Both the position numbers and the translations under genes were made by a program. From the NCBI GenBank assembly GCA_943371455.1, contig CALRUV010000001.1:1-45613 (forward strand): DNA of 45,613 nt, read 5' to 3'. Below the pieces are notes generated by a model. It was not told the origin of the DNA, searched no databases, and saw only the letters and a list, made by a program, of their open reading frames with translations. This stretch comes from Chitinophaga pinensis. Its GTDB lineage: Bacteria; Bacteroidota; Bacteroidia; Chitinophagales; Chitinophagaceae. Below are positions 1 through 45,613 of the stretch, piece after piece. Each line of letters opens with the position of its first letter. Positions within the stretch are counted from its first letter, which is position 1.

Positions 1-861
1 ACTGATGTTAAACAAAAAGAGCAGGTAGAATATGGCAAGGAATTAATTGCACATACAGCAAAATATCTGGGGCCCAATGGTTCGGTTTTAAAAATAAGTA
101 ACGGAATGAATTGCCAGAACTGCCACCTGCAGGCTGGCACAGCCGTTTATGCCAATAACTATGGTTCTGTTGCTTCCTTATATCCAAAGTTCAGGGCAAG
201 AAGCGGCACTACAGAAAATATTTATAAAAGAGTAAACGATTGTTTTGAACGTAGCTTGAATGGCAAAGCTATTGATACTGCCGGTAAAGAAATGCAAGCC
301 ATTGTTGCTTATATAAATTTTTTAGGCAGCAATGTAGAAAAAGGAAAAAAGGCTGAAGGTTCAGGCTTTAAAGACCTTGCAGTTTTAGACCGTGCCGCAG
401 ACCCGGAAAAAGGATTAACTATTTACACAGCTAAATGCCAAAGCTGCCACCAGGCAAATGGCGAAGGTGTTTTTAACGGTGATAAAACTGAATATACATT
501 TCCTGCATTGTGGGGCAAGAGCAGCTTTAATGATGGAGCCGGGCTTAACCGCATCAGCAATTTTGCAAAGTATGTAAAGTACAATATGCCACAGGGTACT
601 ACCTATCAAAGCCCACAACTTTCTGATGAAGAAGCATGGGATGTTTCTGCTTATGTACTATCTCAAAAAAGGCAACACATTAATGTGCCAAAAGACTGGC
701 CGGATAAATCTAAAAAACCATTCGACCATCCATTTGGCCCTTACGCTGATAATTTTACCGAAGCTCAACACAAGTTTGGCCCTTTTAATCCTATTATAGA
801 AGAGCAAAAGAAAAAAGAGGAAGGAGCAAAAAGTAAAATGATTGCATCAATAAAAAAATAA
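1..861 (+). CDS. tsdA: Diheme cytochrome c, thiosulfate dehydrogenase (TsdA)-like; 5' end lies outside the window
   Basis: Frame is open from base 1 (TDVKQKEQVEYGKELIAHT...). Two CxxCH motifs (CQNCH, CQSCH). RVNDCFERSLNG carries the TsdA-type heme-1 Cys ligand and YVKYNMP matches the heme-2 Lys/Met region. Confidence 0.8.
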   Translation, partial: TDVKQKEQVEYGKELIAHTAKYLGPNGSVLKISNGMNCQNCHLQAGTAVYANNYGSVASLYPKFRARSGTTENIYKRVNDCFERSLNGKAIDTAGKEMQAIVAYINFLGSNVEKGKKAEGSGFKDLAVLDRAADPEKGLTIYTAKCQSCHQANGEGVFNGDKTEYTFPALWGKSSFNDGAGLNRISNFAKYVKYNMPQGTTYQSPQLSDEEAWDVSAYVLSQKRQHINVPKDWPDKSKKPFDHPFGPYADNFTEAQHKFGPFNPIIEEQKKKEEGAKSKMIASIKK

Positions 862-879
862 AAGTAAAAACTTGTCATA

Positions 880-2571
880 ATGAGTAATAACAGAAGGGAT
901 TTTATAAAAAAGTTTGGCACAGCCACAGGAGCAGGTATTTTAGCAGCTTCTCCTATTGCTTCAATAGCCGAAACAATAAACAACAGAGAAGTGGATGAAA
1001 TTATTGCTGATGACAGGCCCTTCACTATTTCTATTCTACAAACCACCGATGTACATTGCCAGGTGCATCCGCATGATGAGTTATTTTGGGAAAATGATAA
1101 AGCTGTATTTCGTAAAACAGGTGGCTATGCCCACCTGGCTACCTATTTGGAAAAAGAAAAAAAGAAAAATGCAAATACTTTTTTAATTGATACCGGCGAT
1201 ATGTTCCAGGGTAGTGAACTATCTGTAAAAACAACGGGCAAAGCAATGGTGCCCATCTTGAATGCATTAGGTTATGATTTATACCTTCCGGGAAACTGGG
1301 AAGTTATTTATTATAAAAAGGCCATGCAAACTTTATTGGGATCATTAAATGCACCAAAGGTTTGTGCCAATATGTATCATGATTTGGGGGAAGGAAAAAA
1401 GGGGGAATTAATTTTTCCGCCTTACCACATCTGGAATATAAAGGGAGTTAAAATCGGATTCATTGGTTATACCGATCCGTTGGTTCCCATTCGTCAATCA
1501 CCTAACTACAGCAAAGGTATTATATATACTAAGCCTGAAGAAAACCTTGCACATTATGCAGATGTTTTGCGTAACCAGGAGCAATGCGCTTATGTTATGA
1601 TAGTAGCACACTTAGGTTTATCGCAGCAAATACATTTAGCCAATTTAGAAGAGTGTAAAGGTGTTGATTATATTTTAGGCGGCGATACACATGAAAGGGT
1701 ACGTAAACCAATTGAATGTAAATATGCAAAAGTGGTAGAGCCTGGGGCATTTGGTTCTTTCGTTGGCAAACTTACACTTACCATACAAAATGGAAAAGTA
1801 ATAAAAGATGAGTACGTACTTGATGAAGTAACAGCGGATAAGTACAAACCTTCTGCCGCAATTACTGCTTTAATTAAAAGCAACGAAAAACCTTTTGAAG
1901 ATGATATTTACAAGATTGCCGGTTACAGTACCATTCCGTTGTATAGATATTTTGTTGTTGAAAATCCAATTGATACCCTGATACTGGATGCATTGAAATG
2001 GAAAGTACCGGAAGTAGATATTGTATTGTCAAATGGTTTCCGTTTTTGTCCGCCAAGAACAACAGCAGACCACACGGGAAATATTCCCATTACAGATGGA
2101 TTTATATTTGATATGCTTCCGGTTGATAGTACTGTGAGAACGGGAACTGTTACTGGTAAGCAAATAAAAGAGTGGTTAGAAAAGGAATTAAATAATGTAT
2201 TTGCAAAGGATGCCTCGGAACGTTTTGGCGGCTGGGTGATAAAGTTTAAAGGAATGCATGTATCCTTTAATGCTTTTGGAGAAAAAGGCAAACGGGTGCA
2301 GCAGGTAATGGTTGCAGATGCAGCACTTGATTTGAATAAAAATTACAACATCTGTGCCTGCGAAAGAGACGGCGACCCAAGCGATATGCTTTGCCGGATG
2401 AAAGGTGTGGTCAATGCAAAAAATACGCAGCACACTTTACATACTGTATTAAAAGCATACTTAAAAACAAATTCGCCGGTAACACCAACACCACCCATGA
2501 ATGCTAAAATCTTAGATGCTCCGCAAACATTACTTACACAGGTAACAGGAGTTGATTATAAATTTCACTAA
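880..2571 (+). CDS. Tat-exported SoxB-like thiosulfohydrolase / 5'-nucleotidase-family metallohydrolase
   Basis: Twin-arginine signal SNNRRDFIK. Metallophosphoesterase motifs TTDVH, DTGDMFQG, GNWE, AHLG, GGDTHE. SNGFRF resembles SoxB SPGFRW. Starts 18 nt after tsdA. Confidence 0.75.
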   Translation: MSNNRRDFIKKFGTATGAGILAASPIASIAETINNREVDEIIADDRPFTISILQTTDVHCQVHPHDELFWENDKAVFRKTGGYAHLATYLEKEKKKNANTFLIDTGDMFQGSELSVKTTGKAMVPILNALGYDLYLPGNWEVIYYKKAMQTLLGSLNAPKVCANMYHDLGEGKKGELIFPPYHIWNIKGVKIGFIGYTDPLVPIRQSPNYSKGIIYTKPEENLAHYADVLRNQEQCAYVMIVAHLGLSQQIHLANLEECKGVDYILGGDTHERVRKPIECKYAKVVEPGAFGSFVGKLTLTIQNGKVIKDEYVLDEVTADKYKPSAAITALIKSNEKPFEDDIYKIAGYSTIPLYRYFVVENPIDTLILDALKWKVPEVDIVLSNGFRFCPPRTTADHTGNIPITDGFIFDMLPVDSTVRTGTVTGKQIKEWLEKELNNVFAKDASERFGGWVIKFKGMHVSFNAFGEKGKRVQQVMVADAALDLNKNYNICACERDGDPSDMLCRMKGVVNAKNTQHTLHTVLKAYLKTNSPVTPTPPMNAKILDAPQTLLTQVTGVDYKFH

Positions 2572-2673
2572 TTTAAAATTATACCCTAAGCTGGTTTTGT
2601 AAAGGTGGAATTATAGAAATAGTAACTAATCAGGAAGCAGGCCGGGCTTATATCAGATCTGGATTTTAATATC

Positions 2674-2692
2674 CCTGCCAGCCGCAGGCAGG
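2674..2692. repeat. Short GC-rich imperfect palindrome (CCTGCC...GGCAGG type intergenic repeat)
   Basis: CCTGCCAGCCGCAGGCAGG between the soxB-like and porin genes. It resembles a palindromic repeat I recall as common in Bacteroidota. Confidence 0.4.
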
Positions 2693-2713
2693 CATAAAAG
2701 TTTAAAGTTAAAA

Positions 2714-4135
2714 ATGAAAAGAATTGTTACAGCAGCCTTTTTGTTGCTTATAGGGAATATTTTATTTGCCCAACATCAGGAAATTTCAGAGAAACCTGAA
2801 ATGTATAAAGGCAAACAGGTACAAACAGAAGATACCACATCTTTGTTATCCGCTTTCAAAAGAGGTCATTTTAATGGGCATTTCCGTTATTTTTTTATGA
2901 GCACCCAAAACCAAAAGGGACTTACCGATTATTATGCCAATGCTGCCGGTGGCGGCTTGCGGTACGAAACTGCAAAGTTTCATGGCTTTCAATTTGCCGT
3001 AAGTGGTTTTTATACTTTTAACATTGGTTCATCCAATTTAGGGAAACCTGATACCGCAACAGGCCAAATGAACCGTTATGAAATTGCATTGTTTGATGTA
3101 GAAGACCCTTATAATAAAAAGGATATTGACAGGCTGGAAGAACTTTATATTAAATACAACTATAAAAAATCCAGTATAGTTTATGGCAGGCAGCTCATGA
3201 ATACACCCTTTATCAATTTGCAGGATGGCCGCATGAGGCCAACTGGAGTGGAGGGTATTTGGTTTGAAATGAATGAGATCAAGAAAACAAAAATTGAAGG
3301 CGGTTGGTTGTATGCTCTTTCACCAAGAGGTACTACCAAATGGTATGATGCGGGTGAGTCAATTGGTGTGTATTCCGGAGGTGTAAATGTTGATGGGTCA
3401 AAATCTGAATACAGCAATAATTTAGAAAGTAAAGGAGTTTTTTTAGCAGGGGCACATGTTGAATTAAATAAAAATATTACACTGCATGGATGGAATGTTT
3501 TTACACAGAATATTTTTAATACTGCCATGCTTCAAGCAGATTTTTCATTTCCATTAAAAAATAATAATACCATTTTTGCTGCTGCACAATTTGTAAGGCA
3601 ATATGCAGTATATAATGGCGGCAATGAAGTTGCAGCTAAAACATATTTTGAAAGGGGTGGGAAAGCAATAACATTTGGTGCCCGGGCGGGTTGGAAAAAT
3701 AAGCAATGGGAAGCCAGTATCAATTACAACCGCATTACTGCACACGGACGGTATTTAATGCCCCGAGAATGGGGACGGGATCCCTTCTTTACATTTATGC
3801 CAAGGGAACGCAATGAAGGCTTTGGCGATGTACATGCAATTATGGGTAAGGTAAATTATCATATTCCTAAAATAAGGATTAAAACATCTTTATCCGGAGG
3901 GTATTATAAGTTGCCAGATGTAAAAAACTACCGTTTAAATAAGTATGGTGTACCTTCATACACACAGTTTAATGCAGATGTAAGATATGCCTTCAAAAAT
4001 ATGTTTAATGGATTGGAAGCACAGCTTTTAGTGGTGGGCAAATTAAATAGTGGCGAAACCTATAACAACAAAAGATTTGAGTTCAATAAAGTAAATATGG
4101 TGGTTTTTAATTTTGTTTTGAACTACCACTTTTAA
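2714..4135 (+). CDS. Outer-membrane beta-barrel porin, OprD-like
   Basis: Sec signal peptide, amphipathic beta-strand pattern, GRQxxNTPFIN motif, C-terminal aromatic residue (LNYHF). Confidence 0.75.
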   Translation: MKRIVTAAFLLLIGNILFAQHQEISEKPEMYKGKQVQTEDTTSLLSAFKRGHFNGHFRYFFMSTQNQKGLTDYYANAAGGGLRYETAKFHGFQFAVSGFYTFNIGSSNLGKPDTATGQMNRYEIALFDVEDPYNKKDIDRLEELYIKYNYKKSSIVYGRQLMNTPFINLQDGRMRPTGVEGIWFEMNEIKKTKIEGGWLYALSPRGTTKWYDAGESIGVYSGGVNVDGSKSEYSNNLESKGVFLAGAHVELNKNITLHGWNVFTQNIFNTAMLQADFSFPLKNNNTIFAAAQFVRQYAVYNGGNEVAAKTYFERGGKAITFGARAGWKNKQWEASINYNRITAHGRYLMPREWGRDPFFTFMPRERNEGFGDVHAIMGKVNYHIPKIRIKTSLSGGYYKLPDVKNYRLNKYGVPSYTQFNADVRYAFKNMFNGLEAQLLVVGKLNSGETYNNKRFEFNKVNMVVFNFVLNYHF

Positions 4136-4140
4136 AAATT

Positions 4141-4782
4141 ATGAGAAGTAAAATAGCAACCTTTGATGCGACTTTTGAACCAGCATTGCTAAAAGAAATG
4201 CAGCAGTTTGGGGAAGTTAAGCACTATACAGAAGGTGATCTGATAATGGACTATGGTAAATACATACGTATGATGCCCATTATTGTAAAAGGTACTATTA
4301 AAGTTTTCATGATGGATGAAACCGGCAATGAAATCTTATTGTATTATCTTTCCAGCAATGAAAGTTGCTCGATGGCCTATAGCTGTTGCATGGAAGCAAA
4401 AAAAAGTGAAGTAAAAGCCGTTGCAGAAGATGATGTTGAATTGATTGCTATACCGCATTTAAAATTGGAAGAATGGATATGCAAATACCCAAGCTGGAAA
4501 AGCTACATCATGCGGAGCTTTAATGCACGCTTTTTAGAACTCTTGAAATCTATTGAAAGCATCGCATTTCATAAATTAGATGAACGGCTTATTGGATACC
4601 TGAAAGAAAAACAACGCCTATCCGGTTCCAGTGTTATTAAAGCATCACACTATCTTATCGCTGATGAACTGCACACATCCAGGGTAGTTGTATCCAGGCT
4701 TTTAAAGCAATTAGAAAATAATAAAAAAATTATCCTGTACAGGAATGAAATCAAGTTGTTGAATGGATTTAATAATGAGTAA
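4141..4782 (+). CDS. Crp/Fnr family transcriptional regulator
   Basis: cNMP-binding-like domain (IVKGTIKV...GNEILLYYL) and C-terminal HTH (IADELHTSRVVVSRLLKQLE). Confidence 0.9.
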   Translation: MRSKIATFDATFEPALLKEMQQFGEVKHYTEGDLIMDYGKYIRMMPIIVKGTIKVFMMDETGNEILLYYLSSNESCSMAYSCCMEAKKSEVKAVAEDDVELIAIPHLKLEEWICKYPSWKSYIMRSFNARFLELLKSIESIAFHKLDERLIGYLKEKQRLSGSSVIKASHYLIADELHTSRVVVSRLLKQLENNKKIILYRNEIKLLNGFNNE

Positions 4783-4861
4783 AATGATGTTAAAGCCATG
4801 CAGTCGAATTTTTTTCATAAAGATGCGGGTGAGGCTATAAAGGCGGTTATTGGGTTTTAAA

Positions 4862-4883
4862 TCTTCGCCGGTGTTGGTGTTTT
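4862..4883 (+). repeat. 22-bp direct repeat, copy 1 (TCTTCGCCGGTGTTGGTGTTTT)
   Basis: Identical to 7315-7336. Directly abuts the hipT stop codon at 4884. Confidence 0.8.
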
Positions 4884-5843
4884 TTACTGCGCGAGCAATG
4901 CATAACGTTTGTCAATTATTGCCTTGTAAGCTTCTTTGAGCTCCTTTGATAAAAAGGAATGATCGATCCATTTTATGGCTAGCGGTCGATTCTTTTCAAA
5001 ACGCCGAAGCGATCCGCTAACCTGCCTCGAACTAAGACCCAGCCCCAAACCCAATCGTTCAAAATGTTCCCTGCTCAGTTTTTTCTTTTTGCCCTCCAGG
5101 GTTAATGCTAATTCTTCAGTATCAGCAGGGTTGGCAAGTGCAACATTCAGCAGATCATAGGCAGGTGAGAGGTGCCAAATGCCCTTATCATGTATCATGG
5201 AAAAGTTTTTCAGGTGCATATCGTTGTTGCCTGTAAGAAAACTGAAATGGGTTATTTCAAAAAAATACAGTTTATCCAATAGCGTGTTATCCGAAAAAGT
5301 ATGAATGCCTTTGCCAACTTTTTCCATAGAACTTTTGTACTTATCTACTGCTTCCAATAACTGGAACATATCGAGCATATGTATCTTGCCACCCTGTGCT
5401 GTTCTATCAATCCGACGTGTTATATAACAAAGCTCTCCGGTCTTCAGGCGAATCAGGCTGGAAGGAACAACCCGAATACCAAATGCTTCTGCCATTCGCA
5501 TGGTTACATGTTCGTTTTGTGGCATTTGCGGAAAAAGGGCAGAAGGGGGTTTGAATATATAGTTACCTCCAAGTACTCCTACAACTGTGAGCCGTTTATG
5601 ATCAGCCCCTGCCATAGCATCCTTTACTAATGTGAGCGATAGTTTAGGTTGTACCCCCGGAATAGTGATACTTCTTTCAACCACTTGTTTGGCTAGCTCA
5701 GCCATATCAGCTAAAGAATAATCCAATTGTGGAGCTTCGCGCGTGCCAAAAAATGCATTACTACATTCCGGATGAAAATCAACGGCCGATTCTTCCGGTA
5801 ATGACTCATAACAATATAGACATCGTTTATTCATTTGCTGCAT
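4884..5843 (-). CDS. HipA-family kinase toxin (HipA C-terminal domain only, HipT-like)
   Basis: Gly-loop TIPGVQPK, catalytic GNNDMHLKNFS, LSPAYDL. Confidence 0.9.
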   Translation of the reverse strand: MQQMNKRCLYCYESLPEESAVDFHPECSNAFFGTREAPQLDYSLADMAELAKQVVERSITIPGVQPKLSLTLVKDAMAGADHKRLTVVGVLGGNYIFKPPSALFPQMPQNEHVTMRMAEAFGIRVVPSSLIRLKTGELCYITRRIDRTAQGGKIHMLDMFQLLEAVDKYKSSMEKVGKGIHTFSDNTLLDKLYFFEITHFSFLTGNNDMHLKNFSMIHDKGIWHLSPAYDLLNVALANPADTEELALTLEGKKKKLSREHFERLGLGLGLSSRQVSGSLRRFEKNRPLAIKWIDHSFLSKELKEAYKAIIDKRYALLAQ

Positions 5844-6159
5844 CTATTGATTGTATACTCACTGCTCCTATACAGTTCCGGCAGCAGGCCATTAATAAAC
5901 CCATACGATCGCCGGGATTCAGTTTCCAGTTTTTACTGGCAATGTCGAGTAGCCAACCTTCCGGTATCAAGCCCTCAAAAAAAGCAAAAAGGTGATTTGA
6001 AATATAGGGTTCAGCCCTTACCGGCATGGTGAGTGTAATGGGCTGACTGAACTGTAATGCCTGGTAATCTTCATGATATTGGAAAATGTATTCGCCCTCA
6101 TCGGTTTCGGTAAGTGTTCCCGCTAAGTGCTCATCATATAATACATTAGCCTGCCTCAT
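5827..6159 (-). CDS. HipA N-terminal domain protein (HipS-like antitoxin)
   Basis: AGTLTETDEGEYIFQY, FAFFEGLIPEGW and CIGAVS motifs. Overlaps the kinase gene by 17 nt. Confidence 0.85.
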   Translation of the reverse strand: MRQANVLYDEHLAGTLTETDEGEYIFQYHEDYQALQFSQPITLTMPVRAEPYISNHLFAFFEGLIPEGWLLDIASKNWKLNPGDRMGLLMACCRNCIGAVSIQSIDAANE

Positions 6160-6383
6160 GAGGTAGATTGTTCAGTGGTATTTAATTCGCGACAGCTAAC
6201 CGGAGCCAGTTCATGCCCAAACATCTTTAATACCTGGTTTACCTTTCCTAGTTGAAGTGTGTCTTTTCCCTGTTCGATCTTGCGCAGAACCGTAAGTGCC
6301 ACACCCGCGCGCTCTGCAAATTCCTGCTGACTCATCCCGGCTTGTTTCCGCCTACGTTTTACAAATTCAGCGAGGGTTTCCAT
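6156..6383 (-). CDS. XRE-family HTH regulator (HipB-like)
   Basis: SQQEFAERAGVALTVLRKIEQG HTH. ATGA overlap with the hipS-like gene. Confidence 0.9.
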   Translation of the reverse strand: METLAEFVKRRRKQAGMSQQEFAERAGVALTVLRKIEQGKDTLQLGKVNQVLKMFGHELAPVSCRELNTTEQSTS

Positions 6384-6391
6384 AATTTAAC

Positions 6392-6487
6392 TATATGCTT
6401 TTAAATATAATTGCCCAAAATTAGTAAATTTATATGTAATTAAATATAATTTATAAAAATTACCGTAAATATACGTAATAGCATATA
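6392..6487. promoter_or_regulatory. Three 18-bp palindromic operators TATAY-N8-ATATA with a Bacteroidota -7 box (TAATTTTG, minus strand 6416-6423)
   Basis: TATATGCTTTTAAATATA (6392), TATATGTAATTAAATATA (6431), TATACGTAATAGCATATA (6470), spaced exactly 39 bp apart. Same 5-8-5 geometry as E. coli HipB operators. Confidence 0.7.
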
Positions 6488-6732
6488 ATGATTTAAATGA
6501 CTGTATATGAAAAAACAGAATTTAGCTAATTTTCAGGCTTGAATAAATCTAACTGATTTATTCATTCTAAGTAGTGGAGAACACCTACCTTAACCCTTAT
6601 TTCAAAAGAGTCATGACCCCCTAATACCCTATTAAGTTAGTCCCTACCTGCTATTTTATTTTGAACCCCATTTTAATGTGGTTACTATTCTACAATAAAT
6701 ATTGTAAATTTCTCATGTGCGGTAAGACTTTC

Positions 6733-6782
6733 AAGGGGTGAAGCACAGATGGTATTAGGGGTTCAAATCTCGTGGATTTTCC
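6733..6782 (+). repeat. 50-bp imperfect direct repeat, copy 1
   Basis: AAGGGGTGAAGCACAGATGGTATTAGGGGTTCAAATCTCGTGGATTTTCC; 45/50 identical to 7224-7273. Confidence 0.85.
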
Positions 6783-7179
6783 GGGCAAAACCTCCAAATC
6801 TAATTCCTATCCTGATCTTAAAACCATTCAGGATACGCGGAAAGTCATGCAAGGAAAACCCGTGATCATTTCTGTTAGTTTAAACAATCCGATGGTATTT
6901 GGCGAATTTGAAAAAGAGGTAGACGCGATCCTGGGAGAATTTGGTGTGCAAACAGAAGCGATATCGGATATGGTTTCCGGTAAATCAGAACCTTCGGGAT
7001 TATTGACCATGCAAATGCCCTTGAATATGTCTGCCGTTGAAAAGCAATTTGAAGATAAGCCTCGTGATATGACACCCTATAAAGACAGCAATGGCCATTT
7101 ATACGATTTTGGATTTGGGTTGAATTGGAAGGGTGTGATTAATGATGGTAGGGTGAAGAAATATGTTGTGAAGCATTGA
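6772..7179 (+). pseudogene. Orphan 3' fragment of a GH3 beta-glucosidase (C-terminal domain only)
   Basis: GKPVIISV..NNPMV..EFE.EVDAIL..FGVQ..A..D..SG..EPSGLL.MQMP and YDFGFGLNW resemble a GH3 C-terminus. The GTG 'start' lies inside the repeat and there is no N-terminal catalytic barrel. Confidence 0.75.
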
Positions 7180-7223
7180 GTATTTGCGGAAGAATATTTT
7201 GATAAAATATGGGTATAAGAAAT

Positions 7224-7273
7224 AAGGGGTCAAGCATAGATGGTATTAGGTGTGTAAATCTCGTGGATTTTCC
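7224..7273 (+). repeat. 50-bp imperfect direct repeat, copy 2
   Basis: AAGGGGTCAAGCATAGATGGTATTAGGTGTGTAAATCTCGTGGATTTTCC. Confidence 0.85.
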
Positions 7274-7314
7274 ACTTTAGATATAAACAATCTGAAAAAA
7301 GTAGCTTAATGATC

Positions 7315-7346
7315 TCTTCGCCGGTGTTGGTGTTTTCAACAACGCC
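7315..7346 (+). repeat. 22-bp direct repeat copy 2, extended into a REP-like hairpin (GGTGTTGGTG-TTTT-CAACAACGCC)
   Basis: First 22 nt are identical to 4862-4883, and here the second arm of the hairpin is present. Confidence 0.7.
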
Positions 7347-7437
7347 CAAAATTCATTTAAAACGGCTTGATTTAATAAACAGAAACAATCATGAGTTGAA
7401 CCTTGTTTAACAACGTCCAACATCGGGATCAAGTAAT

Positions 7438-7580
7438 AGCGGCTGAATATATTTTTCATCGGCAGAACAAATCCCAGCTTCAGCATTTAGGGCGACCCAA
7501 CTCAGCTGATCTGTAGAACATACCTTCAGTTTTAGTATCTTTAGTTTTGTGGCATTAAGACCTGAACATTAGCAGCCAAT
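7438..7580 (+). repeat. Degenerate attC-like inter-cassette repeat A
   Basis: Shares GTATCTTTAGTT and flanking similarity with 8530-8686. Ends in GAACATTAGCAGCCAAT just before a gene. Confidence 0.55.
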
Positions 7581-7594
7581 AAAATGAAAGTAAA

Positions 7595-8521
7595 ATGAAC
7601 ATTTCAGTTGAATACAAAGACACTACCGGTACAATTTCTAATTTAACATACAATTTGACAAGGCTTGCCTTTGTAAAACATTTAGCAATTGCAGGGCAAG
7701 GTTACGCTCCTCGACCACAAAAAATTTTGCGTACTATTGGTATGTTTTTTCATTACAGTTATTACCTCCAGCGACAGGCATTTAATAATAATCACTTTTC
7801 TGCGCCACCTATAATTTTATCAGATCCGACTGAGCAGGGTCAATTTTCTACATTAGCAGGTAAAGCAATTGCAGATTTTTTATCAAAGAGAATTAATAGA
7901 AGCTTATATACTACTAATTACGAAGCTGTTGCTGCAAGGCCCTTAAGAGGGCAAAGACCAGATTTGGTTGCCTATACACAAAACTCACAATTTACCATAG
8001 AAGCAAAAGGAAGGTATCAAGCAAATCCTGGAAATATGGCTGATCATAAAACTCAGGCAGGCTCAGGAACATATCCTAGAAATTTCTCAGTGGCATGTGT
8101 TTCATATAATTTATATAGACAAGTTACTTGCAAATATCACGACCCATTTAATGACAATATACCATACGATAACAAGACTCTTCAAAAAATAACTAGGAAG
8201 TATTATTCTAAATTAGCAGAATTTCTCAATCCAAAGTATTTTGAATTTAGAGAATTTGATTTTCAAGGAGAGAGATTTTATGAAATTGAACTATCCTTTC
8301 AAAATTTCAAAAATCTTTTTCCAAGCGATTCACCATTTATACCAATTTGGCCTTTTGAAATGTTTGACATTAACAGACCTAAATTAATACTTCCAAAAAA
8401 TATTAGAGAATACGCTGAAACTGGAATAACAAATGAAATAAAACCTTTTCTTTTTGATTCTAAAGAACATGATGAAAATATTTATATCGATAATGATAGG
8501 GTTGGTTTAAGAATTAGCTGA
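7595..8521 (+). CDS. Hypothetical protein with a putative PD-(D/E)XK nuclease motif (cassette gene)
   Basis: 308-aa ORF containing RPDLVAY...TIEAKG. Confidence 0.6.
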   Translation: MNISVEYKDTTGTISNLTYNLTRLAFVKHLAIAGQGYAPRPQKILRTIGMFFHYSYYLQRQAFNNNHFSAPPIILSDPTEQGQFSTLAGKAIADFLSKRINRSLYTTNYEAVAARPLRGQRPDLVAYTQNSQFTIEAKGRYQANPGNMADHKTQAGSGTYPRNFSVACVSYNLYRQVTCKYHDPFNDNIPYDNKTLQKITRKYYSKLAEFLNPKYFEFREFDFQGERFYEIELSFQNFKNLFPSDSPFIPIWPFEMFDINRPKLILPKNIREYAETGITNEIKPFLFDSKEHDENIYIDNDRVGLRIS

Positions 8522-8529
8522 TAGAAATC

Positions 8530-8686
8530 GGCTGCTAACTCAAACCTTTAGCAATTGTGGGCTGCTCAATTCTGCTTGTCTATAGAGAATATCATCTGCT
8601 TTTGTATCTTTAGTTCAGAGGCAGTTAAATCGGTGTGACGGAACATCAAACCCTAAGTGCCTTAAGGACAGAACTTTAGTAGCAAT
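8530..8686 (+). repeat. attC-like inter-cassette repeat B
   Basis: Begins GGCTGCTAAC (an R''-like core) 8 nt after the stop and ends GAACTTTAGTAGCAAT before the next ATG. Confidence 0.6.
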
Positions 8687-8701
8687 GTTAAAAATATAAA
8701 T

Positions 8702-9259
8702 ATGAATCTTACTCATTGGAATTATTTTTTATCTATAGAGCAAGACGTTAAAGAATTGAGTAGATTTATTTAAATGAGCTATTCAAATTTTAATTGCTAT
8801 TCTATTCAAAATGCACGCTTAATATTAGCTTCAACTCAAGACATTGATGTTTTATTAAAACAAATTTGTGCAAAATTAGGAAACAACTCTACGAATGAGT
8901 CAGGGTATCGATTATTTATGACAAATAACTACCCGAATATACTAACTGCAAAAGTCGAAATATCGATGTACGATTTGGAATTCATGCCATTCCAAGCATG
9001 GTCTAACAATATAACTCCTGATTGGTGGACTGCTAACAATAAAATTAAACATGAAAGACACACGCATTTTACATTTGCATCACTTCAAAATTTATTGGGT
9101 ACAGTTGCGGCTCTTTTTATTACCAACTTATTTTTCTATTCTATAGTAGAAGAAGATATTGGAGTGTTTCCTGGTACATCTTTTTTTTCTGTACATACTT
9201 TAACGACAGGTTTAAGTCCAACTGATCTTGGAATGGTGCCAAATTACAAATTGCCTTAA
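8702..9259 (+). pseudogene. Conserved hypothetical gene interrupted by an in-frame TAA at 8771-8773
   Basis: ATG at 8702 reads MNLTHWNYFLSIEQDVKELSRFI* and continues in frame into the 161-aa ORF (MSYSNFNCYSIQNARL...WWTANNKIKHER). Confidence 0.7.
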
Positions 9260-9421
9260 AACTCAGCTAAATTTAGCTTCCATCAATTGAGGCGGTGCAG
9301 ATGTGTATTATCCAACTGCTAAAAGCCTTGACATTTGTATGCTACAACAAATAATTTTTATTTATGACACAAGGTAACAACAACCCATCACAAAAAACAG
9401 ATAGGCTAATCTATAAAAAAG

Positions 9422-9610
9422 GTGAAATTCATGCTGCACAAATTATTAGACGGATTTGAAGGCAAACTCAATAAATCCAAATGGGCCAAGATGACCAAAA
9501 CATCCCCCGATACAGCCTTAAGAGATATACAGGACTTTATGAATAAAAAAGTATTAGTGCAAGAAGTTGGAGGTGGTAGGAGAACGAGTTATTGCTTGAG
9601 GGAGGAATAA
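9422..9610 (+). pseudogene. C-terminal wHTH fragment of a Fic-family protein
   Basis: KLLDGFEGKLNKSKWAKMTKTSPDTALRDIQD...GGGRRTSY resembles the Fic/DUF4172-type C-terminus. No Fic catalytic domain is present. Confidence 0.7.
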
Positions 9611-9820
9611 TACTGAGATTGTTTAAAACAGAATCTATGAATAATATAGTATAAGTTTCATATTTCGCAACCGGAGAAACCTGAGGATTACGAATGGTTT
9701 GTAAGCGATAGGAATCATAGGGTTTGAGTTTTCTCTTCCAAATTTTTCGCAGAACTATGATAATATTTCTCTTCAGGAAAAAATATCTGTTTCAGTGGTA
9801 TGGTTTTATCCGGAACACAT

Positions 9821-10408
9821 TTAGATGAAGATTTCTGTTTTTTGTTTAGGTAGTTTTATTAGCTTATCGTACATAAGTGTTTCAATGTCTTTTTTTTCAA
9901 CACCATATCTACGCAAAGAAACCTCAATCTTTCTAACCTCAATATCTAACCTTCTAATTGAAGTAATTATATAGCCATCAATATTATTAAATATCATTTC
10001 TTCAATACCATAATTACCTGATAAGTATAATTTTAGAACATCTAAATATGTATAATTTATGGGCAACAGTAACGATTTATTTGAATCCCCATCTTCAATG
10101 TTACTTGTAATAATATTGAAAATTAAGCCTCTTAATTTTAATTCTTTAGGTAGTACTATAAAAATCAACTTTGCATCTTTCTCTGATTTAACTACATCCG
10201 TAAAATACCATAGTGGTATTGTAAATTTTATTTTGCCTGTTACAACTGCATCAACACTCATTTCAATACCTGATATTTTAAGTAATATGAAATTATTCAA
10301 TACAGTAACCTCTAGCGTGCTTTGAAATTTTTTTGCTGACTTTTCAACTTTATTTATTTGAATCAAAGCCGCTAATAGTTTTCTTCGTGAAACTGTAAAT
10401 TGTGTCAT
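9821..10408 (-). CDS. Hypothetical protein
   Basis: 195-aa ORF, co-oriented with the upstream operon; no motif recognised. Confidence 0.6.
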   Translation of the reverse strand: MTQFTVSRRKLLAALIQINKVEKSAKKFQSTLEVTVLNNFILLKISGIEMSVDAVVTGKIKFTIPLWYFTDVVKSEKDAKLIFIVLPKELKLRGLIFNIITSNIEDGDSNKSLLLPINYTYLDVLKLYLSGNYGIEEMIFNNIDGYIITSIRRLDIEVRKIEVSLRRYGVEKKDIETLMYDKLIKLPKQKTEIFI

Positions 10409-10435
10409 TCTAGTTAATTTTCTTTTAAGAAACTT

Positions 10436-10612
10436 TTATTTTATTCCCCAGCTTACTAAATAAAAGCCCAATTGTAATGCGTGATTATCATCTGGCGTTT
10501 TTTGTGAAAAAACCTTTAGAAAGTTATCCCAGGATTTATATTTATGAAATCTATCTTGAATGATAGCATCAATATATTTCCGGGTATTTATAGTTTCGAT
10601 TTTCGCACTCAT
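10436..10612 (-). pseudogene. 58-aa truncated ORF, probable N-terminal remnant of a conserved hypothetical gene
   Basis: Hand translation: MSAKIETINTRKYIDAIIQDRFHKYKSWDNFLKVFSQKTPDDNHALQLGFYLVSWGIK*. It resembles a recalled HRYxSW...LxFYLASWGM family. Too short for the ORF track. Confidence 0.45.
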
Positions 10613-10641
10613 TGGCTTTTTATCTCTTGCGTCTTTAGTAA

Positions 10642-11112
10642 CTACAATAAATAATTAACTTCTTTTTTCGAAAACTCATTAACTAGTTTTTCCAAATTAC
10701 CACTTGGGCTGCTATAGCCTATAGTTATTTTTTCGGCCAATTCGATCATCATTCTGTTCCTCACTATTCCGGTTTGTTCTGTTACCCTTTTAATCGATTC
10801 ATCAAAAGGAGTAATAATTAACAAGCGGCCTTTATTTAGTGGTTCATGAAATTCAGGCTCAATTTTTTGCTTTAGCCCTCTTGCCAGTGCAACAATTATA
10901 GGCTGGTTCCCTTTTAAAAGGTAATGTAATACGTCCTTTTCTAACTTGCTATGAAAGCCACTAATTACACAAACGCCCGCTTCTCTTTGTTCAATTGCCC
11001 AATCGTAACATTTCAGCACAACATTTGCCGGTACCTTCCTACTGCACAAAAAGGATGTTTTTGAAAGCATTAGCACTTCTTTATTACCTAAAATCGCTTT
11101 TATGACCTTCAT
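10642..11112 (-). CDS. Short DprA/SMF-like (SLOG superfamily) protein
   Basis: FLCSRK, VISGFHS..EKD, IIVALARGL and RNRMMIELA match a DprA-type Rossmann core. Confidence 0.7.
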   Translation of the reverse strand: MKVIKAILGNKEVLMLSKTSFLCSRKVPANVVLKCYDWAIEQREAGVCVISGFHSKLEKDVLHYLLKGNQPIIVALARGLKQKIEPEFHEPLNKGRLLIITPFDESIKRVTEQTGIVRNRMMIELAEKITIGYSSPSGNLEKLVNEFSKKEVNYLL

Positions 11113-11163
11113 AAACCTTTCAAGCTTTTGTCGATGTTTCGGCTTTTTTTGAACATTATTTGT

Positions 11164-11259
11164 AATATGGACAGTTTTGTCTAGTTAATGTCCAGGTTTT
11201 GTGGTTTTCGGGACTAATAAATCACCAATATGGACAGTTTTGTCCAGTTTGCTGTCCAG
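11164..11259. promoter_or_regulatory. Duplicated palindrome TGGACA-GTTT-TGTCYA with extra TGTCCAG half-sites (candidate operator)
   Basis: AATATGGACAGTTTTGTC occurs at 11164 and 11227 (63 bp apart); each is followed by a further TGTCCAG. Confidence 0.55.
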
Positions 11260-11260
11260 T

Positions 11261-12775
11261 TTAAACTTTTGTGACAAAATGAAATCGTTTTGATGGCCCG
11301 CCTCCACTGGTACGTATAAGACCAAGTTCAACAAATTTTGATAGATGCCTTTGAGCTTTTTTGTCATTAAAATAGAAATGATGAGCATAATCCGGCTTCG
11401 AAACAGTTTGCTTGTCCCTAATATAAAACAAACCTATTTTTTCTTCTTCATTCAGCTGGGACAGCACATCTTTCGCTAAGATATTACCCATGAAAGATTT
11501 TGAGCGTGGGAATGTAATTGTAAGATATGGGTCTTCCCATGTAACTGAGGGAAGTGGCAACCGATAAGTATCTGGTAAAGATTTCATCTCGTCCATACCC
11601 ATACCTCTTTCTTCAACAAAATCCATTGCGTTAAAAACTGCCATAAGTTTTGGATTTCGACTAAGTGATGGCGCTTTAAATTGTTGAAAATCTTCAAATC
11701 TTATTGGCTTGACTGGCAAGCCGGGGCTTTTAATTACAATATTATCGTCATCAATATTCAAATAAATCTTAGCTCCTTCTATATCATAATCCCTGTGCAC
11801 AATAGCATTAATAATTGCTTCTCTCAAAACTCTTATCGGATAATCATAAGTTACTTCACGAGCAAAGTTTTCTCTTGATATAGTAGATGAAAGGACTTTC
11901 TTCAACCAACTTTCTACCTGCTCGGGTAACAGAACTAAGGCATCATCAAAGTCTTGAATTTCTGGTTCAGCCTTGCCATAACGTGCCTGTACTTTAAGTA
12001 CAGCTTGAGGATAACGAACTCTAGGCTCTTTACCAAAAAGTAAAATACCTAATCCTGTTGGTCGTAATTCATTGTCTGAATCTAATTCTATTAGTTGTCG
12101 TTGTAATAAATGAGCCAAAAATTCTTTACTATTTGGCGCAAGGTTTAAACCAGCACGATTGATATAAAAATTTAGAGCATTATCAGACAATTCCGAAAGA
12201 CTTGATGTAGAAATCTTTTTTTCTAGTGGCGATAATTCAACTTCTTTCGGTTTCTTTATTTCCTGTGCCCTTACTTTTGCCTGCTCAAGGAACTCTTTGT
12301 TTTCATCAAATATTATTTCTTGAAATTCGTGATCAAACATTTCAACGTCAATACCCGCATCCATCAAGTATTTGATACCTTTTCGATCTACTGTTGGGTC
12401 AGGATCTTCAATACCAATCCAAATTTTAGAAATACGTGCATTCACAATCCTTTCTGCACAGCCCAGTTTAGGGTGCTTTCTTGAACCTGGTGCACATGGT
12501 TCTAATGTGGCAAACAAATAATTACCAGTAACGTTTTGAGCCCTGAACTTTCTATCCAGTAAAGTATACTCAGCATGATCTCCCTCTCTTTGTTCACCTC
12601 TATGTGCGGCGCCTAAAACTTCCCCTCTCGGAGAAACTAAAACAGCTCCAACTTTAGGACTGGCTTTGCCATCTCCTCTTTTTTCTGCTACCGATTTTTT
12701 CATTTCTTCAATAGCAATTTGCATAAAAACTTTAGGTTCAAATACCTGATTTCCTTTTACCATATTTTTAAACAA
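11261..12775 (-). CDS. Fusion protein: RibD-like Zn deaminase + HATPase_c_4 (RecG-C-like/GHKL-like) domain + wHTH
   Basis: PKVGAVLV, HAE, TLEPC-x11-C and EDPDP (deaminase). LREAIINAIVHRDY, SPG, SRNPKL and EERGMG (HATPase_c_4). AQRHLSKFVELGLI..SGGG (wHTH). True start may be the ATG at 12763. Confidence 0.8.
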   Translation of the reverse strand: MFKNMVKGNQVFEPKVFMQIAIEEMKKSVAEKRGDGKASPKVGAVLVSPRGEVLGAAHRGEQREGDHAEYTLLDRKFRAQNVTGNYLFATLEPCAPGSRKHPKLGCAERIVNARISKIWIGIEDPDPTVDRKGIKYLMDAGIDVEMFDHEFQEIIFDENKEFLEQAKVRAQEIKKPKEVELSPLEKKISTSSLSELSDNALNFYINRAGLNLAPNSKEFLAHLLQRQLIELDSDNELRPTGLGILLFGKEPRVRYPQAVLKVQARYGKAEPEIQDFDDALVLLPEQVESWLKKVLSSTISRENFAREVTYDYPIRVLREAIINAIVHRDYDIEGAKIYLNIDDDNIVIKSPGLPVKPIRFEDFQQFKAPSLSRNPKLMAVFNAMDFVEERGMGMDEMKSLPDTYRLPLPSVTWEDPYLTITFPRSKSFMGNILAKDVLSQLNEEEKIGLFYIRDKQTVSKPDYAHHFYFNDKKAQRHLSKFVELGLIRTSGGGPSKRFHFVTKV

Positions 12776-15700
12776 TTAATCTTCAACATCTATATTACTC
12801 ATTCGGTATTTAATATCATAATTTATAATAAAATCTATTTCATCATTTGTAAGACCATATTCTGCAGCTAATACTTTGTCTATTTCGTCCATAGTTGCTT
12901 TTGATAAATATTTATTATATGTAATTGTTTCATTACTTCCTCGAGTTTTACTATTAATTACATATGTTGTTGCATTTTTCATTAATTCTTTTTCGAGCTT
13001 GTTAGAAAGCTCAATAAGCTTCTTCTCTATGATTTTATCTTCAGGATAATTGAATCGAAAGGCAAATAACATGTAGTCCTTAAAATTAAACTGATCGAAA
13101 TTTATAGTATAATACCACCAAAATAAATTTGAATTTAATACAGCAGAAATAACCTTAGAATTATATTTCTTATTAAATGTTGCAGACTTGTTACTTAATG
13201 AATTTGTTTCAAATGCCGTATTTAAAATAGTAACCCAATAACCACCACCTGCAGTTCTATAATATATTTTGTTGTCTTTTGTAAAACCATTTTGTAAATA
13301 ATTAGCGATTTCTTTATGTTTAAGGAATTTACTCAAAATTGAACTTTCTAAAGATGAGCCTATTTTAAGTAAATGCTTTTGGTTTGATTAATTTGCATTT
13401 GTATAAATAAGTGTAGGAAATAAATTAGGCCTTGTATCTGTTTTCCATCTATAAACTCTAGTAGAATAACTAGCTTTCGTTCTCGCACCTTTAGGAATAA
13501 TAAAAATCGAAAGTCGTTGTAACACACCTTCAAATAAAGCAGCAGGTCTTTGGTGAAAGTTTGAAACAAAAGTTAAAGGGTTCTTTTTAAAATATGTTTG
13601 AAGAGTTTCCATACTAGCATTTGAAAAAGCGCTTATAGGAATAATCATTCCCATAAATCCATTACTATGTAGAATATTATTAGATCGCTCTATCACGTAT
13701 CCATAAAGATTTCCGCATTTCTCAGTACTATAATTTTTTAATGTGTATAAATTTCGAATTTTAGAATATTCAACATATGGCGGGTTTCCAATTATTACGT
13801 CGAATCCTTTTCTATCATGAATAATTTCATAAAATTCAGCAAACCAATGGAAAGGCTGATGTGAATCTAACCAAGTTTCAATCTCTAACCCTTCTGATTG
13901 TTTATGTAAAAGCTTGTTTAATTCAGTATTTAATTCTTTTAGACGATTATTCAATGTTTCTTTCGCAATTTTAAATTCTTTGTAATCGTCACCATAAGAA
14001 AGTTGAATTTCTTTATATCGTTTAAAAGCTGTGGCTACTATATCACACTTTTCCTCAATAATTGGTTTAGCTTTAGCGCCATCAAGAGTGTAGGTAAGTC
14101 CTTTTATTAATTCTTCATCTGTGGCAAAACCAATTAAAGTGTTTCCAGCACGTATATTAAAATCTATATCAGGCAATGGTTCTACACCAAGATTAGTTTT
14201 TCGATAATCTACCTCAACTGTTGCCACCAATTTTAAAAATAAACGAAGCTTAGCAATTTCAACCGCTTCTTTCATTATATCAACCCCATAAAGATTATTT
14301 AGAATAATACTCTTATAAATAAAATACTCTGTGTTAGGATGTTGTTCACTTTGTATATTTTCAAGTACTTCCCTAAAAAAATTGTATTTATTATTAAACT
14401 TTTTAAGTTGCTGTTCGTTGGCCCTGTCTTCGTCTTCGGTAAACCCTCTCATTCTAGTAATACAAGCAAAATATAAAGGCTCTAAAATCTTCATTGCTGC
14501 AAACAAGAAAGCTCCTGAACCGCATGTAGGATCAATAATAGTAACCTTACTTAGTGTTTTGAAAAAGGCTTTTAAAAAATCTGGATCATTTGTATTTGAA
14601 ATAACATCTTGTGCAAATTCAGTTATATTTAGATTGTATGTAATAAAGTCCTTTATATTATTTATTCCTCCGTTCTTTATTTTTTTGGCTACATCCTCAT
14701 ATCGATTTCTCCTTTCAATTACTTCACGCCATATTTCTGTGGGCAACGATAGTTGAGCTAAAGCAGACTTGTTCCAGTCTTCTCTCTTTGCAACATCTTT
14801 GATACCCACAGTAATATTCTCAGGTATATGCTTATCTATACCAAACTTCACCGCTGGATAAATGTATGTGTCATCACTTTGTAAAAAATTTGCCCAAATT
14901 TCACCGTCTGGCGCAAAGGCTTTAGAATATTGTTTTGCCGTTTCATCAAAAAGCCATGGTATGATACAGTTTTTGCTAATATAATCCGTGATATCTTCTT
15001 TTGTATAGTAGGCGCCCATTTGTGCCCTGTCATTAATATATTTTTCGAAGATGTACCCAATTACATCCGGATTAATTTCTCTGCCTGTTGACTCTTGGCG
15101 TGTATCTAAATGCCATTCATACTCATCAAAAAAGTTAAATATTTTCTCAAACGCTTTATCGTTAATATTAATTTTTTGATACGTTTTTTCTAATTCGTGT
15201 TCATCAAACAGCCCTCCGTTTAAATATGGAATAATTCCAATTTCATCTTGAATTTTTTTTCTTCTTTCTGGTTCGTTTAGTCCTTCATGAAAAAGAACCA
15301 AAAGAAAATTTCTATAAAAAGAATAGAATTTATCTTTCCCTTTCTTCTCATTACATTCCTTTAATTTGTCCCTCAGGTAGTTTTTGTTTTTATTCAAGAA
15401 ACCTTTCTTCTGGATAAAATAACAGAACATAAGCCTATTAAGCATCAAGGAAACATACCATTGTTTTGCTTTGTTCTCCAATTCCTCCTCGCCCTTTTTC
15501 CTTTTATTATTCCACTCATCAATATGATCATCAATACCTTCAATGAATGAATAGAATGAGAGATGTTCTTTTGTAAAACGTTCATAAAACTGTTTTGTAA
15601 TACGTTCTGCATTTTGATGAAAATTGTCAGTTACTCTTGTAGTTACATCAACTATTGTTATTTTTTCTTCTTCATCTATTTCAAAAAATAAACCAGATGC

Positions 15701-16090
15701 TCTTTGAAATAATAACTCAGGATCCTGGCTTAGAGCATATCTTGTTTCTGTAACTTTAGCAGGCTTCCCGGTTTGCCTCATCACTAATTGCCAAACCTGC
15801 TCTTTCATTTTATCGTCTGTAAATATGATAAGATGCTCCTGAAAGAGTTTTGTAACTTTGGTTTCTATTTTTTTTCTAATATTATAATCAGGAATTAACC
15901 CATGTCTATCCGGTTCGCACACTAAGATTTTAAAGCCGCTTTTAACAGCAACACTTTTTAGGATAAATGTTTCATCATCAACAACAATTGGTTGGTTGGT
16001 TTTGTCATTGTTCCATCCCATATCGTTGAACAAATCTCTAAATTTGAACTCGCGGATATATTGTACGAATTGCTTTTTGTTTATTCCCAT
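12776..16090 (-). pseudogene. Large N6-adenine DNA methyltransferase (Eco57I/type IIG-like), about 1104 codons, split by one in-frame TAA at 13388-13390
   Basis: IIDPTCGSGAF, LYGVDI, GNPPY and PYLNGGLF motifs. After the TAA the frame continues SNQKHLLKIGSSLESSI into the 186-aa ORF ending FIINYDIKYRM. Confidence 0.85.
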
Positions 16091-16092
16091 AA

Positions 16093-19000
16093 TCAGTTAG
16101 TGATGTTTGATAAACCTAATGAGCAAATAATTTGAGGCTCTTTGTTAGGTTGTTCGTCTTCATTTATAATTGCTAGTTTATCTTCTTCTCTAAGTGAGAT
16201 AACTAGAGAAGCAAGTTGATCATCGCTTATTCCAGATTTTAACTGTCTGTTCAATGTTTCTCTAGCATATTCTTTCAGTGGATATTTATAAATATCATCA
16301 ATTGCTTTTTTAAGTTGATCATTTACAAACAAAGTGTTTTCATATTCTTTACAGTATCTGTCTAGTCGAATATATACACGATACTTAACTCCTGTTTTTT
16401 TGCCTAAAGACCCCCCTATATTTTTTTCTTCTTCTTTAATAAAGTCTATACCTTTTTTAACAAGTTCATGATGCTTTTCAAGTTTTCTATTGGCTTTAGC
16501 ACCTGGTAAACAATGTGCGGCTCTTAGAATGGTGTACTGCGATTGTGTTATGATAGACCCTTTCATATTAACCCATGTCAGCACATCATTTTCATCTGAT
16601 GTACGCGTATAGACAATTACGCCTTCCTTCTCTGAATCTTCTTCATTCCGTTTGGTGGCATAGATAACATTTGGTAGGTCGGGAATAATTTTATTCAAAT
16701 CTGGATTCGCATCTATTGCGTTTTTCCAAATTTGATATGCGTATGACGCTAGATCAACTTCCGAGTCGTCATCCTCGCCATCTAGGATTCCTGATTTTTC
16801 ATTGTATAGGTCGGCAAGGTTTACAGGATCGCCATCGAAAAATGTTTCATCACTACCTACGACGTTTGCATTTTCTTCGATTCGTTGTGTTAATCTTGTT
16901 CTTAAATTAATAACAGACTCAATACCATCTTCAGGCAAAAACGAATAGCATAAGATTTTCTCGGCTTTTTGTCCTATTCTATCTACACGTCCAGCTCTTT
17001 GTATCAACCGAATAATAGCCCATGGGAGGTCATAGTTTATTACTATGTGTGAATCTTGAAGGTTTTGACCTTCGCTTAGAACATCAGTTGTTATTAAAAT
17101 TCGTAATTCCTGATTTAATTGATTTATCTGTGGCTTTTGATTACTAATTGGACTAAATCTATGTGCTAACCCTGTTGGATTCTCGTTTTCACCAGTTACA
17201 CTTTCAATTTTTTCAATTCCTCTTTTCTTAAGTTGATCTGTCAAATAATATGCGGTATCTGCAAATTGTGTGAAAACCAATACTTTTTCTTTACTGTGTG
17301 TATCTGTAAGTAATTTGTATAATGCATTTAGTTGTCTGTCTTCATCTGGATTCCAAACTTTCCCGATTTTTAATATTTTAATAATCTCATTACAATCAGA
17401 AACAAGTTTGGTCCTTAGGGCTAAAGCAAAAAACTCGCTGCGAATCCATTCAAATCGTTTTTTGTTATTGTCTGTTGAATATAATTCATATAGCGCTTTC
17501 GCTTTTTCAAGATATTTCGATTCTTCAAGAATTAGTTTCATTTGATTCTCAGGTAAACCATCATTGTCAGTATCATTGTCCTCCAAATATTCGTCCAAAT
17601 TTTGAGAAATATTTTTACCTATTGGAACAGGAAGTTGATTTTGTAAAGCATATACAAAAACATAGTTTCTTAAAACATGACGGCTTAGAGATAAAAGAAA
17701 TGAATATCCGCTGCTTTCAAGCCTTTTGAACAAGTTTGTTCTGCAGAACCCCATTAAACGTTTCCCTGCTCGGCTCAAATTTGCCATTAATACCTCTTCT
17801 GCTTTTGTTGCTCTAATTACAGGGTGATCATTCAGAAACTTTTGCAAGCCATATCTGGCCAGTTCAAGGCCGTTTATTATATCAACTATTCTTGGAGAGT
17901 ATAGTTTTGCATATTGGTCTTTCGGGTCTTTTGGATCAAATGCGTATTCAACTCTTTTGGGTATTCTTTCTGGAAAGTAAGAACGTGTTCCGTCAGCAAA
18001 TGTTAAATATTTACGAGCATTTGTATTATCAGACTCTGCATAATTATTTTTTATAAAACTTCTTGTTCTCCTAACTAGATATAGTCTCATCAATTCTCTC
18101 CAATCATCTGCCAACGTGCTTTTCTCAAAAGCTTTTATGCTTCGAATAAAGGTTTCTGTATGTTGAGAGTTGAACTGAATTGCTCCCCCAATACTTTCAA
18201 TATACCTTTCAGGGCTTATTCCTAAATCCTTATCATCAGAAATAAAGAGACGAAGTTGATTTGATAAATCAAGATAGGTCTTATTATATGGTGTTGCCGA
18301 AAGAAGTATTACTTTACTTTCGTTCTCTTCCAGATAAGATTTAATAGCCCGGTACCTGCTACCTTGATCGTTTCTTAAATTATGGCTTTCGTCAATTATA
18401 ACTAGTCGATATCGACGAAGGTTAGGTAAAATTGTTTGTACCTGACTTTGTGATATAACTTTCGTCGATGTTAGTTTGTAGTCATGTGCATATCCCTCCC
18501 ACATTTCTACAAGATTTTTTGGACAAATTATTAAAGTTTCTAAAAAAAAATCGTCTTGAAACATTTTTGCCAAAGCTGTTGCTGTTATTGTTTTACCCAA
18601 CCCCACAACATCGCCAATTAAAACGCCATCTCTTTTATGTAAATGGTGTGCTGCAACCTGAACAGCTCTTTGTTGAAACAGCAAAAGCTCTTTCTCGAAT
18701 ATTTTAGGAAGCTTGAATTCATTTATACCAGCCCTTGCCTCACTAGATAAATGGTATGCTATTTTTATATAAATATGAAAAGGTGATATTAACTTTTCTG
18801 CTGCCCATGAATTGTCAATAATTTCTATTAATTCTTCGGTTATGTCTAAACACCACCGATCTTTCCAGCGATCGTCAAACCAAATAGCCAATTTTTTTGA
18901 CGCATCCTGATCCATTACATCAATATTAAGCTCACCTTGTTTTGCAAGTCCAGCTAGTGTTAAGTTGCTACTACCCAGAAACCCAACAACAGGAACCCTT

Positions 19001-19470
19001 TTGTCATCACTATAAGCTAAATACAATTTGGCATGAAGAGTATAACGCAAATGAAGTTTTACTGTTACTTTTTTATATTTCATCTGCTGACTTAGCTTTC
19101 TTAATGCTTTTTCATCTGCTTCGGTAGGAACTCCAATAGTAAGTTGATCTTTAAACTCTTGAGCAAGCTTCTTTTTTAATTTTACTGCTTCTGCCTGATC
19201 AAATACGTATTCATCGTCTTTATAGAAATAATCTCTTAAGGTATCAATTGGTAATTTTTGCATGCCAACAAGAAGCCTGCAAGTTCTATGAATTGCAAAA
19301 TCACCTTCTTCAACCATGTCTCCAGACATTTTCTCAACCTTATCTGCAACTTCTTTCCACCCTCTAAGATTAAAATACCCTACACAAAAATCCGATCTTT
19401 TAGAAAGGTCTAAGGTTTCGTTTAATCCTAAAGTGAGGTGATTTTCAATATTATCGTAAATCTTAGGCAT
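16093..19470 (-). CDS. PLD-nuclease / SNF2-type SF2 helicase fusion (restriction-like partner of the methyltransferase)
   Basis: HAKLY...GSSNLT...GELN (PLD/HKD). DVVGLGKT, IIDESHN, LLSATP, VFTQFADT, SEGQNLQ and QRAGRVDRIGQ (SNF2-like). Confidence 0.9.
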   Translation of the reverse strand: MPKIYDNIENHLTLGLNETLDLSKRSDFCVGYFNLRGWKEVADKVEKMSGDMVEEGDFAIHRTCRLLVGMQKLPIDTLRDYFYKDDEYVFDQAEAVKLKKKLAQEFKDQLTIGVPTEADEKALRKLSQQMKYKKVTVKLHLRYTLHAKLYLAYSDDKRVPVVGFLGSSNLTLAGLAKQGELNIDVMDQDASKKLAIWFDDRWKDRWCLDITEELIEIIDNSWAAEKLISPFHIYIKIAYHLSSEARAGINEFKLPKIFEKELLLFQQRAVQVAAHHLHKRDGVLIGDVVGLGKTITATALAKMFQDDFFLETLIICPKNLVEMWEGYAHDYKLTSTKVISQSQVQTILPNLRRYRLVIIDESHNLRNDQGSRYRAIKSYLEENESKVILLSATPYNKTYLDLSNQLRLFISDDKDLGISPERYIESIGGAIQFNSQHTETFIRSIKAFEKSTLADDWRELMRLYLVRRTRSFIKNNYAESDNTNARKYLTFADGTRSYFPERIPKRVEYAFDPKDPKDQYAKLYSPRIVDIINGLELARYGLQKFLNDHPVIRATKAEEVLMANLSRAGKRLMGFCRTNLFKRLESSGYSFLLSLSRHVLRNYVFVYALQNQLPVPIGKNISQNLDEYLEDNDTDNDGLPENQMKLILEESKYLEKAKALYELYSTDNNKKRFEWIRSEFFALALRTKLVSDCNEIIKILKIGKVWNPDEDRQLNALYKLLTDTHSKEKVLVFTQFADTAYYLTDQLKKRGIEKIESVTGENENPTGLAHRFSPISNQKPQINQLNQELRILITTDVLSEGQNLQDSHIVINYDLPWAIIRLIQRAGRVDRIGQKAEKILCYSFLPEDGIESVINLRTRLTQRIEENANVVGSDETFFDGDPVNLADLYNEKSGILDGEDDDSEVDLASYAYQIWKNAIDANPDLNKIIPDLPNVIYATKRNEEDSEKEGVIVYTRTSDENDVLTWVNMKGSIITQSQYTILRAAHCLPGAKANRKLEKHHELVKKGIDFIKEEEKNIGGSLGKKTGVKYRVYIRLDRYCKEYENTLFVNDQLKKAIDDIYKYPLKEYARETLNRQLKSGISDDQLASLVISLREEDKLAIINEDEQPNKEPQIICSLGLSNITN

Positions 19471-19856
19471 GAAATCAATTATTTAATCATTCAATTCTTA
19501 ATGAACGAACTTTTCATTTTGTTGCTCTTTTTGAAAAATATTCGAGTTGAAATAAATTTCAGTCAATTTTATCTTGAGGGGAATATGGAAGATACGAATT
19601 CAGAATATTGATTTAAACATTTTCTTTCAATATTGTTTTTAAGGCGCCTTCGGTGCTTTCTTATGTGCGAATCTATGCCCACTATGGCAAACCAAACTAA
19701 ACTGCGTTGAAAGTGCCATTATGGCTAAAGCGAGTTTTTTTGTCTTAATACTCCCTTCTAATCACCTATTTGCAGTGAACCAGCAACTTTTTAAAAATTA
19801 AAATACCGTTTTTACACCCCCAACTTTCAGGTATTATTACGTATTTACTTTTTACC

Positions 19857-20051
19857 ATGCGCAAGTACTTTTACCTTATGAAAAACGAGAAAATTCATTC
19901 TTATGATTTTGATAAAATACTTGAAGCGTTGGAAGAAATGTATCCCGCTATTTATTCCCGAAGATGGCTATTTCCGGATATGTATCAGCAGCTGATAGAT
20001 CAGATAAACCGGGTAAAACGGTTTAAACAATGTGCAAGTAAGCTTTCCTAA
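19857..20051 (+). CDS. Small hypothetical protein
   Basis: 64-aa ORF with an ATG start; no motif. Confidence 0.3.
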   Translation: MRKYFYLMKNEKIHSYDFDKILEALEEMYPAIYSRRWLFPDMYQQLIDQINRVKRFKQCASKLS

Positions 20052-20241
20052 TTACCTCGCGCTTCCCTCTCTTTCCATTCTCTCCTTCACTCATCCACTC
20101 ATTCCATCATTCCCTCATTACGTATTTCTACCTAATCCTCACCCACAAAACACCCCCCTCCATTGCGGCAAATACCTATTGCGCCATCTCTTTTTCACCC
20201 CTAGTATTGCCCTATTCATTCACAACTAAATCCAAAACATT

Positions 20242-20736
20242 ATGTCACAAGAAAACAGGATCACCGTAACCCTCAAGCCCACAGAAAAAGCTTCTGTTCT
20301 TAAACACATCAATGAGATCAGGCAAATACTGGGTGCCGCACTCATTTTTAACCTAGACCCCTCCGAGCGCCAGAACCTGGCCAAAATGGGCGATAAGAGT
20401 TTGGCCTTTGTAGGCAAAGCCCTCGATTATGCCACAAAAAACCCCACCCTGGTTCCGCCCTATCTGGAGCTGCCCGAGGCCATCAAAGATTATACCCTCT
20501 GTGCAGACCTGAAAGAACTTAGTCATGAACTCAGCACCCTTAGCCAGGCAATAGATGATACCCTCATGGTTGCCGGTTCGGAGGCTTATGATGCGGCACT
20601 CATTTTCCACAATTCCGTAAAAGGCGCCACCCGCACCAATGCCCCCGGCACCCAGGCTATTTATGAGGACCTGGCAGAGCGTTTTCCACGTAGCCGGCGC
20701 AGGGTTGAAGCTGCTCCGGTTGCTGTTTCGGCCTAA
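20242..20736 (+). CDS. Conserved alpha-helical hypothetical protein
   Basis: 164 aa. KMGDKSLAFVGKAL..A..NP.LVPPYL and DDTLMVAGSEAY.AAL match an uncharacterised family I recall from Bacteroidota and cyanobacteria. Confidence 0.75.
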   Translation: MSQENRITVTLKPTEKASVLKHINEIRQILGAALIFNLDPSERQNLAKMGDKSLAFVGKALDYATKNPTLVPPYLELPEAIKDYTLCADLKELSHELSTLSQAIDDTLMVAGSEAYDAALIFHNSVKGATRTNAPGTQAIYEDLAERFPRSRRRVEAAPVAVSA

Positions 20737-20940
20737 AGCCTCAAGTTTTAGATTCAAAGCCTGTTGTTTTGAGCTTTTGGCTTAAAATGGCGGGCTTTTC
20801 AGTTTAGGGTTTTGGGTTTTGGGTTTAGAGTTTGGGGTTTTGAGTTTAGAATTGAGGTGGAGAGGGAGAAGTATTGGGGTTTGAGGGTAAAGTTTAGGGT
20901 TTGGGGTTTAAAGTTTTGAGTTGTTGGGGTTAAAGAGGGG
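20731..20940 (+). repeat. Degenerate 7-nt tandem array (~30 units, G/T-rich, telomere-like TTTAGGG/TTTTGGG)
   Basis: GCCTAAA GCCTCAA GTTTTAG ATTCAAA ... AGTTTAG GGTTTTG GGTTTTG GGTTTAG AGTTTGG GGTTTTG ... GTTTAGG GTTTGGG GTTTAAA GTTTTGA. Starts at the stop codon. Confidence 0.8.
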
Positions 20941-21025
20941 GCTTCTTAGCGAAAGGTCGGGGCTTTGCGGATAGGCGTTAAGGCTAGTTTTATTTATTTA
21001 ACTTTAATAAGATTAGCTAATTCAT

Positions 21026-21907
21026 TTGGATAATTCCCCTTTCATACCGGATTATATCTACAAAAGATCAGACATACATGATATGTATGGAGGTAATAGA
21101 CAAGGCGGAATTGCACCATCGGCTAAAGTGCCCTATATATTTATATTCTCTGGTAAAACAGGATCTCAGTACGGTTATAAGGATGGATGGGATAATCCTA
21201 ATGTATTCAGTTACACTGGCGAAGGTCAAGTAGGTGATATGCGTTTTATAAAGGGAAACCTAGCATTGAGAGATCATATCAATAATGGCAAACGCGTTTT
21301 TTTATTTGAATACGAACGATCAGGATATGTAAAGTACATTTCAGAATTAGAATTTTTCGATATTGGCTATTTTGATACACCAGACATAAACAAGAATGAA
21401 AGAGTGGGTATCAAATTCTTTTTCAAGAAGACGGGTGCATATATTCCAGTTACACCAGAGCAGTTTCAAATAAATCAGATCAATGAAGATAATCCTGGTT
21501 ATGCTGAAATTATTTTACCAAATTCAACAGAGCGTTCAGGATTAGTTACTTCAAGGGTTGGTCAAGGTGCTTACCGAAAAAGAATTATTCATCGATGGGA
21601 ATACCAATGTGCCGTAACCGGGTTCAATAAATTAGATATCTTAATAGCCTCACATATAGTGCCCTGGTCTAAGGCAACAGATGCAGAAAGATTAGATGTT
21701 CATAATGGAATTTTATTATCTCCAACTTATGATGCCTTATTTGATAAGCATCTAATTAGTTTTGATCACCAAGGAAAAATTCTTCTCTCTGATTCTATTG
21801 CACCTGACGCTTATAATAAAATTGGCGTAACAGGAAAAGAGAAAATTCAAAAACTAAGTAGTTATAATTTTGAGTATTTGGATTTACATAGAGAATTGCT
21901 GATATGA
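21026..21907 (+). CDS. SRA-like + HNH endonuclease (modification-dependent, type IV-like)
   Basis: YGGNRQGGI...YGYKDGW...YTGEGQVGDM...GN (ScoMcrA-type SRA). RVGQGAYR..CAVTG..LIASHIVPW..NGILLSPTYDALFD (HNH_2). Confidence 0.85.
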   Translation: MDNSPFIPDYIYKRSDIHDMYGGNRQGGIAPSAKVPYIFIFSGKTGSQYGYKDGWDNPNVFSYTGEGQVGDMRFIKGNLALRDHINNGKRVFLFEYERSGYVKYISELEFFDIGYFDTPDINKNERVGIKFFFKKTGAYIPVTPEQFQINQINEDNPGYAEIILPNSTERSGLVTSRVGQGAYRKRIIHRWEYQCAVTGFNKLDILIASHIVPWSKATDAERLDVHNGILLSPTYDALFDKHLISFDHQGKILLSDSIAPDAYNKIGVTGKEKIQKLSSYNFEYLDLHRELLI

Positions 21908-22220
21908 TAGTTTAATAAGTTAATATTCTAAATCTTTTTTCTCCGCAGAGTCCTGGTTCTGAGGGTTATCTGAGGGGAACTCACATCTTTCTAAGGAACA
22001 CTTTTCGGAGAATTAAAAAACCCATCCGTCTTCACTACCCCGCAAATCTTTTTACTATTTGCCAAATGTTACGGTGCCGTCTATTTCCCGTTTATTTATA
22101 TTAGAGAAGATACACATGTATTTTACCTTAATTTATTTGCTATTAGGTATACTTAATAATTCATCTTTCAGGTGATTTCACGGTATTTTGATATTAACTT
22201 GATTTTTTCACTAAAAATAT

Positions 22221-22228
22221 TAGTTTTG
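22221..22228 (+). promoter_or_regulatory. Bacteroidota -7 promoter box TAGTTTTG (possible near-leaderless transcript)
   Basis: Matches TAnnTTTG, lies 4 nt before the ATG, with TTG about 19 nt upstream. Confidence 0.4.
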
Positions 22229-22232
22229 TAGT

Positions 22233-22847
22233 ATGTTCAGAACCCAAACGAACAAAAAAATCGGGAACCTGCTTAACTATCTAGCCACCCGAATTCCCAA
22301 CCTTAGTCTAACAAAAACGCTCAAGTTATTATACTTGATTGATGAAACAGCATATAGCCGTACAGGCGTTTCTATAACCTGGTTTGATTACAAGGTTTGG
22401 AAAAACGGTCCTGTAGCGGAAGAACTATATAACGAGTTGAAATACGACCAATCTATTATTCAAAACGGTGAAAAAATTAATCTCGAACCGTATATTGAAA
22501 CGCAAAAAAAAGAAAAAGGAGAACAAACCTTTGTAGATATTTTACCAAAGGGGAGATTTGATTTATCTTCTTTTTCTTCTTTCGAAACAGAATTGATTGA
22601 TAATATCATTGACCGCTTTGGTACTTATACCGCCGGCCAGCTAATTGAGCTTTTACATGAGGAAGATACATTATGGCATAAATCTGTAAAAAACAATAAC
22701 CTCTCTCTTAACTTTAAAGTATACGGCAGCAAAAGCAATCATACCATCGATTTTTCTGAGTTGATCAAAGAAGACCCTATTAAGCAAATGGCCGCTCAGT
22801 CTGCATTTGAAAGTATGCAGTTGCAGGAAGACCTCGAAAACCTGTAA
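22233..22847 (+). CDS. Panacea (DUF4065/SocA-like) antitoxin
   Basis: TKTLKLLYLIDE...G.SIT...Y..WKNGPV..ELY and TAGQLIELLH....W. Confidence 0.85.
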   Translation: MFRTQTNKKIGNLLNYLATRIPNLSLTKTLKLLYLIDETAYSRTGVSITWFDYKVWKNGPVAEELYNELKYDQSIIQNGEKINLEPYIETQKKEKGEQTFVDILPKGRFDLSSFSSFETELIDNIIDRFGTYTAGQLIELLHEEDTLWHKSVKNNNLSLNFKVYGSKSNHTIDFSELIKEDPIKQMAAQSAFESMQLQEDLENL

Positions 22848-22852
22848 GGCCA

Positions 22853-23311
22853 ATGGAATGGAAATCAGGATTAATTCTGCGCATTAAAGACTATAAATTT
22901 GAAGATGATCAGTCTGTTCGTGATAAATATGCTATCGTATTATATGCCGATAAAGACCAAGCCTACATTATTCACTCGCTAACAACCAGTCAAAACAATA
23001 AGGGTTTGCCAGCTATGCAGTATGGCTGTTCTGTACATCATTTTATTCCTTATTATTTTATTCCTCAAGGACAAGTTATTGGAGACAATAATTTTAGTTT
23101 TGAAAGAGATACATTCATTTTTTTTAGAAACAACGTAAGAAAAGAATCCACTATTAAATTTGAAAGTGCGGCAAAAAAAATTTTTGGACTTGCTATATTA
23201 GGCGTGTTATCCAACGATGAACTAAAGCGTATTATTAAATGTGCGATGAAGTCAAAGTTCATTCCTGCAGAAGTTGAGAAAGAGCTAAGTGTTTTCAAGG
23301 CTAGCTTGTAA
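22853..23311 (+). CDS. Putative cognate toxin (PemK/MazF-like fold suspected)
   Basis: Starts 5 nt after the Panacea gene. G.IL...Y.FED....RDKYAIVL....SLTTSQ resembles a PemK-type N-terminus. Confidence 0.5.
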   Translation: MEWKSGLILRIKDYKFEDDQSVRDKYAIVLYADKDQAYIIHSLTTSQNNKGLPAMQYGCSVHHFIPYYFIPQGQVIGDNNFSFERDTFIFFRNNVRKESTIKFESAAKKIFGLAILGVLSNDELKRIIKCAMKSKFIPAEVEKELSVFKASL

Positions 23312-23337
23312 ATAATGGTTTCAACATTACCTTAAAA

Positions 23338-23366
23338 TAAAAAACCCCAACATTTCTGTTGAGGTT
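23338..23366 (-). terminator. Rho-independent terminator downstream of the tRNA fragment
   Basis: Minus strand reads AACCTCAACA-GAAA-TGTTGGGGTT followed by a T run. Confidence 0.7.
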
Positions 23367-23370
23367 CTAG

Positions 23371-23391
23371 TGGTGTGGGCCGGGATCGAAC
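23371..23391 (-). mobile_element. att site: duplicated tRNA 3' end (T-loop + acceptor strand; probably tRNA-Phe)
   Basis: Minus strand GTTCGATCCCGGCCCACACCA gives a TTCGA T-loop, 3' T-stem and acceptor strand. The 5' two-thirds of the tRNA are absent. The Phe assignment is from memory. Confidence 0.75.
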
Positions 23392-23714
23392 ACAACCACT
23401 TAATTACTTGATAATCAATAATATACACTTATAAAAAAGAACCCGTGTCATTGCTTTGTCGTTTAGTGAAGGTAAATAAAGGGTTTTTAAGGGCAAAATT
23501 TATTTATTTTTTTGATGATAAAAATTCAAACTTTTTAATGCAAAAAAGGGGTGCTAAATATGTAACATTTCTTGAAAATACACAACCTCGTTCACTGGTA
23601 TTTTCGATTCATAATCTATTTCCATTTCAAGTAGAGTTTAATCTCTCATTATTTGATAGAATATGCGATTTTTTCTAAATTAATTTATGGGACCTTTATA
23701 CTACAAATATTTTT

Positions 23715-24545
23715 ATGGACACAACCATTGGTATTACTTGGAATTACTACGTTGATAAGGACGCAACACCCTCATCAAATGTGATCCGGCTATTAAACAC
23801 ACTTTCATTTAAATCATTGGAGTTTATAACAGAAGATTCCTTTACCCGGGACTCAGACCTTTACCATCTTCCCTACATAGTAAATAGTGTATCTATGATT
23901 GGAGATGTTCCGCATGTTAAAATGCGCTTACATGAATCAATTGAGGCTTTAAAAACAGAACTGGAGATTTATATTAACAGTGAAGAGTCTTTTGACGATA
24001 AAGTGTATGAACTCTCAATTGCCAAATTGTATATTAAAGAGTTTTTTCTAAAGAACAGTCTGCATGATCCAGTGTTACTCGATATAAACTTTACCTTCAA
24101 TCTTATTAACTTCAATTTAAAGGACATCATAACTGTTAGATACGATGAATGTCAGATCTCTACCAAAGCCTCCAAAGAAATTCATGCTCATCAGCATCTC
24201 CGTCACTCATATATAAAGCATTTAGAGGCTTTTATTGATGTTTTTAAGGAGAAGCTACATTTATCAGTTTTAAATAATAAACGAGAAAAGGTTCCAGCAA
24301 ACACGGAAAGGGAATTTGAATTATTAGAGGTATGGATTGCCTTAAAAGAGTCCGGATTTATGGATCATTTAAAAGACAAAAATGCTATCTCGGAGCACCG
24401 AAAAGAGTTTTTTGAATTATTCCAACTTACTGATATCAATTATTCTTCTAAGAACAGAGTAATAAAAGAGAGGAAACCCTCTTCCGCCAGATTTTTACCG
24501 GAGCTAGTTACACTTTTAAATAAATACCATAAGAAAAAAGAATGA
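23715..24545 (+). CDS. RteC-like regulator
   Basis: C-terminal ELLEVWIAL..SG...FFELF....NY.....IKERK....RFL.EL resembles the RteC domain; typical position next to an excisionase. Confidence 0.55.
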   Translation: MDTTIGITWNYYVDKDATPSSNVIRLLNTLSFKSLEFITEDSFTRDSDLYHLPYIVNSVSMIGDVPHVKMRLHESIEALKTELEIYINSEESFDDKVYELSIAKLYIKEFFLKNSLHDPVLLDINFTFNLINFNLKDIITVRYDECQISTKASKEIHAHQHLRHSYIKHLEAFIDVFKEKLHLSVLNNKREKVPANTEREFELLEVWIALKESGFMDHLKDKNAISEHRKEFFELFQLTDINYSSKNRVIKERKPSSARFLPELVTLLNKYHKKKE

Positions 24546-24565
24546 TATCCGCTAAGATTTATCTG

Positions 24566-24602
24566 AAAGCCTCCTACATATTGAAAATGTAGGAGGCTTT
24601 TT
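24566..24602 (+). terminator. Strong hairpin terminator (bidirectional-type)
   Basis: AAAGCCTCCTACAT-ATTGAAA-ATGTAGGAGGCTTT: perfect 14-bp stem followed by a T run. Confidence 0.8.
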
Positions 24603-24673
24603 GCTTTAAAGCAGGTTGATAAACAGGTTCAGCAGAAATTTGCTCTTATTATTAAACTCTTAAAACAAAAGTC

Positions 24674-24955
24674 ATGAGCAGTTATTTAGAAAGGTGGCCT
24701 GAACTCAAAGATTTCCTAACAGACATTGATGAGAAAATTTATAAGTCAAACAGGCCCACACAAGAAGTTATCCTCGATGAAGTTGATCTTTGCCGCATCT
24801 TAAAAATTTCAAAACGGCTTTCTGCTAAGCTACGGGCCGAGAGGCTCATTACGTACCACAAAAGCGGCGGCAAACTTTATTATCGACTTTCAGATGTTAT
24901 TACCTATGCAACACAAAATAAGGTTACATCTATTTATGATTCCCGAAAAATATAA
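24674..24955 (+). CDS. HTH_17 / excisionase-like DNA-binding protein
   Basis: ILDEVDLCRILKISKRLSAKLRAERLITYHKSGGKLYYRLSDV. Confidence 0.8.
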   Translation: MSSYLERWPELKDFLTDIDEKIYKSNRPTQEVILDEVDLCRILKISKRLSAKLRAERLITYHKSGGKLYYRLSDVITYATQNKVTSIYDSRKI

Positions 24956-24984
24956 GAGAGAAGACACCAGCACAACTAAATAAT

Positions 24985-25142
24985 ATGATTTTAAGATGAG
25001 ACGAAGTTTGCAAATTTTGAAATTTAGTAGATCGGCCTTAAAAAAGATTAGCAACGCGGAAGAGCTACCCGACCAACGCTACAGAAGGGATTTCATTTAC
25101 AAGCTTACAGATGTTCTAGGATACATTAATAAACACAAATGA
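24985..25142 (+). pseudogene. Decayed second excisionase-like HTH gene
   Basis: 24996-25142 reads ...LQILKFSRSALKKISNAEELPDQRYRRDFIYKLTDVLGYINKHK*, colinear with the preceding HTH. The 5' part (ATG ATT TTA a GAT GAG) is frameshifted. Confidence 0.55.
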
Positions 25143-25271
25143 TTCATCCATTAAAAGATTTTTTCAATTCCTAATCCTTAAAACCAATCGAACGTGCTTG
25201 ACTTTATTGCCAAGTACGAGATAAAGTCTATTGATACTTCTGTTCGCATTTTTAAATCAAAACAATAAAAT

Positions 25272-25628
25272 ATGATACCTCTAAGAGAATGTCCCAATGG
25301 GCGCCACAAATTCGAGCCATCAAGGGTAAACCAAATATTTTGCAGTATCCGCTGCAGAAATGCTTGGAATAATAATGCCTATAAAAAAGAATTGGCAGAC
25401 TATAAAAAGATAATGGATCGTCTCCGGTTTGCAGATAAGAATTTCGATGCTTTATTTAAGAAACAGGGTACTTACATTTTGCAGGATCATTTTAGGGATC
25501 ATAAGGTTTCATTTGATAGTGCTAGACAACTACACTATGATAGTAAAAATCTCATTGTGAAAGCAATCTATGTTCGATACCAATTAACCCTTATTGAGGA
25601 AAAAATATATAAAATAGAAAAAATATGA
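25272..25628 (+). CDS. Hypothetical protein with an N-terminal Zn-finger-like motif
   Basis: ECPNGRH..F.....NQIFCSIRCRNAWNN. Confidence 0.65.
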   Translation: MIPLRECPNGRHKFEPSRVNQIFCSIRCRNAWNNNAYKKELADYKKIMDRLRFADKNFDALFKKQGTYILQDHFRDHKVSFDSARQLHYDSKNLIVKAIYVRYQLTLIEEKIYKIEKI

Positions 25629-25876
25629 TACAAGTTTTGGGCAGCAACAAAATGCTATTTACCAGTGAAGCCGCAGCTATTTCATTTCTAATTTCTGAGA
25701 AAGATGCTTCCTTTCCTACTATTAATCAAGCTCCAGCGATTAAAACAACCAGGGTAGGTATAACCGGAGCGGAGATACTTTTAATTGGAGGGGGAATTAT
25801 TCTAACAGGGATTCTTATTTACTATACAATATGGTATATTGAAGAAGAAAAAAATAAAAAGAGTATTAAAAATTAA
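25625..25876 (+). CDS. Small single-TM membrane protein
   Basis: ATGA overlap with the previous gene. Hydrophobic ILLIGGGIILTGILIYYTIWYI followed by a charged tail. Confidence 0.55.
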   Translation: MIQVLGSNKMLFTSEAAAISFLISEKDASFPTINQAPAIKTTRVGITGAEILLIGGGIILTGILIYYTIWYIEEEKNKKSIKN

Positions 25877-26025
25877 TGCAGTAACTCATCTCAGGTTTAT
25901 AATTTTCCAGATTACGGTACATTCTTAAGCAGGTCATCATGCCTTGGCTCTGTACTCAATAAGGGGAAACCGGCCAGCATACCTATACTTCAGTCTGTAT
26001 TTTAAATTTTTGAATAATTAATTAT

Positions 26026-26700
26026 TTAAAAATCCACCTCTAACAATTGTCCATTTTCCTTTAACCATTGCTTAGCTTTTAAATAATTAGGTACTTGTAT
26101 TGAAAGTATGTTCCAAAAACGAGGTGTATGATTATTTTCCATTAAATGGACTAATTCATGAGCAACCAAATACTCTAAAACATACATTGGTGCTTTGATT
26201 ATTCGCCAATTGAAAATTATATTGTTTGCTGGAGTGCAAGAACCCCAACGATATTTCATTTCAGAGGTTTTAAATTCATTGTAAACAACCCCTAAGTTCT
26301 TTGCAAAATTGGAAGCCAAAGGTTCAATTAGCTTTAATGCCTGATTCAAATACCACTTTTTGAATAACGCGTTTGCATTGGGTTGGTTAGCTCTTGAAAT
26401 TCTAAATCTTTGCTCAAACTCAATTCCTTCAATTGCTTCATCAACCACCAATAACTGATAGTTTTTACCTAAGTACAACAAAGTCTCACCTGAAATAAAT
26501 TCTTTGGTTTGCGTATCAACTGGGTACTTCTGTGTATGATTAATTTTTTCTTTTAACCATTGTTTCTTTGATTGCAATACTTCTTCAATTTTTTGTGCAG
26601 ATGTATTCTCTGGGGCACGGACAATAATTTTCCTGTCACGTTCAACAGTGATGTTAAGCGTTTTGCGTTTACTATATTTTATTTCATATTCAAACTGCAT
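26026..26700 (-). CDS. YgjP/DUF45 (M48-like) Zn metallohydrolase associated with type I R-M
   Basis: MKYRWGSC, FNWRI, YLVAHELVHL..NH...FW. Overlaps the hsdR stop. Confidence 0.9.
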   Translation of the reverse strand: MQFEYEIKYSKRKTLNITVERDRKIIVRAPENTSAQKIEEVLQSKKQWLKEKINHTQKYPVDTQTKEFISGETLLYLGKNYQLLVVDEAIEGIEFEQRFRISRANQPNANALFKKWYLNQALKLIEPLASNFAKNLGVVYNEFKTSEMKYRWGSCTPANNIIFNWRIIKAPMYVLEYLVAHELVHLMENNHTPRFWNILSIQVPNYLKAKQWLKENGQLLEVDF

Positions 26701-29700
26701 TAGTCCGTAACGATTTTAAAATGATTAGTTTTTGCTAACTCCATTATTCTTGAAATCAACTCGTTTCTTTTAATTACAATGTTTGGCAATTTGTTGAAGT
26801 CGGGTGATAATAACATCTTCTGCAACTCTGCTTTTAGTTTTAGCTGTGCCGGTGTGCTATCCCAAAAGCCTGTCAATTTTATTTCGGTGGAAACTAAATT
26901 GAAAATATGTTGGGTTAGGTTTACATTTTGAGCAATTTCTTCATCGGTTAATTTTCTATTGTCAAATAGGTATTCCTTAAATGAATTGAAGAAAGGCATA
27001 TGCTTTTTGCGGTCTAAACCGTAGGTTTCTTCCTTTTCCCTGTTCTTAATTTTCTCCCTTAGTTTTTCTAACTCTTCATAAATGGCTTTCCAGTTGCCTT
27101 TGAAGTTTTCTAAAATCTCCTCTAAGGTTTTGGCAAATGAGGCAAACAATGCAGGATCTTCATCCAAATTAATATCAATGTAATGGCGAATGGCGTGTTC
27201 AACTTCTGCTGCTTTTGTTTTTTCTCTTTTCTTGGTATTTACTCCCTTTTGGAAATCTTCCGCAATAATTGATATTGGTGCAACTGTTTGTTCTAAGCCT
27301 CTACTCTTTAAAAATTCATCTGCAATACTTCTTAATTTTGGTGGAATACCTTTCATACTGAAACGACCATCCCTAAAGTGTTTGAGTGCTAATTCGTTGA
27401 TTTCAGTAAATGTTTTCCAGTCATTAAAAAAGTCTAATGCTTCCTTTCGTGGCAAAACATCGTTGAAACAAGTGGTTAGTTTTTTATAAAGTTTTATATA
27501 CTCAAATCGTATATCCTCATCATAGAACACATCAAAGAAAGCATCGCTATCTGACAAGTCTTCCAAACCTTGTTGCTTTAAATATTCCCAAATGTCTTTA
27601 TGTGCTTTTATAAGTTCGTTTAGTTCCGCTTCATCGTTTGAAATGCAACCTAAAATTTCCTGCAATTCTTTTTCTGTATAAGTATCTAAGGCTCTTTTTA
27701 AATGATGCCCTACACCTACATAATCAACAATGAAACCTTTGTTTTTTCCTTCTGGACCAATACGGTTTACCCTTGCTATGGTTTGTAATAAATTGTGTTC
27801 TATAATAACCCTGTCTAAATACATTACTTGTTCAATAGGTGCATCAAAACCAGTAAGCAACATATTGTTTACTATAATGATACCTACATTGCCATTGAGG
27901 GCTGTATCTTCTTCATCTGTTTTGTCAAATGGAAGTTTGAAACGCTTAATACTCTTTTTGTGATAATCGCCATTTGTAAAAGCCTTGATATGCAAAGCAT
28001 CGTTATGACTGCCCGAAATAACTACTGCAACCTCCAATTGCTTTAACATTTCAATATTAACTTTCATTGGATTATTGATATCCATTTCAGCAATTTTTTG
28101 TTTTAATGCATCCTCAATGGCGACTTTATACCTTACTGCTGCTTCACGACTATTGGCAACTATTTGAGCTTTAAAACCACCTGTAAAGATTTGCTCTACA
28201 TAGTGTGTTACCATATTTTTTGCCTTATCTCTTATGGTTTCAATTGCTTCTAAATAAGCATCCCGACTGCCAAAGCCTAAAATCTGTAAGCGTTCCGTAA
28301 GTTGAAAATCTTTAAAAACATCTTCAAACTTTTTATCCATTCCTTTCTTATCAGGAATTTCAGCATTGTGTGTAAAGCCTTCATATACTATTTCTAAAGT
28401 AACACCATCATCAATTGCCTGACGCATTGTGTATTTATCAATGTAGTCTTTGTATTTCTTTTCTGTTTTGCCTGTTGGTGTACCTGTGAAGCCTATTGAA
28501 GTTGCATTGGGTAATGCCTTATCTAAATTGGCTGCAAGCAAAGAGTATTGAGATCGATGGGCTTCATCGGTCATTACTAAAATGTTGGTATTGGGGTTTA
28601 GTTCAGGGAAAATTTGCAAGCCTTCCAAATCTCCATTTTCTTGAAACTTATGGATCATTGCCATTACCATATCTGAATTATCATTGCTTAATAATTCTTT
28701 TAAACTCTTACCATCTGGTGTGGCTTTCGGATTAATGAAATTTGCATTTTTTATAGTGAACCCTATGCTGTGACCTGTTTCTGATAGTTGTTCCTCAAGT
28801 TGTGTGCGGTCGGTAATAAATACAATTTTCCAAGACTGCAAAGCCGACTTTAATCGCATTTCACGAACCATAAACATCATTGTTAATGACTTGCCCGAAC
28901 CTTGTGTATGCCAAATAATACCTCCACGTTCTAAAGAATTATTACCTTCAATTAATCGCTTGGTGGCTATCTTAACTGCTCTAAATTGTTGGTATCTGCC
29001 AACTACTTTTATTTTTTTGCCTTTATCGTCTATTTGAAAAACTGTGAATACCTGAATAATGTCTAAAAGGTTTCTTAAATCTAACATACCAGCAACCATT
29101 CGTTGCTGATCGTTGGGACTACTTGCACCGTGTTCTAAATCGTTTAATGATTTTGGATAGGGATCTGTCCAACGATAAAAGTGCTTTTCTATTCCAGTTG
29201 TTATTGTGCCAAACTTAGCTTCGGTTCGGCAGGTCGTAATAATAAACTGATTGTAAAAGAATAGTTCTTTATTTCCTTCGCCTGTATCGCCTCTTTGTTC
29301 ACTATACCGCATTAACTGGTCAATGGCTTCGGCAATTGGTTCTTTTACCTTTGATGATTTGGCTTCTACTACAACAATTGGTAAACCGTTTACAAACAAT
29401 ACTAAGTCGGGAATAATATGGTGGTCTGTACCTGTTACTTTAACCTTGAATTGCGATATGGCTGTAAAAACATTGTTCTCTAAGTTTTCAAAATCAATGA
29501 AACGAACTGTTGGGCTGTATTCTCCTGTTTGCTCATTGGAGGAAACTGTTGTATTTTCTAACAAGTAGGTTAATACCTGCTGATTGTTTTCTATTAAGCT
29601 ATTTTTTTGAAAGGTGGTTATTTTCCGTACCACTTCATCTAATTGTCCTTCGGTTAAAAATGGATTAATGGTAATGAGTGCATTGCGCAGTTTGGGAAGC

Positions 29701-29900
29701 AATACTGGTTCTGAAAACGAGGTGCGATAACTCTGTTCAGGGGTTTGTTGCATTTCCAGCTCTAATACTTGGTTCTTGCCTGTGTTCCAACCTAAGCCTT
29801 TTAATTGTTCAATAAAAGGTTTTTCAACATGGCTGTATTCATCCAGTTTAAGAGATGAAGCGATATTTCCCCTGTATTTGTTATCGTTACTTAATATCAT
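26700..29900 (-). CDS. hsdR: Type I restriction endonuclease subunit R
   Basis: PDLVLFVNGLP..VVEAK, QLMRY, WHTQGSGKS, DEAHRSQ, FTGTP, MLLTGFDAP, QTIARVNR. Confidence 0.95.
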   Translation of the reverse strand: MILSNDNKYRGNIASSLKLDEYSHVEKPFIEQLKGLGWNTGKNQVLELEMQQTPEQSYRTSFSEPVLLPKLRNALITINPFLTEGQLDEVVRKITTFQKNSLIENNQQVLTYLLENTTVSSNEQTGEYSPTVRFIDFENLENNVFTAISQFKVKVTGTDHHIIPDLVLFVNGLPIVVVEAKSSKVKEPIAEAIDQLMRYSEQRGDTGEGNKELFFYNQFIITTCRTEAKFGTITTGIEKHFYRWTDPYPKSLNDLEHGASSPNDQQRMVAGMLDLRNLLDIIQVFTVFQIDDKGKKIKVVGRYQQFRAVKIATKRLIEGNNSLERGGIIWHTQGSGKSLTMMFMVREMRLKSALQSWKIVFITDRTQLEEQLSETGHSIGFTIKNANFINPKATPDGKSLKELLSNDNSDMVMAMIHKFQENGDLEGLQIFPELNPNTNILVMTDEAHRSQYSLLAANLDKALPNATSIGFTGTPTGKTEKKYKDYIDKYTMRQAIDDGVTLEIVYEGFTHNAEIPDKKGMDKKFEDVFKDFQLTERLQILGFGSRDAYLEAIETIRDKAKNMVTHYVEQIFTGGFKAQIVANSREAAVRYKVAIEDALKQKIAEMDINNPMKVNIEMLKQLEVAVVISGSHNDALHIKAFTNGDYHKKSIKRFKLPFDKTDEEDTALNGNVGIIIVNNMLLTGFDAPIEQVMYLDRVIIEHNLLQTIARVNRIGPEGKNKGFIVDYVGVGHHLKRALDTYTEKELQEILGCISNDEAELNELIKAHKDIWEYLKQQGLEDLSDSDAFFDVFYDEDIRFEYIKLYKKLTTCFNDVLPRKEALDFFNDWKTFTEINELALKHFRDGRFSMKGIPPKLRSIADEFLKSRGLEQTVAPISIIAEDFQKGVNTKKREKTKAAEVEHAIRHYIDINLDEDPALFASFAKTLEEILENFKGNWKAIYEELEKLREKIKNREKEETYGLDRKKHMPFFNSFKEYLFDNRKLTDEEIAQNVNLTQHIFNLVSTEIKLTGFWDSTPAQLKLKAELQKMLLSPDFNKLPNIVIKRNELISRIMELAKTNHFKIVTD

Positions 29901-29909
29901 ATTAACACT

Positions 29910-32900
29910 TTAACTTTTTAATTGAATGTCAATTGCAGTATTATTTGCCTTTATAAAATATTTTTTGTTGTCTATATCGTTTATTTGTCCAAAAATATTG
30001 ACCGTGTCGTGTCCAGTAATGTAACTATTGTCATAAATAGAAGAAGTATTATTGAAAATAATTTTTTCTAAATCAGAAGCTTTATGAATAAATAGATTCC
30101 CAAAATTTGAATGATATGTATTCTTTATTTTATTGATAAATGGGTTTTCAGGAATTGAAGTAAACGGATGTAATATTATTAGATAGTCTTTGGCACGACT
30201 AATGGCTACATTGTAGATATACTCTTTAGAAAGTAAACATTTAGTGTTACCTGTATATTTATAATTATTAGGATTCGAGATAAAAAATATAATATCACAT
30301 TCATCACCTTGAAACCCGTGAACAGTATCTGCATAAATTTTTAGTTTATCAGAAATACCAAAAGAGGTAATTAGCTTGTTCATCATAACTGCTTGAGCTT
30401 TGTATGGAGCAATTAACCCAATTGTCCAATTATCCCCATCCGTAAGAGTAGCATCAAAATATTTAATTATTTCACAAACTAGGATTGCACTGTAAATATG
30501 ATAGGAGCTATAAAATAATTGCCTGATTTTGTAAATTGAATCTTCATTATTCAATGGAATATCAATAAACATCACATTATTACTTAATAATTTTTGAAAA
30601 GTAGCTGGCAATGGCTTGGGTTTACTTTTAACTATTTCTCTTTGATGTTTTAATAACTTGCCATAAGAAAATTCACTAAATAGTTGGCCTATCTTTTTAA
30701 TACTTCGATACTGTACCTTTAAGTTCTCAATTGTATCATTAGCCCTTAGCAACTGTTCGTTTTCATTGAAGCTCTTAATATTCATCATTGAATAAATATT
30801 CTCATCTTGAATATCTAACTCCTCTAATTCTTTATCGTTTACATCAATTACTGGTGGGATTTGTTTTGGGTCACCCGCAATGATAAATTTAACATTTGGA
30901 CTAAATTTTGAAATTGAAAGAATTGAAAAGACTATATAAGGGAGATTAATCATTGAAGCTTCATCAAATACTACATAATCCCAGTGATTTTCAAGTTTAA
31001 AGAGTTTTATTTCCGTATCATCATTCGTGTCAAATGCTTTGGTGTATGGTATCCTATGTATTGTCATTGCAAGTACATTAGCCATGTTTAACAAATCATT
31101 ACTTACGGAATCCTGATAAATGTCTAACGCTAATGATTCTATTTCGGGATCAGTAGGTTTACCAATTCGAAAAACAGACAGGTAATAATTATCCTCTTTA
31201 AGTTTATCAATTTTAGAAGCTATGATATCATTTTCTGAGTTGGATTGTATTAAAAGTTTTTTACACAAAACATCAGCTGCCTTATTTGTTGGTGTTAAGA
31301 ATAAATATCTAGTATTAGGATTTTGGGCTACATCATCTAATATTTTACAACATAAAGTAGTTGTTTTCCCTGTACCTGGTGGACCATAGATAAAATGTAG
31401 CTTTGGTAAAACAGAACTTATATCTTCCCATGTGTCAATATAATTGTGATTAGAAAATGCATTTTTAAGCTCTTTCAACAAATCCATCCGAGGAGTAAAT
31501 TTGATTTCAATTTGAAAAATTGATTCAAAGTTTGAAGTCACTTCTTTGCTAATACCATTTGGGCAGAAAATTAATAAATCTTGTCCTTGTTTTTGAGCAC
31601 CTTCAACTATAATTGGAATGTATTTATTATTCTTCAATAAAAATATTAAATCGAAATCACTAACTTCTTCAATAGTATCACTGATATACGAACTTGCACC
31701 ACAAAGCAAAAAATATTTATTGGAAAGCAAATTATTAACAACTTGCCTTTTAATAGTATGAAAGCGAATTGTTTTTTGCTTATAATTATCTGTTGAATTT
31801 TTTGAGAAAGTTAGGAGATATTCTAAATATGAAATGAACCAAGTGTATGAATACTTTGTATTATCTTTTATATTGCTTATTAAATCTTGCCTTTCCTGTT
31901 TTAAGTTTTCTTCTCTAAAGGCTTCCTGTAATGCTTGCAAGTGTTCGCTACTAACATCGTCTTTGCTTGCAGAATTATAGGCATTGTAGATACTTGCCAA
32001 CATTGAATCTCTTTTGGTAATAAGCTCTTCAATTTCTTGAATGTATTCATTTTCACTTTCTATAAATGCATTTAATAACCCATCTAAATGAATTGTTTTT
32101 AAATAATGGATATTCAAACGCTCCTCACTATCAAAGTACAGATAGTACTGACCTTCACATATTACACCTATGTATTGCTTTTCTCCTTCGTATACTTCGT
32201 AAATATTGAATTTTAATTCATTCTCTTTTCGAAGAATTATATTGTGTTGCTTACTCCAATTATGATAAAATGGTTCATCATGCAATTCAGAATTTAATGA
32301 TATTTCAAACTCTTTTTCAAAAATCAATTCACTAGATATTGCTTTAATTTTTTCATTTAGAAGTAGTGTTTCTTTAACTATATAATAATCTGAATAAATT
32401 AAATTTAGATTATTTGCTTTATCATTTTTTAATTTGGAATGAACTGTGTCATCAATTCTACACAAAGAAAATTCATCTCGCTTTACTAACTTAAAAGAAT
32501 CAGTATTACTATATACAAGTAATGGACTATCAATATTATTTTCAATTAGGTGATTAATGATTTTCTCGATTTCCGGTATTTGAGAGAAATGTTGAATCCC
32601 CGAATAAATAAATGGCAGAGTATTTAAGCTTGTAAAATCGCCAGCTAACCCATTTAATGTATTTAACAGAAGTGTATCACTGAATTTTAGTATATCTATT
32701 TCAGTTAGATAGCTACTCTTTTCTGCTAAAAGGAATAATCTAACCAATTCTATATAACTGTCATCTACGTTAACTCCAATTGCTTTTAAAAACGTTTGCT
32801 TCGACTTATCTTTTTGACACCAATTTGTAAGTTCCACTGGCAACACTTCATCCCCTGTATGTATGCCACCTAAAATATACTGAGCAGGATTTAAGCCTAA

Positions 32901-35900
32901 AAAGGGTTCCCATTCTTCATTCCTCTTATATTCTCTTATAGTGCTTGGAAGGTTTTTCCAGCCTTTATATAAATACTCTAATTTATCATCTATAAGGCCC
33001 CCTAAGTTAAAAAGCACAGATGGACTTAGTCCTTTAACAAATAGATATTTAGAAGCAATAATATCATCTTCATTTTCTCCATAATTGAAAACTTCTAAGT
33101 CTGAAAGTTGGAATATCTCTTGGATATTTTTGTAGTTTTCATTAATTAAATACGAAAGGGATATGTTTTTTAAGTTTTCATCTGAATATATAATCAGTGA
33201 GCCTTTTATAAAATACCATTCAGAGTCTTGAGAAAGCAAACTATATTCTGTTATACTTTCTTTCACAAATTTGCCAGATAGTAAAAGAAAAGCTAATTGA
33301 TGGCTATTTTCTATTTGCTTATCAGTCAACCTCTCGATGAATTTATTTTTTAACTCCTCCGATAAGCCAACTTTTGATATTTTAAATAAATTATTGGCCT
33401 TTATCGGATTAATTAAATTTCTATTTAATGCCGCATCATGAAATCCTTGAATGAGCTTGATAGTATTAGCATTTTCTAAGTTTAATATTTGCGATTGTGA
33501 AAGATTTATTGTTTTGTCACCTGTTTTTACCTCTATTGTATCTTGAGCACTATCTATTGTGCTAATAATTATTTCATTGTCATTTTCATAGACAAGTATT
33601 TTATTTTGAATTGTTGAAAATTCATCTGAAGTCAAAGTATCATTTACTACATCATTTAATAACTTTAAATAGAGTTCGTTTTGACTTTCTTCCACCCAAG
33701 ATGCATCTAATCTTAAATAGGTTAATTTGCTTAGTAGGGATTTCTTATCATCATACCTTTCGTTTAAAACAATTTCAATTAAATCTAACTCTTGCTCAAT
33801 AGATTCTTCACTAAATGATTCTATTAAATGAACTACCAATGACGAATCGACTAATTTTAGTTTATTTAATTGAACATTTAATCCATCTGGAAGTAAAACA
33901 AACTGATTGGGGTAGTGCTTTGAGATATAAGTTATTATACTTTGCTTTGAAGTATTAAATTGCTTTAAGCCTGACGAGCTATCAATTGTATATATGTTGT
34001 CATTGAAAACAATACAATTAGTTTCAAAAAAATCTAAATTACAATTTGAAGAAAATAGTATAATATCATTTAGTTCATCGATTGATACTTCTGTATTTTC
34101 AATAGCAGGATTAATGTTGTTGCTTGAGTAAGACAACGGCATTTCATCTAAATAGTTTAAAAGATATTTATCAGGAACATAAAGCTCAAAAAACTTTAAA
34201 CAAATTTGTTGCACTCTTATGAAATCCTTATCTGACAATGAGGTTAATGATTTATTGAAAAATATATCCTCTGATTTTAGTACTTCTGATTTGTAAACTA
34301 TTAAATCTTGATTGGATAATAAATGTTGTTGCTTAACAACCCAGCTACTTTCATTGAATAAGTTGGCTATTTCGGGAAAAACCTCTTTTACTTTACTGCT
34401 GTTTCTCGATATAAAATTTAATGTATCTGCCCAAAATGGGTATACGATATTTTGATAAACCTCTTTCCTGTTATCCAATAAAAATGTTTTAAGCTGATCG
34501 TCCGCCTCTTTAGAAGATATACTGAAAACATTTAACCAACTATTGGTTTGCGAAGCTAATAGTGACTTAAAAGCCACAGGATTGCCTAAATTGTTATTAA
34601 ACAATTTAAGTTCTTTTATTCTTTCAGTTACGCTTTCAGAATTTAATGTTCTAAAAGCATTGAAAATCTTTAGTTTTTCTGTTTTTGAAAGTTTTGACAG
34701 ATTTTCATCCTTTACACAAAGACTAAATAATTGCGTAAGTTCAGTATATCCTTTATGTTTTGAAGCCTGTAATAAATATGTTCTGAATATTTCTACGAAT
34801 TTATATTCGTTCAAATCAATTAAGGTAGTAATTAAACCAGCTTTGATTAAAATATCATTTACTTCACCAAGTGTATTATGTAGTAAAAAATAACCCTCCT
34901 TTTCCTTTTCCAAAAATTCAGACAATGAAAGTATATCACCGTTTGAAAATTTGAAGAGTTGTAGTTTTAAAAGCTGGGGTTTAATTTGGTTTACCAACGA
35001 TACATTACCTTCAAAAGAAGACAATTCCTGTAAGACTAATTTAATCTTTTCATCTTCTTTATTGAGCCAATTATTAATATGGGTGTCAATTCCTTCATTT
35101 TTTAATAGGTCAAAAATTGTATATTCTTCTATTTCAAGTTTCTCTACTGCCTTCGTTAAAATTGCTTCATTTTCTATGTTCCAATAAAACCAATTTACAT
35201 TAGGTAAGCCCCAGGTGCTTGTGTCAATTCCAATGTTAGTTTTTTTAATAAAAACTTTACTACTGTCAGGTTCAATTGAATAATCTTTGTTTTGTATTGA
35301 AATACTTACTGGAATGTACTTTTCTAATAGTTTATTAATTGGATTTATAAAAGGAGGCTCTATCCAAAGTCTATCTTGATTTGTACTCTTCCCTGATGTT
35401 AAAAGTGCTGCATAGAAATGAAGAAATAAAGATTTTTCGGATTGGTTTTGTGATCCTGCCAACGCTTCAAGTTTTTCCTCAATTTTGGTTACAATTACTT
35501 TTAATAGGCGTTCATTAATGCCCTCTTCTTTATTATTTCCCTTGTGTAAAAATGTTCTTGAACTTCCCTTATAAAAAGCATTGGAATGAAGTATGTAATT
35601 AAAGTTGTGTACTTCTTCTGACAAAGGGAAGTATAGATAAAAGTTTGGCGCTCCTTTAAAAAACTCTCCTATTTCGTGATGCTTTCTAAACCCAAAAAGG
35701 GCTTCAATATTTGCTTCTTCAGTTATTCTTCTTTTTTGTTCAATGGTTAGTTCTTCAAAACTATCAACACCAAAACGAATATGAGCATAGGTATCTTTTT
35801 CATCTTCTTTATTTACACTTAGCTTTATGTATTCTAAATCAGGATAGGTAATTGGTTCGTCATTATTTAGCTGCACCGTTTGTAGCAACTTAGATTCTTT

Positions 35901-36881
35901 CTCTTCATCAGGAGCCGTTTCTTTTAAAATAGCAATAGCAAATTTTACACCCTCTTTTAAATTTACTTCTGCCAGTTCCTCCTCTTTTCCTGAACCCAAT
36001 TTTATAAAAAATAAAGCCCCTTCGTTGTAGGTATCTTTATTCAATATTTTTTGATTGTTTTTAACCCATCGGCACAGTACTTCGTATTCTGCTTGGCCAA
36101 ATGGATTAACAGTTGCCTGTAATCCGTTTGCCATTTTGGGTAATTCTTCAACAGAATCGTTTTGAGGTAAACAAGGAAAGCATGTAATTAATATTTTGAA
36201 AAGCCAGGGATAATCGTCTTTTACTTCGTAATTGCCGTTTTCTTTTGGTTGATATTGTAGTGTTTGTGGTTCAATATTTTCGGACTTTGCTAAATGCTCT
36301 ATTTCATAATTTTTCCAACTGAACAAAACAGGACCAGAGTTCTCGTTAATTAGCTCTTGTAAGCCATTATCCTTACCTACTAAACGGTGGGCTAATTTGA
36401 AGCCAATACCAAATTTACCTATGGTTTGACTGTCATTTGTTTTAGTTGAAGAGCCTACATTAAGTATGGAACGAACACTGTCTAAATTAAACATCTTACC
36501 ATTGTTAGCAACCAATAAATAATGATTGCCATCAACTTCATCTTTCCCCCAAACCATTGAATAGTGAGTACTTCCTGCATCTACAGCGTTTTGTAAGAAC
36601 TCATATACAGCTTGCCCGTCTTTAGCCATATCCAAAAAACTTTGTAAAAAGTTTTCTATACCGGCTTCAGCTTTTCCATATCCTTCTTTATCTCCGTGAT
36701 AAATCTCAAACCAACCGAATTTTTTCTTTCCTGTTTCTTTTTCTACCAAAAAATTGCCAATAAAGTTTTCATCCCGAGTAGGTAAGTCTCGGATTTCATT
36801 TTTATAAAAACTACGATATTCTTGAATGTTCTTTATTTTCATCAGGCAACTATCTTTTAAATTTGGCTTTAATGATTTCAT
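29910..36881 (-). CDS. Giant protein: sacsin/Nov-type GHKL ATPase N-terminus + C-terminal UPF1/DNA2-like SF1 helicase
   Basis: EFLQNAVDA, NNG..F and IGKFGIGFK (GHKL). GPPGTGKTT, TPTNKAAD, FDEAS, GDPKQIPP, QYRS, TVHGFQGDE and NVAISRAK (SF1B). True start is probably the ATG at 36842. Confidence 0.85.
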   Translation of the reverse strand: MKSLKPNLKDSCLMKIKNIQEYRSFYKNEIRDLPTRDENFIGNFLVEKETGKKKFGWFEIYHGDKEGYGKAEAGIENFLQSFLDMAKDGQAVYEFLQNAVDAGSTHYSMVWGKDEVDGNHYLLVANNGKMFNLDSVRSILNVGSSTKTNDSQTIGKFGIGFKLAHRLVGKDNGLQELINENSGPVLFSWKNYEIEHLAKSENIEPQTLQYQPKENGNYEVKDDYPWLFKILITCFPCLPQNDSVEELPKMANGLQATVNPFGQAEYEVLCRWVKNNQKILNKDTYNEGALFFIKLGSGKEEELAEVNLKEGVKFAIAILKETAPDEEKESKLLQTVQLNNDEPITYPDLEYIKLSVNKEDEKDTYAHIRFGVDSFEELTIEQKRRITEEANIEALFGFRKHHEIGEFFKGAPNFYLYFPLSEEVHNFNYILHSNAFYKGSSRTFLHKGNNKEEGINERLLKVIVTKIEEKLEALAGSQNQSEKSLFLHFYAALLTSGKSTNQDRLWIEPPFINPINKLLEKYIPVSISIQNKDYSIEPDSSKVFIKKTNIGIDTSTWGLPNVNWFYWNIENEAILTKAVEKLEIEEYTIFDLLKNEGIDTHINNWLNKEDEKIKLVLQELSSFEGNVSLVNQIKPQLLKLQLFKFSNGDILSLSEFLEKEKEGYFLLHNTLGEVNDILIKAGLITTLIDLNEYKFVEIFRTYLLQASKHKGYTELTQLFSLCVKDENLSKLSKTEKLKIFNAFRTLNSESVTERIKELKLFNNNLGNPVAFKSLLASQTNSWLNVFSISSKEADDQLKTFLLDNRKEVYQNIVYPFWADTLNFISRNSSKVKEVFPEIANLFNESSWVVKQQHLLSNQDLIVYKSEVLKSEDIFFNKSLTSLSDKDFIRVQQICLKFFELYVPDKYLLNYLDEMPLSYSSNNINPAIENTEVSIDELNDIILFSSNCNLDFFETNCIVFNDNIYTIDSSSGLKQFNTSKQSIITYISKHYPNQFVLLPDGLNVQLNKLKLVDSSLVVHLIESFSEESIEQELDLIEIVLNERYDDKKSLLSKLTYLRLDASWVEESQNELYLKLLNDVVNDTLTSDEFSTIQNKILVYENDNEIIISTIDSAQDTIEVKTGDKTINLSQSQILNLENANTIKLIQGFHDAALNRNLINPIKANNLFKISKVGLSEELKNKFIERLTDKQIENSHQLAFLLLSGKFVKESITEYSLLSQDSEWYFIKGSLIIYSDENLKNISLSYLINENYKNIQEIFQLSDLEVFNYGENEDDIIASKYLFVKGLSPSVLFNLGGLIDDKLEYLYKGWKNLPSTIREYKRNEEWEPFLGLNPAQYILGGIHTGDEVLPVELTNWCQKDKSKQTFLKAIGVNVDDSYIELVRLFLLAEKSSYLTEIDILKFSDTLLLNTLNGLAGDFTSLNTLPFIYSGIQHFSQIPEIEKIINHLIENNIDSPLLVYSNTDSFKLVKRDEFSLCRIDDTVHSKLKNDKANNLNLIYSDYYIVKETLLLNEKIKAISSELIFEKEFEISLNSELHDEPFYHNWSKQHNIILRKENELKFNIYEVYEGEKQYIGVICEGQYYLYFDSEERLNIHYLKTIHLDGLLNAFIESENEYIQEIEELITKRDSMLASIYNAYNSASKDDVSSEHLQALQEAFREENLKQERQDLISNIKDNTKYSYTWFISYLEYLLTFSKNSTDNYKQKTIRFHTIKRQVVNNLLSNKYFLLCGASSYISDTIEEVSDFDLIFLLKNNKYIPIIVEGAQKQGQDLLIFCPNGISKEVTSNFESIFQIEIKFTPRMDLLKELKNAFSNHNYIDTWEDISSVLPKLHFIYGPPGTGKTTTLCCKILDDVAQNPNTRYLFLTPTNKAADVLCKKLLIQSNSENDIIASKIDKLKEDNYYLSVFRIGKPTDPEIESLALDIYQDSVSNDLLNMANVLAMTIHRIPYTKAFDTNDDTEIKLFKLENHWDYVVFDEASMINLPYIVFSILSISKFSPNVKFIIAGDPKQIPPVIDVNDKELEELDIQDENIYSMMNIKSFNENEQLLRANDTIENLKVQYRSIKKIGQLFSEFSYGKLLKHQREIVKSKPKPLPATFQKLLSNNVMFIDIPLNNEDSIYKIRQLFYSSYHIYSAILVCEIIKYFDATLTDGDNWTIGLIAPYKAQAVMMNKLITSFGISDKLKIYADTVHGFQGDECDIIFFISNPNNYKYTGNTKCLLSKEYIYNVAISRAKDYLIILHPFTSIPENPFINKIKNTYHSNFGNLFIHKASDLEKIIFNNTSSIYDNSYITGHDTVNIFGQINDIDNKKYFIKANNTAIDIQLKS

Positions 36882-39800
36882 CTATCTCTTTTACAGAGAT
36901 TGCACCTCGAACACTTCCATCTTCCATTTCAAAGGCTTTATCTTCGGTAACTATTAAAGTACCATTTGCACCGCCACTTTCGAGAATAGCGTTTTCTTTA
37001 TACCATTGGTATTTTTCTTCCCAACGCTGTTTGTATTCATCGTCAAACAACATTCCGCAATGCTCCCAGTAATATATTTCGCCTGATTCTTCATTTTCAA
37101 TGGTGAAATCGGGCAACTTTTCTACTTCCTTGATGGTTAGTTTCTTTTCGTACAAAGGATTTAGGTTGTTATCAATTAGGCGTTGATAAATCAATAATTC
37201 ACTTTTTGAACGAAGCATTTTGCCATCGCTGGCTTGATGAATTAAATTTTTCTCTAAGTATTGTCCTTCAACTTCTACCAGTTCGGGTTTTACAAATAAA
37301 TTGGTAATGCGTTTAAGTGCATCCGATTTTAAAGGTGATGCCAATGCTTTTATATCAAAAGCATTGCCTTGATACAAGAGTATTACTTTATCTTTTTGAC
37401 GAGTAAGAGAAGTGTACAGCATTTCCCTTGACAACAGAAAGCAAGGGTTTGGAATAACTAAAAACACTTTTCCAAATTCACTGCCTTGTGCTTTATGCAC
37501 TGTTAAGGCATAAGCCAATTCCAAAGGATTATTGTTTTCTTCGGCAAACTCCCAAGACTTGAAAGAATATTTAAACCCCTTTTGAGAAGTAAATTCAATT
37601 TCAGTGTTTTTTGGTTTACCCTTAAAAGTCATTTTAGCAGTTTTAAACTGCCCTATAACAACACCAATTTCTCCATTAGCTACATAGTTTAATGCATTAG
37701 TATCAGGCCATACATCCTTAGGGTTTCTTCTCGAATTAAAAAGATTAATCACTTTATCACCGTACACTATTTCTTCTAAGCCAATGGGTGATGGGATTTT
37801 GCCGTATCTATCTCTTGCATACTTTACCTTATCTTCTCTAAACAGTTTGTGTATTTTCCGATTGATAGCCCTTACACCAAATATTTTTTCACGAATTGGA
37901 GATAGTATTTGCCAAGCCTCTGCCTTGTTAGCAGCTTCTTTAAAATTAAAATATCTGCCATCACTTGAGCCAAGCGATTGGTTGAATGTTTGCACATCTT
38001 CAATAGAACTCATACCCAACTCGTCCACCAGTACCTTTTCAAATGTTTTGTCAAAGTCGGCTTCGTTTTCCCAACTTTCCATTCTTAGGTATTGCGAATT
38101 TGGTTTGGTTAATATTTGATTGATAATACTGTCTGCACCTGGTTCTAAAGTTTCGCCACTAAACCATTCAGCTAATTGCAAATCTTCCCGTTTTGAGCCT
38201 CCTTGTCTACGTTTGATGGTTAGCTCTGCATAACCTTTTTTTACTCTTGGAAATGCGGTTTCAATTCCCTCTGGCTTTAAGAAATTGATAATATCTACAA
38301 ATGGTCTTCCTGCTCCAATGGGTGGTAACTGTCTGTGGTCGCCTACTAAAATAAAACGCTTTACACCTTTTAAACAGTCCATAGTAGTAGCCAACATTTC
38401 TTCGGTTAGCATTGAGGCTTCATCTAAGATTACTGTTTCGTATTGCCCTTCACAATATCTATCTGAAAAAACATATTGCTGTATATCTCCATTGTACCTA
38501 TCAAAACCTGATAGGAATTGAGCCAATGTTTTAGCGGTAACTTGCAGGTTCCTTGCCACCTCTTCCATTCTTACCCTTGCCTTTCCTGTAGGTGCTAAAA
38601 GTAAAACTCCATTATTTTCAACTTCTTTTTGACCTGCTAAAATGGTAAGCAATGTAGTTTTACCTGTACCTGCTGGTCCAATTAAAACCGAAAAACGAGC
38701 TTCAGCAATTTCATTTAATGCAGTAGCTTTTTCTTTTCTTGCATTTAATTCTTGTGCATCAGGTTCGCCTTTGGTAAATGGCTTTAATGCTTCATCTAAT
38801 AATTTTTGCCAATTGGCTGTAAGTGGTAAACGCTTGCCATTTATTCTATCACTTATTTTCTGACTTATGATATTTCTTGTTTCAGAAAATCGTTGCAATT
38901 GATAGGCTCTTTCGCCATCTTTCATTTCTTCTAAAACAATACTGCCTGTAAAACATTCTTCTGCCAGTTCATAATAATCGCTGTTAATGGCACATGTGGG
39001 AGATAGAGAAAGTTCCCTGATTTGTTTTATAATTTCTTTTCGAGGCAATAAGGTATGACCTTGCAAGGCTGCATATTCTAATTGCTGAATAGTAATTGCC
39101 CTGATACGATGTATTTCAAAAGGATCATCATAAACCAATTGGTCGGGTAATAAATTATCCAATGGGTTTTTAAGATATAAACCTAAATCAATGGTGCTAA
39201 GGGCAACAGGGGTAGTGGTGAAGCGTAAATCCTCATAAATCAAATAAGTGTTTGATAGGTATTCTTCGTCTTTGCGAATAATACCCAATGCCTCTCTTTC
39301 TTCTGCTACAAAAAGAAAAGTTGCCTGTTCAATACTTAAGTCGAAGCGGCTTAATAAGTGTAGAAATTTTATTCGTGTTGGTGTTGATTTTTCTTTTAGG
39401 CGTTTGTATAATTTATTTGAATTGAAAGGTATTAATGCAGCTACAGCATCTGATAAAATACCTTTAGGATTATCTAATGCCTTTTCAAAAAGCAACCACG
39501 GATTATCTTTATCCTCTTTTAGTTGATTGATAATTTCAGCAGCTACAAAATGACCTTTTTCAATTCCAAATGCACAAAGGGCTGCACCCATACCCGGATA
39601 TGCACCTCTTAGTTTTTCAAGTTGTGCAATTTCATTGTGTATCCATTGTATGCTTGTTTGATGATTTTCCCCAATGCCTAAATCTTCTGCTTTTTCTAAT
39701 GATTTAATACAGTCTAATAATACCCTGATGGCACTATCGTTACTTACATGTTCTGTGCCATACGAAAACTCAAAGCGTTTATCGTTGGGAACTATTACAG

Positions 39801-40593
39801 CTAATTCGGCTACATCAAAACTTGGTGTTTCTTGTTGGTATTCTATGGCAGAATGATACGGTAGTAAAAAGCCATTTTTACCATCTTTGCGAATGGAGTG
39901 TAAAATCATATGCTCCCAATAGGCTGCACCAAAACGGTTGTTGCTGCCTTCGTAGGCCTCCGAAGCAATTATTTTATTGATTTTACCTACACCTGCCAAT
40001 ACTCTGCCTGAAGCCTCTACAAATGGCACTTGTTTGGCATAAAAAAACACTAAAGAAGTTTCTTCTTGCAAATGCTCAAAAAAGCAATTGAGTAATGCTT
40101 TTTGATTGGTTATTTCTTGCACCCAATGGTCGCCTCCGTTACTTGCCCAGTCTAATTGTGGCTCTTTGGCATCATCATAGTTTAAATCGTAAAGTGCGGT
40201 TTTTTCTTTTGCATTTTCTTTTAGCATCCAATGGTAAGGCACTGCTGCTGCTCCAAACGCAGGAAACTGAACTCTTGTAGGTTTTAGATGACCGTGTGTG
40301 TTGGGTGAACTCAATGCATACGGATGTTTTAATGTTTTATCGATGCCGAAAGAAGCCATAAATGTGGCTCTTTCGCCAATACAAACTGGGTATTGCTCTT
40401 CGGTAAGATTGCTTAATAACTGACCTGCCAACGATTGTTCCTGTTCATCGTTACGGTTGAGGGCACAATTTTTTAAAATTAAACAAGCACCATTGGCTTT
40501 GGGATTGTTGCAAACAGAACCATTCCAGCCGTTATCGTGCCAGGGTACACGAACAGAAAGGTGTTTTAATATATATCGTGGATTGTGCTTCAT
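36850..40593 (-). CDS. RecD2-like SF1B helicase with a Cys/His-rich N-terminal domain and a C-terminal PD-(D/E)XK-like nuclease
   Basis: GPAGTGKTT, LAPTGKA, LDEASM, GDHRQLPPIGAG, AYALTVHKAQGSEF, LYTSLTR. C-terminal RSKSE...LPDFTI...YWEHCGM. Confidence 0.9.
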   Translation of the reverse strand: MKHNPRYILKHLSVRVPWHDNGWNGSVCNNPKANGACLILKNCALNRNDEQEQSLAGQLLSNLTEEQYPVCIGERATFMASFGIDKTLKHPYALSSPNTHGHLKPTRVQFPAFGAAAVPYHWMLKENAKEKTALYDLNYDDAKEPQLDWASNGGDHWVQEITNQKALLNCFFEHLQEETSLVFFYAKQVPFVEASGRVLAGVGKINKIIASEAYEGSNNRFGAAYWEHMILHSIRKDGKNGFLLPYHSAIEYQQETPSFDVAELAVIVPNDKRFEFSYGTEHVSNDSAIRVLLDCIKSLEKAEDLGIGENHQTSIQWIHNEIAQLEKLRGAYPGMGAALCAFGIEKGHFVAAEIINQLKEDKDNPWLLFEKALDNPKGILSDAVAALIPFNSNKLYKRLKEKSTPTRIKFLHLLSRFDLSIEQATFLFVAEEREALGIIRKDEEYLSNTYLIYEDLRFTTTPVALSTIDLGLYLKNPLDNLLPDQLVYDDPFEIHRIRAITIQQLEYAALQGHTLLPRKEIIKQIRELSLSPTCAINSDYYELAEECFTGSIVLEEMKDGERAYQLQRFSETRNIISQKISDRINGKRLPLTANWQKLLDEALKPFTKGEPDAQELNARKEKATALNEIAEARFSVLIGPAGTGKTTLLTILAGQKEVENNGVLLLAPTGKARVRMEEVARNLQVTAKTLAQFLSGFDRYNGDIQQYVFSDRYCEGQYETVILDEASMLTEEMLATTMDCLKGVKRFILVGDHRQLPPIGAGRPFVDIINFLKPEGIETAFPRVKKGYAELTIKRRQGGSKREDLQLAEWFSGETLEPGADSIINQILTKPNSQYLRMESWENEADFDKTFEKVLVDELGMSSIEDVQTFNQSLGSSDGRYFNFKEAANKAEAWQILSPIREKIFGVRAINRKIHKLFREDKVKYARDRYGKIPSPIGLEEIVYGDKVINLFNSRRNPKDVWPDTNALNYVANGEIGVVIGQFKTAKMTFKGKPKNTEIEFTSQKGFKYSFKSWEFAEENNNPLELAYALTVHKAQGSEFGKVFLVIPNPCFLLSREMLYTSLTRQKDKVILLYQGNAFDIKALASPLKSDALKRITNLFVKPELVEVEGQYLEKNLIHQASDGKMLRSKSELLIYQRLIDNNLNPLYEKKLTIKEVEKLPDFTIENEESGEIYYWEHCGMLFDDEYKQRWEEKYQWYKENAILESGGANGTLIVTEDKAFEMEDGSVRGAISVKEIDEIIKAKFKR
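40496..40593 (-). repeat. 98-bp direct repeat copy 1 (5' end of the RecD2-like gene)
   Basis: 93/98 identical to 41665-41762. Confidence 0.9.
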
Positions 40594-40610
40594 AGTAATA
40601 AGAATTAAAT

Positions 40611-41609
40611 TTATCGTTCAGCCATAAAATAATTGATGATTTTGTTATGATTAATCTCACATACACTCGCCTTTAAGTCATAATTAGCTGCAATTTCACT
40701 GAGTATATTTAAGAATACAAGTTCGTCTGTTTCACTTATTTTTTTTGTGAAGTATAAATCCATTAAAAAATCATAAATACCATATTCTGGTTTTTCTAAA
40801 AAATTATTGAGTGACATAATAAACTGGTCACCCTTAATTGAAAGAAAATCATTTGCAGCTTCAGAAATAGTTTCTCTAAAATTTTCACCCATCAAAAACT
40901 CACTATCCTTGCCTTCAAAAAACTGAAGAGATATATGTTGGCAGTTGTTAATCTTAGCTAAATGACTGTAATCTTTATCTTTTGGTTCATTATAAATAGA
41001 ATGATTACAAAAAGGACACACTATTGTATGCATATCAAACCTCGAAATCAAAGCATCAACCTTCAAACTACTATTAATAGGTTTTGCAATATCAAAGTCA
41101 CTACTTTTTAAAACAATTTGTGTTGCTAACTCTGCACCAAACTGAAATGCTATTAATAGTATTCTTTCTGTTAAATCATTTACTATATAACCTTCATCAT
41201 CAAATTCTTTTTTATGACTTATTACAAAATCGTAAAGTGAGTTCGATATTTCTAGTAAAGCAATATGGTTAATATAGAGGGTTACACTTTGGGGAAAGTC
41301 AGGCTCTTCTAACGTAATTAAATCATCTTGACTATAATTTAAATTAACAGGGAAGTTGAAATGTGTTTTGATAGCGGTTTCAATTCCTTTATCGTAGAAA
41401 TAAGCAAATGCCTTGTTCATCAATTCTTTCAGGTCCTTAAATTCAACTTCTAAATCTGAAAGATTGTTTTCAAAAAATTCAGAAATAAGTGGATATGCAT
41501 CTGCTTCATCTATTTCAATATTTTGAAGTTTGTTTTGATTGAGAATAGAATATTTTTCTCCAATTTTTCGTGCTATTAATTCAATACTATCAAAAATATC
41601 TTTCTTCAT
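40611..41609 (-). CDS. Acidic hypothetical protein with CxxC motif
   Basis: 332-aa ORF with CPFCNH...NCQH; lies between the 98-bp repeats. Confidence 0.7.
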   Translation of the reverse strand: MKKDIFDSIELIARKIGEKYSILNQNKLQNIEIDEADAYPLISEFFENNLSDLEVEFKDLKELMNKAFAYFYDKGIETAIKTHFNFPVNLNYSQDDLITLEEPDFPQSVTLYINHIALLEISNSLYDFVISHKKEFDDEGYIVNDLTERILLIAFQFGAELATQIVLKSSDFDIAKPINSSLKVDALISRFDMHTIVCPFCNHSIYNEPKDKDYSHLAKINNCQHISLQFFEGKDSEFLMGENFRETISEAANDFLSIKGDQFIMSLNNFLEKPEYGIYDFLMDLYFTKKISETDELVFLNILSEIAANYDLKASVCEINHNKIINYFMAER

Positions 41610-41657
41610 AAATTTTAATTTTTAATTAAATAGACTTAATAGTTTGTTTTATTTTTT

Positions 41658-41762
41658 TTACAATGCTTTGGGATTGATGCAAACAGAACCATTCCAGCCG
41701 TTATCGTGCCAGGGAACACGAACAGAAAGGTGCTTTAATATGTATCGTGGATTATGCTTCAT
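41658..41762 (-). pseudogene. 34-aa truncated duplicate of the RecD2-like gene start (repeat copy 2)
   Basis: MKHNPRYILKHLSVRVPWHDNGWNGSVCINPKAL*. Its ATG overlaps the end of the 453-aa gene. Confidence 0.85.
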
Positions 41763-43113
41763 TGTTTTGATTTGATTTAACAATAACATCCTCTAAACCC
41801 CAAGTTTTCCAAACTTGACCAAAAAGACAGGGATTGGGGTCAGCTGCTTTTGCTCTTAACCAAGGACTATACCTACAGTTTTCATCTGTGTATTCTTCAA
41901 CACCGTTTAACTTGGCCCTAAGGTTGCAGTAATCTATCATTTCACATTTATATGTATCGTGAGTTATACCCTTTTGATACATTTTATATATCTGGTCAAA
42001 CACCCAAAAATATTCGGAACGGGTTTCGTAAGATATAGCAGTAGGTTGTATAAAAGTCATATCACCTTCATCATTCACAACAATTGGAGAGCCGAGTTTA
42101 TGCAGTAGATTGACAAAGAATTTATTATTTACTTTACCATTGCTAAGTATTGAACCACCTCTAACAATATCAAGAATAAAAAATGGATTTGAAATTCTAA
42201 GGTCAACAGCACTTGTTATCTCATAATTAATCCATTCACGATTGTCTTTGAATAAAGGTGTGGTAAAATAATCACTCAATTGACCTATTGATGAAGCAGA
42301 AGTGCTAATTAATAGTTGTTGAACAGTTGAGTGTCCGTGATGATTAAAAGAAACATTTGAATAAACAAAATGATAAATAGATTCTGGAGATTGGGGAATA
42401 AAACTAACTCTTGCCATTTCACTTAAAGTATCAAAAACAAAAGCACCTGGATTAAAAAGCATCATACAAGAGTCACAAAGTGCAATGATGTTTTGTGCAT
42501 TTTCGCTGAATCCGGGCAGCAAATAGTCGCACATTATCCTAATTGATTCATAAGGCATTTTTGCAGGTTTAGGTAAAACATCAGGATATAAAATCCTTTC
42601 AATTTCATATGCCATACTTTCACTTACACAATAAGCACCAATGGTGTACTTGTAACTCTTTCCTAGTTTATCACTAAAATCAATAACGACCTTTTCTACA
42701 GTTATTTGCCCTTTATTAGAAGTAACGGGCTCAATGCACTTGCAAATACTATTTATTAGATTTACATCATTTAATCTACTACCACCACCTAAGTAAATCC
42801 TCTTCAGGTGCCAGTTTGCTTTTACATCATTTTCTTCTATAGCTTCAGGCTCAAAGGGAACTTTTACTTCATTCAAATTATTTGAAAGGGTATTGGCATT
42901 TGTAAGTTTTATATAATCAACAATTGAAGCGATATTCATTAATCCACAAGTAGAAGAAATATCTTGCAAAAAGTGAATATACTCGTGTAAATAGGTTGCT
43001 TCAGTTTGTATTGAAACAGTTTCAAGTTTTTGCAAATCCTCTGTTGAATGGATATGCATTTTTAAAAATGCTGAATTATAGAACCCAAGTTTGCTGTTTA
43101 ATTCTTCTCTCAT
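41752..43113 (-). CDS. Hypothetical protein with an HEXXH zincin metalloprotease motif
   Basis: TYLHEYIHFLQD with downstream VSESMAYEIE (possible third ligand) and a Cys-rich C-terminus. Confidence 0.65.
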   Translation of the reverse strand: MREELNSKLGFYNSAFLKMHIHSTEDLQKLETVSIQTEATYLHEYIHFLQDISSTCGLMNIASIVDYIKLTNANTLSNNLNEVKVPFEPEAIEENDVKANWHLKRIYLGGGSRLNDVNLINSICKCIEPVTSNKGQITVEKVVIDFSDKLGKSYKYTIGAYCVSESMAYEIERILYPDVLPKPAKMPYESIRIMCDYLLPGFSENAQNIIALCDSCMMLFNPGAFVFDTLSEMARVSFIPQSPESIYHFVYSNVSFNHHGHSTVQQLLISTSASSIGQLSDYFTTPLFKDNREWINYEITSAVDLRISNPFFILDIVRGGSILSNGKVNNKFFVNLLHKLGSPIVVNDEGDMTFIQPTAISYETRSEYFWVFDQIYKMYQKGITHDTYKCEMIDYCNLRAKLNGVEEYTDENCRYSPWLRAKAADPNPCLFGQVWKTWGLEDVIVKSNQNNEA

Positions 43114-43116
43114 AGT

Positions 43117-44364
43117 TTATAATTTATTCACTCTCACTTTCCCACTTAATAAATCTTGCATTAAACCAGTTTTTAAGGATTGGAGTTTGGATAGATTCGT
43201 CATTTCTGAAATAATCATTGAATTAACTGCTTCCCATTTTTCAACAATTCTATTTTGTTCTTCAATATTGGGATAAATAAATTTTAGACTTAAAACAATT
43301 TGCTTATTTAGTACTGGCATTGTACCTCCTGTTGCTAAATTTATAAGTTGAGAATTTATGGAATTATCTGTTAGGTACTCGGCAAAAAAATTAATATTGG
43401 TTTTTTTTGAATCCAAACTAAACTTTATTAAACGAGGGTTTATAATACCATCTTCAAAATTTTCAGGAATAATTAGGACGCTACCAATTGTCCCAACACA
43501 ACTAAGTAAAACATCGTCTTTATTAACTTTAAAACCTATGAGGCTTTTATACTTTTTTTCGTCAATATAGTAATCACCAATAAAGGCATTATTTGCGATT
43601 ACTTGCTCTTGTCCATAAATTTTAAATCCTTTTTCCACATAGTACTCTTTTTTTACACTAGACCCAAAAGGACCTGGCTTTATGGCATTATTATTATCCT
43701 TTGTGAATTTGGTAATATCTACACATTCCCATTCCTTTGGTATTCTACCTAATGGGCTATCTTTAAATTCGTGGGTTTGTTCCGTTCTTACGTTACCGTT
43801 TTCATCAATGCCTTTTGTGAGTAGGTCTTGCATTAAGCCTGTTTTTATACGGGTGTATTTGGCTATTAATGCTTCTGTATTTGTTATAGCTTGGTCTGTT
43901 TTAGAAAGAATGTCGGCAATGGATTGTTGTTCAGTAAATTCAGGAAGTAGAACTTCAATTTTACTATATTCTGAAATCCATCTTCTTTTATGGTCTCCCC
44001 CTGTTTCGGTAATTTTTATTGTTTGAATTTTTTCAAAAGCATATTTCAAATCAATTTCCTTTTCATCAACTGCTTTTAAAAACTTCATTGCAGAAGATTT
44101 CACCTTGAAAGAAAAATCTACAAACTTTGTATCGGTTGTAAAATCATCAAAAATTATAACAGGTGTTTCAGAATAAATATTATCGGTTTCATTCGTGTAA
44201 CCTAAAATAAAAGATTTACCTGCTGTTAATACTGGCGTTCCTGACTTTGCATCGTAATTGGTAGATTTTACAATAAACCTATATGGCTGTGCATATCTTA
44301 AAACCTTGCCTAAAGCCACTTTTCTCCAACCTTCTGGAATTTGCATTTGATTTTCTACCGACAT
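43117..44364 (-). CDS. hsdS: Type I R-M specificity subunit S
   Basis: Two TRD-conserved-region repeats: IPEGW / IPKEW, P...EQ..I, and KTGLMQDLL twice. Confidence 0.95.
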   Translation of the reverse strand: MSVENQMQIPEGWRKVALGKVLRYAQPYRFIVKSTNYDAKSGTPVLTAGKSFILGYTNETDNIYSETPVIIFDDFTTDTKFVDFSFKVKSSAMKFLKAVDEKEIDLKYAFEKIQTIKITETGGDHKRRWISEYSKIEVLLPEFTEQQSIADILSKTDQAITNTEALIAKYTRIKTGLMQDLLTKGIDENGNVRTEQTHEFKDSPLGRIPKEWECVDITKFTKDNNNAIKPGPFGSSVKKEYYVEKGFKIYGQEQVIANNAFIGDYYIDEKKYKSLIGFKVNKDDVLLSCVGTIGSVLIIPENFEDGIINPRLIKFSLDSKKTNINFFAEYLTDNSINSQLINLATGGTMPVLNKQIVLSLKFIYPNIEEQNRIVEKWEAVNSMIISEMTNLSKLQSLKTGLMQDLLSGKVRVNKL

Positions 44365-44365
44365 A

Positions 44366-45613
44366 TTAATTCAAATATTTTAATTTGGTTAGAAAATCGG
44401 TTAGTTCGGCCATCGTTTGGTTACGGCTTAATTCTATGCTTTGTGCCGAAGTAAAGTATTTATCAAACAAGTTTTCGTAAGCACTTATCAGCGTTCGTTT
44501 TTCGGCATTTAAATAGCGTTGCAGTTGGTTGTTTATAATATCAAAATGTTTTTTCAATATCAACATTTGTGCTTGCTCGGTAGTAATAATACCGCCTATT
44601 TCCTCTAATAAACTATCCAACTTATTTAGCTTGGCTTGTATAATGCCTTTGTCTTTTATTAAAGCATTATAGCCTTTAGTTATTTCCTTAAACTGTTTTT
44701 GGGCTTCTATTACTTTTGATAGCTTGTGCAAGGTTTCGGCTTTGTTTTCTTTGTCTGCCTTCAATGCCTTTTCTAATGCGGTTGTTGATTTTTTTATTTG
44801 GTCAAAATCTGCACTATTTTTTAAATCCCCAATAAAATCAACAATTAGGTTTTCAATAGCTGCATCCAGTTTGTCAAGTTCAGTATTAGCAGTTAGCAAT
44901 AGTTTTTTGCTTTCAGCTTTTTCATCATCCGTACCGTAGCGTTTAATGATGAGTTTTAGCTCCAGTTCAGCTTGTTTGGCTTTTAGTGTAGCCTTTAGTT
45001 CTTTAATTTCTTTTTCAGTGTCCAGTATTTTCTTTTCAGCTTCCTGATAGGGTTTAGCTTCTTCGGGCTTTTTCTTTTCATCTACCACATAAGCAATTTG
45101 TTTTTTTAGTTGCTCTTTTACTTTGGCAGTTGGTATGGTAGTTTCATCTTCTTCGGGTATTAATTCTAAAAGGTTTATTGCTTCTTCAATGGCTTCATCC
45201 AAAATGGTTTCTTTTTCGGATTGTGCTATTTCTAAAGTTTCTATCTCTATTTTTTCTTTTTGAAAAAATTCAGCTATTAAATAATCATCGGGTATTAAAC
45301 CAGCATCCCAACCGTTTTGCATAATGGTTTTGAGGTCGTACTTAATATTATCCCACCAGTTTACAAAAACCCCTGCTACCTGAAACTTATCTAATACACC
45401 AATAGGCACAAACTTTTCTTTGATGGTATCTAATAACTCCTTACGCACTTTTGGTATTTTATCGCCTCCTAATGCTATATAGGCTATCATACCTTCCATT
45501 GCAACATTGGCTTGCATCGGCTCAACAATGGGGGCTAATTTTGAGAAATCTTCTTTAGCTATTTGCCACCAGTCGGCAAGGTTCAAGCCTAAATGCAATA
45601 GTGTTTCTTTTAC
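44366..45613 (-). CDS. hsdM: C-terminal helical extension of type I R-M methyltransferase subunit M (5' part outside the window)
   Basis: Frame is open to the window edge and ends 1 nt before hsdS. VAGVFVNWW and ENLFDKY...L..FL..L.Y resemble long-form HsdM C-termini. Catalytic motifs are not visible. Confidence 0.75.
   Translation of the reverse strand, partial: VKETLLHLGLNLADWWQIAKEDFSKLAPIVEPMQANVAMEGMIAYIALGGDKIPKVRKELLDTIKEKFVPIGVLDKFQVAGVFVNWWDNIKYDLKTIMQNGWDAGLIPDDYLIAEFFQKEKIEIETLEIAQSEKETILDEAIEEAINLLELIPEEDETTIPTAKVKEQLKKQIAYVVDEKKKPEEAKPYQEAEKKILDTEKEIKELKATLKAKQAELELKLIIKRYGTDDEKAESKKLLLTANTELDKLDAAIENLIVDFIGDLKNSADFDQIKKSTTALEKALKADKENKAETLHKLSKVIEAQKQFKEITKGYNALIKDKGIIQAKLNKLDSLLEEIGGIITTEQAQMLILKKHFDIINNQLQRYLNAEKRTLISAYENLFDKYFTSAQSIELSRNQTMAELTDFLTKLKYLN

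Follow-up and report, generated by a model that had tools for sequence, protein, structure and literature searches.

One gene in the window (the whole stretch of DNA analyzed, 45,613 nucleotides) encodes a single chain made up of a Zn deaminase, a GHKL ATPase, and a winged helix; repeats directly behind this gene vary between homologous loci together with the recognition helix of its wHTH. We propose that the protein may be a one-gene accessory defense effector, switched by ATP, docked on its own repeats, and deaminating a free ribonucleotide when triggered; we put the probability of this reading at about 0.45. It builds on what was observed directly: the architecture, the invariant catalytic residues, the adjacency to restriction–modification (R-M) genes, the repeats, and the co-variation of the repeats with the helix.

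Architecture and distribution of the fusion protein

The open reading frame (ORF) of the fusion encodes 504 aa from a TTG codon at 12775, and the database's own call (P0002) has 500 aa, the length obtained from the ATG codon at 12763, which is the likelier start; residues are numbered here from the TTG codon. The gene and its parts are as follows.

11261..12775 (-): deaminase–GHKL–wHTH fusion gene; ORF, likely start ATG at 12763, 500 aa
12281..12730 (-): RibD-related Zn deaminase domain, about aa 16–165 (Pfam, alignment, Foldseek)
12569-12577 (-): HAE of the deaminase
12458-12499 (-): PC-x11-C of the deaminase
11489..12238 (-): helical subdomain and PF13749 GHKL ATPase, about aa 180–429 (Pfam, Foldseek, motifs)
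11804-11824 (-): E319/N323 box of the GHKL ATPase
11273..11467 (-): C-terminal winged helix, about aa 437–501 (AlphaFold model)
11342-11362 (-): predicted recognition helix of the wHTH

Pfam analysis of the fusion protein matched PF00383 to aa 16–121 (E 4.2e-12, 46.3 bits, cut-off 25) and PF13749 to aa 334–422 (E 7.4e-14, 52 bits, cut-off 26), together with a weak Inv-AAD match; neither the RibD reductase family nor AlbA_2 (PF04326) was matched at E ≤ 0.01. The NCBIfam RibD model TIGR00326 was covered only at profile positions 11–119 of 343, with 65 bits vs a cut-off of 156. The HAE motif corresponds to aa 67–69, the cysteines of PC-x11-C are C94 and C106, and the GHKL motifs are present. No rib genes were found by Pfam among the 31 proteins scanned in the window. 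The initial annotation, made from the sequence letters, had described a RibD-type deaminase with HAE...PC-x11-C, lacking the reductase and rib genes nearby and fused to a HATPase_c_4 domain and a wHTH, and this description was confirmed.

The AlphaFold model (mean pLDDT 82.7, pTM 0.54, from a 28-row alignment) placed the deaminase, the helical subdomain, the GHKL sandwich, and the C-terminal winged helix in this order. The wHTH was modeled as three helices and a two-strand wing; it has no Pfam match in the fusion itself, and HTH Pfam matches are present in the homologues P0149 and P0165. A Foldseek search with the model ranked DIP2311 (3lmm, E 1.3e-13) first, followed by RibG/RibD (E about 2e-9), dCMP deaminases, and TadA (about 1e-5). 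PADLOC-DB 2.0 gave no whole-protein match to a catalogued system, only partial matches of Argonaute-associated models over residues 142–385. The 'RecG helicase' label used by some sources derives from the Pfam name, and no helicase domain was found in the fusion.

Both Pfam domains occur in 117 of the 119 best non-self homologues (49–82% identity), and of 600 pattern matches in a metagenome scan, 539 were confirmed and 80 kept. The family is widespread but patchy: it was present in 7 of 400 genomes from the phylum, in 5 of 400 from the family, and in 0 of 4 from the genus, and a related-locus search of genome contigs with the fusion protein alone as query returned one locus. Searches of 72,556 plasmids, 50,697 phages, and the 15 viral loci recovered gave no match over the full length of the fusion. 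Some homologues depart from the common layout. Those of about 620 aa (P0012, P0019, P0020, P0024, P0055, and others; L001, L009) carry an insert of about 125 aa between the helical subdomain and GHKL, possibly an added sensor, for which neither a Pfam match nor a usable ESM Atlas match was obtained. P0152, P0165, P0167, P0171, and P0186 carry 135–190 extra N-terminal residues without a Pfam match, and two of them begin with paired CxxC motifs.

The deaminase is set apart from RibD

H67, E69, C94, and C106 were conserved in all 108 representatives tabulated (74 GHKL-fused and 34 otherwise fused); the full set had 151 representatives, of which 24 were left out because they were only partly covered and a further 19 because they were short or unclear. 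On the ATPase side, E319, N323, S350, G352, N374, and G393 were invariant in 92 homologues with identities as low as 30%. Both catalytic centers are intact, which supports the initial annotation on this point. The G2-box Arg was retained in only 54 of these 92 homologues, which counts against our preferred reading.

The fusion has the RibD-type zinc site, HxE and PCxnC with an insert between the cysteines (Pfam, alignment, Foldseek). Four pocket residues that are 96–100% conserved in 25 RibDs, namely the Asn of PNP, the His before HAE, and a His and a Thr of the inter-cysteine loop, are replaced in the fusion clade, for example His by Arg in 98–100%. D124 and R99 align with Asp101 and Lys79 of BsRibG (22-residue spacing, 2b3z alignment), which are described in the available part of PMC8256712 as binding the ribose 2'/3'-OH and the phosphate, respectively. 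R59, which lies 8 residues before the zinc His and replaces a RibD His, has the same offset as AoRib2 Thr53, for which the same source gives a contact to base O4 (PMC8256712). Position 126, which corresponds to Asn103 of RibG, a ribose-binding residue, is occupied by Asp in 58% and by Asn in 27% of the GHKL fusions.

As the ribose-binding Asp and a phosphate-binding basic residue are kept and other RibD pocket residues are changed, we infer that the substrate is a free, 5'-phosphorylated ribonucleotide. Arg can read guanine. Our lead guess, held with considerable doubt, would be a guanine nucleotide (GTP/GMP to XTP/XMP), because the RibD substrate is ring-opened GTP and the base-reading His has become Arg; cytidine nucleotides would be the next guess. 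The clade may have a substrate new to phage defense.

In common with RibD/RibG, the fusion has the deaminase fold, the zinc site with its insert, and the Asp101 and Lys79 equivalents; unlike them, it has no reductase, a changed pocket, a separate branch in the tree, and no rib neighbors. In a quick tree of 133 deaminase domains, the 25 RibDs, all from this phylum, formed one side of a branch with an SH-aLRT support of 100. All 74 GHKL-fused domains fell inside one 79-row branch (support 84), which allows, without proving, a single fusion event. A complete RibD is encoded elsewhere in the genome (347 aa, G000:C90, 275 bits for TIGR00326), and both genomes in which a fusion and a RibD were seen (G000, G002) have a RibD over the cut-off, that of G002 being a partial match. 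No riboflavin family was found among 231 first and second neighbor ORFs of the homologous loci. Taken together, these results support a non-riboflavin role for the deaminase, as the initial annotation had assumed. In the available part of Iyer et al. 2011 (PMC3239186), RibD-like deaminases are given only as riboflavin enzymes.

A Schlafen-type scaffold with an exchanged enzyme

The spacing of E319/N323 equals that of E314/N318 in RzAgo (the E-x3-N box). According to the available sections of bioRxiv 10.64898/2026.05.29.728809, these residues keep the gamma-phosphate and Mg in place in RzAgo, the one characterized relative, in which this Pfam domain both binds and hydrolyzes ATP and drives tetramerization even when the Schlafen domain is absent; section 9 treats it as an ATP-driven oligomerization switch and not as a phage sensor. 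By analogy, ATP binding, ATP hydrolysis, and ATP-driven oligomerization may be expected of the fusion. The initial annotation had called this domain a sensor; the GHKL domain is there, and the sensing part of that label was too loose.

Schlafen–GHKL is the commonest prokaryotic Schlafen architecture, with 60,692 of 103,533 proteins (bioRxiv 10.64898/2026.05.29.728809, section 5). Among the other PF13749 proteins of the phylum (29 sampled of the 44 matches listed), AlbA_2 was found in 21, DUF4062 in 3, and nothing was detected in 5. The same deaminase clade occurs on other scaffolds, including an NB-ARC–TPR protein (P0254), a cyclase and a PASTA protein (P0251, P0261), and many unannotated partners. 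Since the deaminase sits on other scaffolds and the scaffold bears other N-terminal domains, both halves behave as interchangeable modules. These data support the view that the fusion is a 'Schlatpase' scaffold whose Schlafen nuclease has been replaced by a RibD-related deaminase, the effector swap that the initial annotation had put forward, and the family thereby shows this scaffold carrying an unrelated enzyme. Members of the deaminase clade without GHKL were also seen on two viral contigs (L155, L156).

The likeness to Schlatpases, or pSlfn-HisKinase-HTH proteins (DIP2311, PDB 3lmm; the SLFN-pAgo RzAgo), extends to PF13749 with the E-x3-N box, the C-terminal HTH, and a tendency toward R-M or BREX loci, as far as the available parts of bioRxiv 10.64898/2026.05.29.728809, PMC13056530, and PMC12839542 describe them. 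In contrast to these proteins, the fusion has a deaminase in place of the N-terminal SLFN_AlbA_2 nuclease, has no Argonaute sensor, and is followed past its stop codon by direct–direct–inverted repeat units phased at 62–63 bp. In BREX loci, Schlafen–kinase–wHTH genes are regarded as backup effectors, and they are closely linked to these loci in at least 1017 taxa (PMC12839542, available part). PMC13056530 reports an E. coli test of seven Schlafen fusions of four architectures, HisKinase included, in which protection was confined to the DUF262 and Ig-like forms. Stand-alone Schlafen versions of the scaffold thus gave no defense in this one small test, which is the main evidence against a defense role.

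Several anti-phage systems use deamination. dCTP deaminase/AvcD and RADAR RdrB are anti-phage nucleotide deaminases. Kongming KomA is another (PMC13434031, available part). The fusion would resemble all of these in using nucleotide deamination as a defense step, a works-like comparison only, as no PADLOC model of theirs matches it and its scaffold differs. No kinase-like P-loop, RdrA, KomB, or KomC partners were seen among the neighbors of the fusion.

The fusion gene lies beside varied restriction–modification genes

In the window, the neighbors of the fusion are the following.

12776..16090 (-): type IIG/Eco57I-like methyltransferase gene, interrupted (Pfam, PADLOC)
16093..19470 (-): PLD-like nuclease and SNF2 helicase (Pfam, PADLOC, NCBIfam)
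10642..11112 (-): small DprA/PsyrA-like gene directly after the repeats (Pfam match below the cut-off)

The gaps of 2 and 12 nt make co-transcription of the fusion with its upstream neighbors plausible. The methyltransferase gene is split by an in-frame TAA at 13388-13390, which cuts off about 200 C-terminal residues, and its homologue in L083 is uninterrupted. Run X1 also has this TAA, an agreement that is not independent, as this DNA may come from X1. The TAA and the repeat array past the stop codon are additions to the initial annotation.

We examined 88 homologous loci, 86 of them with a neighbor. An R-M gene was directly adjacent to the fusion in 29 of the 86, vs 13 of 2354 own-genome control ORFs; the R-M reference set was drawn from these loci, so the comparison favors the loci over the control, and the loci are related. 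R-M genes lay within two genes in 34 loci, within 5 kb in 42, and on both sides in 14 of the 88; all 36 adjacent ones were co-oriented with the fusion, and 16 of 33 clusters (70% identity) included an R-M-adjacent member. With these caveats, the fusion sits beside defense genes above background, in a defense-type neighborhood. In 57 of the 86 loci there was no adjacent R-M gene, and some of these fusions lie among housekeeping genes (L008, L022), which counts against a defense role.

The neighboring R-M genes belong to types I, II, III, IIG, and Mrr, with no fixed partner, and other neighbors include SIR2, HerA, Abi_C, ABC-3C, RadC, and housekeeping genes. RadC/UPF0758 genes or fragments lie at most two genes from the fusion in L015, L017, L021, L034, L067, and L073. 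The order seen in the window (PLD–SNF2, IIG-like methyltransferase, fusion, DprA-like) recurred in full in L083 and in part in L088 among the 88 loci. A fixed system with the PLD–SNF2/IIG pair was therefore rejected, and the proposal that the fusion is a backup to this co-transcribed R-M-like pair was not upheld, given the varying neighbors and the interrupted methyltransferase.

Phased repeats follow the stop codon

Past the stop codon of most homologues we found a repeat unit composed of two direct 9-bp half-sites with a 12-nt period and one inverted copy. Two units are present in the window.

11228..11261 (-): repeat unit 1, beginning inside the stop codon; direct half-sites 11253-11261 and 11241-11249, inverted half-site 11228-11236
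11165..11197 (-): repeat unit 2, 63 bp further; direct half-sites 11189-11197 and 11178-11186, inverted half-site 11165-11173

The count covered the 77 loci in which the gene end was complete and the flank was 120 nt or longer. With minimum scores of 23, 21, and 19 of 27, a unit occurred downstream in 58, 61, and 63 of the 77 loci and upstream in 3, 3, and 6 of 75, and shuffled sequences gave 0–0.7; in about a fifth of the loci, no repeat was detected. The unit-to-unit spacing was 62–63 bp in 33 of 43 intervals. The units of the window have a 4-nt central gap, as do those of L043, L093, and L094; a strict geometry (12-nt period, 3-nt gap) misses the copies in the window, and a flexible scan detects them.

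Repeats also accompany other genes with this scaffold. In 7 of 29 other PF13749 genes (L107, L108, L110, L120, L121, L123, L124), 12-nt tandem repeats lie in the linker before the wHTH, and in five more (L096, L098, L112, L113, L118) direct repeats were seen by eye just past the stop codon, which suggests that the pairing of wHTH and repeat is general to the scaffold. Repeats of 12 nt near wHTH genes are reportedly bound by that wHTH, so the pairing in the fusion is not to be called unprecedented.

Half-sites co-vary with the recognition helix

The half-site sequence differs between loci and tracks the recognition helix of the wHTH. The top two of 360 residue–base pairs joined one helix position (R476 here) to bases 7 and 8: Arg occurred with A7 in 35 of 36 cases and Asn with C7 in 18 of 22, and Tyr/Phe occurred with A8 in 5 of 5 and all other residues with C8 in 58 of 58. 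Among 37 sites of one sub-type, the residue-476 rule had no exception, and the residue adjoining 476 independently tracked bases 4–5. Of 18 loci outside that set, sites were obtained from 8, none from 9, and one locus was left unparsed; by our reading, all 8 loci with sites follow the base-7 rule and 6 of the 8 follow the base-8 rule. Close relatives changed wHTH and repeat together (L046/L061, L042/L050).

On the deaminase–GHKL tree, 5–6 of 7 and 5 of 5 independent pairs agreed and none opposed (median p 0.06); on a wHTH-only tree made without the helix columns, 2–3 of 4 and 4 of 4 agreed (p 0.125–0.25, not significant). The phylogeny-aware tests all pointed in the same direction and none reached p<0.05, which counts against our preferred reading. 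Helix position -1 did not co-vary with the first three bases on the tree, and only one independent pair was available for position +1. The co-variation gives good support to the predicted docking of the wHTH on the repeats that follow its gene.

No paper was found on the fusion or its repeats, and the supplements of PMC12839542 and PMC3239186 may list the architecture. The available parts of PMC13552941 and PMC13434031 do not mention the fusion. New here is the direct–direct–inverted 9-bp repeat behind the fusion gene that co-varies with the wHTH helix. The cognate DNA sites and the residue–base code make the wHTH target and the gating of the effector directly testable.

Proposed function and alternatives

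In the effector reading, the wHTH probably binds the repeats directly behind its own gene, and the GHKL ATPase would switch the oligomeric state through ATP-driven dimer or tetramer formation, by analogy to RzAgo. The protein may bind two units 62–63 bp apart; this distance is about six helical turns and puts the units on one DNA face, which suits a looped oligomer. Docking would restrain the enzyme or its expression until infection disturbs it, and the released or triggered deaminase would then destroy a free ribonucleotide. The patchy spread of the family, the occurrence of the deaminase clade on an NB-ARC–TPR protein, and the backup role described for Schlafen–kinase–wHTH genes also speak for this reading. 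A fully specified version, in which the ATP-bound oligomer loops two units and stays off until a phage that destroys or remodels host DNA releases it to turn GTP into XTP, is a long shot. If true, it would mean a new deaminase activity, a DNA site that doubles as an antitoxin and a sensor of integrity, and a mode of activation that tens of thousands of Schlatpases may share, with a readable protein–DNA code.

The best-surviving alternative, itself unlikely, is that the fusion is mainly a cassette regulator, whose wHTH at the repeats would repress or road-block the next gene while the ATPase and deaminase report the nucleotide state. In 28 of 35 loci, the gene that comes after the stop codon and the repeats is on the same strand, and in 13 of these 28 it is an R-M gene; the next gene is often hsdR, hsdM, or mod, and here it is the DprA-like gene. 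A promoter-like match at 11183-11155 also overlaps repeat unit 2. However, such matches were near chance (49 vs 39.2 ± 6.0), and convergent genes follow the repeats just as often (5 of 7), so the role of the repeats is not confined to that of an operator for the next gene. The catalytic Glu present in all 108 representatives further argues for an enzyme and not for a retired sensor.

The same defense role with polymer editing (of tRNA, mRNA, or exposed ssDNA) by the deaminase, comparable to the tRNA cleavage by the replaced Schlafen, is quite unlikely. Conserved basic residues are abundant in the pocket (R59, R63, R99, K103, R109, R114), and the weak Inv-AAD match points the same way. RNA-editing TadA has an Asp equivalent to D124, so D124 does not exclude an RNA substrate. 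The scaffold presents Schlafen to tRNA in RzAgo (bioRxiv 10.64898/2026.05.29.728809, available sections). Nevertheless, the nearest solved folds are RibG/RibD and then dCMP deaminase, with TadA ranked lower, and the Asp or Asn at position 126 would fit a free 3'-OH better.

We rate just as low the possibility of an addiction or island-guard toxin, harmless when docked on its own repeats, toxic once the island or the repeat DNA disappears or is degraded, and lacking a trigger specific to phages. The two repeat units of the window were found nowhere else in its 3.54-Mb genome, the two pairs of close relatives differ in wHTH and repeat together, and the fusion gene is intact beside a broken methyltransferase gene; yet the full-length fusion was not matched in the plasmids, phages, and viral loci searched, and about a fifth of the loci showed no repeat. 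A regulated second riboflavin-pathway deaminase was rejected as highly improbable, although no named family is nearer than RibD in either sequence or fold, given the missing reductase, the separate RibD over the cut-off in both genomes, the separate branch, the changed pocket, and the absence of riboflavin families among the 231 neighboring ORFs.

Other features of the window

No tRNA genes were found in the window. Three ORFs in an AT-rich island (7595-8521, 8774-9259, 9821-10408) had no Pfam, NCBIfam, or PADLOC match, and a low-complexity G/T-rich tract at 20740-20930 follows a GC-richer 164-aa ORF without a family match. The regions 4884-6383 (-) and 21026-23311 (+) hold a HipA-type three-gene module, an HNH nuclease, and a Panacea-domain antitoxin followed by an unannotated 152-aa ORF. 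A second defense cluster at 26026-45598 (-) contains type I R-M subunits and YgjP; interleaved with these are a 2323-aa sacsin-like/helicase protein that matches PADLOC TmtA (E 3.6e-173), a RecD-like PDC-S68 protein, and two unannotated ORFs.
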